DNA of 64,000 bases, taken from Candidatus Yanofskybacteria bacterium. GTDB lineage: Bacteria; Patescibacteriota; Minisyncoccia; 2-02-FULL-40-12; IGHO2-01-FULL-4-A. Both the position numbers and the translations under genes were made by a program. Below are positions 1 through 64,000 of this stretch, one piece after another (positions within the stretch are counted from its first letter, which is position 1; each line of letters begins with the position of its first letter). The notes under the pieces were generated by a model. The model saw only the letters and a list, made by a program, of their open reading frames with translations, ran no database searches and was not told the origin of the DNA. The DNA lies in contig JACPNJ010000003.1 of the NCBI GenBank assembly GCA_016185545.1, positions 2,567 through 66,566 of the forward strand, in the 5' to 3' direction.

Positions 1-1196
1 CCGGCAAAAACTGGAAATCCAGCCACGTCACGTCCGATAGAAATTGGCAGCAGGTAGCGGCCTTTTTTGAACTCCTCTGATTCAAACATATCTCGCAAAC
101 CAACAATTGCAGATTTTTTGTTGGGTACTTCAATGCCAACAAGCGCCTTGCCGGGAATCGGCGCTTCAATGCGGATGGGATGCGCCGCTAAAGCCAGTTC
201 AAGGTCGCTTCTTAATGTCGTTATCTTGGCGAGTTTGACGCCTACTGCCGGACGCAAAGTAAACTGAGTAACCGCCGGTCCTATGGACACCTCGCCCATT
301 TCTACATCAATGCCGAAGTTGGAAAGCGTGCGTTTTATTATCGTCACATTGGCGTTGATATCGCCGGATCTGGGCTGATCTTTGTCGGAATTCAAAATTT
401 CAATAGGCGGTAGTGTCCATTTACCGGTCTTCGATGCTTTTATAACAAATTCACGCTCTTCGTCATTGAGTTTAATAGCGGCTTGCACTTTAGGCATGGC
501 TGCTTGAGCCTTGGCTTTTGCGGCGGCGGCCGCTTCCTCGGCTTTGATATCAACAATCTGCATGCCACGCTTTATTACAACATTGTCTTTCAAAATCGGC
601 GTTTCTTCCTCGCTTTCGATATCTTCTTTTTTGCGCAATATTAATTTATGGACCGAAATGTTGAGCGCGATCAAGACAGACACAAAAAGAAGAACAACTA
701 GAATAACAAAAGAAGAAGTGAAGCCAACCGCCCTTAACATAGGAAGACCGATTATCAAACCAAGGTAGCCGCCCTGATGCAAGCGAAGAGATAGGTCGCC
801 ATTACCCAAAATGTGGAAAACTGCCAAAAATCCCAAAACAAAAAGCGCTGTACCAACAATCGCGCTTGTATAAATCTTCCGGGAAATTGATTTGAGAAAT
901 GCTATGCCGAGCAATGTTAGACCCAACGGCACCAGAAAAATACCCCAGCCGAATAGCGACCTTGCGACAGACGCAAAAAGCTCGCCAACTTGGCCTGCCT
1001 TGCCGAAAAATGCCAGCATGCTTACCACGGCCAGGCCCAAAGATGCCACTCCCCAGATACCGTTTTTGGTCTCCTGCGACAATCCCAAAACCTCTTGGAC
1101 CTCCACAGACTTTTTTACCACCTTCTTCGGCTTTTTGAGCTTTCTTCTCACTGGTTTAATTTTAGAAAAACTAAGGACAAAAAGCAAATGGGGCAT
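1..1196 (-). CDS. ftsK: DNA translocase FtsK/SpoIIIE, N-terminal transmembrane region, linker and start of alpha domain (partial; 3' part runs off window start)
   Basis: Reverse-complement translation from ATG at about 1196 gives MPHLLFVLSF...; N-terminal transmembrane helices, Ala/Lys-rich linker, then IEAPIPGKALVGIEVPNKKSAIVGLRDM, typical of the FtsK alpha domain. Not in the ORF track because the ORF is open-ended at position 1. Confidence 0.7.
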   Translation of the reverse strand, partial: MPHLLFVLSFSKIKPVRRKLKKPKKVVKKSVEVQEVLGLSQETKNGIWGVASLGLAVVSMLAFFGKAGQVGELFASVARSLFGWGIFLVPLGLTLLGIAFLKSISRKIYTSAIVGTALFVLGFLAVFHILGNGDLSLRLHQGGYLGLIIGLPMLRAVGFTSSFVILVVLLFVSVLIALNISVHKLILRKKEDIESEEETPILKDNVVIKRGMQIVDIKAEEAAAAAKAKAQAAMPKVQAAIKLNDEEREFVIKASKTGKWTLPPIEILNSDKDQPRSGDINANVTIIKRTLSNFGIDVEMGEVSIGPAVTQFTLRPAVGVKLAKITTLRSDLELALAAHPIRIEAPIPGKALVGIEVPNKKSAIVGLRDMFESEEFKKGRYLLPISIGRDVAGFPVFA

Positions 1197-1397
1197 TTGC
1201 TAGCCCGGATTTAGTCGAAGCTCCGCCATAGTATCTTATTGGGACTGTTAAACATTGACGGCTTGGGTTATTTGGGTATGATAAGGTTAAATCTGCAACT
1301 TGAAAATGGAGTGTGCCATGAAAATATTTTTGATTTGTCCGGTTAGGAAAAAAGAAGTGACCAGCCAGACGATGATTTTAAGCAGGAACAGGAAAAA

Positions 1398-1700
1398 ATG
1401 AGAAAGTACGTGGAAAACCTGGAAAAGGATGGGCACAATGTTTATTGGCCGGCTCGCGATACGGACCAGACCGACACGACTGGTTTGAGAATATGCAAAG
1501 ACAATAGGAAGAAAATAAAATGGGCTGATAAGGTTCATATCTGGTGGAGTATGGCATCAGAAGGTTCATTATTTGATTTCGGCATGGCATTTATGGCTGG
1601 CAAGAAAATCGTCCTGGCCAATCCGCAAGATGTGGCCCCGACACCTAAAAAAAGTTTCACTAATGTTCTTTTGCTGTTATCAAACAACTACAGATGCTGA
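1398..1700 (+). CDS. nucleoside 2-deoxyribosyltransferase / DNPH1(Rcl)-like protein; probable frameshifted gene whose N-terminus begins at ATG about 1317
   Basis: ADKVHIWWSMASEGSLFDFGMAFMAGKKIVLAN resembles the Rcl/deoxyribosyltransferase core. An upstream 27-codon ORF (MKIFLICPVRKKEV...) in another frame overlaps at AAATGA (about 1395-1400) and looks like the displaced N-terminus (MKI(Y/F)LxGP-type). Confidence 0.45.
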   Translation: MRKYVENLEKDGHNVYWPARDTDQTDTTGLRICKDNRKKIKWADKVHIWWSMASEGSLFDFGMAFMAGKKIVLANPQDVAPTPKKSFTNVLLLLSNNYRC

Positions 1701-1773
1701 ATTAACAAATCTCGCTGCTATGGCGAGTTTTTTGCAAAAAGCAAATTTCGTGCTATTTTTACTTTCATAATTT

Positions 1774-2037
1774 ATGACCGGGATAGTTTTGCAAATTATT
1801 CTTATCCAATCGGATGTAACATTAAAACTCGTAAAAAACGGGAGAACCCTTGACTTACAAAGTACAAAGTATTATCATGATTTAAGTGATATGTTGATAA
1901 CTGGTCTTGACAAGCTTTTGGAAAGGAATAAGATTGACACATCATCTTTAAAATCATTTAAAATTAAGGGAAATTTGGGGCAAGACAGCACTTCCTATAA
2001 AATAGCTTCCGCCTTCATTGCGGGTCTACAAACCTAG
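1774..2037 (+). CDS. hypothetical 87-aa protein with weak TsaB/YeaZ N-terminal-like pattern, ending at a CTAG-repeat hairpin
   Basis: ORF track; length and position pattern resemble TsaB N-domain (ILxIxS...GLxKLL...KIASAFIAGLQ) but catalytic motifs are degenerate; stop followed by CTAGTTACTAG repeats. Confidence 0.3.
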   Translation: MTGIVLQIILIQSDVTLKLVKNGRTLDLQSTKYYHDLSDMLITGLDKLLERNKIDTSSLKSFKIKGNLGQDSTSYKIASAFIAGLQT

Positions 2038-2165
2038 CCGCCAATTACTAGTTACCGGTTATCTAGTTACTAGTTACTAGATTTGTATATCTAAAGGGTG
2101 GAAACTGATATCTCGCAAAATTAAAGAGGGTAATTTTTTGTTCGCCCCCGCTAAGCGGGGTTAAG

Positions 2166-5100
2166 GTGTTTTTGTGTTCGCACGCTACGCCCATGCGGAA
2201 GATTCTCTCAAAATACGCCCCCGATACTTTTGAACCGCCAAACTTGGTTCAGGTCCAGCTTGATTCCTATCAATGGTTTTTGGATGTGGGATTAAAAGAG
2301 TTGTTGAATGACATCTCCCCCATTGAAGACTGGACCAGTAAGGAATTGGAATTAAGATTTTTGGATTTTAGATTGGAAGAACCGAAGTTCAGCGAACGCA
2401 TTGCCAGAGAAAAAAATATAACTTATGAAGCACCGCTCCGCGTAAAAATTTCTCTTAAAAACAAAAAAACCGGCAAGACTGACGAGCAGGAAATTTATCT
2501 TGCCGACTTCCCAGTAATCACTCCGCGCGGCACATTTGTAATTAACGGGGTAGAGCGAGTTGTGATTTCACAACTTATTAGAAGCCCGGGCGCATTCTTT
2601 TCATTGTCTCGTTCAAGCCGTTTCAAACGGCTTTTTGGCGCTAAAATCATTCCTTCGCGTGGCGCTTGGCTTGAGTTTGAAACCGAATCAAGCGGCGTCA
2701 TGTCCGTCAGGATTGACCGGAAAAGAAAAATTCCAGCAACCTCTGTTTTGAGGGCTTTCGGCGTAGGTAAAGATGAGGAAATTAAAAAACTGTTTGAGGA
2801 TGTAGATACAAATTCGGAAATGAAATATGTCATTTCTACCATCGTTGCCGATGCCGCAAGCAGTCAGGATGAAGGATTGATTGAGATGTACAAACGTATC
2901 CGCCCGGGCGACCCGGCTACCGTTGATAACGCACGACAGATGATAAACAACATGTTTTTCAATTTTTCACGATACGATCTTTCACGTGTAGGACGCTACC
3001 GCATGAATCAACGCTTCCAAAAGAATTATACTTTAGACGAAAAAAACAGGATATTAAAAGTAGAAGACATTATAGATGTAATGCGCGAAATTATCCGGCT
3101 GAACAACGATCCTTCGGCTCAACCGGACAACATTGACCATTTGGGCAACCGCCGCGTCAAAACTCTCGGGGAATTACTGCAAGACAAATTGAGATTGTCT
3201 TTTGCCAGAATGGAAAGAATCATCAAGGATCGCATGAGCACGCTAGATATAGATGCCATCGTTCCGGGCCAACTTATTAATTCTCGTCCATTTGTCGCTG
3301 CCGTTAAGGAATTTTTTTCGTCCGGCCAGCTTTCGCAATTTATGGATCAAGTTAATCCGCTTGCCGAGCTTGAACACAAACGCCGGCTGTCGGCTCTCGG
3401 ACCGGGCGGGCTTACAAGAGAAAGAGCAAGCTTTGAAGTACGCGATGTGCATCCATCCCATTATGGAAGAATCTGCCCCATCCAAACTCCGGAAGGTCCG
3501 AATATCGGACTGGTTGGACATCTGTCACTACACGCAAAAGTATCGTCGCTCGGATTCATACTCTCTCCTTATAGAAAGGTGACAAAAGGAAAAGCAACTG
3601 AACAAATTGATTATTTGGACGCCACTGAAGAAGAAAGATATATTGTTGCTCATGCCGGCGCTCAATTGGATGACAATGGTAGATTCATGGAATCCAAGAT
3701 TCCTGCCAGAGTCAAAGGCGAACCGGATTTAGTTACGCCGGACAAAATAGATTACATAGATGTTTCTCCCAAACAGCCTTTTTCAGTTGCGACCTCTTTA
3801 ATTCCTTTTCTTGAAAATGACGATGCTAACCGCGCCCTGATGGGTTCAAATATGCAGCGCCAGGCCGTACCAATTATCTCTCCGGAAGAACCGATTATCG
3901 GCACCGGATTGGAAGATAAGGTCGCCAGAGATTCGGGCATGATGCTAATCGCGAACGAGTCGGGCGTAATCGAGGAAGTGGACAGTTCCAGTATTACAAT
4001 AAAAACCATCAAAGGAGAAAAAATAAGATATGACCTGCTGAAATTTAACAAATCCAACAGTTTTACGGCTATCAATCAACGACCAATAGTATCATCGGGA
4101 CAAAAAATAAAAAAGGGCGATGTTCTGGCTGACGGGCCAGCGACCAAAAACGGTGAATTGGCTTTGGGCCGCAATTTACTCGTCGCCTTTATGTCATTTG
4201 AGGGGGCCAATTTTGAAGACGCGGTAGTGCTTTCAGAAAAGCTGGTGAGAGAAGATCTTTTCACGTCAATCCACATTGAAGATTATTCCATAGACGTGCG
4301 AGAAACCAAGCTCGGTCCGGAAATCACGACTTATGATATCCCCAATCGTTCGGAAGAAAAACTTAAAAATTTGGATCCCGACGGTATTGTACGCATTGGC
4401 GCTGAAGTCCGTTCACAAGATATTCTGGTCGGTAAAATATCACCGAAAGGCGAAAGTGATCTGACTGCGGAAGAAAGATTGTTGCGGGCAATATTCGGCG
4501 AAAAATCACAAGACGTAAAAGATACGTCACTAACGTTAGACTACGGCAAGGTTGGACGCGTTGTCGACGTACATATATTTTCTAGAGATCAAGGCGATAA
4601 ATTACCGGCTGGGGTTATCAAAACCATTCAAGTGTCAGTCGCACAAATGAGAAAAGTCCAGGTAGGAGATAAGTTAGCCGGCAGACACGGTAATAAAGGT
4701 GTTATTTCAATGATATTGCCGGAAGAGGACATGCCATACCTGCCTGACGGCAAGCGTGTTGATATGATTTTGTCGCCGCTTGGCATAATCTCACGCATGA
4801 ATATCGGCCAAGTTTTAGAAACGCATCTTGGCTGGGCGGTATCAAAGCTTGGCTACAAAGCCGCGGTACCGGCAATGGGTGGCGCGACGGAAGAAATGAT
4901 AAAGAAAGAATTAAAGCTGGCCGGATTGCCGGAAGATGGAAAAATTTATGTTTACGACGGCCGCACCGGCGAAAAGTTCCACCAAAAAACCACCGTCGGA
5001 GTCATCTACTTTATGAAGCTGATGCATATGGTTGAAGACAAAATACATATGCGTTCAATCGGACCGTATTCGCTCATTACCCAACAGCCACTCGGTGGCA

Positions 5101-5345
5101 AAGCGCAGTTCGGCGGCCAAAGATTCGGAGAAATGGAGGTTTGGGCACTGGAAGGTTATGGTGCTGCGCACACATTGCAGGAAATGCTGACGATTAAGTC
5201 GGATGACGTTCAGGGACGCGCCAAAACATACGAAGCAATAGTGGAGGGAGAAGAAATTAGAGCACCCCATCTGCCTGAATCATTTAAGGTATTACTATCG
5301 GAAATTAAGGGGTTGGGACTAAATATAGAATTAAAGGAAATATAA
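2166..5345 (+). CDS. rpoB: DNA-directed RNA polymerase subunit beta (possible true start at ATG 2193)
   Basis: 1059-aa ORF with canonical RpoB blocks (QLDSYQWFL, NIGLVGHLS, RQAVP, GEMEVWALEGYGAAHTLQE); an upstream hairpin gcccccgctaagcggggtt may be an attenuator. Confidence 0.97.
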   Translation: MFLCSHATPMRKILSKYAPDTFEPPNLVQVQLDSYQWFLDVGLKELLNDISPIEDWTSKELELRFLDFRLEEPKFSERIAREKNITYEAPLRVKISLKNKKTGKTDEQEIYLADFPVITPRGTFVINGVERVVISQLIRSPGAFFSLSRSSRFKRLFGAKIIPSRGAWLEFETESSGVMSVRIDRKRKIPATSVLRAFGVGKDEEIKKLFEDVDTNSEMKYVISTIVADAASSQDEGLIEMYKRIRPGDPATVDNARQMINNMFFNFSRYDLSRVGRYRMNQRFQKNYTLDEKNRILKVEDIIDVMREIIRLNNDPSAQPDNIDHLGNRRVKTLGELLQDKLRLSFARMERIIKDRMSTLDIDAIVPGQLINSRPFVAAVKEFFSSGQLSQFMDQVNPLAELEHKRRLSALGPGGLTRERASFEVRDVHPSHYGRICPIQTPEGPNIGLVGHLSLHAKVSSLGFILSPYRKVTKGKATEQIDYLDATEEERYIVAHAGAQLDDNGRFMESKIPARVKGEPDLVTPDKIDYIDVSPKQPFSVATSLIPFLENDDANRALMGSNMQRQAVPIISPEEPIIGTGLEDKVARDSGMMLIANESGVIEEVDSSSITIKTIKGEKIRYDLLKFNKSNSFTAINQRPIVSSGQKIKKGDVLADGPATKNGELALGRNLLVAFMSFEGANFEDAVVLSEKLVREDLFTSIHIEDYSIDVRETKLGPEITTYDIPNRSEEKLKNLDPDGIVRIGAEVRSQDILVGKISPKGESDLTAEERLLRAIFGEKSQDVKDTSLTLDYGKVGRVVDVHIFSRDQGDKLPAGVIKTIQVSVAQMRKVQVGDKLAGRHGNKGVISMILPEEDMPYLPDGKRVDMILSPLGIISRMNIGQVLETHLGWAVSKLGYKAAVPAMGGATEEMIKKELKLAGLPEDGKIYVYDGRTGEKFHQKTTVGVIYFMKLMHMVEDKIHMRSIGPYSLITQQPLGGKAQFGGQRFGEMEVWALEGYGAAHTLQEMLTIKSDDVQGRAKTYEAIVEGEEIRAPHLPESFKVLLSEIKGLGLNIELKEI

Positions 5346-5400
5346 GAATATGTCCACACGCAGCAAGCGTTAGCATAGCGAGCATGGTAACAAAGACGTA

Positions 5401-5443
5401 CCCCGCCCTCTAAGCTATTAAAGGTGCATAGAGGGCGGGGTGC
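5401..5443 (+). terminator. rpoB-rpoC intergenic hairpin (ccccgccctcta...tagagggcgggg)
   Basis: Perfect 12-bp inverted repeat seen directly; partial terminator or processing site between rpoB and rpoC. Confidence 0.5.
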
Positions 5444-5502
5444 TCAAGCTTTCTAACAACTCGGCGTCGCGAGCATACGCTTGCCTCGTTGAGAAAATTG
5501 GC

Positions 5503-8500
5503 ATGGAGTTTGGTGCACTAAAACTTCGAGTCGCTTCGCCTGAAGAAATTCTTCAGTGGTCTTACGGTGAAGTAACCAAACCGGAAACAATTAATTACCG
5601 TACCCAGAAACCGGAAAAAGAGGGACTTTTTTCAGAGTCTATTTTCGGGCCGACCCAGGATTGGAAATGCCATTGCGGCAAATACAGCCGCATCAGATAC
5701 AAGGGTATCATTTGCGACCGCTGCGGTGTTGAAGTGACACGTTCCATAGTCCGGCGTGAACGGATGGGCCATATTAAACTGGCCAGCCCGGTAGCACATA
5801 TCTGGTTTTTGCGAGGTATGCCTTCACGCATCGCTACGATACTGGACGTCTCGTTACCCGAACTTGAAAGGGTAATCTATTTCGCGGCTTATATCGTTAC
5901 AAAAGTAAACGAAGAATTGAAAGCCGAGGCCATGAAAAAAATGGAGTCAGGATTCCGATCTCTTATAAAAAGTGCGGCGCAGGAAAGCGAAAAAGAAAGG
6001 ATACAGGAAAGGCGCGAGGAGGAAAAGACAAATCTAAAAAGTTTAAAAAAATATCAAGTGCTTTCAGAGCTTGAATTTAGAGATTTATCGCTCAAATACG
6101 GAGAGGTTTTTGAAGCCAGCATTGGCGCCGAAGCAATTAGAAAACTTATGGAAGAAATGGATTTGAAAGAAGAAATTAAAAAGGGAGAAAATTATCTGAA
6201 AGAAACAGATAACCCGACCGTACAAAAAAGATTAATGCGCCGGTTAAAAATACTCAAACGCATGCTCAAGAATGATATTCGTCCCGAATGGATGATTCTT
6301 GAGGTTTTGCCGATAATTCCCCCGCTTCTGCGTCCCATGGTCCAGTTAGACGGCGGACGGTATGCTACGTCAGACCTCAACGATTTGTATCGCCGCGTCA
6401 TTAACAGAAACAATCGCTTAAAACATTTAAATGAGCTTAAAGCGCCTGAAGTCATCACAAAGAATGAAAAAAGAATGTTACAGGAAGCCGTTGATGCTTT
6501 AATTGACAATACCATGCGACGCGGTCAGACGCTGGTTTCAGCTTCCACCGGTCAGAAGCGCGCTCTCAAGTCATTGGCTGATATGTTAAAGGGTAAGCAG
6601 GGCAGATTCAGACAGAATCTGCTTGGCAAACGAGTGGATTACTCCGGCAGAAGCGTGATTGTCATCGGCCCGAATTTAAAAATGAGTGAGTGCGGTTTGC
6701 CTAAATATATGGCCCTTGAACTCTTTAAGCCATTCATAATAAATTACCTGAAAACAAAAGGGCTGGCACATAATATACGCTCTGCTAACCATCTTATAGA
6801 ACAGGAAATCCCCGAGGTCTGGGAAGCTCTTGAATTCGCCATCAAAGACAAGCTGGTACTGTTAAACCGCGCCCCCACTCTGCACAGATTGTCGGTACAG
6901 GCATTTAAGCCGGTATTAATTGAGGGCAAAGCGATAAAAATTCCGGCTTTGCCGACCCGGGCTTTTAACGCTGACTTCGACGGTGACCAAATGGCCGTCC
7001 ACTTGCCGTTAACTGCTGAGGCGCAGAAAGAAGCCAGGGATTTAATGCTATCAACGCATGGCATTTTAAAACCTGCGACCGGCGAACCAGTCGCCATTGC
7101 CACCCGCGACATTACTTTCGGCTGTTATTATCTGACAAGCATTGATTCCGATTTGACGGACAGGGGCAAGATATTTTCTTCGGAATCAGAAGTCATTCTG
7201 GCTTATGAACATAAGGTAGTGGACTTGAGAACTTTAATAAAGGTTCGGCTGTCAAAAAAGGTTCAACCCGTCAAATCCATCGAGGGCAGTACTAGCGAAC
7301 CTCTGCTTCGTATGGGACTAACCGAAACTTCCGTCGGCAGAATAATATTCAATCGCGCATTGCCCGAAGACTACTTATTCATAAATAAAACATTAAATCA
7401 AACCAATCTGCGCAACATTGAGGCCGAGATTCTGCATAATTACGGCGAAGAACGGGCTGTCGAATTTTTAGACACAATACGGGAATACGGCTTTCATTAC
7501 GCGACAGCTTCCGGCGTTTCTTGGGGTATGGACGATTTGAGAATCCCTAAGGAAAGAGTTCAAATTATGGCTGAAGCTGAAAATATTATAGAAGAAAATC
7601 AGTCCCTTTATGCACAAGGTTTACTGACGGAGTATGAGCGCAAATCTAAAGCCATTGAAATCTGGACTATTGCCAAATCAAAACTAGAGAAAATGGTAAG
7701 TAACCAATTCAGAGAAGAAGACGCCGTCTTCATGATGGTTGATTCAAAAGCAAGAGGCAATTGGGGCACGGTTAATCAGCTGGCTGGAATGAGAGGTCTA
7801 ATGGTCAAACCGGATGGAGAACTGATTGAATTGCCGGTAAAAAGTTCATTCAAACAAGGTCTAAATGTGCTGGAATATTTTATTTCCACCCATGGCGCCA
7901 GAAAAGGTTTGGTAGATACGGCTTTACGCACCGCCACGGCTGGCTATTTGACCCGCCGTTTAGTAGACGTCGCTCAAGATGTCGTAGTACACGAGGAGGA
8001 CTGCAAAGATAAAGAGGGCTATACCTTATACGCATCAGATGGTAAATCTATCGGCGGCGAAAGCATCGGAAAACGCTTAATGGGACGGGTTGTGTTGGAA
8101 GAAATAAAAGATATCGCAAATAATATTATCGCCAAGAAAAACCAGCTGATTAGCAAAGAAGTCTCTCAAAAAATAGACCAGGTCCAGCCAAATGCGGTAA
8201 AAATCAGATCATTGGTAACATGCAAAGCCAAAGATGGGATATGCCGCATTTGCTACGGTCATGATTTATCCAAAAACAAACTGGTTGAGATAGGCCAGGC
8301 GGTTGGCATCGTTACCGCACAGGCAATCGGCGAACCGGGCACCCAGCTTACAATGAGAACCTTCCACACCGGGGGTGTAGCCAGTGTCGGCGACATTACC
8401 ATGGGCTTGCCGCGCGTGCAGGAAATTTTTGAAGTCAGGCCACCGGCCGGCAAGGCGCTGATTTCTGAAATTGATGGCAAGGTAATCAGCGTGGAAGAAA

Positions 8501-9123
8501 AAGGTAACCAAACATTTATAAAAATAATGTCAGACAAGGGAGAGGAACGGGAATATCTTACTATGCCCGGCATTGCACCGGCAATCAACGCGGGTGATTT
8601 GGTTACGGCTGGCCAACAACTTTCAGATGGACACATTGATTTGCGCGAGTTATTCCACACTACGGGTGTCATTCAGGATGTCGCCAGATACATTATTCGT
8701 GAAGTGCAAAGTATTTATTTCGCCACTGGCGAAGGCATCAACGACAAACATGTGGAACTTATAGTCAGACAGATGTTTTCCCGCGTTAAAATTCTTGATC
8801 AGGGCGATACCGAACTTTTACCCGGCGATGTTGTGGAAAAACGCACGCTCTTAGAAGCAAATGAAGAAGTTAAGAACCGCGACGGTAAACTGGCCACATT
8901 TGAACAATTACTACTCGGCATAACCAAGGTTTCACTTTCAACCGAAAGCTTCTTGTCAGCGGCCTCATTCCAGGAAACCGCGCGCGTACTAATTGACGCG
9001 GCGGTGGCCGGCAAGGAGGATACGCTCCGCGGGCTCAAAGAAAACGTCATCATCGGCCGGCTCATTCCCGCCGGCACAGGGTATTATCACGTGGCTAAGT
9101 CGGATTCTACATCGGAAGAGTAA
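5503..9123 (+). CDS. rpoC: DNA-directed RNA polymerase subunit beta' (the ORF track's GTG 5440 start lies inside the hairpin; ATG 5503 MEFGALKLRVASPEEI preferred)
   Basis: Zn-finger CHCGKYSRIRYKGIICDRCGVEV, NADFDGDQMAVH catalytic motif; 1200+ aa. Confidence 0.97.
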   Translation: MEFGALKLRVASPEEILQWSYGEVTKPETINYRTQKPEKEGLFSESIFGPTQDWKCHCGKYSRIRYKGIICDRCGVEVTRSIVRRERMGHIKLASPVAHIWFLRGMPSRIATILDVSLPELERVIYFAAYIVTKVNEELKAEAMKKMESGFRSLIKSAAQESEKERIQERREEEKTNLKSLKKYQVLSELEFRDLSLKYGEVFEASIGAEAIRKLMEEMDLKEEIKKGENYLKETDNPTVQKRLMRRLKILKRMLKNDIRPEWMILEVLPIIPPLLRPMVQLDGGRYATSDLNDLYRRVINRNNRLKHLNELKAPEVITKNEKRMLQEAVDALIDNTMRRGQTLVSASTGQKRALKSLADMLKGKQGRFRQNLLGKRVDYSGRSVIVIGPNLKMSECGLPKYMALELFKPFIINYLKTKGLAHNIRSANHLIEQEIPEVWEALEFAIKDKLVLLNRAPTLHRLSVQAFKPVLIEGKAIKIPALPTRAFNADFDGDQMAVHLPLTAEAQKEARDLMLSTHGILKPATGEPVAIATRDITFGCYYLTSIDSDLTDRGKIFSSESEVILAYEHKVVDLRTLIKVRLSKKVQPVKSIEGSTSEPLLRMGLTETSVGRIIFNRALPEDYLFINKTLNQTNLRNIEAEILHNYGEERAVEFLDTIREYGFHYATASGVSWGMDDLRIPKERVQIMAEAENIIEENQSLYAQGLLTEYERKSKAIEIWTIAKSKLEKMVSNQFREEDAVFMMVDSKARGNWGTVNQLAGMRGLMVKPDGELIELPVKSSFKQGLNVLEYFISTHGARKGLVDTALRTATAGYLTRRLVDVAQDVVVHEEDCKDKEGYTLYASDGKSIGGESIGKRLMGRVVLEEIKDIANNIIAKKNQLISKEVSQKIDQVQPNAVKIRSLVTCKAKDGICRICYGHDLSKNKLVEIGQAVGIVTAQAIGEPGTQLTMRTFHTGGVASVGDITMGLPRVQEIFEVRPPAGKALISEIDGKVISVEEKGNQTFIKIMSDKGEEREYLTMPGIAPAINAGDLVTAGQQLSDGHIDLRELFHTTGVIQDVARYIIREVQSIYFATGEGINDKHVELIVRQMFSRVKILDQGDTELLPGDVVEKRTLLEANEEVKNRDGKLATFEQLLLGITKVSLSTESFLSAASFQETARVLIDAAVAGKEDTLRGLKENVIIGRLIPAGTGYYHVAKSDSTSEE

Positions 9124-9164
9124 TGTTCGCTTCTCAAAAAATTTCTCGCTCTCATCACACCTCC

Positions 9165-9320
9165 TATCACCACTTGCAACCCCAGCCCGCTTCGCCGTAA
9201 GCTCCAGCGAGGCGAGCGAGGTTGCTGCGTTCCGTCAAAAGCGTGGATTTTGCTTGTAGTGATTTACTATTATACTGCCATACTGCTCGCAAACCGTGCA
9301 ATCCACTCTTTTGACGGTGC
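9165..9320 (+). repeat. repeat element C, copy 1 (about 155 nt; a related copy lies inverted inside a 23S insertion at 20810-20965)
   Basis: Aligned by eye: ctatcacc...gcaaccccagc...gaggttgc...aaagcgtggatt...tactattatactgc...ctcgc.aaccgtgcaatc...ttttgacggtgcta, about 75-80% identity to the RC of 20810-20965. Confidence 0.6.
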
Positions 9321-9500
9321 TATGAGGTGCGATGGCTCACTCATGGAGTAATTTTTTGAGAAGCTCCACCCTGGCTAATTGATAAAAATCACCTAGCCGT
9401 AGTTTGGAGTCAAACTACGGCTGGAGTTCCCGGTTTGTAATTTTTTTAATCCTCCAATATTCAGCAATTTCTTGACCAAAAGCTATGGGTTGATAGTATG

Positions 9501-9583
9501 GTTTTGCGGTGGGGGTGGCATAGTGCGATATCAGGATTATCACCCACGATGTCCGGGGTGCAAATCCCCGCACCTCCACCGCC
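9501..9583 (+). repeat. left terminal inverted repeat (83 bp) of the symmetric element 9501-10766
   Basis: RC matches 10683-10766 (shared perfect core ggtggaggtgcggggatttgcaccccg, then gggtgataa...ctatgccacccccaccg). Confidence 0.75.
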
Positions 9584-9607
9584 TTAAAAAAGTATCAACA
9601 ATTTCGT

Positions 9608-9636
9608 TTGACACACGCTGTTCCGGTTTGCTATAC
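9608..9636 (+). promoter_or_regulatory. consensus sigma70-like promoter TTGACA-17-TATACT driving a small RNA
   Basis: tttgacacacgctgttccggtttgctatact seen directly. Confidence 0.6.
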
Positions 9637-9642
9637 TAAAAC

Positions 9643-9718
9643 TAGGTGATAATCCTGAATCTCGCATTATGTTGAGATTGGGCAATTGCTCCGCGCAAGC
9701 GGAGCTTTTGTTTGGTAA
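9643..9718 (+). ncRNA. candidate about 75-nt small RNA L (ctaggtgataatcctgaatct...gctccgcgcaagcggagcttttg), followed by a second hairpin at 9724-9745
   Basis: Promoter immediately upstream and an intrinsic-terminator-like hairpin plus U-run at the 3' end. Its 5' region is complementary to atcaggattatcacc in the left terminal inverted repeat. Confidence 0.45.
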
Positions 9719-9810
9719 AATAAAGCCCACCTTGCGGTGGGCTACCAGCTTAGAGGATGCTGGACTTAGACTTAGGAGGAGGGCTGGCGGGAAATGCGCG
9801 GGCAGAATGG

Positions 9811-10386
9811 CTAGCGGGGTAAATCATCGATGGCTTCCAAGATTTCATTGTAGTGCCGGTCCATTTCCGGCACGTTTTGCTTTCCGGCCGCCATCCTAAA
9901 TTGGTGGAGATGACGCGCCACGCTGGTCGCGGCATGGATAGAACTTAGAATCCAGAGAAATCTCATGGAATTCTCTCCTCCCGTGTGCTGGTCATCGGAA
10001 ACGCGAACTTCAAGGATCTTATTCCTGGAGTCGGCAAAAACCTCGTACCAGAACCCCTGGAATAAGTTGCTTTCAAAACGTTTCCACTTGCCCAGAGTAT
10101 CAAGAAAACGCTTATCGCCAGGTTGAGATTTGGCTGGTATCGGAAGAAGTGAATTCTCGAAGGTTACGCTAATCTCCGTCGGTTCAAGACCCAGAAAGCG
10201 CTGATTCCAATGGACCTGAACAAAAAATAGTTCTCGGATTTCGCGGAAAATCGTTACAGCAATCTTTCCATTGCCCAGATTCTCCCTGACTAACCAGTCA
10301 GCCCTCTTTAGCCTCTCACACTCCTCACGAACTTCTCCGTAATTGTACTCGGAGACACTCGGAAACTTTATTTTCAAGGTAAACAT
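9811..10386 (-). CDS. hypothetical protein (191 aa from MFTLKIKFPS; good RBS aaggaggtagaaATG), passenger gene of the symmetric element
   Basis: ORF track (211 aa) trimmed to the internal start with a strong Shine-Dalgarno; no confident family assignment (four-helix-bundle DinB-like fold is only a guess). Confidence 0.5.
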   Translation of the reverse strand: MFTLKIKFPSVSEYNYGEVREECERLKRADWLVRENLGNGKIAVTIFREIRELFFVQVHWNQRFLGLEPTEISVTFENSLLPIPAKSQPGDKRFLDTLGKWKRFESNLFQGFWYEVFADSRNKILEVRVSDDQHTGGENSMRFLWILSSIHAATSVARHLHQFRMAAGKQNVPEMDRHYNEILEAIDDLPR

Positions 10387-20523: not shown

Positions 20524-20745
20524 ATGAATTTTGCGGATTTCTTTTACTATAACGGGGCATTACTGATCCTACTCACAGCTATTAGCCTGTCTATCTGGGG
20601 CATATATGTTGTTACCAAATCTAAACGAGCAATAAAAAGAATCATCGGTTGGCTGGTAATTATCGTCTGTGTGCCATATTCACTATTGAGCTTCTATTAT
20701 TATTTAGAAACTGTCCTGAGACCTTGGCTCCATAGTATTCTCTGA
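20524..20745 (+). CDS. small 73-aa protein, two predicted transmembrane helices with basic loop (KSKRAIKR); same architecture as 18314-18514
   Basis: ORF track; good RBS; opposite strand to the rRNA. Confidence 0.45.
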   Translation: MNFADFFYYNGALLILLTAISLSIWGIYVVTKSKRAIKRIIGWLVIIVCVPYSLLSFYYYLETVLRPWLHSIL

Positions 20746-20809
20746 ATAACACTACATCCAATTTTCAAGTCGCGTCTTCATGGACCGACTTTTTTATTTA
20801 GAGTTTGGC

Positions 20810-20965
20810 TGAATAATGCCTTATAGCACCGTCAAAATTGTGTGATTGCATGGTCGGCGAGCAGTATAATAGTAAAGCACTGCGAGGTGAATCCACGCTT
20901 TCAACGGAGCGACGCAACCTCGCTGGGGTTGCTAGCGGTGATAGAAGATATTATTCAGCCAGACT
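20810..20965 (-). repeat. repeat element C copy 2 (flanked by ggctgaataat / attattcagcc)
   Basis: See 9165-9320. Confidence 0.6.
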
Positions 20966-21119
20966 CAAGCTAAACTCAAGTCCAAAAATTTGAGCGGGTA
21001 ATACGCGCTTTTAACACTCGGTTTCCCTACGACTCCGTGCTCTCGCACTTAGTCTACAGCTTGTAAAAACTCGTTGGATCATTCTTCAATAGGCACACCG
21101 TCGCACTACGCTACCGCTT

Positions 21120-21250
21120 CGTGCTCCGAAATCAAAAGTTAAAATGCAAAAGTCAAAATTATAGATGTTCTGAAATTTTGCTAGCAAAATTTCAGAACTC
21201 CACACTTTTGAACTTTGATTTTTGAATTTTGAATTTCGAGACGAACACGA
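21120..21250 (-). repeat. hairpin element family B copy 2 (caaaagttaaaatgcaaaagtcaaaattatagatgttctgaaattttgctagcaaaatttcagaactcc...) in 23S helix-25 region
   Basis: Aligns to 19020-19140 by eye. Confidence 0.55.
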
Positions 21251-21315
21251 AGCGATAGCGAGTGTTCCGGCTCTTTGTAGGCATATGGTTTCAGTTCTAT
21301 TTCACTCCCCTCACC

Positions 21316-21349
<34 letters not shown>

Positions 21350-21444
21350 TCACTATCGATCACCAAAAGTATTTAGTCTTGGACCGTAGTAGGCCCGGAT
21401 TCGCCACGGATAGTCTGCTCCATGGGTACTTAGGGTAGGAGCTC

Positions 21445-21605
21445 ACCTTAAAATTATCTTTCTACTGCAGTTTAATAATTTTGGCTGCGACTTCGTCAGA
21501 TTTCACAAAATGTCCTCGCCGTAGTATAAACTACGCCTCCGGTGATTTTGTTCATCTTCCTCGTCTCGCCAGAAATTATTAAATTTCGCAACGAAAATAA
21601 CTTTA
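21445..21605 (-). repeat. about 160-nt 23S insertion bounded by gagctcaccttaaa / tttaaggtgagctc inverted repeats
   Basis: Inverted repeat seen directly. Confidence 0.45.
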
Positions 21606-21959
21606 AGGTGAGCTCATAATATGAAAAGTTTGATCGTTTTCGCTTAAGGGACTATCACCCGCTTTGGTCGGCCTTTCCAGGACCGTTCGGCTAACAATCA
21701 AATTTGTAACTTTTTTCCAAAACACAACTGAAGACCGCGAACGATCCTCGGCTGTGCTTAGAGTATATTATCCCTGCAACCCTTACCTATTATTAGTAAA
21801 CTAACAAAAGATAAGTTTAGACTGTGCCCCTTTCGCTCGCCGCTACTTAGGGTATGTTTGCGCCTTGCGGCGCATTTGTTTTATTTTCCTCTGGCTACTG
21901 AGATGTTTCACTTCGCCAGGTATGCATCTAGTAGCTAGTTTCTGGTAACTAGTTGCTAG

Positions 21960-22313
21960 TTATTTAAAACTCTTGATAAGATTAAATAACTGCTTACCGC
22001 AGATAGTATATTCACTGATCAAATTTTCATGGTCAGTTTCGCTGATTAACCCAGCATCCTTCATAAAGTTGAGATTAAACAGAACCTCGTCATTAGAACC
22101 CAGCGCATCGTTCAAAAAATTAACTTTATCTTTGGTAGACTTATTTCTACCAAATCCCTCCGCGATATTTGATGGTATTGATCTTGAAGCTCTTCTAATT
22201 TGATCGCAAAGATCATATTTAAGTTCTTTTGGAAGTTTCATAGACAACTGGTGAACTTTTAACGCCAACTTGTAGGACCGATTATATACGTCAAGGTCTT
22301 TATACGAATTCAT
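21960..22313 (-). CDS. four-helix-bundle 23S rRNA intervening-sequence protein (TIGR02436-like), encoded within the helix-9 intervening sequence (21941-22356), which is closed by CTAG-rich inverted repeats
   Basis: ORF track: MNSYKDLDVYNRSYKLALKVHQL...RRASRSIPSNIAEGFGR; insertion lies between GGAAATC...CCCATGCCGGGTAATACC and GAAGTGAAACATCTC (helix 9, the classical intervening-sequence site). Confidence 0.8.
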   Translation of the reverse strand: MNSYKDLDVYNRSYKLALKVHQLSMKLPKELKYDLCDQIRRASRSIPSNIAEGFGRNKSTKDKVNFLNDALGSNDEVLFNLNFMKDAGLISETDHENLISEYTICGKQLFNLIKSFK

Positions 22314-23271
22314 AAAAATTTACCAGAAACTAGAAACCAGAAACCAGCTACTAGATATGCCGGTATTACCCGGCATGGGTTTCCCCATTCGGAAATCTCC
22401 GGATCAAAGCCTGCTAGACGGCTCCCCGAAGCATATCGTCGTCACGCCACGTCCTTCGTCGCCTTTTGGTGTCAAGGCATCCTCCATACGCCCTTATATT
22501 CCTTACAAGATTAAATCTGCAATCATTAGATTGCACCCTTCGTAGCTCTGCGAAGCTTTAGCGTAGCAGAGCGAAGTAGGGCCTCATTTAATCTTCTTGA
22601 TGCTTCAAAACTGGCAACTCTTGAACTCGGAAAGTTAGAGAACAACCAGAAAATGCAAAGCATCATTTTATTTTTAATCCCGTTAGAGGTAGGTTGCCGC
22701 CTATGGCAACCGCAAGCTCTAATCGGGATACCCGCTAACTATTCATTTTTTAAATTGCAATCTATTCAATCAGTTTAGTGTTAGCTTCCGTCGGGCACCA
22801 CCTCGATAAACAAGGTGACGCCCGACGACAGCCAATTTATTGATGAAACCCCAGCACCAATTTTGCAAAGTCTAATAACGGCAGGGCGCTTCGCCCATTG
22901 CAGAATATGCCCATTCGGCACGCGCACCCTGCAAAATCTTGGCTAACGTATCATATTTATTTAGCAACTACCAACTAAATTAGGCAAAATGGTGCGGGGT
23001 TATTTTTTGTTTCCATGCTCACTATCGCTGCGCTTGGACAAAAAATAAATCCCGCCAAGCGGGACGTTTTCGGGCACAAATTAACACCAAGACGTCATCC
23101 GCTTTTTTGTAATGCTTTGTTTAATTTTTTCATCCCGTACGAGACAGGATAAGCCTTGCGGCTTATCCGTATCTTATTATATTATATCTACCTTATTAAT
23201 CCCGATTAGATAGCTACTCTAACTTTATTTACTAGCAAAGGCTGTCTCGTTCGGGATTCATCATCAAAATC

Positions 23272-23300
23272 ATTGTAGCAAAACAAAAAACCTGCGTCAA
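23272..23300 (-). promoter_or_regulatory. candidate rRNA operon promoter TTGACG-17-TACAAT, followed by about 740-nt structured leader with repeated CGGGAT/ATCCCG pairing motifs
   Basis: RC reads ttgacgcaggttttttgttttgctacaat; no 16S between it and the 23S 5' end. Confidence 0.5.
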
Positions 23301-23476
23301 TAACCCACCGAATAACTTGTTGATAAATCCCCTAGAAGTCTCGCCCGCGCTTGCGCGGTCCGAAGAACCTGTGGACGAACTAACTTCTAACGGGATAAAC
23401 CGCAACACCCGCCGGAGGCGGGTGTTGTTTTCAAGAGTATCTTCTTGTTCAACTAGTAACTGGTACTAGTTACTAG

Positions 23477-24160
23477 TTATTCCCCTATATGCCTCCTCAT
23501 TTTTCCAATCCATTCTTCGGCATGCGCTCGTCCGCCAAGACCAAAAGCCAAACCGAAAGCTATTGCGCTGCCGGCAACAACTCCCATAATAACAATCCTG
23601 ATTATTTCTCCGGCCACCATCAACTGACTCAGAGCAACTAGCAGTGAAAAGATAATAATTGCCCACTTAGCTAACGAACCGAGAAAATTAGCCGATGCTA
23701 ATTGCGCGGCTTTAACCGAGCCGCGAACCAACCCTTCCAAAAACCTTGCAACTAAAACACCGATTAACAGGACGAATGCGGCTATGAACACGTTGGGCAA
23801 ATAACCTACAACGCTGCGCAAAAATTCAGCAACTTGCATCAATCCTAAAATATCGGTCGCGGCCATCAAAAATACAACTATGAAAAACCACTTTACCAGT
23901 TCGTAAAAGAAAAACGGGCTGTTCAGTTTGTAGCCGCTTCTTTCCCAAACTTTCTTGAAGCCGACACTTTCCAACGCTCGATCCAATCTAACCAATCTGA
24001 CTATATGCCAAACTAATTTGGCAACAAGAACTGCAACCAGCCAACCAACTAAAAAGACCACAATAGCGGCAACCAGTCGCGGCAAAAAACCGGCGACATT
24101 GCCCCAAAGGGTCAATAAAGACATCCTCACCACATCTGATGCTGCTGTAACTTCTAACAT
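23477..24160 (-). CDS. transmembrane-helix repeat protein (small-conductance mechanosensitive-channel-like, PF05552-like)
   Basis: 227 aa, multiple transmembrane helices, repeated GxLV motifs. Confidence 0.5.
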   Translation of the reverse strand: MLEVTAASDVVRMSLLTLWGNVAGFLPRLVAAIVVFLVGWLVAVLVAKLVWHIVRLVRLDRALESVGFKKVWERSGYKLNSPFFFYELVKWFFIVVFLMAATDILGLMQVAEFLRSVVGYLPNVFIAAFVLLIGVLVARFLEGLVRGSVKAAQLASANFLGSLAKWAIIIFSLLVALSQLMVAGEIIRIVIMGVVAGSAIAFGLAFGLGGRAHAEEWIGKMRRHIGE

Positions 24161-24346
24161 ACAAACACCTCCCCTCTTTAACTAGCTGCCAGTAAAAGTT
24201 ACCAGTTCCTAATTAAAGAAACCGAAACTAAAACCGCCGACTAGATTTATTTGATTTCTAGATAAATTCTATCACTTAAACCAAAACAGGGATAAACCAC
24301 TTATCCACTGCCACAAAATGGGATTACATTTTAGAGAAGCAGGACT

Positions 24347-25402
24347 TTAGTTCAACAAATTTTCTTCCCCCTTGCCATCTCCTAGTTCAACTACATTCTG
24401 CACCCTATCCACCATGAGTGACAACCGCTTTTCCGAATCATCATACGACCCGCGGGCATCGGAAAGGTGTTTACCAAGGCGCTTGAAGTCGTCACCAAGT
24501 TTGCGGCCATCAAGCGCGATGCGCTCAAGCCGCTTCATTATATCTTTTGTTTGCTTGTTTAACTGGACATCTTTGAGCCAGTGGCCGATGGCAGAAACCG
24601 AAAGCATAAAGGTATTCGGCGAAACTAAGAAAATCTTTTTACCCAAAGCATAAGCCGGCAAATCAACATCTTTGATATTATTTACTATTTCATAATAAAC
24701 CGTTTCCGCTGGCACATACATCAAAGCAAAATCGGTAGTTCCCTCTGACGGCAAAAGATATTTGGATGCGATCTCGTCAATTTTTTTCTTCACGTCTGAC
24801 AAAAAATTTTTTTTGTATTGCTCGCAAGCAATATTATTATCCGCGTTTATCATCTTCTCAAAATTTTCCCAGTTAAATTTGGAATCAATTGGTAACAACA
24901 ACTCATTGGGCAAGCGTAAAATCGCATCCACCGCTTCACCGCTTTTGAAATAGTGCTGAATTTCATATCTATCTTTAGGAAAATACTGTGCCAGCGATGC
25001 CTCCAACGACGCCTCACCCCAGATGCCTCGTAATTTAGGCGCTTTGAAAATATCCTGGAATGAAGAAACGCTCTTGACCGATTCATGTACATTTTTCAAG
25101 CTCTCGCTTAATTGGGTCAGGCCGACAGTAAATCCTTGCACCTGCTGGTGCACTGCCAGAGACGATCTCTCAACCGACTCCCGACTATCTTTTAACTGAT
25201 CGGTCACCATCTTAACCGTATCCCGCAACGCCTGGTTCATTGAAACGTTAAAACTATCAAGCCGCTGATTGATCGTCTGCAAATCTTGGTCATCCTTTGA
25301 ATGCTTACTCGACTTAAAAATAACCAGGGCAACCAGGATGCCAGCAATCAAGCCAATGAAAATTAATAAGCTTTGTATCATAAAAATCCAAATATCAAAC
25401 AA
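24347..25402 (-). CDS. rmuC: DNA recombination protein RmuC
   Basis: N-terminal transmembrane helix, long coiled coil, C-terminal RmuC-type domain. Confidence 0.65.
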   Translation of the reverse strand: MFDIWIFMIQSLLIFIGLIAGILVALVIFKSSKHSKDDQDLQTINQRLDSFNVSMNQALRDTVKMVTDQLKDSRESVERSSLAVHQQVQGFTVGLTQLSESLKNVHESVKSVSSFQDIFKAPKLRGIWGEASLEASLAQYFPKDRYEIQHYFKSGEAVDAILRLPNELLLPIDSKFNWENFEKMINADNNIACEQYKKNFLSDVKKKIDEIASKYLLPSEGTTDFALMYVPAETVYYEIVNNIKDVDLPAYALGKKIFLVSPNTFMLSVSAIGHWLKDVQLNKQTKDIMKRLERIALDGRKLGDDFKRLGKHLSDARGSYDDSEKRLSLMVDRVQNVVELGDGKGEENLLN

Positions 25403-25480
25403 AATGACAAATGACTAAAATCAAAGACTAGTGTTTGCTGTTGATTAAATTTGACATTTGTGTTTTGACATTTGGATTTT

Positions 25481-25999
25481 TTACACGTGTCTATCCGCCA
25501 CTTTATTAGCCGCGTAAGATTCAGGCTTGATCCGTGCCGTAAAGCCATTGCCTGTAATAATACCGACAATTTCCTGGATCATGCTTTTAGTCGGGCCATT
25601 GCGGCCGATATCAAGATGGATTTCAAAGTCGTACAACTTGTTATTAAGCCGCTCGCGTAAATGAGCAACTACCCGCTGGGCAAGTTCCAGTGAAAAATAG
25701 GCTTCTTTGAGCATTCGGTCGTGCCGATCAAAAGTATTTACATCGGGAATTCGTTTCCAAAAATATCTTCCGTACCTGCCGATGCGATGTACCGTAATCA
25801 CGCTGACGAATTGGGCTAATCCTGCGTGTCCGTTGGGAGTTACAGTTTCCTCCGAATCCGTGCCAACAACCACGGCGTATTTACTACCGGCGTCTTCATT
25901 TATAAATTCAACTATGTCGCCTATCGCATCTAAAAAATCACGCTTGCCGCGCGATGGGCTGACAAAGTATTCACTATCGTAACTGTTGCTGTTTGACAT
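25481..25999 (-). CDS. RNase H-fold protein of the YkuK/DUF458 type (assignment tentative); start taken at MSNSNSYDSEY
   Basis: AVVVGTDSEE...HAGLAQFVSVITVHRIGRYGRYF...IHLDIGRNGPTKSMIQEIVGIITGNGF pattern. Confidence 0.4.
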   Translation of the reverse strand: MSNSNSYDSEYFVSPSRGKRDFLDAIGDIVEFINEDAGSKYAVVVGTDSEETVTPNGHAGLAQFVSVITVHRIGRYGRYFWKRIPDVNTFDRHDRMLKEAYFSLELAQRVVAHLRERLNNKLYDFEIHLDIGRNGPTKSMIQEIVGIITGNGFTARIKPESYAANKVADRHV

Positions 26000-26063
26000 T
26001 ACTAAATAATCTAGCAAAAAACCCCGCCCTTGAAAAGGGCGGAGCAACAAAAAGAATTAAAAT

Positions 26064-29000
26064 TTACAAAGTCGGAACTTCAGGTGTTACCTTTGGCGCT
26101 AGAGGCGTTGGTTCTGGCATTGGTTCAAGAGTTGTCTCAGGCGTTATAGATGGAGTAGGGTTTGGTTCAGGGGTTGCCTCGGATGTTATTGATGCGGTTG
26201 GAAACAGCGATTGACTGCTTGGCGCACTTGAAATATCAGGATTGGTAAACGAGTCGGGAGTCGGACTGGGTGTGGTAGAAGATAACGGCGAAGAACTGGT
26301 TGGCGTGCTTGCAACATCGGGGTTAGTCAAAGGAATTGGTGTGGGACTCTGTTCGGGTAAGGACGATGGTGTCAGAATCGGCTCGCTAAAACTCGGTGAT
26401 GCTTGCCCCGTAAGAGACGGAGACTCTAGCGGGGCCGGCTCACCGACTATGATCTTGGCATCTTTTACGGCGATCGCCGACCAACTAAAACCGATATCCA
26501 CCGGTGCCGGCTTGTTTAATATAATAGTAAAACCATTGGAGCTCTTATTATTTATAAGATAGCGCACATCAGAATTGAATATCAGATCCGCTACCGCCTC
26601 TTGCGATACTGAAGGCCCGCCTAGACTCGGTGGGGTCGGAACAGCATCGAGCGAAATTGTAACATTGACTATCGGCTGTTGGGCATATTTTTGGGTAAAT
26701 TTAATATCAGCCGTCTTTGAGCCTTTCCTTATTATGGCAAATCCTGCCGTGTCGTCATTGAAATACACCCTGCCGATAAAAGCCGTTTCTCCCGCCACAA
26801 TCAATCCGCCTTTTATGTTCAGTTTTTCACCCGAAGCCAAATCAAAGTATTTTTCCAGATTGGCTATGCTTGTTTTTATATCATTGCTGGCACTCGCTAA
26901 ATTAATTATTTGGTCTGTTATTGCCGTCAACGTCGGGCTTTCAATTTCATCGGCAAGTATTTTTCTAGCTTTAAGCGATCGCCTGAATAAGGCATCGCTA
27001 TAAACGGTTAGAGATGTGCTGGCAGTCTGTTCTCGGCCGAAAGTCGCATCGCCAAGGAATTGGGTCTGGCCATTAAACAATGCCGAATTATTGAATCCGG
27101 CCACTCCTAACGCGGTGAAGGTACCAAGCGTTGTAAGGTTATTATTAACGCTCAAATCGTTAAGAATTTGACTATCTTTGGGAGCTGATAGACTTGCCAC
27201 CGAACCGCTTAATACCGATATTTGATTGGTAATAATATCAAGACCGTTAATATGGTTGGCATTTATGGTGTCCGCGGTTACTTGGCCGGAAAAAACCGCG
27301 TTGCCCGAACCATCAATTGTCAGTCCGGCGGAATTAGAGCTGCTGATTACCAAACTCTTGCCTCGCTCAAGCTCAACTCTCAAATCTTTGCCGGGCTGGT
27401 TTTTGATAGTTTTAGTTATTACCTCATTAGCAAACAAGCGTGGGGTGATAATCTCATTACTTGCCGCCAGTATATCAAGTTGCATTTCTTGAGAGTTCTT
27501 TGCTACTTTCAGTTTTGAACCGCCGCTTTTTGCGAATTTTGTAAGCAAAGCTGCCTCAAATGTCGGGTCACTAGTGCTAATGCCTGATGCTGCGTCCAAT
27601 CCCGGTCCGCCATAGAAACCGGACTGAACAAAGATTACCACCTCACCGGTTTCTTTGCCGCCATATGCCGTCAGCGCCTGTCCTATGGCTTGGCCGGCTT
27701 GAGCGGCTTTCATCGCCAAGCCGGGCTGCGTTGAAGAGTTTGTCAGGTAATCGCCTACCTTGATTGGCCCGTTTTCAGTTGAAACTTTTACGGGCACGCG
27801 CCCGGCCAGAGCAACAGGTACATAACCGGGAATATGTTTAACCGTCTCAACTCCGGTCACAAAAGCATTACCGGTAATAAGAGCTGCCGGATTTGTAGAA
27901 ATGACGCCTATGGCCGTAGATCCAGGCATTGCTCTAGAAACATCTTGAGAACTGGACGGGTTAATCGAAACAACTTCACCGGCTACCAGAGTATTGTCCG
28001 CTGTCGGAAAATTCTCAGCCAAGTCAATACAGCCAGCGGTAGTACCGGGATCCACATTAACGCAAGTGCTAGTCGCGCCATGAGAAAATATACCGCCGCG
28101 TATGGCAAATTTACCGCCGCCGCTCATTGAAGCTACAATCTGGCTTCCGGCAGTTACCTTTAAAACACCGGCCGGAAAACCTTGGGTAGAAGTTGATGCC
28201 GGCACCGTGATTGTAAACGCGCTGTTTCCATTGGCCAAAGTAGTCGCGTTGATATCCAGTCCCGGGTTACTACCTGAAGCAGTCGTGTCAACTACAAAAA
28301 TGTCTTCTTGGGTTCCACCGAGATCGGTAATAACAAACGCTCTGGAACTGGATGCGTTAATCTCAAGTTTATAAGAAAAGCTGGCACCGCTGTTTTGGAG
28401 AGCAAATCTTAGCGCGCCATTAGTCGCAAAGTTAAGTGTGTCCGATTCGCTGGAGTATATGCCAAGATTGGTGTCATTGCTGAAGGTGAATGACGGTAAG
28501 GTGGCTGAACCTAAAGGAACTTGGAAGATAGAAGCCGAAGCGGTGCCTCGTATATACAGAAATGTGGTATCGGCGATATCAACCCGGGTATCAAGAAAAT
28601 CAACGGTGTAATTACTGGAGGTTGAGGCGATGGTTAAGTTGGCGTCCAAAGTCATCGCGTCCAGAAATTCACCGAAATCAAGTGAATCGGAACCAATGGT
28701 TAAAGTGGGAATGGCGGTGGTGGTTATCTTTCCTCCGGATGAGAAACCCGCCAGTACCGTAGCTCCAGCTGAATCATCCCAGAAAAATACTCTGTCGGCG
28801 TTGGGGTCGGTTAAACTTGCGCCGGTGCCGCCGTCAGCCAAAGAGACGTCGGTGCCGCCGACTCTGTATACGCTGGCTCCGGCTACCGTCAGAGATGATA
28901 CGCTGGCGGTGCCTATCTCCAGGATATTGGAGAATTGGCTGCTGGCGGCCGAGAAGAGCCATTTGCCGGTTATGGTTTCATCTTGTGATAAGGAAGCGGG

Positions 29001-31055
29001 ACCGCCGGCGGAGGTCCAGTCCAATCTGACAAATGCCTGCGAAGCGGTATTGGTGATGTTGAAGTGGCCGTCGTCAAAAGAGATTGAACCTACATGGACG
29101 GGAGTGCCGCCGATGACGCCGACTTCTACGCCGTTAAAGATGGAGGCGGCGGAGACACCGCTGTTTTGATCCGTGCCGCAGGAAAACTTGCCGGTGGTGG
29201 CGGTGTATAGGAGCTTATCGGCGGTAGCACCACTGCAGCCGGTAGTGCCGGACATGATATTGAGTCCGGCGCCGAAGATAGCAGAAGCGGAAGCGAAAAT
29301 AGCCGTGCCGGCGTCTTGAATGACAAAGTCGCCGCTGCCATTTAGGTTGATGTTGTAATTGGCGTTGGCCACGGAGACCGAGGCGGCGCCGGCCAGTTCA
29401 AAAGTCGTGGTGTTGAATTGGACGCTGGCGGCCGAGAAGAGCCATTTGCCGGTTATGGTTTCATCTTGTGATAAGGAAGCGGGACCGCCGGCTCCCCAAT
29501 CTAAGTTGATGCTTACCGCCGAACCCGAAGCAGTTAAAGTAAATTTGCCGCCATCAAAAGAAAGGGAGGAAGTATTAGTATCATAAGTTCCGGGAATGTC
29601 TCGGATTTCAATTTGAGTCCCACCGCCGCCGCCGGTTACTGTTGCCCAAGATAAAGTTCCTGAACCATTAGTAGTCAATCGTTGATTGGCTGAACCGTCG
29701 GCTGATGGCCAACCATAAGCTACGCCGTTAAATGTTGTTGAACCGGTAACGGTCAGGTTATCGCTGATTGTGGTAGTGCCACCGCTAGAATCAATCGAAA
29801 AATTACCTGATGTTGTACCGATTGAACCGCTATTAACTATCGTGTTGCCAACTGTTAGTTTGGAACCGGTAACCTGTGCATCACCGCCGCCGACGGTAAC
29901 AGTAGTGCCTCCGCCACCGCCCCCTATAAATTGAAGAGGTGGCGGTATTTGATCAACTCTTCGCGAAAGCTGTATCAATTTGCTGTTAAGTTCGTCTATT
30001 AAACTGCTGGCATCGGCGATATCAATTGATTGCGGAGCAAAGAGTAGCCCACCAGTAGAGATGCGCTTTGCTATGTCTTTTAGTATTGAGGCTTCACTAT
30101 TGGAAAACTGATAGGAAAGAACCACTTTCGTGGCGACGACCGAAGGTTTCGCGACTCCGCCGCCAGTCCCTTCTTCAACAAAAATCTGCCGCTGATATTT
30201 ATTAACTAACTCTTGATATTGCCGCTCCTTTTGCGTTAGAAGTCCGCGCAATTTTTGAATCACCGCGTCGTACTCAGAAATTAACGGAACAGTTTCCACG
30301 GATTGCTCAATATGGGCAAGTAGCGAAACGATCTCGGCAGGCAAATGAGAAACTATAAAATCTGATTTCTTTACGCCCACTACACCCGCCATTGCGACAA
30401 ATAAAAGAACCGCTAATAAAATAATGGCCCGATTAGCGGTTCTGTGAACCCAGTTCCAAAACAAGGCTGGGTGAGTGTAGCCAGAAAACAAGAACCCACC
30501 GGGTTTTGTTTCTGTCTTTTGATAACCGGTTTCGGCATCATAGCCGTCAATTACCGGTTCGCCTTGTGACGCATACGAATGTACGTCACGGGATTTTGTT
30601 GAAAGAACTGATTGGCCGCTGGAAATATCCGGCTGACCAGAAAGAACTAGTTTGCCCGATTCATCTTGCAAAAAAGAATTGGGCTTGCCGTCTCCATGAG
30701 AAGAACCCCAGTCGGAACCAGGGGTCTTCTCCTGAAGACGACTTGAAAGAACTGCGTCTAATTTCCCGACGGCCTTTAGGCCGCCAAGTTTTCTGTTTTC
30801 CTCTGCCTTCTTGGTGTGTCCCTCAACAGAGTCCAGATCTACAAACCACTTTCCTTTTTCATAAACAGCCAGAATTTTTCCCTGTCTGGCCAGTCTGGTA
30901 ACATGATCGCTGGCATATCCGAGTTTACTCTTACGTGCAGCAACGGCGGCAGTATAAAAAACTTTTCCGTCTCTGACAAAAAAATCTTGGCTGACGCCAT
31001 TGGTTCTTTTGTCAGATTGAAAGTCGTTGAATTGTTTCCGTGATTTCTCTATCAA
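26064..31055 (-). CDS. giant (1663-aa) single-pass surface protein: cytoplasmic N-terminal domain, transmembrane helix, huge Gly/Thr/Ser-rich beta-rich ectodomain with internal repeats, Pro/Thr/Ser-rich C-terminal tail
   Basis: ORF track; internal duplicated block GGPASLSQDETITGKWLFSAAS; C-terminal about 150 aa PT-rich low complexity. Confidence 0.8.
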   Translation of the reverse strand: MIEKSRKQFNDFQSDKRTNGVSQDFFVRDGKVFYTAAVAARKSKLGYASDHVTRLARQGKILAVYEKGKWFVDLDSVEGHTKKAEENRKLGGLKAVGKLDAVLSSRLQEKTPGSDWGSSHGDGKPNSFLQDESGKLVLSGQPDISSGQSVLSTKSRDVHSYASQGEPVIDGYDAETGYQKTETKPGGFLFSGYTHPALFWNWVHRTANRAIILLAVLLFVAMAGVVGVKKSDFIVSHLPAEIVSLLAHIEQSVETVPLISEYDAVIQKLRGLLTQKERQYQELVNKYQRQIFVEEGTGGGVAKPSVVATKVVLSYQFSNSEASILKDIAKRISTGGLLFAPQSIDIADASSLIDELNSKLIQLSRRVDQIPPPLQFIGGGGGGTTVTVGGGDAQVTGSKLTVGNTIVNSGSIGTTSGNFSIDSSGGTTTISDNLTVTGSTTFNGVAYGWPSADGSANQRLTTNGSGTLSWATVTGGGGGTQIEIRDIPGTYDTNTSSLSFDGGKFTLTASGSAVSINLDWGAGGPASLSQDETITGKWLFSAASVQFNTTTFELAGAASVSVANANYNINLNGSGDFVIQDAGTAIFASASAIFGAGLNIMSGTTGCSGATADKLLYTATTGKFSCGTDQNSGVSAASIFNGVEVGVIGGTPVHVGSISFDDGHFNITNTASQAFVRLDWTSAGGPASLSQDETITGKWLFSAASSQFSNILEIGTASVSSLTVAGASVYRVGGTDVSLADGGTGASLTDPNADRVFFWDDSAGATVLAGFSSGGKITTTAIPTLTIGSDSLDFGEFLDAMTLDANLTIASTSSNYTVDFLDTRVDIADTTFLYIRGTASASIFQVPLGSATLPSFTFSNDTNLGIYSSESDTLNFATNGALRFALQNSGASFSYKLEINASSSRAFVITDLGGTQEDIFVVDTTASGSNPGLDINATTLANGNSAFTITVPASTSTQGFPAGVLKVTAGSQIVASMSGGGKFAIRGGIFSHGATSTCVNVDPGTTAGCIDLAENFPTADNTLVAGEVVSINPSSSQDVSRAMPGSTAIGVISTNPAALITGNAFVTGVETVKHIPGYVPVALAGRVPVKVSTENGPIKVGDYLTNSSTQPGLAMKAAQAGQAIGQALTAYGGKETGEVVIFVQSGFYGGPGLDAASGISTSDPTFEAALLTKFAKSGGSKLKVAKNSQEMQLDILAASNEIITPRLFANEVITKTIKNQPGKDLRVELERGKSLVISSSNSAGLTIDGSGNAVFSGQVTADTINANHINGLDIITNQISVLSGSVASLSAPKDSQILNDLSVNNNLTTLGTFTALGVAGFNNSALFNGQTQFLGDATFGREQTASTSLTVYSDALFRRSLKARKILADEIESPTLTAITDQIINLASASNDIKTSIANLEKYFDLASGEKLNIKGGLIVAGETAFIGRVYFNDDTAGFAIIRKGSKTADIKFTQKYAQQPIVNVTISLDAVPTPPSLGGPSVSQEAVADLIFNSDVRYLINNKSSNGFTIILNKPAPVDIGFSWSAIAVKDAKIIVGEPAPLESPSLTGQASPSFSEPILTPSSLPEQSPTPIPLTNPDVASTPTSSSPLSSTTPSPTPDSFTNPDISSAPSSQSLFPTASITSEATPEPNPTPSITPETTLEPMPEPTPLAPKVTPEVPTL

Positions 31056-31390
31056 ATTTCCGAATCACGGTGAGTACTTGTTTCGGCTACCTCTGCTGGC
31101 AAGATAAGTCGACATGGCGACATCTCTGCAACCAGCAATGAATTGTCGGGCCTAATATTATTATACTTGATATTAGTAAAAAGGCACAAAGTAGGTTATC
31201 AACAGTTAAATATGCTTAACGAAAAGTGCTTAAATACATCTTCCTAATCTGGCCAAAGCTGTCGGTTTAGTGCAAAAATACACGTAAGAAATGGGGTCTA
31301 ATTTGCAAGGTCTAATCTCGCATGAAGTTGGGTCTTAAAATTATAACCAGTTATTTAAAAATGATTTATTTGTGAAATATATGCTCATTA

Positions 31391-31425
31391 AAACAACCAC
31401 GGTCTAAAGCCGTGGTTGTTTTAAT
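31391..31425. terminator. hairpin aaacaaccacggtctaaagccgtggttgtttt
   Basis: Perfect 13-bp stem, flanked by A/T runs. Confidence 0.55.
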
Positions 31426-31531
31426 GATTATTAATCTTTATTATTGTTTCAAATAGATACTTGCGAGTTTATGTCCGTGGTGTTTTGCCAAAGAATATAA
31501 AACTATTTCTACAACTGCCGCCAATTTCCAA

Positions 31532-32551
31532 TTAAAACCAAGGTGTGATTATCTTTTCAATCATCTTTCTAATTATCCCCTTTTCTGTTCTATTCTGGTT
31601 CGACTCCAAAGAGTTGTAATTGATAAATCCTGAATTAACAACTTCATCAAGCTCAATACGGGTTATTATTCCCCAGTGTAAATTTGGTATTGGTTCATAA
31701 GAAGAAAGGATTCTTTGATTTTTTGGACCAAATGAAATCTCTGTTCCGGATTGACCGGAAATGACTTTTTGCACTTCTGTTCTTGAAGAGTAATCGGCTA
31801 TTGCGCCTTGGGGCGGTATTTCCGGATGAGCAACTATGTGTCCGCGTTGGTCAATAATAAAGGAGAGGCCGCTATTACCAAATTTTAATTCTTTAAGCCA
31901 TTCTAAAAAAACATCAGTTTTAATTTGCAAGGTCATGAATCCTAGGGTAATATTTTTACTATTAAAAATCGGGAAGGCCAATATAATAACATTAAAATTA
32001 GGCCTCTCGGTTCTTTCGAATACTTCAGAAACGTATGGCTTGAAATCTGTTGCAACGCCGCGATACCAATCTCTGAAAGCAAAATTTTTACCACGCACTT
32101 CTTTATCTTCCGGGATATTAGCTTGCAGGGTGCCGGATACATCGAAAAGATCAATTTTATCAACGCTGTTTTGGGGAATTTCTTCAAGTATTCCGGATGC
32201 TAGATTTATGGCATCTTGCCATTTCCCTTGCTGGATAAGCTGAATGAGTTCTCTTTTGTCGGCATAAAAAGAACCGACTGTTAACAGGGTATCTATTTGT
32301 TTTTTTACTACCTGCGCCGTCAACACTGCAATTGTTTCGTTCTTTTTAATGATATGTCCGCTGATTTCCAAATTGGATATGTTTTGTGCAGTTTTACATT
32401 TAACAGTAAGCCCGCATTTATTCAGCCACCAGAAAAAACCTGACGCTAAAATAAAAAACACGATCAGCAAAATAAGGGCTGAACTAAAAGTCAAATAGCG
32501 TTTCTTGCCATTTTCTGATTCTGATAGCTGATTGCTGTCTAGATACTCCAA
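31532..32551 (-). CDS. membrane-anchored Cache-like extracytoplasmic sensor domain protein (no output domain)
   Basis: N-terminal transmembrane helix plus about 280-aa periplasmic-type domain; assignment by pattern only. Confidence 0.4.
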   Translation of the reverse strand: MEYLDSNQLSESENGKKRYLTFSSALILLIVFFILASGFFWWLNKCGLTVKCKTAQNISNLEISGHIIKKNETIAVLTAQVVKKQIDTLLTVGSFYADKRELIQLIQQGKWQDAINLASGILEEIPQNSVDKIDLFDVSGTLQANIPEDKEVRGKNFAFRDWYRGVATDFKPYVSEVFERTERPNFNVIILAFPIFNSKNITLGFMTLQIKTDVFLEWLKELKFGNSGLSFIIDQRGHIVAHPEIPPQGAIADYSSRTEVQKVISGQSGTEISFGPKNQRILSSYEPIPNLHWGIITRIELDEVVNSGFINYNSLESNQNRTEKGIIRKMIEKIITPWF

Positions 32552-32808
32552 GCTATTAAAAATTATGGACTACGTCTTTAATTATAGTATAACAAATAGT
32601 TGTAAAAAGTGCAGTCCTTCGGAAGTTAACAATACATTCAAATTATTGCTAAAGCCTGGCGGTTTTGCCCGGAAGGTTGAGACGAGAGGCATTAAGGATG
32701 TTAATTCTTACCATCCTAACCTGATTAACTCGACATAGCGACAAACCCTTAAATTATAGGGATTGTCGGGCTTTTTTACTCAATCTTACCCCCGCTATTC
32801 AATCGGTG

Positions 32809-32880
32809 TGGACCGAAGGGGATTTGAACCCCTGACCCCTGCAATGCGAATGCAGTGCTCTACCACTGAGCTATCGGCCC
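32809..32880 (-). tRNA. tRNA-Ala (anticodon CGC)
   Basis: RC gggccgatagctcagtggtagagcactgcattcgcattgcaggggtcaggggttcaaatccccttcggtcca; G3:U70; anticodon loop ttCGCat. Confidence 0.85.
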
Positions 32881-32914
32881 TTAGATAAAATAATAATACA
32901 TTTTCAGCTGATTT

Positions 32915-33655
32915 TCAGCAACTAAAATCCGCGTTTTTGGCGGATTGTTTTGCTTTGGGAAATACGACTATATGGTAACAAATATTTTCCTCAATCGGGT
33001 CTATTTCAAACTCAATGCCATTTATTTTATCGGCAATCAATCTTTTTCTCATCCATCTGATTTCACTTGATTTCATTCCCTTGCGTGAAATATCAATTGC
33101 GATTCCTCTAACGTGTAATGATTCTTCAAGCGGACCAGCCGCTTGGGCAGCATTGGGCGTGTAATAACACGAGCCTTTGGTCCTCATTAACTTATGCTCT
33201 TCCAAACTTCTGGTACCCGAAGTAATTTTAAATTTTTTCTTCTTAAATTCTAAGGAATGATCCGTAGCCAGTTTATCTAAAAACTCTTTTACCCAAGGAT
33301 AAGTAAAAACTCTATTCGGTTTCGGAGCACAATTTATAACAGTTCTTTTCCCCTTAACTCGCTGAATTATTTTCCACGGTTTAGTTTCGGTTCCTCTCTC
33401 AATAAAGTAATTATCGCCGTTCGTCAGCTCCACCAAAATTTTTTCCTGAATTAATCTGGCCAATATTACATCGTTCGCTATTTGGTTTATGCCCAAATTT
33501 TCTGCCCGCAGGTTTTGTCCTATTCTTTGTTCGGTTGAACCTTTTAATTCCAATGGCGCTGTTTCTCTGGCCCTTCCCCCGCTTTGGGCAGTAACGGCGC
33601 GCGGATTCACAACGGCTTGAATCAAAATAATCAGAATGAATATTTTTACTTTCAT
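32915..33655 (-). CDS. secreted peptidase M15-like (VanY / D-Ala-D-Ala carboxypeptidase superfamily) protein
   Basis: Signal peptide MKVKIFILIILIQAV; SGTRS...EH...HVRGIAIDIS motif pattern. Confidence 0.45.
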   Translation of the reverse strand: MKVKIFILIILIQAVVNPRAVTAQSGGRARETAPLELKGSTEQRIGQNLRAENLGINQIANDVILARLIQEKILVELTNGDNYFIERGTETKPWKIIQRVKGKRTVINCAPKPNRVFTYPWVKEFLDKLATDHSLEFKKKKFKITSGTRSLEEHKLMRTKGSCYYTPNAAQAAGPLEESLHVRGIAIDISRKGMKSSEIRWMRKRLIADKINGIEFEIDPIEENICYHIVVFPKAKQSAKNADFSC

Positions 33656-33754
33656 GTCTGCCTCGCAAAAAATATTTTCAAGGTTCAAAAATTAAGTTTA
33701 TTTAACCATTTTTCGCGCTAACATCCAAACACGAATTTATGTTATTATAAAAAC

Positions 33755-34153
33755 ATGATTGTTATTGATTATTTATACTGGCACTACGTCATTGCCCCAA
33801 TGGGTATTTTGGGGCTGCTCAAAAATTACCTGATCGGCACATGGCATATGTTTCTGATTGCCACTCATTTTAGAACCTTGCTTGCGCCCTGGCATCGCGC
33901 CAGACCGTCGGAATTTGGAAAATCTAAAACTTTCGGCGATAAAATTTTGAATACCATAATAGATTTTTATATCAGGATAATAGCTGCCATTATACGACTG
34001 ATTGTCATTCTAATTGGCCTCATTGCCGAACTCGCTGTTGTAGCCGTGTTTATTACCTTGCTAATTGTCTGGCTTTTGTGGCCGGTGATTTTGCTTTCAT
34101 TATTCAGAAAAGGGTTGTGGCTAATTTTTAGTGAACCGTACGTACGTATGTAA
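33755..34153 (+). CDS. hypothetical integral membrane protein (132 aa)
   Basis: ORF track; 3-4 transmembrane helices. Confidence 0.45.
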   Translation: MIVIDYLYWHYVIAPMGILGLLKNYLIGTWHMFLIATHFRTLLAPWHRARPSEFGKSKTFGDKILNTIIDFYIRIIAAIIRLIVILIGLIAELAVVAVFITLLIVWLLWPVILLSLFRKGLWLIFSEPYVRM

Positions 34154-34209
34154 TTATACCGACATCGAATGTCCTATAGGACATTCGATGTCAAGAAATT
34201 AAAATTACA

Positions 34210-36684
34210 ATGGAATTTGACCTAAAAAAATCCCGAATCTATAAAGCTGTGAGTTTCTCAAAACTTCTGGTGTTCGGCCCCTTGAAATTGTGGCGTGTTT
34301 TATTTTTGATTATCGGTTTCGGTTTCATGGTAATTTCTACCATCTTTTATGCTTTGGATAAATTTGATATTTCCGAAATTTTCGTGGATAGCTCTCCCCT
34401 GTTTGGTTTAGCTTATATTTTTGCGCCGCTTGGTTTCTTTGTTTTATTTTTAGAGATATTTTTTAACTATCGCCTTAAGTACCCGAGGATCAGGGATGAA
34501 AATAATCTTGCCGAGTTTTTGGATTTTGACGCGGCGATGGTCTTGGATGGAGTAAATTCAACCGATGGCCTTCTTCTCAAAATCAGCAGTTACGCTCCGG
34601 CTGAAAATATTTTGATAAGAATGGGAATTAGCCCCGGCCAATTAAAGGAGCACGTGGAAAAAACAGCCGGCGTCAATTCATCTGAAGAGATGATCGCGCT
34701 TTTAACCGATGCTTATAATACCGGCATCAAGAAAAAGCATGAAAATAAACGCATTACCATAATGGATTTATTCATCTCTCTTTTTGACTATAACTCCGCC
34801 TTCAGACAATTAGCCATTGACTACAATCTGGACAAGGACGACCTGAATTTTCTGGCAACCTGGTATGAGTCTGATGCCGAATATTTCAGAAAAATAAAAA
34901 TGTTCTGGCGGCTTGAAAATCTATTACGCCGGTCACCGATTGGCATCGGTTGGATTTATGGTTACTCCCGGTATCTGCAACGCTTTACCACTGACCTTAC
35001 CGGCCAATTCCAAAAAAGACAATCGGAAATCAAGCTCATTGGCCGCCAAAAAACTATTGACCACATAGAGCAAGTCTTGGCTCGCTCCGGACAAAATAAT
35101 ATTTTACTGGTCGGCGAACCGGGGGTCGGCAAACGGACGGTTATTATGGGTTTTGCGGAAATGATTGCCGCGGGCAAAGCTTTGCCTGCGCTTAATTATA
35201 AAAGAGTGTTTAAACTGAATGTGCCGCTTATAACTTCTTCGTCTAAAGATGTTGCCGAAGTCCAAAATACTCTCATCTCTCTTTTGAACGAAGCGGTTAA
35301 AGCTGGCAATATAGTTTTGGTTATAGATGATTTCCACAATTTCATCGGAGCGCTGGGTGGCATGGGGAGGACAGATATCTCGCAAATCCTCATCCCCTAC
35401 CTTGAGTCAACAAAAATTCAAATTATCGCCACGACTGATCCTGTAAATTTTCATAAACATATGGAATCGCGGGCTGAAATTCTCAAGGTTTTTGAAAAAG
35501 TTGACGTTGAGGAACCAGACATTGCCGAGACTATGAGAATAATTGAGGAACTCGTGCCGTCGATTGAAGTCAGAAATAAAGTATTTTTAACCTACGGCGC
35601 GATAAAAAATATTGTGGAAGGATCCGACCGTTATATCAAAACCGCGCCGATGCCGGAAAAAGCCATTGATTTACTGGCGGAAGTCGTTAGCCGCGCCGGT
35701 TCGCATAAAAAACCGGTTATTTTCCCGCAAGACGTAGATGAAACAATTACGCTTAAAACAGAAATTCCGCTTGGCGGTATTGGCGAAAGCGAAAAAGAAA
35801 AATTGATAAATCTTGAATCCGAGATGCATAAAAAAATCATCGGCCAAGATATGGCAATAAAAGCGGTTGTTCAAACAATGCAGCGATTGCGCGCCGGTTT
35901 AGTCAGACGCAACAAGCCGGCGGGAGTATTTTTGTTCGCCGGACCAACCGGTGTCGGTAAAACTCTGACCGCCAAAATGCTTGCCAAAATTTACTTCGGC
36001 TCACCGGATAAAATGCTCCGTTTTAACATGTCAGAATACCAGGACATCGAGTCTCTTGATAGATTCTTGGGTTCGCTTCGCATCAATGAGCCCGGGCAAT
36101 TGGCATCGCAAGTCCGCGATAATCCATTCTCTTTGATATTGCTTGATGAGATAGAAAAGGCGCACAAAAATATTTTAAATATTTTCTTAGCTATATTTGA
36201 CGAAGGCCAAATGACTGATGTTTTCGGACGCAAAGTAAGTTTTGAACAAAATATCATTATCGCAACATCCAATGCCGCCGCCGATCTCATACGCGATATG
36301 GTCAATAAAGGATTTGACCCATCGGCGCAAAAAGAAAAAATTATAGACGCGCTGGTTAGCGGACGATATTTCAGCCCTGAATTATTAAACAGGTTTGACG
36401 AAATAGTCGTTTTCCATCCGCTTAACAAGGAACAGGTGCGCCAAATAGCGGAGCTGCTCATCGGCAGTTTGGCTGAACGCCTGCGCGAACAAGGTTACTT
36501 CTACAAACCAACGCCGGAAATAGTTGATTTCGTCGCGCTTAAGGGTTTTGACCCGCAATTCGGCGCTCGCCCGATGCAAAGAGTAATACAAGACAAATTG
36601 GAAACAGTAATCGCCCGTAAAATTCTTGAAAGCACAATCCAGAAAGGCACGGAATTCAGATTAGAAGTTGGCGAATTAGAATAA
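34210..36684 (+). CDS. Clp/Hsp100-family AAA+ ATPase (ClpC/ClpB-like, two nucleotide-binding domains) with an unusual N-terminal pair of transmembrane helices
   Basis: Walker A GEPGVGKRT and GPTGVGKT, Walker B LLDEIEKAH, sensor GARPMQR; residues 20-90 strongly hydrophobic. Confidence 0.8.
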   Translation: MEFDLKKSRIYKAVSFSKLLVFGPLKLWRVLFLIIGFGFMVISTIFYALDKFDISEIFVDSSPLFGLAYIFAPLGFFVLFLEIFFNYRLKYPRIRDENNLAEFLDFDAAMVLDGVNSTDGLLLKISSYAPAENILIRMGISPGQLKEHVEKTAGVNSSEEMIALLTDAYNTGIKKKHENKRITIMDLFISLFDYNSAFRQLAIDYNLDKDDLNFLATWYESDAEYFRKIKMFWRLENLLRRSPIGIGWIYGYSRYLQRFTTDLTGQFQKRQSEIKLIGRQKTIDHIEQVLARSGQNNILLVGEPGVGKRTVIMGFAEMIAAGKALPALNYKRVFKLNVPLITSSSKDVAEVQNTLISLLNEAVKAGNIVLVIDDFHNFIGALGGMGRTDISQILIPYLESTKIQIIATTDPVNFHKHMESRAEILKVFEKVDVEEPDIAETMRIIEELVPSIEVRNKVFLTYGAIKNIVEGSDRYIKTAPMPEKAIDLLAEVVSRAGSHKKPVIFPQDVDETITLKTEIPLGGIGESEKEKLINLESEMHKKIIGQDMAIKAVVQTMQRLRAGLVRRNKPAGVFLFAGPTGVGKTLTAKMLAKIYFGSPDKMLRFNMSEYQDIESLDRFLGSLRINEPGQLASQVRDNPFSLILLDEIEKAHKNILNIFLAIFDEGQMTDVFGRKVSFEQNIIIATSNAAADLIRDMVNKGFDPSAQKEKIIDALVSGRYFSPELLNRFDEIVVFHPLNKEQVRQIAELLIGSLAERLREQGYFYKPTPEIVDFVALKGFDPQFGARPMQRVIQDKLETVIARKILESTIQKGTEFRLEVGELE

Positions 36685-36709
36685 AAAACCGCCTTTTCCA
36701 AAAGCGGAG

Positions 36710-38299
36710 TTAAATGACAATCTCGTGCGCGCGCAACATCATCCGTATTTTTTCAATATCCGGCTGAAGGGGGCGGTCATTGGCGAGGTACCGGACTTGG
36801 CTGCGGATTTGCTCATAGATTTCTTTTGTTTTTGGAGCAAGAGTTTTTCGCGCTTTTCCAGCTCCGCCATTCCGCTTATCCACGGCTTGCGTAAGAATAA
36901 TTAATGTTGCGGCAAGAAGTCTCCTATACTCTTCGTTAAGTTCAAGTGCGCGTTCTGCTGATGCAAACCCGAAGCTTACCACATCCTGATTATTTGATTC
37001 GGTGGCCCGGCGGTGAATACTCATGGGACCCGCAAGAAAACAAATTTTTCCGAAAACATCCGTGGTGCCGATATCAACACCCTTGAAACCGCTATTAAAC
37101 CCGGGCTGTGTCCCCGCAAGACTCGCGCCCAATTTGCGGTTATATTTCTCATTGAGCAAACGCGATTTCAGGGCATGCAAGAGGTCGGCAATATTGAACA
37201 TGGCAAGCTTTAAAATATCCATTCCCAGCGCTACGTAGAAACCTGAAAAATTACCGGTATGATGCACTTTCATTTGTTTGAGATCGGTAATGGGATTGTC
37301 ATTAGCCGAGTTCATTTCCCGGGTAATCCATGGGCGAACGACTTTTTCTACAAGTTCTAATGTGGGACCTAAAATTTGAGGCGCGCAGCGGATGGAATAA
37401 GGATCTTGCAGCTCTATATCGGTTTCTTTTACGTGTTTGGAGTCTTTAGCAATCCAGGAAACTTTAGCCCGAAGTTCGTCAATATCTTTAGTCAAACTGC
37501 TGCCACGGAGGCAATCATTTAAAACGTGTGCCGCATAACTTTGCCCTTGATGGTTTTTCACCTTGTGGACAAATTCATCAAGATGGTCGGTCATGCCTTC
37601 CAGCGCTTCAGTGGCTAACGCCTCGCAAAATATCGAAAGCGTTAAAAGATACTCCGCGTCATAAACCGCAAGCGCCGCCATTGCGGTTGAAACCGATGTG
37701 CCATTGACGATTGACAGACCCTCTTTTTCTTCCAAGACAAGGGGACTGATTTTTAATTGGCTGAATACCTTGGCTGTTTTTCGTATCCGTCCTTTATGCC
37801 AAACCCCGCCCTTTCCCTGAATAACCTGGGCGATAGAAGCAAGTGGTACCAGATCGCCACTGGCACAGACCGAACCGTCCTCATACATAACCGGAATTAC
37901 ATCTTCATTAAGAAGTTGTATTATTTTTTGAATTTTATCCAAACCGATAGCGGAACAACCGTCTTTAACAAGCGAATTGACACGCAATAACATTGCGCCC
38001 CTGGAAATCTCTGGTGATAATTCTCTGCCTATACCGCAGGAAAGTGAATCTATAAGCCGTGGCTGAAATGCTTTGCGTTTTTCTTTTGGAATAATTTTGC
38101 CCACATTCGCGCCAACTCCCATGCCATCACCGTAGGCAAGTATTCCGCTTTCCAGATAAAACCGCCTGCTTTCCTCTATAAGCCGCAGGATTTGCGGGTC
38201 GTCAGTAAGAACAGTAAAAACCTTGCGCTGTGCGACTCCGGCAACATCCTTAATGGTCAAGTTGTTTCCGTCAACAATTACTTCTTCCGGAAAATTCAT
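36710..38299 (-). CDS. aromatic amino acid ammonia-lyase / aminomutase family enzyme (HAL/PAL/TAL, MIO cofactor Ala-Ser-Gly)
   Basis: GSVCASGDLVPLASIA (MIO-forming ASG triad) and NQDVVSFG motif; 529 aa. Confidence 0.75.
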   Translation of the reverse strand: MNFPEEVIVDGNNLTIKDVAGVAQRKVFTVLTDDPQILRLIEESRRFYLESGILAYGDGMGVGANVGKIIPKEKRKAFQPRLIDSLSCGIGRELSPEISRGAMLLRVNSLVKDGCSAIGLDKIQKIIQLLNEDVIPVMYEDGSVCASGDLVPLASIAQVIQGKGGVWHKGRIRKTAKVFSQLKISPLVLEEKEGLSIVNGTSVSTAMAALAVYDAEYLLTLSIFCEALATEALEGMTDHLDEFVHKVKNHQGQSYAAHVLNDCLRGSSLTKDIDELRAKVSWIAKDSKHVKETDIELQDPYSIRCAPQILGPTLELVEKVVRPWITREMNSANDNPITDLKQMKVHHTGNFSGFYVALGMDILKLAMFNIADLLHALKSRLLNEKYNRKLGASLAGTQPGFNSGFKGVDIGTTDVFGKICFLAGPMSIHRRATESNNQDVVSFGFASAERALELNEEYRRLLAATLIILTQAVDKRNGGAGKARKTLAPKTKEIYEQIRSQVRYLANDRPLQPDIEKIRMMLRAHEIVI

Positions 38300-39813
38300 A
38301 AAGCCTCCGATTTTCGCAGTTCTTTTTTGAGAATCTTACCAGTGGGCGTTTTGGGAATTTGTTCAACAAATCTCACTCCGCCCAGCCGATAATAGCCGGG
38401 AAATTTATTTTCCACCGCATTTATAATTTCCGCTTCGGCGGGCGCGGGACTACCGGCCACTAGATACGCAAACGGCATTTCACCCTTTTCCTTATCCGGC
38501 ACGCCGATAATGCCAACGTCTTTTATCCGTTCCCCAAAATGAGTATTGATGAACTTCTCCATTTCTCGCGGCCAAACGGAGAATCCACTGACTTTAATCC
38601 GGTCGTTTTTCCGGTCAACAATTCTTAAATACCCCGCCCCGTCAATTATTCCAATATCGCCGGTAAAAAACCAGCCGTTTCGTATCGCCTCGCGTGTCGT
38701 TTCGGTATCGTCAAAATACCCTTGGAATACATTTGGTCCTCTTACAATTATCTCACCGGTTTCGCCGGAGCCAAGTTTTATGCCACCCTCATCAACGATT
38801 CCGATTTCCACGCCATTAATCGGCGTACCCACGCTTCCGGGAACATAGCGGGTTTCATGATTGTACGTGGCAAACGGAGAGGTTTCGGTAAGTCCCCAAC
38901 CTTCCCAGATTTGCCGGCCGTATTTTCCAATCCATGCCAGCGCTATTTCTTCAGGCATAGTGTCTGCCGCGGTAAAAAAGTACCGGACGGTTTCAAATGG
39001 TCTTATGTCCTTAAGATTAAGAAGCGCCCGGTAATTCGGCGGAATAGAGAAAAACATCGTAACAGAATTCAAAACCAATGATTCCAATATCTCATTGGGC
39101 ATAAACCGCTTGTGCAAAATGAGCGTGCCCAGCGCGTTAAAAATCGCGTTCATTACAAAATTTTGGCCGAAGCAATGGAACAATGGAAGAAAACACATTA
39201 CACGGTCATAGTTCCGCATGCCTGTATATCTCCGCACGGCTTGGATGTTGGAAACGACATTGCCGTGCGAAAGTATAGCGCCTTTTTGTTCTCCCGTCGT
39301 GCCGGAAGTATAAAGAATAAACGCCGGATCGTCCGGCTGGAGTTCGCATTTCGGAGGAACGATATCATGATTCAACATTTCCCAAAGATTTAGACATTGC
39401 TTTGAAGGAGAGTCTCCTATCACCACGATTTTCTCAAGATTGCACGCGCTCAAAGCGAATGACGCTTCGCCCCAAAGCTCCTCGCAAGTAACCAATACTT
39501 TCACCCTTGAACGCTCTATGTATTTGCCAACCCCCTCGCTTTTCAAGGCAGAACTTAAAAGTACGGGAACGGCTCCGATGCGCAACGCGCCATAGGTAAC
39601 TATCGGATATTCCAACATATTGGGAAGAAAAACCGCCACTCTGTCCCCCTTTTTCACGCCCAGTCGGGCCAAACCACCGCTAAATCTCTCTGCGTAACCG
39701 AAAAGTTGCCTATAGTTTAGCGTATAAAAATTACCGCTGGCTTCCTGAAAACGTAACGCGTCTTTTGCCGGATAATGTTTTACGGCCCGCTCTAAAACAT
39801 CAAAAAGGTTCAT
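38296..39813 (-). CDS. AMP-dependent acyl-CoA / aryl-CoA ligase (adenylate-forming enzyme)
   Basis: YTSGTTGEQKG, GWGLTE, GDIG..DGAGYLRIVDRKND motifs; 4-bp overlap with the ammonia-lyase gene. Confidence 0.8.
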   Translation of the reverse strand: MNLFDVLERAVKHYPAKDALRFQEASGNFYTLNYRQLFGYAERFSGGLARLGVKKGDRVAVFLPNMLEYPIVTYGALRIGAVPVLLSSALKSEGVGKYIERSRVKVLVTCEELWGEASFALSACNLEKIVVIGDSPSKQCLNLWEMLNHDIVPPKCELQPDDPAFILYTSGTTGEQKGAILSHGNVVSNIQAVRRYTGMRNYDRVMCFLPLFHCFGQNFVMNAIFNALGTLILHKRFMPNEILESLVLNSVTMFFSIPPNYRALLNLKDIRPFETVRYFFTAADTMPEEIALAWIGKYGRQIWEGWGLTETSPFATYNHETRYVPGSVGTPINGVEIGIVDEGGIKLGSGETGEIIVRGPNVFQGYFDDTETTREAIRNGWFFTGDIGIIDGAGYLRIVDRKNDRIKVSGFSVWPREMEKFINTHFGERIKDVGIIGVPDKEKGEMPFAYLVAGSPAPAEAEIINAVENKFPGYYRLGGVRFVEQIPKTPTGKILKKELRKSEAL

Positions 39814-39863
39814 GGAAAAACCTCCTGAATTATTTGTAAAAGTTCAAGAATTTCAAGGTCAAG

Positions 39864-40685
39864 CTATCTCTTTTTTACTTCCCAGTCAAGATGCATTTTG
39901 GGAAGCATCATCTCCGGCCGCCAGGTTTTTTTGAGTTCATTTATGTTTTGAGAAAGCTGGTATTTGCCGCCCTCGCCGACATAGTCAAGTGTTTTCACCC
40001 CGTTAGAAGTAGCCTCGCCGAGGTCCTTCGGACTCGTCCCGTTAGAGAGCGTGAACGCCCTAGACTTGCCGTCAATCACATTTTTCTTATCTTGCCTAGA
40101 CTCTCTAACGGGACGAGCGAGACTTCTAACGGGGTGAACCGTAAGCGGAGCAACTTCATAAAATACCATCTGTGCGATACGTCTGCTGACGACAAGAGGA
40201 ATAGTATAGTGTTTGGAATTGTTTGTAACCTCCATCGTCCAACGGTTAAAATAGCCCACATCTCCCCAGCCGGCATCCTTGCACACTTCAATAAAATTGC
40301 GCCCCAAAGAAGACCGCGCGTACATTTTGGCCACGCAAATATCGCGTCCACCTATGAATTCCTGCGTGTGCGCCAAAATTGTTTCGCCTGGAGCAAGAAG
40401 AATCACTCGTGCTTTGTTGGGAATGTTTTTAAATTCTGCGGCAAGACGTTTGCTGATGACACCGGCTGGCTCGGCGCGGAACGGCCCCTGCCAGACGTTG
40501 CTTGTTGAACTGGCATCGTAAATATTGTGGATGGTCGCCCGGCCAGCTGGATGACCTTCGCGCCAAAACCACTCGCCCAGAGTTACGTCATAGCTTGTTG
40601 TTTTGAGCTGTTTTTTATTGAACGGCTCAATCACAATTGTTCCCTGTCGTAAATGATTTAAAATTTTATTTTGCGATAAAAGCAT
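39864..40685 (-). CDS. dcd: dCTP deaminase/dUTPase-fold protein with about 90-aa C-terminal extension
   Basis: SYDVTLGEWF, LAPGETILAHTQE, DAGWGDVGYFNRWTMEVTN match Dcd blocks. Confidence 0.65.
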   Translation of the reverse strand: MLLSQNKILNHLRQGTIVIEPFNKKQLKTTSYDVTLGEWFWREGHPAGRATIHNIYDASSTSNVWQGPFRAEPAGVISKRLAAEFKNIPNKARVILLAPGETILAHTQEFIGGRDICVAKMYARSSLGRNFIEVCKDAGWGDVGYFNRWTMEVTNNSKHYTIPLVVSRRIAQMVFYEVAPLTVHPVRSLARPVRESRQDKKNVIDGKSRAFTLSNGTSPKDLGEATSNGVKTLDYVGEGGKYQLSQNINELKKTWRPEMMLPKMHLDWEVKKR

Positions 40686-40717
40686 GGGTTTAAGAGATTA
40701 ACTTTGTCGGAAATATT

Positions 40718-40898
40718 AAACTTTGCTCTAACTTATTTTACCGAAAAACTCTGAAAGAGGAAAGCGGCACGCCATAGACGTGCCGCACTGTCTCTAAAAA
40801 TCACTCAGACGGCTCGGCATTCCTCCCCCCAACCCCTTCCTGCCGAGCCGTCCTCGCTAGTGAGGGATATTTTTGATTGGACGGAGTTAGATTTCGGG
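40718..40898 (+). repeat. IR-A (181 bp), inverted partner at 43523-43703
   Basis: RC of 43523-43703 is nearly identical (aaactttgctctaacttattttaccgaaaaactctgaaagaggaaagcggcacgcc...gattggacggagttagatttcggg). Confidence 0.8.
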
Positions 40899-41130
40899 CC
40901 TTTATTTATCACTGTTTTTATGTTAAAGTTTTTACATTGACAACTTGATTGCCTAACCCTCGTGGCTTGTCTGCGAGATATGGCACAAAAAATCCCATCC
41001 CTGATACCGAACCCCTCGTTCAGCGACTCAGGGATGGGTCATACTCGAAAGGGTATGTGGACCGAGAGGTCCTACGCTAGCAGGGGGCTTTGTGTTCCCG
41101 CAAGCGGCATAGGTTTTACCCATCCCTACT

Positions 41131-42246
41131 ATGCCCCCAAAATTACAAACCGCAGATAAAGTTCTGGTCTCTATAATAATTCCCGTCTATAACGAAGAAA
41201 GATTTGTTGCCAAAGTTATTGAACGAGTGCTGGAGGCTGATTTAGGCTTTTCTAATACACATAAAGAAATTGTAGTAGTCAACGACGGTTCATCCGATAA
41301 TACCTTTAGTGAGATATCTAAATTTGAGAATTCAATTAAGATAGTAAGTCTTGATAAAAATCAGGGCAAAGGGACAGCTCTAAGAAAAGGGTTTGCAATA
41401 GCAAATGGCGATATTCTTCTCATTCAAGATGCTGATTTTGAATATGATCCAAAAGATTATCATGAACTTTTAAAACCGATTATTGAAAATAAGGCCGACG
41501 TTGTTTACGGCTCGCGTTTTATCGGCGGTCAATCTCACAGAGTTTTATTTTTTTGGCACTACCTGGCAAATTTATTCCTTACTTTATTAAGCAACATGTT
41601 CTCCAATCTTAATCTTACTGATATGGAGACAGGATACAAAGCATTTCGAAAAGAAGCAATTAATTCCATATCTCTAAAAGAAACCCGATTTGGATTTGAA
41701 CCGGAAGTGACTATTAAACTTGCCCAGCAAGGTTGGAAATTTTATGAGATTGGAATTTCTTACAATGGAAGAAGTTATGCCGAGGGAAAGAAAATATCTT
41801 GGATAGATGCGGCCAGAGCTCTGTTTGTAATTTTTAAATATGGCCTCAACAAGCAAGCTGTTGCTATCATACTGATTGCTATACTTTTAATCTCTGGGTC
41901 ATTGGGTGTATCAAAAGATATAATTAGATTTTTCAAACAAATCCCACCTGCTTTATCTCAAGAATTACCAGGACAAAAATTTACTCCACTCATTAGTTAT
42001 GTTGCTAATAAAAAAGAGGTTGGATTTTTAGACAATAACGAACAGCAAGAGTATTTAAAAGATTTTTATCAGGCTCAAAATATATTAGCCCCCGTAATTA
42101 TTAAAGAAGGTTCCGAGTCAGAATTTATTATTGTTTCAAATTACAGACCATCGTCTATAAACGAACTCAAAACAAAATTAAACGCAGAAGTAATCGCCGA
42201 ATTTCATCAAGGGTCCATTTACTTACTGCAAAAAAATGGCTACTAG
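41131..42246 (+). CDS. family-2 glycosyltransferase (dolichol-phosphate mannosyltransferase-like) with C-terminal extension
   Basis: IIIPVYNEE...VVVNDGSSD...IQDADFEYDP GT2 motifs. Confidence 0.8.
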   Translation: MPPKLQTADKVLVSIIIPVYNEERFVAKVIERVLEADLGFSNTHKEIVVVNDGSSDNTFSEISKFENSIKIVSLDKNQGKGTALRKGFAIANGDILLIQDADFEYDPKDYHELLKPIIENKADVVYGSRFIGGQSHRVLFFWHYLANLFLTLLSNMFSNLNLTDMETGYKAFRKEAINSISLKETRFGFEPEVTIKLAQQGWKFYEIGISYNGRSYAEGKKISWIDAARALFVIFKYGLNKQAVAIILIAILLISGSLGVSKDIIRFFKQIPPALSQELPGQKFTPLISYVANKKEVGFLDNNEQQEYLKDFYQAQNILAPVIIKEGSESEFIIVSNYRPSSINELKTKLNAEVIAEFHQGSIYLLQKNGY

Positions 42247-43534
42247 CATTTATTTTTTATCTGTTGCACTGGTTGGGTATTTATCTTCCAGATTGACGGA
42301 AAAGTATAAATCTCACTTTGCACATATCATTCCGTTGGGACTTGGTATCACGGGATTATTTTATTTTTGGGATATTTTAATCTGGAATAAATTTAATCTC
42401 GCCGGTTTTATAATTTTTGTATTATTTTTTGCGCTATTGACAGTTTTGTTCTTGAGGATTAAAAAGATCAGAATTATTACTCCTATAGAATTCAATCTTC
42501 TAGATTTAATTATTCTCGGGCTACTTTTGTTAGTAGCTTTACAGCAAATTTATGGATATTGGGATGCATGGGCAATTTGGAACACTAAGGCTAAATTTTT
42601 GACGTCCGAAAACTGGCAACAACTATTTTCTCCACAGATTAAATGGATGCACCCCGATTATCCACTACTACTCCCTTCAATTGTAGCGGCTGGCTGGTCG
42701 GTCTCTAACACTTTTAACCCGGTTGTTCCATTCGTAGTCGCTTTACTTTTTTCTTGGTCTATCTACCTACTCGTAAAAGATTGGATTTCTCACTTATTTA
42801 ATAACAGCGTTTACGGAGTTTTAGGTGGTTTGTTAATGATATCTTTACCAGCGTTTCTTCGTTGGAGTGGCAGTCAATATGCCGATATACCATTAGCAAA
42901 TTTTATTTTATTGGGTGTCACTCTTTTATATTTCAGTACAAAAAATTTATCAGTTTTTATAAGTGGCTCTGCTTTTGGTATGGCTATATTTACAAAAAAT
43001 GAGGGATTACTTTATTTTGTTTTGATTTTAGCGAGTTTTATATATACATTTTGGAGAATAAATAAAAAAATACCGTTTAAATCAGTAATGCTATTGCTTG
43101 GCGGTGCACTTCCTGGGATTCTATCTTCTCTGGTCGTGAAAAATTATGCGACAAGAAACGAATTTATAACCAACTTTCCCAATATAATTTCTTCAATATC
43201 TTTCCATAGAATTTTCTTAATTCTCGAAGGATTCTTACGTGAATTTTTAGCTTGGAAAGAATGGATTGTATTTTGGATTATAGCAATTATTTTTCTTGTT
43301 TTTCTGCATAAACGAGAAAAAGAACATTATTTTTGGAACACGTTTTTTACCGTATTGATTGTTTTGTGTTTTGTTTCTTTTTTCTTTATTTATCTTGTTA
43401 CACCGCAAGATGTTGTCTGGCATATTCAAACTTCATTCAACAGGCTACTGATCCAAATTTTTCCGTTGGTAATAGTATCTATTTTTATCAGATTAAGACA
43501 TCTTAAGATCAAGCAGGCTTTTCCCGAAATCTAA
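42236..43534 (+). CDS. GT-C fold membrane glycosyltransferase (ArnT / PMT-like, about 11 transmembrane helices); 3' end lies inside IR-A'
   Basis: Polytopic; overlaps the GT2 gene by 11 nt. Confidence 0.6.
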   Translation: MATSIYFLSVALVGYLSSRLTEKYKSHFAHIIPLGLGITGLFYFWDILIWNKFNLAGFIIFVLFFALLTVLFLRIKKIRIITPIEFNLLDLIILGLLLLVALQQIYGYWDAWAIWNTKAKFLTSENWQQLFSPQIKWMHPDYPLLLPSIVAAGWSVSNTFNPVVPFVVALLFSWSIYLLVKDWISHLFNNSVYGVLGGLLMISLPAFLRWSGSQYADIPLANFILLGVTLLYFSTKNLSVFISGSAFGMAIFTKNEGLLYFVLILASFIYTFWRINKKIPFKSVMLLLGGALPGILSSLVVKNYATRNEFITNFPNIISSISFHRIFLILEGFLREFLAWKEWIVFWIIAIIFLVFLHKREKEHYFWNTFFTVLIVLCFVSFFFIYLVTPQDVVWHIQTSFNRLLIQIFPLVIVSIFIRLRHLKIKQAFPEI

Positions 43535-43703
43535 CTCCGTCCAATCAAAAAATATCCTTTACCGACGAGGACGGCTCGGCAGGAAGGGGTTGGGGGGAGG
43601 AATGCCGAGCCGTCTGAGTGATTTTTAGAGACAGTGCGGCACGTCTATGGCGTGCCGCTTTCCTCTTTCAGAGTTTTTCGGTAAAATAAGTTAGAGCAAA
43701 GTT
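43523..43703 (+). repeat. IR-A' (inverted copy of IR-A)
   Basis: See IR-A. Confidence 0.8.
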
Positions 43704-43711
43704 TAGAATCG

Positions 43712-43852
43712 TCGACAAAAAGATACTTTCGGATTCGGAGACAGAAAAATCAGGTCGCGCCAAAGGCGCGAATGGAATGGTGGGGGCGCATCCCGCGAGG
43801 CGGGACGCAAGAAAACCAGATGGTGGAATGAATGAAAAAGAAAGGGAGCGGT
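43712..43852 (+). repeat. IR-B (141 bp), perfect inverted partner at 45216-45357
   Basis: RC of 45216-45357 is identical by eye (aaaaagatactttcggattcggagacagaaaaatcaggtcgcgccaaaggcgcgaatggaatggtgggggcgcatcccgcgagg...). The two reading frames across the two copies give the same peptide (DRSLSFSFIPPSGFLASRLAGCAPTIPFAPLARPDFSVSESESIFL). Confidence 0.85.
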
Positions 43853-43892
43853 CTACGCTAGAAAATCTACTGAAGATGAGGAACGGCAAGTT

Positions 43893-45446
43893 ATGAGTAT
43901 TGAAGCGCAACTTGCTGAACTCAAGGAATACGCCAAGCGAGAAAATATTTTGATTTCCGAAACTTTTATTGAATCAAAAAGCGCAAAGAAACCAGGACGA
44001 GAAGTTTTTAATGAAATGATGGCTAAGGTGGAATCATCTAGAGAACCTGTTGGCCTTCTCGCCTGGCACCCTGATCGTCTTGCCAGAAACTCTATTGATG
44101 GCGGTCAAATAATCTACTCCATAGATCAAAGTAAAATTGTTTCTTTGCGCTTCCCTACTTTTTGGTTCGAACCAACTCCTCAAGGATTATTTATGCTTCA
44201 AGTGGCGTTTGGACAATCTAAATATTATTCGGATAATCTTTCCGAAAATGTTAAGCGCGGTATCCGCCAAAAACTTCGTCGCGGAGAATGGCTTACTAAA
44301 GCACCTTTTGGATATTTGAATAACCCCAAGACAAGGACAATAGAACCGCACCCCACGCTTTCAAAAATCCTCGTCAAAGCATTTGAAGCATACGCAACGG
44401 GAAAATATACCTTAGAAAGTTTGGGAAGGTTTTTGGCGGAATATGGTATTGAATCAAAGAACCGAACGCCACTTTCTAAAGCTAATATCAAAAGAATTCT
44501 CACTAACCAAGCATATCTCGGTCTTATCGCCCATAAAGGAGAATATTTTGAGGGCAAATTCCAACCAATTCTCAACCGCGCAACATTTGAAGCCGTGCAA
44601 GAAGTATTACAACAAAGAGCCAAGCCAAGAAAGACAAAGCAAGGTCATAATTTCCCGTTTACAGGCTTAATGACTTGCGGAGAATGTAATTCTCAAATAA
44701 CCGCTCAATGGACTAAAGGAAAATCAGGAGGAATATATCGCTATTATCGTTGTACTAAAAAACGAGGTGCTTGTTCACAAAAATATATCCAAGAAAAAGA
44801 CCTCGTCATACAAATTAAGACACGGCTTCAATCTGTTGCGCTTCCCGATACTCATACAGATTGGATGCTCAAGAAAGTTGATGAGTGGGACAAAGATAAA
44901 ACTAACAAAACAGCATCGTCCGTCCAAAATATCAAATTCAAAATTGTTGAAACGCAAGAGAAACTAGATAAACTTGTTTCCGCCTACATGGACGGCGATA
45001 TTCCAAAAGAAAGTTATCTCACCAAGAAAGAAGATTTACTCAAAATCAAAGTTTCTCTTGTCGAACAGAAAACGAAACCGAACCAGAAAAATCCGCTCGA
45101 ACCCTTGCGCCAATGGGTTTTAGACACGAAAAAAGCCAGTTTCCTAGCTTCTTCCGAAAACTATCACGAAATGAAGCAGATTATCCAAAAGATCGGAACG
45201 AACCCCAAACTTTCAGACCGCTCCCTTTCTTTTTCATTCATTCCACCATCTGGTTTTCTTGCGTCCCGCCTCGCGGGATGCGCCCCCACCATTCCATTCG
45301 CGCCTTTGGCGCGACCTGATTTTTCTGTCTCCGAATCCGAAAGTATCTTTTTGTGTCTCATCGTCCCGAACGATGCATGTTGCCGATACACTACAGCCCG
45401 TTTTCGCTCGCAAAAACGAGTTACTCAACATAATATTTCTTTTTAA
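43893..45446 (+). CDS. large serine recombinase (resolvase/invertase catalytic domain, recombinase domain, zinc ribbon); its C-terminal about 75 aa are encoded by IR-B'
   Basis: LAWHPDRLARNSIDGGQIIYSI (Ser-recombinase active-site region), CGECNS...YRYYRC zinc ribbon. Confidence 0.85.
   Translation: MSIEAQLAELKEYAKRENILISETFIESKSAKKPGREVFNEMMAKVESSREPVGLLAWHPDRLARNSIDGGQIIYSIDQSKIVSLRFPTFWFEPTPQGLFMLQVAFGQSKYYSDNLSENVKRGIRQKLRRGEWLTKAPFGYLNNPKTRTIEPHPTLSKILVKAFEAYATGKYTLESLGRFLAEYGIESKNRTPLSKANIKRILTNQAYLGLIAHKGEYFEGKFQPILNRATFEAVQEVLQQRAKPRKTKQGHNFPFTGLMTCGECNSQITAQWTKGKSGGIYRYYRCTKKRGACSQKYIQEKDLVIQIKTRLQSVALPDTHTDWMLKKVDEWDKDKTNKTASSVQNIKFKIVETQEKLDKLVSAYMDGDIPKESYLTKKEDLLKIKVSLVEQKTKPNQKNPLEPLRQWVLDTKKASFLASSENYHEMKQIIQKIGTNPKLSDRSLSFSFIPPSGFLASRLAGCAPTIPFAPLARPDFSVSESESIFLCLIVPNDACCRYTTARFRSQKRVTQHNISF
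45216..45357 (+). repeat. IR-B'
   Basis: See IR-B. Confidence 0.85.
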
Positions 45447-46899
45447 TCTCACCTACCTTTTTTTGTTCTTCTTCGGAAATTTTAATTTTTCCCATCTTCC
45501 CAAGTTCAATTAATTCCGACTCGTTAAGCGCGTTTAATTCCTTAGCGCGGTTTTCAAGATATTCACGCGTATTCTTGCTTGGGTCATCCAGCACTTCATT
45601 CATTAGGGCATGTATTATCATGCCGACGCGCGGGCTTTGTTTTAAGCCGGCGATCCGCATTACGTCTTCGCCTTTTAACGCCAGCATTTTGGGTGAAACC
45701 GGATCGCGGGCAACCTTGTCTATCATAAACTGCATATGGCGCAGTTTATACGGCTTGGCTTTGGGCACGCCGGAACCGATTCTGTCGGCCTCGCGTACTT
45801 TAATTAAATCCTCCACATTTTCTTTGCCAATATTGGCCACCAGTCGCCTAACCGACGACTCGGTAACCTCGCCGACATTATAGTAAAAAAGGTGATAGCG
45901 CACCAGCTTGATTATTTTTTCCGCTTGTTTCTGCGGAAAACGCATACGATCCATAATTTGAGCCGTCATCCGCGCTCCAATTATCTCATGGGCGTAAAAG
46001 GTGGAATCCGGCCCCTCGCCTCTTTTGCTTCTCGGCTTACCAACATCGTGGAGCAGTGACGCCAAGCGCACTTCCAGCGAATAATTTTTATCGCAAGCAT
46101 AACGAAGTGCGCGTAGATTGTGCTCCCAAACAGTATAAATGTGATGCTTGTTTTGGGTAACACCAAATCCTTCCAACATTTCGGGTAATACGTATTTAAT
46201 CAGCTCTGTTTCTCGCAAAAGCTCCATGCCTTTATCGGCATCGGCTGAATTTATAATTTTAACCAGTTCATCGCGTATCCGCTCTTTGGATATCGCCGCT
46301 ATTAAGCCATGATTTTTTTTAATGGCCCTAAACGTTTCAGTGTCAATGTTAAACCTAAGAGTAGCGGCAAATCTCACCGCTCTTATCATCCGTAAAGCGT
46401 CTTCGTTGAAACGCTCTTCGGGTTTTCCGACTGCTCGGATAAGTTTATTTTTTATATATTCCTGCCCGTCAAAAATATCGGTAATCTCACCACTCCCACT
46501 CATCGCCAGCGCGTTGATAGTAAAATCACGCCTTTTCAAATCCTCCTCCAACTTATCGGCGAACTTTATTCGGTCGGGATGTCTTTTGTCAGTATATTTG
46601 GACTCAATGCGATAGGTGGTAATCTCAACAACTTGCAAGGTTTGATCCTCGCTTCCGGTTTTGATGCCAACGGTTCCGAATTTATTTTCGTAAAAACTAT
46701 CCGGGAAAAGTTTTTGGATTTCTTCTGGCTTGGCATTAGTGGTTACGTCCCAATCGTTTGGCTTTTCACCCATGAGCAAATGCCTTACGCTCCCGCCGAC
46801 AATATAGGCCTCGTAACCTTCCGATGATAGCTTTGTTAAAATATCACTGACCTCTCTCGGTAATTTTGAATTTTGAATTTTGAATTTTGAATTTTGCAC
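45421..46899 (-). CDS. cca: CCA-adding enzyme / tRNA nucleotidyltransferase with HD domain; N-terminus encoded by GAATTTT heptamer repeats (the ORF track's ATG 46917 would overlap tRNA-Arg; a GTG at 46899 is more plausible)
   Basis: EAYIVGGSVRHLLMGEKPNDWDVTT and HD motif LLHDVGKP. Confidence 0.8.
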   Translation of the reverse strand: MQNSKFKIQNSKLPREVSDILTKLSSEGYEAYIVGGSVRHLLMGEKPNDWDVTTNAKPEEIQKLFPDSFYENKFGTVGIKTGSEDQTLQVVEITTYRIESKYTDKRHPDRIKFADKLEEDLKRRDFTINALAMSGSGEITDIFDGQEYIKNKLIRAVGKPEERFNEDALRMIRAVRFAATLRFNIDTETFRAIKKNHGLIAAISKERIRDELVKIINSADADKGMELLRETELIKYVLPEMLEGFGVTQNKHHIYTVWEHNLRALRYACDKNYSLEVRLASLLHDVGKPRSKRGEGPDSTFYAHEIIGARMTAQIMDRMRFPQKQAEKIIKLVRYHLFYYNVGEVTESSVRRLVANIGKENVEDLIKVREADRIGSGVPKAKPYKLRHMQFMIDKVARDPVSPKMLALKGEDVMRIAGLKQSPRVGMIIHALMNEVLDDPSKNTREYLENRAKELNALNESELIELGKMGKIKISEEEQKKVGEIKKKYYVE

Positions 46900-46908
46900 T
46901 TTTGGTTG

Positions 46909-46981
46909 TGCCCCCACCAGGACTTGAACCTGGATCGCCTCGTTAGGAGTGAGGTACTCTATCCAGTTGAGCTATGAGGGC
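46909..46981 (-). tRNA. tRNA-Arg (anticodon CCT)
   Basis: RC gccctcatagctcaactggatagagtacctcactCCTaacgaggcgatccaggttcaagtcctggtgggggca; one A-C mismatch in the anticodon stem. Confidence 0.7.
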
Positions 46982-47037
46982 GTTTAATTATCCTTGTAAT
47001 CTTAACATTTTTATGGTATTTTTACAATTGAAATAGC

Positions 47038-47111
47038 GGGCCCGTAGCTCAGCTGGTTAGAGCGCTTCGATGGCATCGAAGAGGTCGCCCGTTCGAATCG
47101 GGTCGGGTCCA
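47038..47111 (+). tRNA. tRNA-Ala (anticodon GGC)
   Basis: gggcccgtagctcagctggttagagcgcttcgatGGCatcgaagaggtcgcccgttcgaatcgggtcgggtcca; G3:U70. Confidence 0.85.
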
Positions 47112-47160
47112 CAATCCAAAATTTTGCAAAATTTAGAATTTACGACATGGGCATAAATTT
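47110..47160 (+). repeat. 51-bp direct repeat copy 1 (cacaatccaaaattttgcaaaatttagaatttacgacatgggcataaattt), starting at the tRNA-Ala 3' end
   Basis: Identical copy at 48798-48848. Confidence 0.85.
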
Positions 47161-47247
47161 TGAGTTGACAAAGTAGTATTGCTAAAGTTTGCAGGGAGTA
47201 AACTATAAGCAAACAAGGTCTAAAAAATTAAAATTAACTATAAAATT

Positions 47248-47625
47248 ATGCTAAAAACTATAATAAAGTCGGCGATGTTTTCTGCGATAACTCTTGGTTT
47301 GATGTTGGTCGCAAATCAAGTCGCTTTCGCCGCGGCTAAATGTACCGTCAATGGTCGTGAAGTTGATTGTGCGGAGTTAGGCAATAAAGTTAAAGGTTTT
47401 TTGGGCTGGGGAATCGGTAGCTTTTTTGTCATCTTCGCTCTTGGAATTTGGGCGATAGTGTTTTGGATAATGATGATTGTTCACGCCGCCCAACATGATG
47501 TCGAAAATAAAGCGATGTGGATAATTTTAATGGTGTTTACCGGCGTTATCGGTGCATTAATTTACTACTTCGTGGTAAAACGAAAATTCGGTAAGCGGTT
47601 TTCGCCGTCAACCCCGATGAGATAA
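47248..47625 (+). CDS. hypothetical membrane protein (125 aa)
   Basis: ORF track; 3 transmembrane helices. Confidence 0.5.
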   Translation: MLKTIIKSAMFSAITLGLMLVANQVAFAAAKCTVNGREVDCAELGNKVKGFLGWGIGSFFVIFALGIWAIVFWIMMIVHAAQHDVENKAMWIILMVFTGVIGALIYYFVVKRKFGKRFSPSTPMR

Positions 47626-47626
47626 T

Positions 47627-48796
47627 ATGCCTGATAAATTTACAGATGTAACTACAACTGGATACGGTGGACGGATAGTCAACTCGATAAAAGGAGTAGT
47701 AATCGGCCTTATTCTCTTTGTCGTTTCGTTCGGCTTACTTTATTGGAACGAAGGACGAGTTGATTTATCCAATATAGCAAAAACTGCTACCGAAATAAGT
47801 TCGGCGACAGTTAGTACCGATTCAACACTTAGTGGAAAACTTATTTCGACAACCGGAAATGCAAACTCCGATCAAATTATCGGAGATAATTTATTTTTGA
47901 ATCCGGATAAATTTATCGCAGCAAAGCGCGAAGTGGAAATGTATTCGTGGATAGAAAAATCGGAATCCCACAACAAAACAAATACTGGCGGTTCGGAAAC
48001 AACCGAAACGACTTATACTTACTCAAAAGATTGGACAGAAAATCCAAAATCTTCAAGTAATTTCAAACACCCAGAAGGACACGAAAACCCGCAGAAAAGT
48101 TTGGATAGCTACACCAACAAGGTTACCACCGCGATAATCGGGGTTTACAACTTTGACCCCAAAAGTGTGGCACTTCCAAACTTTTCTCAACTTCCGCTCA
48201 ATTCTCAAAATGTAACTTTGAATGACGGCGCGACTTTGGCAAACGACAGTTATATTTTTATCAAAAAAAGTGAGAACGGAACATTTGACAGTCCTCAAAT
48301 TGGCGACTTGCGCATAAGCTATCATGTCTTGCGTCTCGGATTTGACGGAACAATTTTTGGTAAATTGAGCGGAAGTAAAATTGAGCCTTACTTTGACCAA
48401 GACGGAAATAATCTTTACAGATTGTTTATAGGCACACGTGACCAAGCGATTTCCACACTTCACACAGAATACACGACTCTCCTTTGGATTTTACGGCTTG
48501 TTGGATTTTTGCTGATGTGGTTTGGGCTCTCCGCCTTATTTGGTCCAATTAGTGTTTTATTGGACATCTTGCCAATTTTTGGAACAATAAGTCGTTCGGT
48601 AATTGGCATGATAACTTTTTTAGTTGCGCTCGTGCTCACAATTGTAACAATTCTTGTTTCAATGATTGCGCATAATCTTATTGCGCTTATTATCACTTTA
48701 GTCATAACTGTCGGAACTATTATTACTTTCTTTGTGATGATGAAAAACAAGAAAAAAGCGAGTGGCGGGGTGGAGCGTTCAAATTTCATCCAATAA
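47627..48796 (+). CDS. hypothetical membrane protein (389 aa; N-terminal transmembrane helix, C-terminal polytopic)
   Basis: ORF track; 1-bp gap to the upstream gene. Confidence 0.5.
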   Translation: MPDKFTDVTTTGYGGRIVNSIKGVVIGLILFVVSFGLLYWNEGRVDLSNIAKTATEISSATVSTDSTLSGKLISTTGNANSDQIIGDNLFLNPDKFIAAKREVEMYSWIEKSESHNKTNTGGSETTETTYTYSKDWTENPKSSSNFKHPEGHENPQKSLDSYTNKVTTAIIGVYNFDPKSVALPNFSQLPLNSQNVTLNDGATLANDSYIFIKKSENGTFDSPQIGDLRISYHVLRLGFDGTIFGKLSGSKIEPYFDQDGNNLYRLFIGTRDQAISTLHTEYTTLLWILRLVGFLLMWFGLSALFGPISVLLDILPIFGTISRSVIGMITFLVALVLTIVTILVSMIAHNLIALIITLVITVGTIITFFVMMKNKKKASGGVERSNFIQ

Positions 48797-48797
48797 A

Positions 48798-48848
48798 TAC
48801 CACAATCCAAAATTTTGCAAAATTTAGAATTTACGACATGGGCATAAA
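48798..48848 (+). repeat. 51-bp direct repeat copy 2
   Basis: See copy 1. Confidence 0.85.
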
Positions 48849-49280
48849 TTTGTGGTTTTGTCGGAAAGTTTTGATTACTGACATCGTTGACACATCAATG
48901 TTCAGCGCGGAACAAAAAAGAATACAAAAACTGCGGCTTGGCTGGTTTGAGCATACCCAAGAAAAAACATACAATATTGCCAAAACTTGCCGTTATTATG
49001 GAATTTCAAGACAAACCTATTACAAATGGCTGTGGAGATACAATTCGCTTGGAAAAAAAGGTTTAGTTAACCAATCTAAAAGACCTCTTAATACCCCCCC
49101 CCCACAAATCCAAAAATACGAAAAATCACAAAGAGTTTGCGCTTGTGCCACCACTGGGGTGGCACTAGAATAAAACGCTGGCTTAAAACGCGCCATGATA
49201 TTAATATTAGTTCATCAACTATATATAAAATCCTCAAAAAATATGGGATTAACCGATTATCATTATTAAAGAAAAATTGA
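48838..49280 (+). pseudogene. IS481/IS3-like transposase N-terminal (HTH) remnant, frameshifted at a C9 homopolymer (about 49095-49104), DDE domain missing
   Basis: TYNIAKTCRYYGISRQTYYKWLWRY HTH; after the poly-C tract another frame continues RWLKTRHDINISSSTIYKILKKYGINRL. Confidence 0.6.
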
Positions 49281-49313
49281 AAAATATGGGAATTTTGTGT
49301 TAAACTTGCCTTT

Positions 49314-49844
49314 ATGCAGAAACATTTTGAGAAACGGCTAAGATTAAATAACCAGATACGAGAACCGCAGGTTTTTGTTATTGACACTGATGGTAAACAG
49401 CTAGGCGTTATATCCACGAACGAAGCTCTACGCCTTGCCAATGAGCGCGGACTTGATTTGGTAGAGGTCGGACCTTTGGCTAAGCCTCCTATTGCTAAAA
49501 TCATAGATTATGGTAAATATATGTACCAGAAAGAAAAACGCGAAAGGGGCGGCAAAACTAGCAAAACTCCCGGTCAAGAGGTCAAAACCGTAAGGGTCGG
49601 CTTCACCACCGGCAATCATGATTTGTTGGTCAGAGCCAAACAAGCGGATAAATTCCTTAAACTTGGCAACCGAGTAAGGGTTGAAATGCCTCTTCGCGGA
49701 CGGGAAAAAAGTATGTCTAACATAGGCAGAGAAAAAATGGAATCATTCCTCAAACTAATAACCGCTCCTTTTACGCAGGAAGAACCAATTAAAAGAGCAC
49801 CTTTTGGACTAGGATTATTAATCAGCCCTGAAAAACACAAATAA
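49314..49844 (+). CDS. infC: translation initiation factor IF-3
   Basis: NQIREPQVFVIDTDGKQLGVISTNEALRLANERGLDLVEV; typical infC-rpmI-rplT order. Confidence 0.9.
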   Translation: MQKHFEKRLRLNNQIREPQVFVIDTDGKQLGVISTNEALRLANERGLDLVEVGPLAKPPIAKIIDYGKYMYQKEKRERGGKTSKTPGQEVKTVRVGFTTGNHDLLVRAKQADKFLKLGNRVRVEMPLRGREKSMSNIGREKMESFLKLITAPFTQEEPIKRAPFGLGLLISPEKHK

Positions 49845-49852
49845 ATGCCCTA

Positions 49853-50062
49853 ATGAATATGAATAAGCTAAAACTGAAAACTTCCAAATCGGCTTTGAAA
49901 CGTTTTAAAATTTCGTCTGGCGGCAAATTCCAGCGCAGACGTTCAAGAATAAATCACTTTAATGCCAGACAGGACGGAGCCGCTCGCAGAAACAGCAGGG
50001 GTCAAGAAATTCTTGCCAAACAGAATGAGAAAGATATAAATAATTTGATGCCATATGTTTAG
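49853..50062 (+). CDS. rpmI: 50S ribosomal protein L35
   Basis: KTSKSALKRFKISSGGKFQRRRS. Confidence 0.85.
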   Translation: MNMNKLKLKTSKSALKRFKISSGGKFQRRRSRINHFNARQDGAARRNSRGQEILAKQNEKDINNLMPYV

Positions 50063-50135
50063 CCACTAGTAACTAGTAACTAGCCACTGGTAAAATTCTA
50101 GTTGCTAGACGCTAGTCGCTAGGCACTAGTTTGCC
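50063..50135. repeat. CTAG-rich palindromic repeat block between rpmI and rplT (ccactagtaactagtaactagccactgg...ctagttgctagacgctagtcgctaggcactagt)
   Basis: Seen directly; member of a dispersed family. Confidence 0.7.
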
Positions 50136-50487
50136 GCGAGTTAAACGAGGAACAACCGCAAATAAACGGCGCAAGAACTTGCTGAAACACGCTAAGGGTT
50201 TTAAGTGGGGCAGAAAAACTAAATACCGCGCCGCCAAAGAAGCATTGCTCCACGCCTGGACATTCCAGTTTAACGACCGCCGTAAGAAAAAAGGTTATGC
50301 TCGCCGCCTCTGGCAAATACAAATTGGGGCGGCAACGAAACTAAACGGACTCCCCTACAACAAGTTTATAAATGGCCTCAAAAAATCTCATATAGAACTG
50401 GACCGCAAAATTCTCTCCGACCTCGCCCGGCATGAACCAGAAATTTTTAAAAAAATAGTTGAAATTTCCCAGTCAGCAACAAGATAA
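50131..50487 (+). CDS. rplT: 50S ribosomal protein L20
   Basis: MPRVKRGTTANKRRKNLLKHAKGF. Confidence 0.92.
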   Translation: MPRVKRGTTANKRRKNLLKHAKGFKWGRKTKYRAAKEALLHAWTFQFNDRRKKKGYARRLWQIQIGAATKLNGLPYNKFINGLKKSHIELDRKILSDLARHEPEIFKKIVEISQSATR

Positions 50488-50638
50488 ACCAAAACTGCAG
50501 TCTACAAGTCTCTAGAATGGAACACCATAGAACAGACCGTTCTAAAAGGAAATACACATTCCAGACTTTTAATTTTAGTATAGTAGGTTATTAAAAACGA
50601 TGAAGCCCACGATAACCGTTGTGGGTCCATCGTGGGCG

Positions 50639-50746
50639 TTACTTCTTGTTTTCCAGGGCATTTGCGATACGCCCCAGCTTATCGCTGATACCTAAAAGTA
50701 CCAGCGCTATCGCAAAGAGCTCTACGATGATCCCAAGGGCTTCCAT
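50639..50746 (-). CDS. possible 35-aa small hydrophobic protein (MEALGIIVELFAIALVLLGISDKLGRIANALENKK) missed by the ORF track
   Basis: Strong RBS GGAGGATGTGAAATG; hairpin terminator cccacgat..atcgtggg downstream (50590-50635). Confidence 0.35.
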   Translation of the reverse strand: MEALGIIVELFAIALVLLGISDKLGRIANALENKK

Positions 50747-51020
50747 TTCACATCCTCCAGTCCGAGTTCAGTGTGTTTTAATTATATCATATATTTTTAG
50801 TAATTGCAATAGCTAAATTGTCTAGGTTTCATGGGCTTTTTAGCGTGTCCCCGCTTATCGATGACATTCTTAAGTTGTTGAGGTCATAAGTTGTTGAGGT
50901 CAAACCTCCACAAAGCCGCGGACCCGACAAAAAAGAAACCGCCTCATCCAGCCGGCTTACCGGATATTCGTTTGTAAATTTAAAATCCATAATTGCAGCG
51001 CCACGGGAAGTTAGCTTCGA

Positions 51021-51713
51021 CTACAACTTAGCAGCTCTAATTATTCCGTCCATAAGACCCCTTATCTTAAAGAATTCTTGCCTTTGACTGACACGAAGTT
51101 GAAGCGTGCCGTGCGGTAATAAATTCATGGGTCTTTTCCCTCGACTAGCTCTGCTTAAAGCAACCTGACAGCGAAAGTTCTCTTTAGGAACTTTAGTAAG
51201 ATTCTGCCAGTATTTTATACATTTATTAGAATCTAGATTTGGATAAATCATAACCTGACCTCTAATCCTGTCTTTAGAAATACCCATTACTTTATTAAGG
51301 AAACTCACAAAAACAAGTATCATCTCTGGGTCTGAATTTCCAAAACACATATATGGATATGTGAATCTTTTTGGATTAAAATTTTTGTAACCTTCGCCCC
51401 AATAAAGTCCGGCTCCAAGAATCATTAATTCTCTATTATTGAGAGTCCCAATACGAGATTCATAATTTTTTCTAATATCCTCATTCTCCTTTTTAATATT
51501 TAGGGTTCTAATTTTATTAAATTCGAGCAACTTCAAATACCCATTTTTTCTTTTGGACTCTAAAATTCTCCTTGCCCCGCTGTTTAATTCAAGGGTAGAA
51601 AACCAATTACTAAGAGTAGATTTTGGTATTCCAAAAAGGCCTCTTATTTCACCGTAAGTTTTACCCTCTAACCTACTGGCTAAAGCTACTTGATAATCCT
51701 TTCTAGAATTCAT
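51021..51713 (-). CDS. free-standing LAGLIDADG-type homing endonuclease-like protein with N-terminal HTH, starting 2 nt after tRNA-Glu
   Basis: KTYGEIRGLFGIPKSTLSNWF HTH; single motif LMILGAGLYWGEGYK. Confidence 0.6.
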   Translation of the reverse strand: MNSRKDYQVALASRLEGKTYGEIRGLFGIPKSTLSNWFSTLELNSGARRILESKRKNGYLKLLEFNKIRTLNIKKENEDIRKNYESRIGTLNNRELMILGAGLYWGEGYKNFNPKRFTYPYMCFGNSDPEMILVFVSFLNKVMGISKDRIRGQVMIYPNLDSNKCIKYWQNLTKVPKENFRCQVALSRASRGKRPMNLLPHGTLQLRVSQRQEFFKIRGLMDGIIRAAKL

Positions 51714-51714
51714 G

Positions 51715-51786
51715 CAGCCCCAAGGAGAATCGAACTCCTATTTGCTTCTTGAAAGAAAGCCGTCCTAACCATTAGACGATAGGGCC
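51715..51786 (-). tRNA. tRNA-Glu (anticodon TTC)
   Basis: RC ggccctatcgtctaatggttaggacggctttcTTCaagaagcaaataggagttcgattctccttggggctg; G1-U72 wobble. Confidence 0.7.
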
Positions 51787-51863
51787 ATGCAAACCACTGA
51801 TTATATAATACCAAACTATTATCGGTAGTTCAATACAATAAATGTTGATAAACTGCCTCCAAA

Positions 51864-53000
51864 ATGCTAAAGTATTCGCTTATGAAGATACTCGGTATTG
51901 AAACATCTTGCGATGAAACGGCGGCGTCTTTGTTAGACATAAAGAATGGCAAGGTTAAAGTTTTATCAAGCATAATTTCTTCGCAGATAAAGCTTCACGC
52001 CAAATATGGCGGAGTGGTTCCCTCTTTGGCCGCCCGCGAGCATGTTAAAAACCTCCCCAAAGTACTCAAACTCACACTGTTGAGGTCAAACCTCAACAGT
52101 GTGGCAGATGTTGATTTGATAGCTACAACTCGCGGGCCGGGTTTAATTTCATCTTTGCTTATCGGCACAACTTTTGCCAAAACTTTAGCCTGGAAATATA
52201 ACAAACCGATTATCGGAGTTAATCACCTTGAAGGACATATTTACTCGAATTGGCTGAAACCAATTCGAGAATTTTCAATTTTAAATTTTAAATTTTCAAA
52301 AAAAATGTTTCCGATATTGAATTTAATAGTTTCCGGCGGACATACGGAGCTGGCCATAATGACTGATTTTGGTAAATACAAAATAATAGGCCGAACCCTT
52401 GATGACGCCGCGGGTGAAGCATTTGATAAAATCGCCCGCATACTCGGGCTAGGTTATCCTGGCGGACCGGTAATCAGCCAAGAAGCTGAAAGGTTACAGG
52501 TTACAGGTTACAGGTTACAGAAAAAATTACCCAGGCCCATGATCAATTCTAAAGATTTTAACTTCAGTTTTGCCGGGCTTAAAACGGCGGTTTTGTACTT
52601 AGTAAGAGATTTATTAAAAGATAAAAAAATAAAAAAACTTGGTAAACCAACAACAGCCGGTATCGCCGCCGAATCACAGCAGGCGATAGTTGACGTCCTC
52701 GTCGCCAAAACAGTAGATGCCGCTGAAAAATATAAAGCAAAATCAATTATGCTTTCCGGCGGGGTTTCGGCAAATAAACTTTTACGTACCGAGCTGGAAA
52801 AAGCCGCTGCAAAAAAAGGCATCAAATTTTTCAAACCGGAAATGAAATATACCACCGATAATGCCTCGATGATTGCGTTGGCTGGATATTGGCAAAGTAA
52901 AAATATAAAAACAACCCCGAAAAGCTTCGCAACGAGGCGAGAAAATAAAAAATTGGACCGGCAAAATGTAAAAGTAGATGCGAATCTAGAATTGGTGTGA
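51864..53000 (+). CDS. tsaD: tRNA N6-adenosine threonylcarbamoyltransferase TsaD (Kae1/Gcp) carrying three in-frame repeat insertions
   Basis: GIETSCDETAA, HxxGH (HLEGH), SGGVSAN motifs; insert blocks at 52071-52101 (palindrome), 52262-52300 (AATTTT heptamers), 52496-52517 (GGTTACA x3). Confidence 0.88.
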   Translation: MLKYSLMKILGIETSCDETAASLLDIKNGKVKVLSSIISSQIKLHAKYGGVVPSLAAREHVKNLPKVLKLTLLRSNLNSVADVDLIATTRGPGLISSLLIGTTFAKTLAWKYNKPIIGVNHLEGHIYSNWLKPIREFSILNFKFSKKMFPILNLIVSGGHTELAIMTDFGKYKIIGRTLDDAAGEAFDKIARILGLGYPGGPVISQEAERLQVTGYRLQKKLPRPMINSKDFNFSFAGLKTAVLYLVRDLLKDKKIKKLGKPTTAGIAAESQQAIVDVLVAKTVDAAEKYKAKSIMLSGGVSANKLLRTELEKAAAKKGIKFFKPEMKYTTDNASMIALAGYWQSKNIKTTPKSFATRRENKKLDRQNVKVDANLELV

Positions 53001-53014
53001 TAAAATTTCAGTAA

Positions 53015-55276
53015 ATGGATACTTTTAATAAAACTTACAATCCAAAAGAAACTGAAGATAAAATTTATAAACTCTGGCTTGAGTCGGGGTTTTTCATTCC
53101 CTCCTCCGCTACCTCCTTCGCTAAAGCTACAAAGGTCAAGAAAGCTACGGGGAATAAGCCGGAAAAAAAGTTTGTAACTTGTATCGCTCCACCCAATATT
53201 ACCGGCGAATTACATATGGGTCACGCGCTGGAATATACGCTCCAGGATATTATTGTGCGCGTTAAACGCATGCAGGGGTATAGGACACTTTGGCTACCCG
53301 GAATCGACCATGCCGGCATTGCCGCACAAAATGCCGTTGAAAAACAGCTCACCAAGGAAAACATAAGCCGGCATAAGCTGGGTAGGGAAAAGTTCCTTGA
53401 ACGTATGTGGCAATGGCGCGATCAATATGGCAATGTGATTTTAGAACAGCTTAAAAAGCTTGGCGCTTCGCTTGACTGGACTCGGTTGAGATTCACCATG
53501 GACCCCGACTATCAAAAAGCGGTTCAGGAAGCATTCATTCACTATTACAAAAAGGGTTGGATTTATCAGGGGGAGCGCGTTATAAACTGGTGCATCCGCT
53601 GTGCCACATCAATTTCCGACCTTGAGGTAAATTATATACCAGAAAAAGCAAAACTTTATTACATAAAATACGGGCGGTTTACTCTGGCAACGGTCAGACC
53701 GGAAACTAAGCTTGGCGATACGGCCTTAGCCGTGCATCCAAACGATGAACGTTATAAAAAATATATCGGAGAGGATTTGGAAATAGAAACGGTAGACAAC
53801 GATTTGCCATTAGAACAAGCAGCTAAAGTTAAAAAAATAAAAATAAAAGTTGTCGCTGATGAAGCCGTGGATCCGGAATTCGGCACCGGCATTGTCAAGG
53901 TCACGCCGGCCCATGATTTAACCGATTTTGAAATCGCCCAACGCCAAAACCTGCCTTCACTTAAAATTATTGACGAGCACGGCCGGATGAATGAAAATGC
54001 CGGCATCCGTTATCAAGGCTTGAAAACGGCTGAAGCGCGCGAACGAATAGTTAAAGACCTTGAAACACTCGGACTAATTGAAAAAATAGATGGCTACGAA
54101 CACAACATTGCACGTTGCGACCGTTGTAATTCGGTGATTGAACCGCTACCGTCAAAACAATGGTTTTTAAAAATGAAAGAATTGGCCCGATTCGCGCTTG
54201 TGGCCCTGCGTAAAAAAGAAGTGCGACTGCATCCCGAACGCTGGAGTGGAGCATTGGAACATTGGCTGGACCCAAAAAACATCCGGGATTGGAATATTTC
54301 AAGACAGCTTTGGTGGGGGCACCGCTTGCCGGTCTGGCATCATGAACCCAAATGCGTGCCCAAACCTGGTCATGAAAAAGATATAGACAAATGTATAGAC
54401 ATGAAGGTTTCCGCCGAAAAACCGATTTGCGAATATTGTGACGCGAAATTCATGCAATCTGAAGACGTGCTGGATACTTGGTTTTCTTCAGCACTCTGGC
54501 CATTCGCCACGCTCGGATGGCCGCAAGACTCGGAGGCTCAACCTCCAAGGGAGGTTGAGCCTCCGAAGATTCCATCCGATTTCAAAGAATACTACCCGAC
54601 TGATTTTATAACCTCTGACCGCGGCATATTGTTTTTGTGGCAAGCACGTATGATTTTTTCAGGATTGGAATTTACTGGCAAGGTACCATTCAAGGACATT
54701 TATATCCACGCTACAATTTTGACTAAGGATGGCAAGCGGATGTCCAAATCGCTTGGAACTGGTGTTAACCCTCTTGACCTGATTGAAAAATACGGCACCG
54801 ACGCTTTGCGTTTCGGTTTGGCATCGCAGGCAACGGGACTGCAAGACCTGCGCTTTGGCGAGGACTTATTGGTAATGGGTAAAAAATTCGCCAATAAAAT
54901 TTGGAACATTACACGATATGTTACGATGAAATCCGAAATCCTAAATCCGAAATCCGAAACAATATCAAAATCAGAAATTCCAATTATCCAAAAAATGAAC
55001 GGGGTCGCAAAAACAGTGACCGAAAACATCGAGAAATATAATTTTGCTGAAGCGGCAAATTCGCTTTACAAATTTATCTGGCATGAATTTGCTGATAAAT
55101 ACATTGAGGAAAGCAAGGACCAAGATGATCAAGAAACCAAAGACACCCTCGCCTATCTCCTCATAAACTCGCTCAAACTCCTCCACCCCTTCATGCCTTT
55201 CCTTACCGAAGAAATCTGGTCTAAACTCCCCATCCCCGATAAAAAACTCCTCCTTGTGGAAGATTGGCCTTCTTGA
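53015..55276 (+). CDS. valS: valyl-tRNA synthetase (compact, 753 aa) with a heptamer-repeat-encoded insertion
   Basis: PPNITGELHMGHA, WLPGIDHAGIA, KRMSKSLG (KMSKS); repeat aaatccgaaatcctaaatccgaaatccgaaac at 54930-54965 encodes KSEILNPKSET. Confidence 0.85.
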   Translation: MDTFNKTYNPKETEDKIYKLWLESGFFIPSSATSFAKATKVKKATGNKPEKKFVTCIAPPNITGELHMGHALEYTLQDIIVRVKRMQGYRTLWLPGIDHAGIAAQNAVEKQLTKENISRHKLGREKFLERMWQWRDQYGNVILEQLKKLGASLDWTRLRFTMDPDYQKAVQEAFIHYYKKGWIYQGERVINWCIRCATSISDLEVNYIPEKAKLYYIKYGRFTLATVRPETKLGDTALAVHPNDERYKKYIGEDLEIETVDNDLPLEQAAKVKKIKIKVVADEAVDPEFGTGIVKVTPAHDLTDFEIAQRQNLPSLKIIDEHGRMNENAGIRYQGLKTAEARERIVKDLETLGLIEKIDGYEHNIARCDRCNSVIEPLPSKQWFLKMKELARFALVALRKKEVRLHPERWSGALEHWLDPKNIRDWNISRQLWWGHRLPVWHHEPKCVPKPGHEKDIDKCIDMKVSAEKPICEYCDAKFMQSEDVLDTWFSSALWPFATLGWPQDSEAQPPREVEPPKIPSDFKEYYPTDFITSDRGILFLWQARMIFSGLEFTGKVPFKDIYIHATILTKDGKRMSKSLGTGVNPLDLIEKYGTDALRFGLASQATGLQDLRFGEDLLVMGKKFANKIWNITRYVTMKSEILNPKSETISKSEIPIIQKMNGVAKTVTENIEKYNFAEAANSLYKFIWHEFADKYIEESKDQDDQETKDTLAYLLINSLKLLHPFMPFLTEEIWSKLPIPDKKLLLVEDWPS

Positions 55277-55294
55277 TTGTGTTAAAATTAATGT

Positions 55295-56047
55295 GTGGAT
55301 ATATATACACCGGCGATTCTAGTAATTCTTGGCTTCGTGCCTAGTTTGGCTTGGCTGACGTTTTATCTTAAAAAAGACCCGCATCCTGAGCCAAAATATC
55401 TCATCTCAAGGACATTCTTACTTGGCATAGTTATGGCACCACTGGCCATAGCAATGCAATGGTGGTTCCGTAGCGCAGCCCTCGGCCTATGGCCGGGCTA
55501 TGAAATCCAGACCTCGGTTTGGTTTTTTTTGTGGGCGGCAGCCGTTGAAGAAGTTATAAAATTCCTTGTTGTTTATTTCGCAGTCCTTCGCGATCCTGAA
55601 TTTGATGAACCGACAGACGCAATGATTTATATGATTTCGGCCGGTTTGGGTTTCGCCGCGATTGAAAATATTCTGGTACTTTTCCAAGCAATTCCCAATG
55701 GCGCCAATACCGCCGTTCAAATCTGGCTATTGAGGTTTGTGGGCGCTACCCTGCTACATGCGGTTGCTTCGGCAACCGTGGGTTATTTTTTGGCGCTGGC
55801 ATGGTTCTACAGCCATCACCGTAAAAAACTTATCATGTCGGGCATCGGCATAGCTACGCTTTTGCACTTGGTTTTTAACATAACCCTGCTTAGCGGAAAC
55901 GGTAAACCGGAAGGTTTTGTTTTTTCAACTGCTTTTTTAATATTGATAGCTGCGATAATTTCTTTTCTCTTCGCCAGGCTTAGAAAATTAGAAACGGGCA
56001 ATGAACGGGTAGCAGTTGATAATCAACACTTGCCCCAAACAAATTAG
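55295..56047 (+). CDS. PrsW-family intramembrane metalloprotease-like protein
   Basis: Polytopic; AAVEEVIKF and FAAIENIL motif regions. Confidence 0.55.
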   Translation: MDIYTPAILVILGFVPSLAWLTFYLKKDPHPEPKYLISRTFLLGIVMAPLAIAMQWWFRSAALGLWPGYEIQTSVWFFLWAAAVEEVIKFLVVYFAVLRDPEFDEPTDAMIYMISAGLGFAAIENILVLFQAIPNGANTAVQIWLLRFVGATLLHAVASATVGYFLALAWFYSHHRKKLIMSGIGIATLLHLVFNITLLSGNGKPEGFVFSTAFLILIAAIISFLFARLRKLETGNERVAVDNQHLPQTN

Positions 56048-56063
56048 TGGTATAATGTAGTAA

Positions 56064-56486
56064 ATGGCAGATTTTTTTGAAGAACAATTTGGAGTCGAGG
56101 CTGATCATTCGGAATTGGGAGATGCCGATTTAGCCGTCAGTAAAAGTCCAGCTAGAGTAAAACAAGCCGAAGAAGAGGGTCAATTAACGGTTGACGTTTA
56201 TCAAACCGAAGATGAAATTATAATCAAATCTACTATTGCCGGTGTAACCGCGGATGATATTGATATTTCCATTACTAACGATATGGTGATCATAAAGGGT
56301 ACCCGCAAATCTGACGAGAAAGTTAAAACTTCGGATTATTATTATCAAGAGTTATATTGGGGTCAGTTTTCGCGTTCCATAATTCTGCCGGAAGAGATAG
56401 ACGCGAACAATTCCAAAGCAACAATGAAAAATGGGATATTAACTTTGAAGTTGCCGAAACTGGCAAAAAGCAAAGCCAAAAAGTGA
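56064..56486 (+). CDS. Hsp20/alpha-crystallin family small heat-shock protein
   Basis: Alpha-crystallin domain pattern ...DVYQTEDEIIIKSTIAGV...ILTLKLPK. Confidence 0.8.
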   Translation: MADFFEEQFGVEADHSELGDADLAVSKSPARVKQAEEEGQLTVDVYQTEDEIIIKSTIAGVTADDIDISITNDMVIIKGTRKSDEKVKTSDYYYQELYWGQFSRSIILPEEIDANNSKATMKNGILTLKLPKLAKSKAKK

Positions 56487-56638
56487 GGGTTGCGTCATAA
56501 TTTGTGTCTAAACAGGAAATATCGCATTGGACAATAACATCGCCCGGCTTACCAGTCGGGCGTTGTTATTTAGGACTTGTCTAGACCTGTTTTTTAGTTT
56601 TCAGCCAAATATTTAAAACTTTGTGCTATAATTAAGCT

Positions 56639-57841
56639 GTGGTGGCAAGATATAAAAAAATAATATTTTTGACTGTTTTGACATGGGTTTTGGCATCCGT
56701 TTTTTTATTCGGCCAAATTTTTTATTATAACAAAAAAATTGCGGCCATGATTGGCAACACGCCCCTTCCAACCGACAGTAAATTAACGGCTAATTTAAAC
56801 GCCGCCATGCGGCAAAGTAAACTCATCCTCAAATATCAGGAAAAAGAAATGCCGGTCAGTTCAGATGAATTTAAAACTTGGATCGAAAATTACACGCACG
56901 ATTATACAGGAAAACAGGAATTGCGTATAAACTCAAAAAGAGTTCAAATATATTTAGAAAAAATAGCAAAAGAAATAAACACTTCTCCGAAAAATGCCCG
57001 CCTGGTTATTGATAACGGAAAAATCAGCGAATTTGAACCCCCTCAACAAGGCAAGACATTGAATATCCCGGCTTCTATAACTGGAATCTTGATTATTTTA
57101 GCTAGAGGAAATAAAGGAAACAGCGACACAAATGAAGCACTGGGTGTTGAATTGACGGTTGACGGAAAACAGCCGGAAATTACTTTGGACAAAATAAATA
57201 ATCTTGGCATTAATACTTTGCTTGCGCGAGGAGAATCTGATTTCACCGGTTCACCAAAATTTCGCGTTCATAATATAACCGTGGGTTCCAAAAAATTCAC
57301 CGGCATACTTGTAAAACCGGGCGAAGAATTTTCTTTTAACAGGTTTCTTGGTTCGATTGACGCTTCCAGCGGTTATTTGCCGGAATTGGTAATAAAAAAA
57401 GGCGCTTTGATCCCGGAATATGGCGGCGGATTATGCCAAGTTTCAACAACACTTTTTCGGGCAATAGCATTGGCGGGACTGCCGATACTTGAACGCCACC
57501 CTCACTCCTTGCCCGTCCGTTATTATAATCCGCAAGGATTTGATGCTACGATTTATCCTGGAATTTCGGATTTAAGATTAAAAAACGATATGTCAACCTA
57601 CATCTTGATCCAGTCTAGGATTATTGGTTCAAAAATATATTTTGAAATCTATGGCACGGACGATGGTCGTAAAGTTACGCTTAACGGTCCCCGCCAATAT
57701 GATATTAAGCCTAGTGGCGCTTTAAAAGCAGAACTTGCCAGAATGGTTATTTATCCCGACGGCACAGAGAAAAAAGATATTTTCCAATCTTCATATAAAG
57801 CGCCCAGTTCTTTTCCGACTATTCGCAACCCATTAGAATAA
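56639..57841 (+). CDS. VanW-domain protein (membrane-anchored)
   Basis: YGGGLCQVSTTLFRAIALAGLPILERHPHS signature. Confidence 0.65.
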   Translation: MVARYKKIIFLTVLTWVLASVFLFGQIFYYNKKIAAMIGNTPLPTDSKLTANLNAAMRQSKLILKYQEKEMPVSSDEFKTWIENYTHDYTGKQELRINSKRVQIYLEKIAKEINTSPKNARLVIDNGKISEFEPPQQGKTLNIPASITGILIILARGNKGNSDTNEALGVELTVDGKQPEITLDKINNLGINTLLARGESDFTGSPKFRVHNITVGSKKFTGILVKPGEEFSFNRFLGSIDASSGYLPELVIKKGALIPEYGGGLCQVSTTLFRAIALAGLPILERHPHSLPVRYYNPQGFDATIYPGISDLRLKNDMSTYILIQSRIIGSKIYFEIYGTDDGRKVTLNGPRQYDIKPSGALKAELARMVIYPDGTEKKDIFQSSYKAPSSFPTIRNPLE

Positions 57842-58001
57842 AACCGCTTCGGGTGTTTTTGATATAACCCAAATTGCTGAATAATCTAGCATATGCTTTG
57901 TTATTCAGCAATCTGGGTTTGGTGATTTTTCGGAATAAAAAATGCCCCGCGGCTCGTCGGACCAAGTTAGACTTGGTTGACAAGCCGGGAGCAGGAGCAT
58001 G

Positions 58002-58565
58002 CTAGGGTTGGTTATAGGAACGTTGATACTGTTCCCAACCACGCCTGGCTCGCTCTTCATCAGAATCAGACGGCGTATTCTCCTTTGGTGCCAGAGGCTG
58101 CGGGTTTTCTGTCACCTTATCTGGTATAAGGTGGACCTTGATTTCTGGTGGAATCAAGGTTGGGGTCGTGACTGTGGCCACTGGAATACGACCCCTAAGT
58201 TCTCGGATGTCGCCACGGAGTTTTTGGAGCTCTGAAGCAATTGCCGAAGAGTCCGTGGCAGGAGTAGTTTCCTGCGTGGCTGTCGGTTGTGCGTTCAGGC
58301 TTGGACTTGGAACTGCTGGTTCTGGTTCTTTTTTGGTTGGCCTGGACCAAAAGACAAAAATAAGAACCAGAACTGCAATTACTCCCACTACAACAAAAGT
58401 GGCTTTCCTCTTGTTGCGTGGTGTGTTGTTGTCCGCTTCCTGCCGAAGCCGAGCGGCTTCGGCAATGTCACCGCTGCCATCAGCGGCGAATTTTTTTTCT
58501 ATCTCTTCGGCTTGCCGGCGAAGTTCTGCTGGATCACGCGAAAGAGACGTTGTGGGAGATGCCAT
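58002..58565 (-). CDS. hypothetical single-pass membrane protein with Pro-rich ectodomain (GC-rich gene)
   Basis: ORF track; local GC clearly higher than surroundings. Confidence 0.45.
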   Translation of the reverse strand: MASPTTSLSRDPAELRRQAEEIEKKFAADGSGDIAEAARLRQEADNNTPRNKRKATFVVVGVIAVLVLIFVFWSRPTKKEPEPAVPSPSLNAQPTATQETTPATDSSAIASELQKLRGDIRELRGRIPVATVTTPTLIPPEIKVHLIPDKVTENPQPLAPKENTPSDSDEERARRGWEQYQRSYNQP

Positions 58566-59356
58566 TATACACCTCCCCCAACTGGAAAGATTAAAACAAA
58601 TCCACTCCCGTCCTTGGCTAGCCGTTGGTCGGCTGGCCGGAACGCTGTTTTGCCTAGTGCGGCAGGAAACCGCATATAGGCCTTATACCCTCCGGAACTT
58701 TCCGGAAGGTCAACAGACCCTCCGTTAGGAATGTCGGCAACTAGATTGCCAATGACATCCCTAATATCAACCGGACGCCCCGTCCGGTTGTAATAGGTCT
58801 GGGCAAGGCGTTGGGCCTCATCCTGTTGAATGGCTATCTGCTGTTGGAGAATAGCGGCTTGTTGTTCGGCCGCGATGGCAGAACAGGTTTCCCGCTCCTT
58901 GCGATTGAGCTTCTTAGAGCAGTCAACGGGTTTATCTTCGCCGCCACGTCCGCTAAGTACCAAACCAAGTAGGGCTCCGCCACCAGCACCGAGTAGTGCA
59001 CCGGCACCCGGACGGTTTTTTAAAGAACCAATCCCGGTGCCAATTGAAGCACCGATTCCGGCACCCGTAATGGTTGCTTCGCGACGCCCAATGGGACGAC
59101 GGTAACGGTCATACATCGGGACAAAAGTTCCCCCGTTGTCGTAACCATAGTAGCCGCCACGGAAAACAAGACGCTCAATCTGAGAAATAGCGAGGTTCGC
59201 CTCATGTTGCCGGCGAGCGTCGTGGATGATATTGTAGGTATCCTGCTGCATGCAGGACGGAGACAGTGGGTCGAACAATTGGCACTGCGCCTGGGTAACC
59301 TGCGGCGCAAGTGCCACCAACAGAACAAGAACAAACAAAAACAAACATATTTTCAT
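58565..59356 (-). CDS. secreted Gly-zipper protein (signal peptide MKICLFLFVLVLLVALA; GxxxG-rich AGIGASIGTGIGS...GAGALLGAGGGALLGLV)
   Basis: ORF track trimmed to MKICLF start; GC-rich. Confidence 0.45.
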   Translation of the reverse strand: MKICLFLFVLVLLVALAPQVTQAQCQLFDPLSPSCMQQDTYNIIHDARRQHEANLAISQIERLVFRGGYYGYDNGGTFVPMYDRYRRPIGRREATITGAGIGASIGTGIGSLKNRPGAGALLGAGGGALLGLVLSGRGGEDKPVDCSKKLNRKERETCSAIAAEQQAAILQQQIAIQQDEAQRLAQTYYNRTGRPVDIRDVIGNLVADIPNGGSVDLPESSGGYKAYMRFPAALGKTAFRPADQRLAKDGSGFVLIFPVGGGV

Positions 59357-59493
59357 GTTGGATCTCCTTTTAGCCGAGCTCAGCTCGGCTGGTTTTTTCC
59401 TTTGCAAAGGAGATGAGGTCTATGCTATGTCAAAGAACTAGCCTCATCTTGATACCTTAATTATAGCAAATTCAACGGGGCAATGTCAATAGT

Positions 59494-59545
59494 TTGTTAT
59501 GTAACCCAAACCCCCTGAAAAACCTAGGTTTTTCAGGGGGTTTGG
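59494..59545. terminator. hairpin aaccccctgaaaaacctaggtttttcagggggtt
   Basis: Perfect 14-bp stem; lies 3' of tRNA-Leu. Confidence 0.55.
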
Positions 59546-59552
59546 GTCCTAG

Positions 59553-59636
59553 TGGGCGAGGAGGGACTCGAACCCTCACTCCCTTGCGGGAACAGCGTCC
59601 TAAGCGCTGCGCCTATACCAATTCGGCTACTCGCCC
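59553..59636 (-). tRNA. tRNA-Leu (anticodon TAG), long variable arm
   Basis: RC gggcgagtagccgaattggtataggcgcagcgcttaggacgctgttcccgcaagggagtgagggttcgagtccctcctcgccca. Confidence 0.8.
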
Positions 59637-60266
59637 TAAAAACTTTTTTGCAATTTCATACTTTCTATTAAGTTGCTGCCCTGTTTTTATATTCTTATAC
59701 AGAAATTTTAGCAGTACCAAAGAGTCTGCTTTTGCATAAATTAAAACAAAAACTCCGCTCCTTTTGTTTTCGATCCACCCAGTTTTAATCCCAAGAATTG
59801 TCCCAATTTCTGATTTAATCCAGGCTAGAAAATCACGACTAGCGGAACATAGACGGAGCCTCAGTTGAGGATGCCTGCTTTCAGGATGCCGATAATACCC
59901 AATGCTTCCGTCCCCATCTATGCAACCACGGAAAAAATCAGCAAAAAATATTCTCGGGATACTTAAATTAGTTAAAGTTTTAGATTTAGCCGGACTCAAG
60001 CCTATACCCAAAAGAAAGTCATAAAAATTTCGGTCACCAAATTGTAATACAAAATATTTCTTGATGGTTGTGCCACCCCTCCCCTTACGTCCAACTTTAT
60101 TTTTGAGGTCAAGACAGCTACGAAAATTTAATATTTGCTCTTCGTCCTTTGAGGTTAAATTAATATGCCTTCCGTCTGGTGATAAATTTCCATCCGTAGC
60201 AATAAGCCCGATTGCATAAGCAAATGCTGGGGTCCATTTAATCTTTACATTTCCCAATCTTCTCAT
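59613..60266 (-). CDS. free-standing two-motif LAGLIDADG homing endonuclease (LIATDGNL / CIDGDGSI); last 8 codons overlap the tRNA-Leu 5' end
   Basis: ORF track; both motifs present. Confidence 0.75.
   Translation of the reverse strand: MRRLGNVKIKWTPAFAYAIGLIATDGNLSPDGRHINLTSKDEEQILNFRSCLDLKNKVGRKGRGGTTIKKYFVLQFGDRNFYDFLLGIGLSPAKSKTLTNLSIPRIFFADFFRGCIDGDGSIGYYRHPESRHPQLRLRLCSASRDFLAWIKSEIGTILGIKTGWIENKRSGVFVLIYAKADSLVLLKFLYKNIKTGQQLNRKYEIAKKFLGRVAELV

Positions 60267-64000: not shown

Follow-up and report, generated by a model that had tools for sequence, protein, structure and literature searches.

A linked ammonia-lyase and CoA ligase of Candidatus Yanofskybacteria that probably open aromatic amino acid breakdown

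The gene pair and its surroundings

Two genes lie in tandem on the minus strand of the window (the whole 64-kb stretch of DNA that was analysed). The upstream gene (38296..39813, minus strand) encodes a 505 amino acid AMP-forming acyl/aryl-CoA ligase with matches to PF00501 (E=2e-83, 281 bits) and PF13193, and the downstream open reading frame (36710..38299, minus strand) encodes a 529 amino acid MIO enzyme, a PAL-type ammonia-lyase matching PF00221. Ligase stop and lyase start overlap by 4 nt in an ATGA (38296..38299, minus strand; ...GCT TTA TGA / ATG AAT...), and a GGAGG is located 8 nt 5' of the lyase ATG. The pair is bounded by two sites that are consensus matches only: a promoter-like TTGAAA-16-AATAAT (39829..39856, minus strand; 10/12 matches), followed by AGGAGG within the 50-nt gap preceding the ligase, and a terminator-like hairpin and T run immediately 3' of the lyase stop (36689..36707, minus strand). 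We consider it probable that ligase and lyase form a bicistronic two-gene operon encoding the opening step of aromatic amino acid breakdown. The original prediction of an MIO-family enzyme with an Ala-Ser-Gly triad, overlapping by 4 nt an adenylate-forming CoA ligase (YTSGTTGEQKG), is borne out by the Pfam match, the located triad, the open reading frame coordinates and the ligase motif.

A dCTP-deaminase-like gene (39864..40685, minus strand; PF22769, E=8e-31) does lie upstream on the same strand as predicted, 50 nt from the ligase; a link to the pair did not hold up, as the gene adjoins it in two Yanofskybacteria loci only. The promoter-like site is intergenic, downstream of this gene and ahead of the ligase, and the gene is probably outside the lyase-ligase module. 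The odd extension ascribed to its product proved to be largely an in-frame palindromic DNA insertion of 47 amino acids (39999-40139) that the ortholog lacks.

Nearly all window ORFs of at least 110 amino acids were scanned against Pfam, and no PKS, NRPS or ACP was among them; the genes present are instead those for RpoB/C, FtsW, ClpB, GT2, a recombinase, a CCA-adding enzyme, a tRNA synthetase and similar proteins. The same scans gave no ketosynthase or type III PKS, and no carrier protein, PAS/PYP or tailoring gene, near the pair, and neither hutU nor hutI anywhere in the window. Nor did tblastn searches of the 64-kb window give a match to the ECH, SDR, thiolases, ACAD and amino acid dehydrogenase of relatives; by this search the window is without the hydratase, 3-hydroxyacyl-CoA dehydrogenase and thiolase that an Enc-like shortening pathway would call for.

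Catalytic residues, pocket and phylogeny of the lyase

The lyase has a 100% identical counterpart among NCBI proteins, from Candidatus Yanofskybacteria, and matches PF00221 with E=3e-130 (435 bits, the Pfam gathering score being 27.3), its residues 14-499 spanning positions 1-465 of the 466 in the profile. The MIO triad, Ala146-Ser147-Gly148, is located in the motif GSVCASGDLVPL (37856..37864, minus strand) and is invariant in 24/24 aligned clade sequences. The inner-loop motif Y56-GDGMGVGANV (38102..38134, minus strand), which carries the catalytic Tyr56, has Val62 in place of F116 of parsley PAL (PcPAL); the inner loop of canonical MIO enzymes reads YG[VI][NT]TG[FY]G. A146-S147-G148, Y56, R304, N199 and Y301, none of which varies in the clade, align with PcPAL S203, Y110, R354, N260 and Y351, and the clade shows no variation, or almost none, at Tyr56, the triad, Asn199, Tyr301, Arg304, Asn335, Phe351 and Gln438. 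These catalytic residues show the lyase to be an intact enzyme, which is predicted to form MIO and to eliminate ammonia.

Comparison with PcPAL, using reference sequences verified against the PDB, gave identity at 16/18 active-site positions. These include Y110, N260, Y351, R354 and Q488, as well as the PAL-specific K456, E484, I460 and L138, which differ in RsTAL, SgTAM, AdmH and PpHAL. The hydrophobic aryl pocket of PcPAL is formed by L134, F137, L138, L206, L256 and I460 (PMC6055856); five of these six are matched, the exception being F137, which is Ser85 in the lyase and Ala in 9/26 clade members. By alignment mapping, Ser85-Leu86 (38042..38047, minus strand) corresponds to the selectivity switch F137-L138 of PcPAL, and across 26 aligned clade sequences the first position is S in 17 and A in 9 while the second is always L. 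The switch is F-L in PAL, H-L in RsTAL and S-H in both PpHAL and SgTAM, and the TAL histidine (RsTAL H89, equivalent to PcPAL 137) is absent from the lyase, which has Ser85 there. The inspection of selectivity residues suggested at the outset returned S-L, which is neither the S-H of HAL nor the H-L of TAL and agrees with the F-L of PAL only at the Leu. Both changes relative to PAL, F137 to Ser/Ala and F116 to Val, are clade-wide; for that reason phenylalanine is a probable and not an established substrate, and a pocket widened at these two positions could possibly take tyrosine or bulkier rings.

In neighbour-joining (NJ) trees the lyase clade has 100% bootstrap support and groups with a second Patescibacteria group, StlA-like PALs and AvPAL/PcPAL, with HAL, TAL, TAM and AdmH outside this group; deep nodes are weak (50-52%). 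The lyase did not cluster inside HAL, a placement that the original prediction had put forward for checking. Judged by sequence, it is a new and distinct subfamily within the known PAL-type kind. The genome scan gave seven clade members and a scan of metagenome contigs gave one, identical to the member at locus L008. The clade is present in Yanofskybacteria, Giovannonibacteria and Sungbacteria, and members of one sub-branch, which have Ala as the first switch residue, are found on contigs of 54-60% GC with non-CPR-looking neighbours, one of them labelled Solibacteraceae; an exclusively CPR origin is rejected on this ground, and horizontal transfer of the clade is likely. The second Patescibacteria MIO group (P0041, P0049, P0085) also has an S-L switch, and no ligase was found nearby in its one readable locus.

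The CoA ligase and gene linkage in relatives

The ligase has the phosphate-binding loop YTSGTTGEQKG at residues 168-178 (39280..39312, minus strand), a TGDIG motif and a C-terminal PTGKILKK with the conserved adenylation lysine (38323..38346, minus strand), which aligns with PSGKILRK of Pt4CL1. It is a stand-alone enzyme without a carrier or condensation domain. Its first PDB relative is A. fulgidus FadD-1, followed by plant 4-coumarate-CoA ligases and a feruloyl-CoA synthetase; ranks 2-7 are hydroxycinnamate-CoA ligases. The substrate pocket of Pt4CL1 comprises Tyr236, Gly306, Gly331, Pro337 and Val338 (PMC8430942), for which the ligase has Phe215, Ala283, Gly307, Pro313 and Phe314, two identical and three conservative, and this pocket does not vary among the lyase-linked ligases. 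Where 4CL has its stacking Tyr, this ligase has Phe, as does a cinnamate-preferring pine 4CL (PMC8430942; PMC12917453).

An orthologous ligase, 37-82% identical, adjoins the lyase in 10/10 distinct readable clade loci, the set on which all context statistics for the clade are based. Because this holds in all ten, and in two arrangements (co-directional or divergent), the adjacency is not chance, and the functional tie between lyase and CoA ligase that had been predicted is upheld. In the closest relative (L010) the ligase has a deletion of ~29 codons and a frame change, which counts against the proposed role; the pair may be dispensable, or the L010 assembly may be faulty.

None of the 10 clade loci has a tailoring gene, a carrier protein or a PKS or NRPS near the pair. 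In the Giovannonibacteria locus L008, genes for lyase, ligase, ECH, SDR and thiolase lie side by side, and the additional genes of L008 and L018 encode an ECH, an SDR, a second ligase, an acetyl-CoA C-acyltransferase and a Thiolase_C_1 protein, the last partnered by a weak zf-ChsH2 match in a 184 amino acid ORF of L018. A 161 amino acid protein of L008 was considered as a DUF35 partner and rejected, having no Pfam or NCBIfam match and no sequence similarity to the DUF35 proteins of L176 and L177. L001 has a thiolase beside the pair, and L012 has 2-oxoacid dehydrogenase E1/E2, an acyl-CoA dehydrogenase, a thiolase, a ScyB-type amino acid dehydrogenase and an H+-PPase. The linked amino acid dehydrogenase is of the Leu/Phe/Trp type, and an H+-pyrophosphatase is close to the pair in two relatives. 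A class-III aminotransferase near the pair in L011 was pursued as a lead to beta-amino acids and dropped, the enzyme being ArgD (486 bits, above the equivalog-level cut-off).

The same ligase family is encoded directly downstream of an StlA-like lyase in all four of the non-CPR loci read; the ligase led to L176 and L177, and the lyases led to L093 and L094. An F-L switch is present in the lyases of L093, L094 and L177. HppD and HgmA are encoded in L093, L094 and L176, with fumarylacetoacetase also in L093 and L094; Thiolase_C_1 is found in L093, L176 and L177, and DUF35 and IDO in L176 and L177. The genes linked to the pair in relatives are thus catabolic, with functions in beta-oxidation and amino acid catabolism. 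Binatia, Acidobacteria and related bacteria of soil and groundwater have a large ligase family that carries the annotation 'long-chain fatty-acid-CoA ligase'; we regard it as probably an arylacrylate-CoA ligase, which would then serve a lyase-ligase-thiolase/DUF35 route of aromatic amino acid breakdown.

Proposed function, alternatives and known systems

We propose, with a probability of about 0.6, that the module is a catabolic entry that converts an aromatic amino acid, probably phenylalanine, to an arylacrylate and then to an arylacryloyl-CoA. The MIO enzyme would strip ammonia from the L-amino acid to give the trans-arylacrylate (cinnamate, if the substrate is phenylalanine as seems most likely), and the ligase, made from the same mRNA, would use ATP and CoA to form the thioester, a reaction that we infer because of its family, its motifs and the strict gene linkage. 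The product, an enoyl-CoA, could then be hydrated, oxidized and cleaved thiolytically or by a retro-aldol reaction to acetyl-CoA and an aroyl-CoA or aldehyde; genes for these steps adjoin the orthologous pair in relatives from Giovannonibacteria, from Sungbacteria and from outside the CPR, and were not found in the 64-kb window. Side-chain shortening fits the module better than natural-product synthesis. The likely payoff would be ammonia, acetyl-CoA and reducing equivalents out of scavenged amino acids, and the PPi released by the ligase may be consumed by an H+-pyrophosphatase. An AMP-forming ligase costs two ATP equivalents, a point against the proposal in that it makes an energetic gain uncertain.

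The general view of CPR bacteria is of fermentative symbionts whose catabolic routes are very few. Among them, beta-oxidation has been reported as a rarity (PMC5220378). Aromatic amino acid breakdown in such a reduced organism is unusual, although not unprecedented, and the metabolism described at the outset as unexpected is indeed uncommon for CPR; our literature search found no paper tying an MIO lyase to CPR metabolism. The conserved module would add scavenged aromatic amino acids to the carbon and nitrogen sources of CPR bacteria.

It is doubtful, but conceivable from the pocket residues, that the subfamily has a naturally enlarged aryl pocket for a substrate accepted by no known ammonia-lyase, for instance a bulky or substituted aryl-alanine, or tryptophan, from which indoleacryloyl-CoA would be made. 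The engineered variants F137V and F137A of PcPAL take naphthyl-, styryl- and biphenyl-alanines, on which the wild-type enzyme hardly acts (PMC6055856); a caveat is that AdmH, with Ala at the same position, uses plain phenylalanine. Were the pocket so specialized, CPR bacteria would have a previously unknown non-oxidative degradation route for such an amino acid. The clade is in any case a natural variant at a residue mutated by engineers to widen the substrate range of PAL, and may be useful as a biocatalyst.

A biosynthetic role, in which PAL/TAL and a 4CL-type ligase supply cinnamoyl-CoA or coumaroyl-CoA as the starter of a phenylpropanoid, a chromophore, an aryl polyketide or an aryl polyene, is improbable. 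The same enzyme pair does occur in the enterocin, flexirubin and photoactive yellow protein chromophore pathways (PMC8773403; PMC3992019), and 4-coumarate-CoA ligases are among the close PDB relatives of the ligase. Against this, the scanned window ORFs and the 10 clade loci are alike in having no PKS, NRPS, carrier, PAS/PYP or tailoring gene near the pair, the genes that are linked to it belong to beta-oxidation and amino acid catabolism, and the adjacent AMP-binding genes of biosynthetic-looking outgroup actinomycete loci encode proteins only 24-33% identical to the ligase. The phenylpropanoid or aryl-polyketide chemistry that had been foreseen thus found no backing.

The other chemistry foreseen, an aminomutase with an adenylating enzyme for beta-amino acid products, fared no better given the catabolic linked genes, and we see only a slim chance that the MIO enzyme is a 2,3-aminomutase forming a beta-aryl-beta-amino acid that the ligase activates with CoA. 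Lyases and mutases are inseparable by sequence alone. No NCBIfam model reaches its equivalog cut-off with the lyase; the top model, by a small margin, is the Phe aminomutase TIGR04475 (347 bits against 800), the aminomutase TIGR03832 scores 280 against 501, phe_am_lyase TIGR01226 scores 338.8 against 519.15, the FlxA model scores 329 against 700 and BagA likewise falls far short. The best PDB match is the aminomutase AdmH (3UNV), which also has a small residue (Ala) at PcPAL position 137. That the top model and best PDB match, below cut-off as they are, are aminomutases is counted against the PAL reading. However, the margins over PAL are trivial (229 versus 219 bits in the PDB; 347 versus 339-345 in NCBIfam), AdmH and SgTAM fall outside the lyase group in two NJ trees (98% and 82% support), and K456/E484 of PcPAL are kept in the lyase where AdmH has M/T and SgTAM A/N. 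An enoyl-CoA hydratase adjoining the pair fits an enoate product, and the sole aminotransferase nearby is the ArgD of L011.

Reverse salvage, the lyase aminating environmental cinnamate or coumarate to provide an auxotroph with Phe or Tyr beside an unrelated ligase, is very improbable: amino acid biosynthesis is generally missing in CPR (PMC5220378) and PALs do run backwards at molar ammonia (PMC6055856), but very high concentrations are needed (6 M buffers in that study) and the strict linkage to ligase, hydratase and thiolase genes would go unexplained. As predicted, the enzyme is no plain HutH: although NCBIfam HAL models score much like PAL models (335-345 bits), a histidine ammonia-lyase next to a CoA ligase by coincidence is hardly credible and was rejected, given Leu in place of the His characteristic of HAL at PcPAL position 138 (PpHAL H83; PMC9226071), Gln438 for the HAL Glu, 335.3 bits against the TIGR01225 (hutH) cut-off of 539.15, PpHAL outside the group in trees, no hutU or hutI among window ORFs of at least 110 amino acids and ligase linkage kept in 10/10 loci.

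Set beside known systems, the lyase shares with HutH (PpHAL, 1GKM) the fold, the MIO chemistry and Ser at the first switch position, but HutH has the switch His and Glu414 (NQED) where the lyase has Leu86 and Gln438 (NQD). AdmH, the Pantoea Phe 2,3-aminomutase, has M, T and F where the lyase has PAL-type K406, E434 and N437; its partners are NRPS/PKS and it branches elsewhere in the trees. The TAL and 4CL pairs of flexirubin (FlxA) and PYP chromophore synthesis likewise combine a lyase with a hydroxycinnamate-CoA ligase (PMC3992019), whereas this lyase is without the switch His and no pigment or PYP genes are present. Relative to PcPAL (1W27) and AvPAL (2NYN), the lyase is missing the plant C-terminal shielding domain. 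EncP/EncH/EncI/EncJ of Streptomyces maritimus follow the same logic: after a bacterial PAL and a CoA ligase, an enoyl-CoA hydratase and shortening in the manner of beta-oxidation take Phe through cinnamoyl-CoA to benzoyl-CoA (PMC8773403). The likeness is drawn at the level of pathway logic, and the window contains the first two genes only; moreover, Enc lies inside a polyketide cluster and supplies its starter unit, whereas the lyase-ligase pair is without a PKS and its neighbours in relatives are catabolic. The nearest named group is the StlA-type PAL of Photorhabdus and its uncharacterised relatives beside homogentisate genes (35-39% identity), which an NJ tree places beside the CPR clade as a group with 99% support; they carry the canonical F-L (or H-L) at the switch and YGVNTG[FL]GGN in the loop, where the CPR clade has S/A-L and YGDxMGVGANV.

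The ligase–lyase operon and its flanking DNA

Three ORFs lie head to tail on the minus strand of the window, encoding a dCTP-deaminase-like protein (39864-40685; 273 amino acids, PF22769), an AMP-forming ligase (38296-39813; 505 amino acids, PF00501 and PF13193) and an MIO-family enzyme, here the lyase (36710-38299; 529 amino acids, matched over its full length by PF00221, E=3e-130). The ORFs, their Pfam domains and an ATGA common to the ligase stop and the lyase start bear out the original prediction of an MIO enzyme and a CoA ligase overlapping by 4 nt, and this overlap makes translational coupling of the two likely. The motifs quoted in that prediction were both located: GSVCASGDLVPL with the ASG triad of the lyase (triad at 37856-37864, minus strand) and YTSGTTGEQKG of the ligase (39280-39312, minus strand). 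GGAGG stands 8 nt upstream of the lyase ATG and, on consensus match only, there is a promoter-like site with AGGAGG in the 50-nt gap before the ligase and a hairpin with a T run just past the lyase stop. Both lyase and ligase have 100% identical counterparts at NCBI in a Candidatus Yanofskybacteria MAG, and the operon is slightly GC-richer (46-47%) than the window average (43%). The window also holds rpoB/C, 23S rRNA, LAGLIDADG genes and type IV pilins. In its minus-strand region 14378-22508, the 23S rRNA match stretches over 5.2 kb against a 2.9-kb model, and two ORFs for LAGLIDADG endonucleases (15582-16193 and 16566-17174) separate the 5S gene from the 3' end of the 23S.

The dCTP-deaminase-type gene was correctly placed just upstream on the same strand, but it adjoins the pair in two Yanofskybacteria loci only, and nothing we saw ties its function to the lyase. 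The odd C-terminal extension ascribed to it is largely a 47-residue (141-nt) in-frame insertion (39999-40139) absent from a 73%-identical orthologue in the Yanofskybacteria locus L010; the rest of the tail is common to that orthologue. The extra DNA forms a nested palindrome (17-nt arms CACCCCGTTAGAAGT..., CGTCCCGTTAGAGAG...) whose predicted folding energy is -74 to -77 kcal/mol, and it resembles the palindromic elements known to insert in frame into Rickettsia genes. Further upstream, two sets of long inverted repeats occupy 40703-45354. Between the two copies of one pair (40703-40898 and 43523-43719, 94-100% complementary) lie genes for a GT2 glycosyltransferase and a multi-pass membrane protein, and the other pair (43715-43854 and 45215-45354, 100% complementary) encloses most of the gene for a large serine recombinase. 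A LOOT RNA match (Rfam RF03000; 40950-41073, plus strand) scores 69.5 bits, above the gathering score of 46.4; it is placed upstream of the GT2 gene, just inside the left inverted repeat. L010 lacks all 4.7 kb of this block between its genes for the CCA-adding enzyme and the dcd-like protein. The block has the look of an insertion immediately upstream of the operon, perhaps an invertible cassette.

Conservation of the ligase–lyase partnership

Homologues of the lyase at 50-84% identity occur in Yanofskybacteria, Giovannonibacteria, Sungbacteria and unnamed contigs, below which identity falls to 39% and less. In bootstrapped NJ trees they form a clade with 100% support, sister (70-95%) to a second Patescibacteria MIO group; the neighbouring clade, with the NCBI-named PAL StlA, has 99%. 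The clade is mostly CPR yet not CPR-exclusive, and its horizontal spread is likely, because one sub-branch, with Ala-Leu at PcPAL (parsley PAL) positions 137-138, sits on contigs of 54-60% GC whose neighbouring genes do not look like CPR, one of them labelled Solibacteraceae.

In each distinct locus of the clade (the window, L001, L003/L016, L008/L018, L010/L013, L011, L012/L017, L014, L015 and L019), the gene next to the lyase encodes an orthologous ligase, 37-82% identical to that of the window. The ligase gene is upstream and co-directional in Yanofskybacteria and Sungbacteria and divergent elsewhere in the clade, and this linkage outlasting rearrangement argues for a functional tie; the adjacency is meaningful, as originally supposed. 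Across 73 outgroup genome loci, many of them actinomycete, AMP-binding genes near lyase homologues are just 24-33% identical to the window ligase. Its closest relatives outside the clade (42-47% identity) belong to a large family annotated as long-chain fatty-acid-CoA ligase, in which the predicted pocket residues are the same from CPR to Binatia. Two members of this family were chosen blind to context, and in both of the non-CPR loci so reached (L176 and L177) a StlA-like lyase lies directly upstream of the ligase; the non-CPR loci L093 and L094, reached from the nearest outgroup lyases, have the same arrangement. The partnership is kept across lineages, and the two genes are functionally linked. 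In L010 (6576-7869), beside an intact lyase, the ligase orthologue is short of about 29 codons (window residues 35-63) and its frame shifts at the gap; a pseudogene or a misassembly may account for this. No ligase was found near the MIO enzyme gene of the second Patescibacteria group at its one readable locus (L095).

Gene neighbourhoods in relatives

The linked genes named here for CPR and non-CPR relatives are all of amino-acid and acyl-CoA catabolism. Beside the pair, Giovannonibacteria L008/L018 carry an enoyl-CoA hydratase, an SDR, a second AMP ligase, an acetyl-CoA C-acyltransferase that passes its cut-off and, just ahead of an ORF with a weak zf-ChsH2 match, a Thiolase_C_1 protein; L012 has 2-oxoacid dehydrogenase E1/E2, acyl-CoA dehydrogenase, a B12 mutase and a thiolase. 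A H+-translocating pyrophosphatase lies 3 kb off in L008/L018 (14344-16299 in L018) and a few kb from the pair in L012 (15321-17372); in the two Giovannonibacteria loci L012 and L018 it may draw energy from the PPi that AMP-forming ligases release. Within 1.5 kb downstream of the lyase, L012 (13105-14391) and L003 (9636-10973, directly adjacent) encode ELFV-family amino-acid dehydrogenases, 45% identical to each other; the top NCBIfam model for the L012 copy is tryptophan dehydrogenase of the ScyB type (264 bits, under the cut-off) and not glutamate dehydrogenase. Sungbacteria L001 has a divergent thiolase.

A cluster shared by non-CPR bacteria (Binatia, 'Deltaproteobacteria' and others; L176 4153-16146, L177 6330-14857, also L093 and L094) combines a StlA-like PAL, a ligase of the window family, two Thiolase_C_1 and two DUF35 (zf-ChsH2/OB_ChsH2_C) proteins. 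The two thiolase and two DUF35 genes are found in L176 and L177, which adjoin IDO; L093 has one Thiolase_C_1 protein, and L176 also has a thiolase and 3-hydroxyacyl-CoA dehydrogenase. Homogentisate-pathway genes adjoin the cluster in L093, L094 and L176 (4-hydroxyphenylpyruvate dioxygenase and homogentisate dioxygenase, with fumarylacetoacetase in L093 and L094). It looks like an undescribed route of Phe side-chain cleavage. Phenylpropanoid, aryl-polyketide or beta-amino-acid product chemistry, as first suggested, finds no echo in this catabolic setting: no PKS, NRPS or carrier protein was found among the neighbours in the loci examined, and supply of a natural-product starter by the pair is improbable.

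Active site and proposed route

Judged by its sequence, the lyase is an intact MIO enzyme of the PAL type. It scores much alike (329-347 bits) with the NCBIfam models for Phe aminomutase, HAL, PAL and flexirubin TAL, and lower with the remaining TAL and aminomutase models; all scores are far under the models' cut-offs of 500-1250, so that its class is not assignable by score. Residues were compared with PpHAL, RsTAL, SgTAM and PcPAL sequences identical or near-identical to PDB chains 1GKM, 2O6Y, 2RJR and 1W27, and with the aminomutase AdmH and cyanobacterial AvPAL taken from alignments of the lyase's PDB matches. On alignment mapping, 16 of 18 PcPAL active-site positions are identical in the lyase, including the MIO Ser, Y110, N260, Y351, R354, N384, F400, N487 and Q488. 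Also identical are positions that tell PAL from other classes: K456 (M in RsTAL, AdmH and PpHAL, A in SgTAM), E484 (N in RsTAL and SgTAM, T in AdmH, S in PpHAL), I460 (V in RsTAL and PpHAL, Y in SgTAM, F in AdmH) and L138 (L in RsTAL, H in SgTAM and PpHAL, V in AdmH). Placement among HAL, PAL, TAL and TAM, the check originally proposed, set the clade near StlA with PpHAL, RsTAL, SgTAM and AdmH outside, on deep nodes of about 50%. Since no sequence feature tells lyase from mutase and the genome was read as a 64-kb window, an aminomutase keeps a small probability, as does the natural-product reading.

At the other two of the 18 positions the lyase departs from PcPAL, with Ser85 for F137 and Val62 for F116. 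Position 137, the known selectivity switch, is Phe in PcPAL and AvPAL; in a larger alignment of the clade, positions 137-138 are Ser-Leu in 17 of 26 sequences and Ala-Leu in 9. Catalytic residues are invariant across 24 aligned clade sequences, and YGDxMGVGANV replaces the usual YG[VI][NT]TG[FY]G. The second Patescibacteria MIO group (L095 8001-9521; proteins P0041, P0049 and P0085) also has Ser-Leu, and in the three proteins FESGNQD replaces the usual TE..NQD. A polar residue such as His at 137 gives TAL activity (PMC9226071), and PcPAL F137V and F137A take naphthyl-, styryl- and biphenyl-alanines, of which the wild type converts under 1-6% (PMC6055856). A small residue here does not rule out Phe as substrate, because the Phe aminomutase AdmH carries Ala; that the enlarged pocket serves a new substrate class is doubtful. 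Use of the lyase in the reverse direction, for salvage, is unlikely. Histidine ammonia-lyase is rejected as very unlikely, in line with the original view that this is no plain hutH, because the lyase lacks the His at position 138 that marks HALs (PMC9226071) and has Gln438 where PpHAL has Glu, and PpHAL falls outside the clade's group in the trees.

The ligase has the sequence of an intact stand-alone CoA ligase. At the five substrate-binding residues of Pt4CL1, a 4-coumarate-CoA ligase (3A9U; listed in PMC8430942), it has Phe215 for Tyr236, Ala283 for Gly306, Gly307 for Gly331, Pro313 for Pro337 and Phe314 for Val338. Phe likewise replaces the Tyr236 equivalent in a pine 4CL with high cinnamate affinity (PMC12917453); Phe215 hints at a non-hydroxylated aryl acid as substrate but does not prove it.

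We propose, with a probability of about 0.6, that the lyase would convert an L-aromatic amino acid, probably Phe, to arylacrylate and ammonia, and that the ligase would form its CoA ester. The product of an ammonia-lyase is a 2-enoate, and the CoA ester of a 2-enoate is a direct substrate of enoyl-CoA hydratase. Hydration, oxidation and thiolytic or retro-aldol cleavage to acetyl-CoA and an aroyl unit might follow, as the relatives suggest; their hydratase, SDR, thiolases, acyl-CoA dehydrogenase and amino-acid dehydrogenase gave no tblastn match in the 64-kb window, and for this organism only the first two steps are documented. Our literature search found no paper describing the subfamily. What is new is a distinct, uncharacterized subfamily with non-canonical selectivity residues, which recurs in several CPR lineages in a catabolic and not a biosynthetic setting. 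The enzyme pair itself, a bacterial PAL with an arylacrylate-CoA ligase, is of a known kind, and the enterocin pathway, which takes Phe to benzoyl-CoA by an enoate-CoA/hydratase route (PMC8773403), has the same chemistry as that proposed here for lyase, ligase and hydratase.

Follow-up and report, generated by a model that had tools for sequence, protein, structure and literature searches.

DNA invertases are small serine recombinases that act at sites of about 26 bp with the help of an enhancer, and what they invert is a promoter or a set of alternative gene ends. The enzymes of IS607-type elements are likewise small, and elements of the Tn4451, Tn5397 and IS607 types are not known to carry long inverted repeats, whether terminal or internal, or to be specific for tRNA genes. 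Targeting of tRNA 3' ends is typical of tyrosine integrases, not of serine integrases. In large serine recombinases (LSRs), a coiled-coil motif set into the zinc ribbon domain governs the pairing of sites. Canonical LSRs do not recombine attP with attP, attL or attR in the absence of a directionality factor, and their zinc-ribbon motif sits 5 bp further inward in attB than in attP (PMC3783163).

Here we report the analysis of a locus in a 64,000-nt stretch of DNA from Candidatus Yanofskybacteria bacterium (the window), in which two adjacent pairs of long inverted repeats enclose a glycosyltransferase gene pair and an LSR gene. We read positions 40703-45354, with a probability of roughly 0.78, as an integrated and now degenerate copy of a small LSR-driven integrative element, one member of a very large patescibacterial family. 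These small mobile elements at tRNA gene ends form a large family that is apparently undescribed.

Repeats, recombinase gene and cargo in the window

The outer repeat pair, IR-A, was delimited by repeat search and BLAST, for its left arm also by family comparison, at 40703-40898 (plus strand, the P' arm) and 43523-43719 (minus strand, inverted P'), and spans about 197 nt at about 95% identity with one indel. Its two pieces, 40703-40874/43548-43719 (172 nt, 94%) and 40870-40898/43523-43551 (29 nt, 100%), are one repeat split by a 1-nt indel, and BLAST reports it as 183 nt at 96.7%; the repeat of 40718-40898 and 43523-43703 in the initial annotation is real and corresponds to its inner part. A 45-nt piece of IR-A occurs at only two sites in the window, with none expected from 100 shuffles. 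The outer 35-60 nt or so of the left arm are conserved family-wide (TAAACTTTGCTCTAAC, equal to the family motif CTTTGCGCGAAC), and the inner part is peculiar to the cargo of the window. The second pair, IR-B, consists of 43715-43854 (minus strand, inverted Q), directly 5' of the recombinase frame, and 45215-45354 (plus strand, Q), which are identical over all 140 nt, so that the perfect inverted copy first noted needs its ends moved by just 1-3 nt. Because IR-A and IR-B overlap by 5 nt (43715-43719), the block 43523-43854 is a single contiguous reverse complement of 45215-45354 joined to 40703-40898.

The right IR-B arm encodes recombinase residues ~442-487. It is indeed C-terminal coding sequence, but instead of the last 75 or so amino acids originally assigned to it, it covers about 47 codons starting 77 codons before the stop; its first ~25 codons are kept at the protein level in homologues down to 60% identity. 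The antisense ORF at 43668-43910 does reproduce the peptide of this arm.

The recombinase gene is a remnant with a frame open from 43836 to 45446 (plus strand; ORF and domain search) and closed upstream by a TGA at 43833-43835. The ORF 43893-45446 matches Resolvase (PF00239, E 9e-18), Recombinase (PF07508, 2e-13) and Zn_ribbon_recom (PF13408, 6e-11), that is, an N-terminal resolvase catalytic domain, a recombinase domain and a zinc beta-ribbon in the order that defines an LSR, with a conserved stretch of ~110 aa that separates the zinc ribbon from the C-terminal tail. The LSR assignment of the initial annotation thus stands, but its ORF begins past the catalytic serine. Homologous recombinases, in which the catalytic motif is present, begin with M(T/K)KYFLYARKST; in the window YARKST is encoded at 43854-43871, and no start codon lies between the TGA and the internal ATG at 43893, i.e., none before the catalytic serine. 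The sole ORF with a start begins downstream of it, leaving a translatable product without the catalytic serine, and alignment with L003 and L088 shows that about 33 nt including the ATG are absent. The recombinase has more than 6600 matches, the best 120 of which all have E < 1e-195, with at least 593 in the genome collection and at least 577 in the metagenome collection. The start problem had escaped the earlier reading, as had the truncated tRNA-Pro after the right IR-B arm and the LOOT RNA described below.

The segment between the IR-A arms, with a GC content of 31-36% against 45-50% in the flanks, holds two genes and one structured RNA. A full-length match to the LOOT RNA (Rfam RF03000; 40950..41073, plus strand; 69.5 bits, gathering threshold 46.4) sits between IR-A and the first gene, 57 nt upstream of its start, and was not found in seven other cargos. 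The first gene (41131..42246, plus strand) is a GT2 glycosyltransferase, as proposed (PF00535, E 3e-33), of the polyprenyl-phosphate sugar transferase type (AglJ/ArnC/PpgS-like), although the corresponding NCBIfam matches fall under the equivalog cut-offs. The second (42236..43534, plus strand) encodes a 432-aa polytopic membrane protein, which has no direct sequence match in Pfam, NCBIfam (best E 0.54) or PDB and whose single-sequence structure model (pLDDT 51.6) is unusable. Its proposed GT-C identity is supported indirectly, since many homologues with 30-52% identity carry PF13231 or PF02366 (PMT/ArnT-like GT-C families), and the protein is probably a divergent GT-C (PMT_2/ArnT-like) glycosyltransferase. 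As observed before, its gene runs into the right IR-A arm, ending 12 nt inside. The identical gene pair was found on Logan contigs from SRR12113430 and SRR12113424, and independent Logan contigs reproduce the cargo of the window with parts of both arms.

Insertion site, family and junctions

Directly after the right IR-B arm, alignment reveals a tRNA-Pro(CGG) remnant (45355..45400, minus strand) that retains only the acceptor 5' strand, the D arm and the anticodon arm; the T arm and the acceptor 3' strand, 25 nt, are gone, and ARAGORN detected no tRNA at this position. An intact tRNA-Pro at the corresponding position in L087, L089 and L021 served as reference, and the remnant is a damaged attR. 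The adjacent cca gene for the CCA-adding enzyme (45421..46917, minus strand; domain search), outside the element, marks a conserved cca–tRNA-Pro insertion site, with the order cca–tRNA-Pro–recombinase also found in L087, L089, L096 and L021. Besides the window, four relatives (L087, L089/L096, L021) have an element at the cca–tRNA-Pro(CGG) site, which is empty in L005; since these genomes are distant, with cca 50-58% identical, the difference is not a strain-level polymorphism. L087 and L089 carry differing cargo at this site, and the recombinases of the window and L087 are 84% identical with adjacent cca genes at 54%. No excised circle or empty site of the window element was seen, the sole empty cca–tRNA-Pro site being that of the distant relative L005. 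The left chromosomal flank, outside the element, is a dCTP deaminase-like gene (dcd, 39864..40685, minus strand; PF22769 DCD, E 8e-31) and is no tRNA 3' fragment; the tRNA is truncated, not simply split, and the local history therefore included at least one further deletion or pseudo-site event. The 25-nt loss starts exactly at the junction, and both it and the 33-nt deletion begin at IR-B boundaries; that they are artefacts of assembly or repair at these edges is a residual possibility.

We compared 166 related loci from Patescibacteria (CPR), whose elements measure 3-10 kb. IR-B surrounds the homologous LSR gene in 142 of the 166; the 119 arm pairs that no contig end interrupts have a median length of 128 nt, and 51 of them are 100% and 83 at least 98% identical. 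In 124 of 146 loci, the outer arm directly adjoins the 3' end of an opposite-strand tRNA gene, with 13 amino-acid types represented. IR-A brackets variable cargo of 1.1-8.3 kb in 40 of the 59 loci with more than 3 kb of upstream sequence, and its near arm overlaps IR-B by 3-9 nt across the family. The cargos of relatives comprise restriction-modification genes, ATPases, radical SAM enzymes, transporters and unknowns. Such unrelated genes lie inside the same nested repeats, and the repeats therefore belong to the vehicle, not to the control of glycosylation.

When the junctions are compared, an element reads attL (flank|P') – cargo – inverted intact attP-like site (P'|Q) – recombinase – attR (Q|tRNA). 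Unique flank, a core of 3-7 nt and P' make up the far junction in 13 relatives, the internal junction being composed of Q, core and P' and the right one of Q, core and tRNA; a three-way comparison of these 13 loci shows the far P' to be identical to the near P' over 100-320 nt. These are hybrid junctions of the LSR type with a short common core. In the window, the attL-type core TTTGTCG at 40703..40709 (plus strand) is preceded by unique flank and followed by the P' arm from 40710. It is also complete before P' at 43713-43719 (minus strand) and is reduced to TTTGT at 45350-45354, where the end of the right IR-B arm forms the P-type half of the attR junction. Occupied tRNA ends always continue into the Q end and free ones never do. 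The recombinase is followed by Q|P' on the contigs of L097, L111, L112, L122 and L140, which is accounted for by tandem arrays or fold-back assembly.

The internal intact attP-like site of the window (43690..43740, minus strand) joins the end of Q to the start of P' in an imperfect palindrome, GAAAGT-N22-ACTTTG, with its centre GTCGAC at 43711-43716, and the same dyad appears in a 90-locus consensus (gAAGTttc..tTTGTG | tg.atT..tAaccTTtgc). Among these 90 loci, a YGAAY motif, the putative contact of the recombinase protein, is located at +13 in 76 on the tRNA side, and on the P' side at +19 in 52 and at +18 in 20, an offset between host and element sides that fits the 5-bp attB/attP shift rule (PMC3783163). 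The core ending covaries with the tRNA: GTCG for Pro, GTGG for Ala, GTGA for Glu, GCGG for Ser and GTGC for Arg/Gly. The arms also evolve in concert: each of the 12 differences that separate the window from L093 is fixed in both arms, with no difference between the arms of one element, and in the comparison with L084, 35 are fixed in both arms and one lies between arms. To this extent, the earlier argument that perfect repeats imply recent or ongoing recombination is borne out; concerted evolution is, however, no proof of site-specific inversion.

Integration model and rival explanations

In the reading we prefer, the element would carry an attP-like site composed of the recombinase gene's final bases (the Q end) and the conserved flank P', and the recombinase would recombine it with a tRNA gene at its 3' end; the T arm would serve as B' half-site, with the 3-7 nt core overlapping the final tRNA bases. 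Such attP x attB integration, presumably from a circular intermediate with two inverted sites, would yield attL (flank|P') and attR (Q|tRNA). A second, inverted and intact Q|P' copy is kept between cargo and recombinase gene in every element, which is why the integrated form displays two adjacent inverted-repeat pairs, with IR-A (P' arms) bracketing the cargo and IR-B (Q arms) bracketing the recombinase gene. In the window, the cargo is the LOOT RNA with the GT2 and GT-C-like genes, and the tRNA-Pro(CGG) gene that lies upstream of cca was the target. The window copy looks immobilised, its activity lost, because the recombinase start and first codons and 25 nt of attR are missing and IR-A has drifted to about 95% identity. 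Several observations sit less easily with this model. Two identical inverted attP sites in the free form lead one to expect both integration orientations, and yet the recombinase module faces the tRNA in 124 of 146 informative loci and is flipped in four short contigs (L091, L142, L143, L156), so that selection or a non-equivalent second site has to be assumed in addition. No directionality factor was identified, though canonical LSRs need one for excision, and some cargos measure only ~1.2 kb. The complete identity of IR-B, although the element otherwise looks old, also counts against it.

The initial annotation favoured an active phase-variation switch, in which the recombinase inverts the GT2/GT-C segment across IR-A and its own gene across IR-B and thereby turns surface glycosylation on and off. 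Long inverted repeats around both segments, the adjacent recombinase gene and the four flipped contigs agree with this, and an IR-B inversion would keep an ORF open. We nevertheless regard it as highly improbable: the recombinase has no start codon ahead of its catalytic serine, an IR-B inversion would alter only the last ~20-30 residues past the shared peptide, the same repeats enclose unrelated cargo elsewhere, IR-B is perfect whereas IR-A stands at 95% with an indel, no homologous cargos from different loci turned up in opposite orientations, and the orientation bias is 124 to 4. The outside promoter on which an inverted glycosyltransferase operon was supposed to depend did not turn up either, a scan of the window sequence having found no promoter-like site just outside IR-A, and the arms carry outward terminator-like hairpins for both orientations. 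The other proposal made at the time, a mobile element of the serine-recombinase kind, comes close to the comparative picture. Chances are slimmer still that assembly created the repeats, through repeat collapse or chimeric joining in a metagenome-assembled genome. Many related contigs do end at or just beyond the arms, some are evident fold-backs, and both small deletions in the window begin exactly at IR-B boundaries; against this, the nested architecture recurs in more than 140 independent assemblies from various projects and assemblers, including three loci (L071, OY970382; L073, CP060229; L092, CP129473) on chromosome-titled or hundreds-of-kb records that we take to be complete or near-complete genomes, the Logan contigs reproduce the cargo with parts of both arms independently, and arms differ between elements while matching within them.

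Two further explanations concern the role of the duplicated site, and one of them is a real if tentative possibility: the site would have no part in recombination, the arms being kept alike by RecA-type gene conversion and acting as terminators or insulators and as an operator for self-repression of the recombinase. Terminator-like hairpins occur in all four arms, at 40764..40786 (minus strand, facing out of the cargo; 10-bp stem with 8 GC pairs and a T-rich tail), 43636..43658 (plus strand, downstream of the GT-C-like gene), 43755-43771 (minus strand) and 45298-45314, each placed to stop transcription out of its own module in either orientation, although the scan is a consensus match whose signals are uncalibrated for the host organism. 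In many loci, about 40 nt separate a conserved GC hairpin from the Q end, relatives have 10-60 nt between the end of the inverted Q arm and the recombinase start downstream of it, and the concerted evolution of the arms is strong; terminators and operators, however, need neither near-perfect identity over 115-320 nt nor an intact dyad exactly at the arm junction. Rather unlikely, in our view, is that in intact relatives the modules are bounded by inverted attP-like sites at which the LSR flips its own gene, for example between a silent state facing the tRNA and one read through from the tRNA promoter, with cargo swapped as cassettes and the window copy dead. The intact palindromic Q|P' found in nearly all loci exactly where the repeat pairs meet would suit such a scheme, as would flipped isomers beside three different tRNAs, recombinase and Q being 87-92% identical between elements with unrelated cargo and inner P', 98.8% identity of Q and P' between L140 and L022 with recombinase bodies below 94%, the alternation of recombinase and cargo modules in the tandem array of L097, which includes an older pseudogenised recombinase, and cargo ORFs on either strand (90 vs 40). 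The flipped and fold-back contigs, however, are short and typical of assembler output at perfect inverted repeats, L132 being an exact fold-back of L133, and the flipped ones could be mis-traversals of a perfect repeat; the strong orientation bias speaks against free flipping. Moreover, canonical LSRs would not act on attP x attP without a directionality factor (PMC3783163), and serine exchange at the 2-bp core alone would not keep arms of 115-320 nt identical.

Comparison with known systems

The family resembles the DNA invertase systems (Hin/Gin/Cin/Pin and the Bacteroides invertible promoters) in having a serine recombinase gene within or beside a segment that inverted repeats enclose, but its enzyme is an LSR, its repeats exceed theirs 5-10 times in length, no regulatory feature is visibly switched and a single orientation predominates. 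The yeast 2-micron plasmid (FLP/FRT, 599-bp inverted repeats) offers a structural analogy only: the putative circle of the family would likewise contain a pair of long, identical inverted repeats with a recombination site at the centre of each, and these would part a unique recombinase-bearing region from a second unique region. The plasmid depends on a tyrosine recombinase, however, and the family has a serine recombinase and no replication function. With Tn4451 TnpX, Tn5397 TndX and the IS607 family it shares a serine recombinase, a presumed circular intermediate and the lack of a target-site duplication; the window recombinase matches the NCBIfam IS607 model at E = 0.006.

SCCmec/SCC cassettes, mobilised by CcrAB or CcrC, are similar as LSR cassettes without transfer genes that insert into a conserved housekeeping gene at its 3' end, carry variable cargo and form tandem arrays by repeated insertion at one site, as L097 does here. 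CcrA, CcrB and CcrC are among the best NCBIfam matches of the recombinase, with 71.5, 63.9 and 47.9 bits, respectively, but as these scores lie far below the cut-offs of 700, 900 and 900, it is not a Ccr orthologue. An SCC-type cassette was rejected on the basis of these scores and of a tRNA gene as target instead of rlmH. SCC elements also use a pair of recombinases and short terminal repeats, in contrast to the single recombinase and the nearly perfect nested inverted repeats of 115-320 nt in the family, whose hosts are Patescibacteria.

From the phage-type large serine integrases (phiC31, Bxb1, A118/LI, SPbeta) the family differs in the lack of phage genes and of any relative in IMG/VR, in its element size of only 3-10 kb, in targeting the 3' ends of many tRNA genes, and in having a second, inverted and intact attP-like copy with no directionality factor identified. 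As in these integrases, the enzyme of ~500 aa combines Resolvase, Recombinase and zinc-ribbon domains, a dyad attP-like site lies beside its gene, the junctions are hybrids with a short common core, and the host-side motif sits 5-6 bp nearer the centre than its element-side counterpart (PMC3783163).

Inverted repeats and genes of the window element

Nested inverted repeats, as proposed in the initial annotation, were confirmed both by a repeat search of positions 38000-48000 and by BLAST, which agreed on the repeat around the cargo (IR-A) and the repeat around the gene of the large serine recombinase, or LSR (IR-B). IR-A was recovered in two collinear pieces, 40703-40874 / 43548-43719 (172 nt, 94% identity) and 40870-40898 / 43523-43551 (29 nt, 100%), which make up one repeat of ~197 nt with a 1-nt indel; a 45-nt piece of it occurs at two sites only within the window and in none of 100 shuffled sequences. 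IR-B pairs 43715-43854 with 45215-45354 (140 nt, 100% identity) and overlaps IR-A by 5 nt. Taken in reverse complement, the middle block 43523-43854 reads Q (the right arm of IR-B) and then, without a gap, P (the left arm of IR-A, also written P'). The outer copies thus correspond to the halves of this block in circular permutation, which is the key to the structure of the element. Terminator-like hairpins are present in all four arms, each facing out of its own module, and neither P nor Q matched a known RNA in Rfam at a relaxed threshold.

The cargo comprises genes for a GT2 enzyme of the polyprenyl-phosphate sugar transferase type (41131-42246; PF00535) and a polytopic membrane protein of 432 aa (42236-43534), and the recombinase gene at 43893-45446 encodes all three LSR domains. 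The previously assigned GT-C label of the membrane protein is reasonable by way of its homologues, which often carry PF13231/PF02366, but the protein itself has no direct family match, and its single-sequence AlphaFold model was of too low quality for a fold search. The GC content of the cargo is 31-36%, lower than that of dcd and cca on either side (45-50%). A full-length LOOT RNA (RF03000, 69.5 bits, + strand) at 40950-41073, between P and the GT2 gene and 57 nt upstream of the GT2 start, is horizontally carried cargo. We rejected LOOT as a regular part of the element or a GT2 leader because it is absent from seven other cargos; the sole other LOOT found, at 20922-21041 in L071 (L-numbers denote related recombinase loci from other genomes and metagenomes), is located beyond the element boundary and has no GT2 gene after it. 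Exact-sequence look-ups of the window recombinase, dcd, and cca returned no match; only the GT-C gene was recovered in this way, from two Logan contigs of 2.8 kb whose ends fall within the IR-A arms and which are uninformative on orientation.

Several other features of the window were recorded. The 23S rRNA gene (17267-22508, - strand) spans 5.2 kb versus a 2.9-kb model, with ~2.3 kb of insertions that are probably introns of the kind reported from CPR bacteria; a 5S rRNA is located at 14378-14495. At 36710-39813 (- strand), two overlapping ORFs resemble, by their translations, an aromatic amino-acid/histidine ammonia-lyase (529 aa) and an AMP-dependent acyl-CoA ligase (505 aa), a putative metabolic pair that is unusual for a small Patescibacteria genome. 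The ORF at 48838-49173 (+ strand), 2 kb from the tRNA cluster 46908-47112, has a helix-turn-helix N-terminus like that of IS-type transposases (…YYGISRQTYYKWLWRYNSLGKKGL…) and may be another mobile-element remnant.

Family-wide layout and site logic

Close relatives of the window recombinase number in the thousands in Patescibacteria; one entry, P0001, is identical to it, and the window belongs to a MAG of Candidatus Yanofskybacteria. We sampled 166 loci in total, 80 from species-representative genomes, 80 from metagenomes, and several by exact protein look-up; two MAGs contributed two loci each (L043 with L053, and L039 with L070). An inverted repeat surrounds the recombinase gene in 142 of the 166 loci, and the 119 arm pairs uncut by contig ends have a median length of 128 nt, with 51 pairs 100% identical and 83 at least 98% identical. 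The outer arm adjoins the 3' end of an opposite-strand tRNA gene, overlapping it by a few bases, in 124 of the 146 loci with enough downstream DNA; thirteen tRNA types are targeted overall, most commonly Glu (40), Pro (20), Ser (19), Ala (17), and Arg (11). Of the 59 loci with more than 3 kb upstream, 40 have another inverted repeat, 100-320 nt long, around 1.1-8.3 kb of cargo; the near arm of this pair and the recombinase repeat share 3-9 nt. In L084, which lies beside a tRNA-Pro gene, IR-A is 321 nt long at 100% identity and IR-B 144 nt at 99.3%. Since the same layout is found in most relatives, including L092 (CP129473), L073 (CP060229), and L071 (OY970382), whose records are titled 'chromosome' or are hundreds of kb long, the nested repeats are the norm of this family and not an assembly artefact.

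The cargos encode typical accessory functions, namely methylases, ResIII helicases, AAA_15/AbiEii-like ATPases, a PLD nuclease, radical SAM enzymes, a symporter, and many unknowns, and no phage or conjugation genes were found among those examined. A scan of IMG/VR with the recombinase alignment yielded no relative, upon which a phage-integrase reading was dropped. In L092 (4582-6634), on the 692-kb chromosome-scale contig CP129473, the cargo contains tRNA-Arg(TCT), an RVT_1 reverse transcriptase, a DNA methylase, and an HTH protein. In the close relative L087 (3417-4280), an NYN-domain gene (3579-4115) separates the start of the recombinase gene from the inverted Q arm, which indicates that the recombinase module can take up an extra gene; the IR-B arms of this locus are only 86% identical.

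Comparison of three junctions in 13 loci revealed a common core of 3-7 nt, which is preceded by the Q end and followed by the tRNA at the right junction, joins the Q end to P' at the internal junction, and joins unique flanking sequence to P' at the far-left junction. This pattern is expected if Q|P', as an attP-like site, recombined with an attB-like flank|tRNA site, which would produce flank|P' (attL) and Q|tRNA (attR). A consensus built from 90 loci shows an imperfect dyad between the Q end (gAAGTttc..tTTGTG) and the start of P' (tg.atT..tAaccTTtgc.cgAaC), which in the window reads GAAAGT-N22-ACTTTG with the centre GTCGAC at 43711-43716. The same consensus contains a YGAAY motif at +13 on the tRNA side, corresponding to the T loop, and at +18/+19 on the P' side; in serine integrases, the distal motif lies 5 bp further inward in attB than in attP (PMC3783163). 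The final core bases track the tRNA type, namely GTCG for Pro, GTGG for Ala, GTGA for Glu, GCGG for Ser, and GTGC for Arg/Gly. A Q end follows every occupied tRNA end and is absent after free tRNAs of the same loci. Two tRNAs, at L079 13376 and L113 4236, were listed as free, yet a Q-end-like sequence follows them, pointing to second element copies in those genomes.

Decay of the window copy and the question of inversion

The recombinases of relatives begin with M(T/K)KYFLYARKST. The corresponding window frame reads *KRKGAVYARKST, and no start codon follows the stop until the first ATG at 43893, past the catalytic serine. Alignment with L003 and L088 revealed a 33-nt deletion that includes the ATG and starts exactly at the inner edge of the left IR-B arm. 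An upstream 'MKKKG' was considered as the true start, reached via a frameshift, and rejected, as relatives show that it is translated repeat and that the start lay within the missing 33 nt. The target gene is also damaged: compared with L087, L089, and L021, tRNA-Pro(CGG) lacks 25 nt (the T arm and the acceptor 3' strand), the gap running exactly from the Q end, and ARAGORN called no tRNA at this position. The 5' two-thirds of the gene remain at 45355-45400 (- strand), and the genome may be reliant on another tRNA-Pro for CCG codons. The window IR-A is more diverged than that of most relatives, the first 7 nt of P' differing between its two copies. The left flank contains no tRNA fragment and leads directly into the first codon of dcd. 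The locus has undergone one or more additional rearrangements.

The initial annotation favored a recombinase-driven invertible glycosylation switch. This reading is not supported, given a recombinase without a start codon, no homologous cargo in the opposite orientation between loci as a sign of cargo flipping, and the single orientation of 124 loci, by which count inversion is at best rare or transient. In four short contigs (L091, L142, L143, and L156) the recombinase module is flipped, so that the tRNA lies upstream of it in the same direction and Q|P' lies downstream, and Q|P' follows the recombinase in L111, L112, L122, and L140, where the left side is not covered. Assembly graphs can yield exactly such paths wherever a perfect inverted repeat exceeds the k-mer, and L132 is an exact fold-back of L133. 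Contigs in which Q|P' follows the recombinase were also considered as excised circles, an explanation rejected on account of this fold-back and of L097, which is a tandem array. Simple inversion was likewise set aside as the origin of the repeat pattern, as all three possible inversions, worked through on paper, give the same junction types.

From attP x attB recombination alone, one P' on the left and one Q on the right would be expected; the family in addition always carries an intact, inverted Q|P' between cargo and recombinase. In the simplest picture consistent with this, the free form would contain the site in two inverted copies that set the recombinase apart from the cargo, and one of these copies would serve for integration. 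Equal use of two identical sites should make both orientations common, whereas one predominates. The repeat arms themselves evolve in concert: over the 140-nt arm, the window and L093 differ at 12 positions, every one of them fixed in both arms of each element, with 0 differences separating the arms of one element, and 35 differences from L084 are fixed in both arms versus 1 separating arms within an element. Within the window, the 140 nt of IR-B contain 0 differences, as compared with 3-6% in IR-A, and by our own calculation the Poisson probability of zero IR-B differences under equal drift is ~0.01 to 0.0004. These data fit several roles, being compatible with gene conversion between near repeats, insulation, auto-regulation, or real recombination.

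A more far-reaching and, in our judgement, improbable interpretation is that the nested repeats constitute a modular LSR cassette system across Patescibacteria, combining tRNA insertion, flipping of its own gene, and cargo swapping. The cargo and recombinase modules would each lie between inverted copies of one palindromic att site, and a short-core match could permit insertion of the pair at almost any tRNA 3' end; the recombinase gene could flip between a silent and a tRNA-promoter-driven orientation, and the recombinase could swap cargo cassettes between elements. If true, it would be a device for gene shuffling like the integron but with another enzyme at its base, in a bacterial group regarded as poor in mobile elements.

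Mobility, significance, and relation to known systems

The alternative offered alongside the switch, a mobile element, was right in kind, as shown by the attL/attR-like junctions of the family and by the cca–tRNA-Pro site, which is occupied with different cargo in the window, L087, L089/L096, and L021, and empty in L005. The recombinases of L087 and the window are 84% identical, versus only 54% for the neighboring cca genes. A tandem array in L097 (6500-11554) consists of an older fragmented recombinase, Q'|P', a cargo of two genes, an internal site that has lost its central 57 nt, an intact recombinase, and an intact Q|P'. This final Q|P' is not a fold-back, because the upstream copy in the contig lacks the central 57 nt, and the order of parts suggests successive insertions at the tRNA-proximal end with decay of older copies. 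The Q + P' blocks of L140 (1495-1741) and L022 (9727-9973) are 98.8% identical over 247 nt, with recombinase bodies below 94%, which suggests exchange of the site-bearing repeat between elements.

The element in the window is a decayed representative of a serine-integrase variant that is widespread and apparently undescribed; we found no description of the family in the literature searched, a coverage outside which most subscription journals fall. Its GT pair is horizontally acquired cargo stranded in an element that looks dead, not a regulated switch. Patescibacteria have tiny genomes, in which few mobile elements have been characterized. The family is present in hundreds of their species-level genomes, often in several copies per genome, and carries restriction-modification, defence-like, metabolic, and glycosylation genes; given this accessory cargo and wide spread, it may be one of the principal ways in which these bacteria exchange genes. 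It is also a source of numerous compact serine integrases (~500 aa), for which attP and attB are readable directly from the genome, and the way in which tRNA target choice follows a few core bases is of interest to integrase engineering.

In enzyme and site logic the family belongs to the serine-integrase elements, among which we know of no equivalent to the second inverted site and the concerted 115-320-nt arms, one of them coding; the constancy of this site and the concerted arms raise a well-defined question of mechanism. The family is not a Hin/Gin-type invertase system, and the proposed two-repeat circle would resemble the 2-micron plasmid in layout only. The closest lifestyle is that of SCC cassettes, which likewise use an LSR, insert at the 3' end of a housekeeping gene, carry variable cargo, accrete in tandem, and lack transfer genes; the family differs from them in that its recombinase is not a Ccr orthologue and its target is a tRNA gene.

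Follow-up and report, generated by a model that had tools for sequence, protein, structure and literature searches.

Heptanucleotide tandem arrays and small perfect palindromes in housekeeping genes, 23S rRNA and spacers of Candidatus Yanofskybacteria and other Patescibacteria

In this work, a 64-kb stretch of DNA from Candidatus Yanofskybacteria (the window) was found to carry period-7 tandem arrays in frame in cca, tsaD and valS, as well as in expansion hairpins of the 23S rRNA gene and in intergenic hairpins (Table 1). The first-pass annotation had recognized a canonical TsaD, ValS and a CCA-adding enzyme, in agreement with their Pfam domains. All the elements that it listed were found, with coordinates shifted by 2–7 bases, and both the in-frame translation of the repeats and the use of like unit types in coding, rRNA and intergenic hairpin settings were borne out. 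In tsaD, the palindrome has a stem of 14 bp at 52073–52103, not 13 bp at 52071–52101, the AATTTTM array lies at 52270–52296, not 52262–52290, and the GGTTACA units form 4.3 perfect copies, not three units. The valS palindrome, the hairpin adjoining the tsaD array and about ten further in-frame palindromes with stems of at least 9 bp elsewhere in the window had been missed.

Table 1. Genes, arrays, palindromes and hairpins in the window, with the basis of each assignment
Feature	Position	Strand	Basis
cca (CCA-adding enzyme)	45421–46899	-	Pfam PolyA_pol, RNA-binding and HD domains
Perfect (AAAATTC)x5 array, CCA N-terminal extension QNSKFKIQNSK	46862–46896	-	TRF period 7, 5.0 copies, 100% match
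tsaD	51882–53000	+	Pfam TsaD 4e-85; ATG 51882 probable start by alignment with relatives
tsaD site 1, perfect 14+3+14 palindrome encoding (L)TLLRSNLNSV	arms 52073–52086, 52090–52103	+	Palindrome search
10-bp hairpin directly adjoining tsaD site 2 array	52244–52269	+	Palindrome/hairpin search
tsaD site 2, AATTTTM array encoding FSILNFKFS	52270–52297	+	TRF, ~3.9–4 copies
tsaD site 3, perfect AGGTTAC x4.3 array encoding LQVTGYRLQ	52491–52520	+	TRF
valS	53015–55276	+	Pfam tRNA-synt_1, Anticodon_1
valS perfect 17+3+17 palindrome encoding SEAQPPREVEPP	54530–54566	+	Palindrome search
valS GAAATCC x4.6 array encoding KSEILNPKSE	54928–54959	+	TRF
Heptamer-armed hairpin (ACTAGTA, GCTAGAC arms), rpmI–rplT spacer	50062–50130	+	TRF
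16-nt unit repeated twice, intergenic, ending in small palindrome	50871–50912 (repeat proper 50871–50902)	+	TRF
Heptamer-armed intergenic hairpin, AGGTTAC x4.4 (61410–61440) and ACCTGAA-type arm	61405–61486	-	TRF, fold
Second copy of the 61405–61486 hairpin, AGGTTAC array 63670–63709	63667–63760	-	TRF
23S expansion hairpin, CTGGTWT and ACYAGWA heptamer arms	18790–18863	-	TRF
Paralogous 23S expansion element	19025–19131	-	Comparison with 21130–21240 element
23S expansion element with a central 16-bp hairpin between an AAAATTC-type and a TTTTGNN-type arm	21130–21240	-	Comparison with 19025–19131 element
ORF-bearing 23S insertion flanked by complementary heptamer arms TGGTTTC, GAAACCA/GAAACTA	21927–22351	-	TRF

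Exact period-7 arrays of at least 2.5 copies numbered six in the window and none in dinucleotide shuffles, and near-exact ones numbered 12 against 0.1 expected. Periods 4–6 and 8–15 stayed at background level in the window, and no heptamer array was found in a 50-kb E. coli control that included tsaD and cca. Chance is thus excluded for the window arrays. Furthermore, 26 perfect palindromes with stems of at least 9 bp were present in the window, compared with 3–5 in shuffles.

The effect of these elements on the encoded proteins differs between sites. The extra loops that had been proposed for the listed sites were confirmed at the AATTTTM site of tsaD only, which adds a true loop of 8–12 aa relative to solved TsaD structures and E. 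coli TsaD (pLDDT ~67); the palindrome, the GGTTACA array and the valS array bring small or no gain. Site 1 aligns residue for residue with the TLKEAGLKSVEE of relatives without net insertion, is only 1–3 aa longer than in the same structures and E. coli TsaD, and encodes a helix end and turn that are confidently predicted (pLDDT >90, predicted structure). Site 3 adds 4 aa to the canonical G-N-P-x-A-F segment, and the valS array lies within a variable linker with no net gain in length. The valS palindrome is a true in-frame insertion of 13 aa, with an empty site in the relative L083 and other insertions at this position in L081 and L082. The probable GTG start of cca lies 9 nt downstream of a tRNA-Arg gene, and this start and the N-terminal extension of 10 aa are common to the window, close relatives and L099. 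The relatives' extension is of equal length but degenerate (MQKSKFKSQNE or MQRSKTNTKKLE), and it is perfectly periodic only in the window. Clear net insertions are therefore confined to tsaD site 2 and the valS palindrome; the remaining in-frame elements replace the sequence of variable segments and hardly change their length. As 7 is no multiple of 3, a unit is read in all three frames along the array, and the peptide has a period of 7 aa. Judged from the sequences, wherever a copy of the unit would bring a stop codon into frame, that very copy has a substitution; at tsaD site 2, C stands in place of A at the point where TAA would otherwise be read in frame.

The rpmI–rplT hairpin folds with -30.7 kcal/mol (z -3.45) on the sense strand. 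The hairpin at 61405–61486 lies between two co-directional T4SS-pilin-like genes and folds with -35.6 kcal/mol (z -5.1) on the sense strand and -29.8 on the other; in both of its copies, the AGGTTAC array is followed by a partly complementary ACCTGAA-type arm. The earlier description of such hairpins as terminator-like did not hold, since the heptamer-armed ones sit between co-directional genes and were not called as intrinsic terminators, in contrast to plain GC-rich hairpins nearby. The last copy of the intergenic 16-nt unit runs into a 21-mer (50892–50912) that has one mismatch to the tsaD palindrome centre, with 0.01 such matches expected by chance. The 5.2-kb 23S gene holds a TTTTGAA run at 21206–21236 and an ATTTTAA run at 19100–19131. 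Of its two paralogous elements, the one at 19025–19131 has a central hairpin that differs on both arms and is still complementary.

Period-7 arrays were abundant across Patescibacteria. In 1.14 Mb of Patescibacteria loci there were 160 of them, against 43 of period 6, 13 of period 8 and 3 of period 9, and none in E. coli. About 75% of arrays (124/166) lay in long open frames, as did 78 of the 122 (AAAATTC)n arrays in an independent metagenome scan, where all 20 host proteins tested were bona fide enzymes; the hosts include IleRS/ValRS-type synthetases, LeuRS, MetRS, SecA, PriA, Mfd, PolX and PGK. In many lineages, arrays appear at the same permissive segments of housekeeping proteins, in rRNA expansion hairpins and in gene spacers. 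Unit pairs within one mismatch made up 17% within a locus and 11.6% between loci. Most array units within one genome differ from each other, which argues for local birth. The comparisons point to concerted turnover, in which the unit differs between relatives while copies within an array are alike and the length is nearly constant.

The tsaD sites were compared in 87 Patescibacteria loci. Site 3 showed a strong lag-7 signal in 18 of them, scattered over the TsaD tree, against one at lag 6 and one at lag 8, and it was canonical in 27. The unit at this site is AGGTTAC in the window and L097, CAATTTT in L081, CAACTTT in L082, CAATTCC in L083, GCTACAA in L223, GTTAAAA in L007, AAACACC in L013 and CAATATT in L067. 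The same sites with different heptamers in different lineages at similar length imply site persistence, concerted unit turnover and several independent origins. Within a cluster of 90% identity, differences concentrate at tsaD site 2, which speaks for fast turnover. In L083, a GC-rich palindrome is nested inside an ATTTCTA heptamer array, and L081 has an in-frame hairpin whose GAAAUUC and GGAUUUC arms pair via G:U wobble on the sense strand.

A perfect hairpin often adjoins the 5' end of an array. The 3' arm of such a hairpin has the reverse-complement sequence of conserved codons upstream and follows the synonymous changes in them. In the window, conserved S-N-W codons make up the 5' arm of the hairpin at tsaD site 2, and their reverse complement, read as P-I-R codons, forms the 3' arm. 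At site 2, 26% of loci had a perfect stem of at least 7 bp, compared with 3.5% elsewhere in the same genes; for a minimum of 10 bp the values were 11.8% and 0.4%. Among 28 unselected NW-type TsaD genes, 70.2% of cells were paired compared with 63.0% in shuffles (0/500 reached the observed value), and 21 cells had changed on both sides compared with 11.6. In L005, CGA stands where complementarity would need an in-frame TGA. A stem of at least 8 bp was present beside 10.2% of arrays and 3.2% of random positions. Coding arrays had 13 such hairpins on the 5' side and one on the 3' side, with the array starting -5 to +2 nt from the stem end, although tsaD site 2, a single homologous site, accounts for most of those on the 5' side, which are thus not fully independent. 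The adjacency was only weakly replicated in the independent (AAAATTC)n set (5 vs 1 with a stem minimum of 8 bp, 7 vs 7 with 7 bp). The predicted gradient of younger units next to the hairpin was not significant (p = 0.27).

These arrays resemble the cyanobacterial STRR in their tandem units of exactly 7 nt, their few to about ten copies and many unit types per genome, their frequent inverted pairs able to form stem-loops, and their extensive variation in length and sequence between close relatives at conserved positions. Both also occur inside a structural RNA gene, here the 23S gene and, as Vioque reportedly described in 1997, the RNase P RNA gene of heterocystous cyanobacteria. They differ from STRR in host lineage (Patescibacteria, with Candidatus Yanofskybacteria and many others), in A+T-rich and not G-rich units, in the frequent perfect host-codon hairpin at the 5' end, and in that about three quarters of them lie inside housekeeping-gene reading frames and not in spacers. 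Heptamer over-representation has been reported for intergenic regions of Xanthomonas and Nostoc. Heptameric SSRs are over-represented in many bacteria, with polymerase-footprint slippage as the proposed cause (PMC4692102), and no description of heptamer repeats of this kind in Patescibacteria was found in the literature. We hypothesize, with a probability slightly above one half (about 0.55), that the arrays are STRR-type heptanucleotide SSRs which, together with small perfect palindromes, are remade by replication-level mutation and filtered by selection, and are not inserted mobile repeats.

The first-pass annotation had viewed them as short repeats that spread, with the same families used again in rRNA and in spacers. 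The arrays would then be miniature non-autonomous mobile elements, as would the palindromes and heptamer-armed hairpins, that insert at tolerant sites, including reading frames, and are akin to Rickettsia palindromic elements or to the small dispersed repeats (SDR) of Nostoc. Several copies agree with this, namely the 21-mer common to the tsaD palindrome and the intergenic site, the two ~95-nt heptamer-armed hairpins, the two ~105-nt 23S elements, and the GCCAAAGGCGGATCCGCCTC (AKGGSASG) palindrome in the L083 TsaD C-terminus, mid-ValS of L082 and the P0132 CCA N-terminus. The empty valS site in L083, the absence of the rpmI–rplT hairpin from the collinear relative L099, the nested palindrome of L083 and unit sharing slightly higher within than between genomes (22/2000 permutations reach the observed value) also favour it. 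However, most arrays of one genome have different units, orthologous sites in many lineages carry lineage-specific units at constant length, the gain in length at tsaD sites 1 and 3 and at the valS array is small or nil, and hairpin arms are made of the host gene's own conserved codons. Moreover, no target-site duplications, terminal inverted repeats or cognate transposase for the arrays were seen. Local birth with concerted turnover fits better than dispersal of fixed elements, and a few small elements that are genuinely dispersed exist. Mobile elements as the general explanation thus seem unlikely.

Rickettsia palindromic elements (RPE) are dispersed elements of 100–150 bp that form recognisable sequence families and add 30–50 aa, whereas the palindromes here are 26–37 nt long, are mostly unique in sequence, often lengthen the protein little or not at all, and at tsaD sites 1 and 2 partly consist of the host's own conserved codons. 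In both cases, palindromic DNA lies in frame in essential genes and is present in spacers and RNA genes as well; in-frame palindromes of this type are tolerated because they are located in permissive protein parts. The SDR of Nostoc are reportedly repeats of ~20–30 nt nested in tandem heptamers and hairpins, similar to the palindrome in the L083 array and the AKGGSASG palindrome within the P0132 cca extension, but few dispersed small elements were seen here, their context is coding, and SDR-like mobility is only putative. These families are referenced to Ogata et al. (2000, 2002), as cited in PMC5896051, and to Elhai et al. (2008, Genome Res 18:1484), as cited in PMC3116915, respectively.

Hairpins and heptamer arms could also be selected signals kept for a function in RNA or DNA structure, which may lie in polycistronic mRNA processing or stability, RNase III stems of the rRNA insertions, translational pausing, or binding of nucleoid or replication proteins. 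Intergenic hairpins occur at homologous positions in the window and L099 with different sequences, rRNA insertions have stems made of heptamer arms, the L081 hairpin pairs on the sense strand, and sense-strand folds are 3–6 kcal/mol more stable in two of three large hairpins because of G:U pairs. The tsaD hairpin covaries, but template-switch correction would be just as likely to produce this where one arm is constrained. Such a function appears quite improbable, as the coding arrays with a single arm (tsaD site 3, valS, cca) lack anything to pair with, the 7-periodicity of the arms is left unexplained, many lineages have no hairpin or array at the same sites (site 3 is canonical in 27 of 87), and the large hairpins do not qualify as intrinsic terminators.

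In neuO of the E. coli K1 prophage CUS-3, all three unit frames of a coding heptanucleotide repeat are likewise translated, and translation is intact only if the added length, and hence the copy number, is divisible by 3 (PMC13001214). The arrays here are perfect or nearly so, and those in reading frames could in principle be contingency loci that switch genes on and off by slippage. This role is very improbable, because neuO is dispensable and phase-variable with 3–53 repeats, whereas the arrays here are short (4–5 units, within a range of 3–6), lie in single-copy essential housekeeping genes (tsaD, valS, cca, leuS, secA, priA) in which an OFF state would be lethal, occur in rRNA and spacers too, and were in frame in every sequence, with no switching seen. 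The source is a metagenome-assembled genome and a perfect 42-nt duplication in the 23S core (18063–18147) looks suspicious, but chimeric joins or collapsed or expanded repeats are hardly credible for arrays of 25–45 nt, shorter than sequencing reads, with intact reading frames and the same sites affected in dozens of assemblies made independently, in different studies and with different assemblers.

As for remaking by replication-level mutation, template switching makes imperfect inverted repeats perfect, with one arm serving as template for the other, and a polymerase that pauses at a hairpin is more prone to slip between short direct repeats. Quasi-palindrome template-switch mutagenesis and hairpin-paused slippage were reportedly worked out by Ripley in 1982, the Lovett laboratory, and Viguera, Canceill and Ehrlich in 2001. 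Such models predict perfect palindromes that track the constrained arm and repeats that adjoin stems, as found here, although they describe laboratory mutational events in E. coli and the process proposed here would have shaped genomes over evolutionary time. Within ORFs, Borg tandem repeats have unit lengths that are multiples of 3 and add new regions, whereas the 7-nt unit here mostly overwrites existing variable segments. The two are alike as fast-evolving perfect repeats arising independently in ORFs and between genes of a lineage; those of Borgs create disordered protein regions (PMC9879509).

Some observations count against slippage. A strain-variant scan found no copy-number variation at the arrays, a one-unit slip in an essential gene shifts the frame and the arrays are homogeneous and constant in length, and AAAATTC and GGTTACA units recur in unrelated replicons. 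Furthermore, a simple threshold-plus-seed-rarity model predicts a gentler drop from period 7 to 8 than the one observed (160 to 13), and the 21-mer, the ~95-nt hairpins, the 23S elements and the GCCAAAGGCGGATCCGCCTC palindrome are dispersed copies for which slippage alone does not account. We propose that quasi-palindromes beside constrained codons would become perfect by intra-strand template switching, after which only changes in the unconstrained arm survive. On a single-stranded template, such hairpins would stall the polymerase, and the stalled primer end would slip by ~7 bp, about the duplex length held in the polymerase according to the published footprint idea. This slippage would seed and re-homogenise heptamer arrays at the hairpin base, while a minority of small palindromes and hairpin elements would also be copied between loci. 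Purifying selection would then retain only frame-preserving, stop-free arrays in tolerant segments.

Tandem Repeats Finder identified about 22 heptanucleotide (period-7) arrays within the 64 kb of the window. Exact arrays with at least 2.5 copies of a 7-nt unit were found six times, against 0.0 in dinucleotide shuffles, and near-exact ones 12 times against 0.1 expected, with near-exact arrays of periods 4–6 and 8–15 at background. The head-to-tail unit is exactly 7 nt, as in the cyanobacterial heptamer repeats (STRR), and it occurs above chance and above other periods. A 50-kb control stretch of E. coli with tsaD and cca contained no period-7 arrays. Several distinct unit families coexist in the window (AATTTTG/A, AGGTTAC, GAAATCC, ACTAGTW, and ACCAGAA). 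Furthermore, 26 perfect palindromes with a stem of at least 9 bp were counted, compared with 3–5 in shuffles, and about 12 of them are located inside reading frames. Every repeat element listed in the first-pass annotation was recovered, with coordinates shifted by 2–7 bases. The products of tsaD (Pfam TsaD 4e-85), valS, and cca are canonical. ValRS belongs to class I; the CCA-adding enzyme carries an HD domain and is 100% identical to an NCBI protein from a Candidatus Yanofskybacteria MAG, encoded on a 101.6-kb contig. Among TsaD relatives, the closest with a name belong to Candidatus Yanofskybacteria as well.

Positions of repeat elements and other features in the window
Feature	Position	Strand	Remarks
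23S gene	17267-22508	minus	ORF-bearing insertion and two inverted-repeat-bounded insertions
42-nt tandem duplication	18063-18147		perfect; inside conserved 23S core
23S insertions bounded by inverted repeat CCCGCTCAAATTTTTGG / CCAAAAATTTGAGCGGG	~21000-20432 and 18560-18230		ORFs on opposite strand
LOOT RNA match (RF03000)	40950-41073		full-length; 69.5 bits vs gathering score 46.4
cca	45421-46917	minus	public model P0128: 450 aa from internal ATG
52-nt direct repeat	47109-47160 and 48800-48851		perfect; starts in tRNA-Ala(GGC) 3' end
Cassette bracketed by 52-nt repeats	47248-48796		1.69 kb; two membrane-protein genes (PLDc_N-like, TMEM43-like)
IS481-type HTH ORF	48838-49173		past cassette; broken at run of C
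rpmI-rplT hairpin	50062-50130
ORF of 230 aa	51021-51713	minus	no Pfam match; between tRNA-Glu and palindrome-copy spacer
tsaD site 1, palindrome	52073-52103
Hairpin (10 bp) abutting tsaD AATTTTM array	52244-52269		absent from first-pass annotation
tsaD site 2, AATTTTM array	52270-52297
tsaD site 3, AGGTTAC array	52491-52520
valS palindrome (17+3+17)	54530-54566		absent from first-pass annotation
Pilin-spacer hairpins	61405-61486 and 63667-63760		heptamer-armed

The repeats had been described as in-frame insertions into the three genes, which holds for tsaD site 2 and for the valS palindrome. At site 2, the array adds 8 to 12 aa in a segment of low model confidence (pLDDT ~67), and the valS palindrome adds 13 aa in frame, the comparison locus L083 having the empty site. 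In contrast, the valS GAAATCC array lies in a variable linker, whose overall length it does not increase, and the palindrome at tsaD site 1 adds only 1 to 3 aa relative to solved TsaD structures and E. coli TsaD. Site 1 aligns residue for residue with relatives (TLLRSNLNSVAD in the window, TLKEAGLKSVEE in the relatives) and forms the end of a confident helix and a turn (pLDDT >90 in an AlphaFold model with a mean pLDDT of 82). The array at tsaD site 3 adds 4 aa. The cca array encodes an N-terminal extension of 10 aa, equal in length in the closest relatives. The start of cca is a conserved GTG located 9 nt past tRNA-Arg, in or beside the heptamer array, as supported by relatives and by the collinear locus L099; the NCBI model drops the conserved N-terminus, and with it the region of the GG motif. 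Other features of the window include the 52-nt-repeat cassette, which resembles what remains of an element inserted at the tRNA, the LOOT RNA match, and the 230-aa ORF. An ORF of similar size, also without a Pfam match, is present in L099 at the matching position upstream of tsaD.

The tsaD comparison comprised 87 Patescibacteria loci, 80 among the matches listed in a TsaD scan of genome contigs (relatives all at 41–55% identity) and 7 closer relatives fetched individually. In 1.14 Mb of these Patescibacteria loci (among the matches listed and closer relatives), 160 period-7 arrays were detected, compared with 43 of period 6, 13 of period 8, and 3 of period 9. The canonical 24-aa segment of tsaD site 3 (YPGGP..G-N-P-x-A-F..PRP) was found in 27 of the 87 loci, and in its place 18 loci showed a strong lag-7 signal (lag 6 and lag 8, one each). 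The remaining 42 were mostly degenerate-array-like or carried other insertions. The units at this site are lineage-specific (AGGTTAC, CAATTTT, CAACTTT, CAATTCC, GCTACAA, GTTAAAA, AAACACC, and CAATATT), the copies are alike within each array, and the length is 27–28 aa; this turnover of units across lineages is concerted evolution. Moreover, the array state is scattered on the TsaD tree, and the arrays have multiple origins because in at least one case, L037, the array is nested among canonical forms. Within a protein cluster of 90% identity, tsaD differences are concentrated at site 2; two strains of this cluster are at recombination-scale divergence, so that a single mutational step is unreadable between them. 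In L099, heptamer hairpins occupy the matching pilin-gene spacers with different units. A small fixed repertoire of units per genome was rejected, as sharing within genomes is only modest.

Long open frames, which span 87% of the sequence, contain 124 of the 166 arrays; 76 of these coding arrays are in tsaD and 48 elsewhere, often in ValS. Nostoc and Xanthomonas heptamers were reported as predominantly intergenic (PMC4692102), and such placement is not seen for the Patescibacteria arrays. An independent set was obtained by scanning metagenome contigs for (AAAATTC)3.5, which gave at least 120 loci with 122 arrays. Among the matches listed, 78 of the 122 arrays were in open frames 100 codons or longer, and the sense strand of the in-frame arrays was always AAAATTC, the complement of which has TGA. 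All 20 tested host ORFs are bona fide enzymes. The hosts include synthetases (IleRS/ValRS-type, three LeuRS, MetRS) as well as SecA, UvrD-like helicase, Mfd, PriA, PolX, Mur ligase, PGK, MnmA, glycosyltransferases, and others. In one SecA gene (L105:213-2849), a GAAATCC-type array and an AAAATTC array adjoin (KSEILNPKSETNPKFKIQNSK), and the peptide of the first, KSEILNPKSET, is the same as that of the valS array in the window. The 7-nt unit is not a whole number of codons, so each of its three frames is translated and the peptide also has a period of 7 aa (NSKFKIQ, LQVTGYR). When a unit would give an in-frame stop, precisely the offending copy is changed; at tsaD site 2 in the window, AATTTTA has C for A at both in-frame phases. 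Stops occur on the sense strand in 28% of consensus units versus 34% in the background, a small depletion. Stops are escaped through single variant copies, and not through the avoidance of stop-bearing units.

Many arrays form the arms of imperfect hairpins, such as an in-frame hairpin in the locus L081 with (GAAATTC)n and (GGATTTC)n arms. Unexpectedly, a coding array is often immediately preceded on its 5' side by a perfect hairpin. Stems of 7 bp or more were present at tsaD site 2 in 26% of loci versus 3.5% elsewhere in the same genes, and stems of 10 bp or more in 11.8% versus 0.4%. The 5' arm consists of conserved codons (S/A-N-W, A-N-F, S-V-F, and others) and the 3' arm is its reverse complement, which means that the upstream codons determine the residues further down: TCG is matched by CGA (R), TCT by AGA (R), TCC by GGA (G), and AGC by GCT (A). 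In L005, where Ser is TCA, CGA is found at the position at which complementarity needs an in-frame TGA. In 28 NW-type tsaD genes, chosen regardless of pairing, 70.2% of cells were paired versus 63.0% in shuffles (0 of 500 reached the observed value), 21 cells were changed on both sides versus 11.6 expected, and slid controls were paired at 16–45%. Four pairs were changed on both sides, with a covariation score of 0.228 versus 0.129 in shuffles (0 of 500). The hairpin at site 2 thus shows compensatory change, although relatedness or template-switch correction could give an equal signal. Of all arrays, 10.2% are flanked by a stem of 8 bp or longer, compared with 3.2% of random positions. Among such stems at coding arrays, 13 precede the array on its 5' side and one follows it on the 3' side, with the array start at −5 to +2 nt from the stem end. 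Replication in the (AAAATTC)n set among the matches listed was weak (with a minimum stem of 8 bp, 5 versus 1; with a minimum of 7 bp, 7 versus 7), and we therefore call the link with hairpins frequent and not general. Unit decay with distance from the 5' end or hairpin showed no significant gradient (p = 0.27), and this claim was dropped.

A mutational origin of the arrays is the best-supported reading. Heptameric SSRs are over-represented in many bacteria, and slippage tied to the DNA segment gripped by the polymerase has been offered as an explanation (PMC4692102). We propose that arrays would be generated locally by template switching and hairpin-paused slippage, and that purifying selection would then act on them, favouring an intact frame, freedom from stops, and tolerance. 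Local generation is suggested because the units are diverse within a genome, the sites persist with concerted turnover, and the hairpins use host codons. Stalling at the hairpin would lead to the 7-nt slippage step, and the polarity of hairpin and array may be tied to lagging-strand templates; GC skew follows gene orientation and is therefore uninformative on fork direction. Slippage leaves unaccounted for the homogeneous, constant-length arrays in essential genes, in which a one-unit slip is lethal, the sharp drop from period 7 to period 8, and the recurrence of AAAATTC and GGTTACA in unrelated replicons, including 11 viral contigs. The latter are IMG/VR contigs (L084-L094, GC 0.32-0.68) with (GGTTACA) arrays of at least 3 units, all non-coding, and in L092 and L093 some of these arrays adjoin other heptamer arrays and complementary arms. 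Such arrays are thus not confined to Patescibacteria.

Mobile miniature elements, the main competing explanation, account for a minority of the features. The spread of short repeats proposed in the first-pass annotation may hold for a single 21-mer common to two sites (tsaD and 50892), for duplicated hairpin elements, for a palindrome that recurs in different genes of different genomes, and for the empty sites of the valS palindrome in L083 and of the rpmI-rplT hairpin, which is absent from the collinear L099, but not for the arrays in general. The recurrent palindrome, GCCAAAGGCGGATCCGCCTC (AKGGSASG), lies in frame at the C-terminus of tsaD in L083 (207-1454), in the middle of valS in another locus, L082 (3437-5596), and in the N-terminal extension of a CCA protein, P0132; no other element here is as good a candidate for a truly mobile mini-element. 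No target-site duplication is evident at the valS and rpmI-rplT sites, and the only transposase-like ORF nearby in the window is the broken IS481-type HTH. The 17-mer of the tsaD palindrome had two matches in IMG/VR, about as many as chance would give at this length.

The hairpins in spacers and in rRNA may instead reflect selection on RNA or DNA structure. The pilin-spacer elements of ~95 nt fold on the sense strand at −35.6 and −33.0 kcal/mol and the rpmI-rplT element at −30.7 kcal/mol, and two of the three large hairpins are more stable on the sense strand because of G:U pairs. The intergenic hairpins had been taken as terminator-like; this reading finds no support, as the pilin-spacer and rpmI-rplT hairpins were not reported by the terminator scan and are placed between co-directional genes. 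Of the elements, the scan matched only one, the hairpin inside tsaD that has the AATTTTC array behind it. The 23S gene spans 5.2 kb compared with a 2.9-kb model and contains several expansion hairpins with heptamer arms. Two of these are paralogous elements of ~105 nt; between them, the central hairpins have diverged on both arms and are still complementary. The 42-nt duplication in the 23S core could be real, beside an insertion site, or an assembly artefact.

Phase variation, as in the E. coli K1 gene neuO, is unlikely within essential genes: the hosts are tsaD, valS, cca, leuS, metS, secA, priA, and pgk and not dispensable surface-related genes, and all orthologous sequences are in frame. 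A search of the metagenome collection with both flanks of tsaD site 3 and a variable gap returned 0 matches to strain variants. Assembly artefact is excluded as the source of the arrays because they recur in dozens of independent assemblies.

Each component is already known, namely STRR, the GGGNATC repeats of Xanthomonas and Nostoc, the Rickettsia palindromic elements (RPE), the in-frame heptamers of neuO, and quasi-palindrome correction. STRR in the strict sense have a heterocystous cyanobacterial host, whereas the present genome is a Candidatus Yanofskybacteria MAG. The valS palindrome, with its empty site in L083, resembles RPE in being inserted in frame into a protein gene; however, RPE form a dispersed family of similar copies of 100–150 bp, whereas the palindromes here are 26–37 nt and the valS one is unique within the window. 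In the literature searched, no link of heptamer repeats with Patescibacteria, Parcubacteria, or CPR was found. Their combination in the housekeeping genes of Patescibacteria, where arrays are pervasive, in frame, anchored at hairpins, and subject to concerted turnover, appears undescribed in the literature that could be searched.

Essential genes normally avoid tandem repeats with a non-triplet unit, since slippage by one unit destroys the frame. Here, tsaD, valS, and cca contain perfect arrays of 4–5 heptamers, as do leuS, secA, priA, and pgk elsewhere, across a whole bacterial radiation. The arrays mislead gene callers, as with the truncated cca model, they inflate apparent protein divergence, and they could serve as fast strain markers. 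If slippage or template switching is responsible, a distinctive mutational signature of Patescibacteria shapes protein segments, rRNA expansions, and operon spacers. For some residues of conserved enzymes, the choice would then be dictated not by protein function but by complementarity of the DNA to adjacent codons, as at tsaD site 2, where the third, synonymous base of a Ser codon would decide between R and G. Under slippage, the hundreds of independent arrays at orthologous sites would also be a comparative system for the long-standing, untested polymerase-footprint explanation. It is conceivable, though we consider it rather unlikely, that a single lineage-wide, hairpin-anchored process with a 7-nt step keeps rewriting tolerant parts of essential proteins, rRNA expansions, and spacers throughout Patescibacteria; it could be a trait of the replisome or repair repertoire, or a novel enzyme or element acting at hairpin bases. 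If so, the module of hairpin and heptamer array would be the footprint of this process and a built-in source of peptide novelty and genetic load in reduced genomes, and the old question of why heptamers, that is, of STRR origin, would become experimentally tractable.
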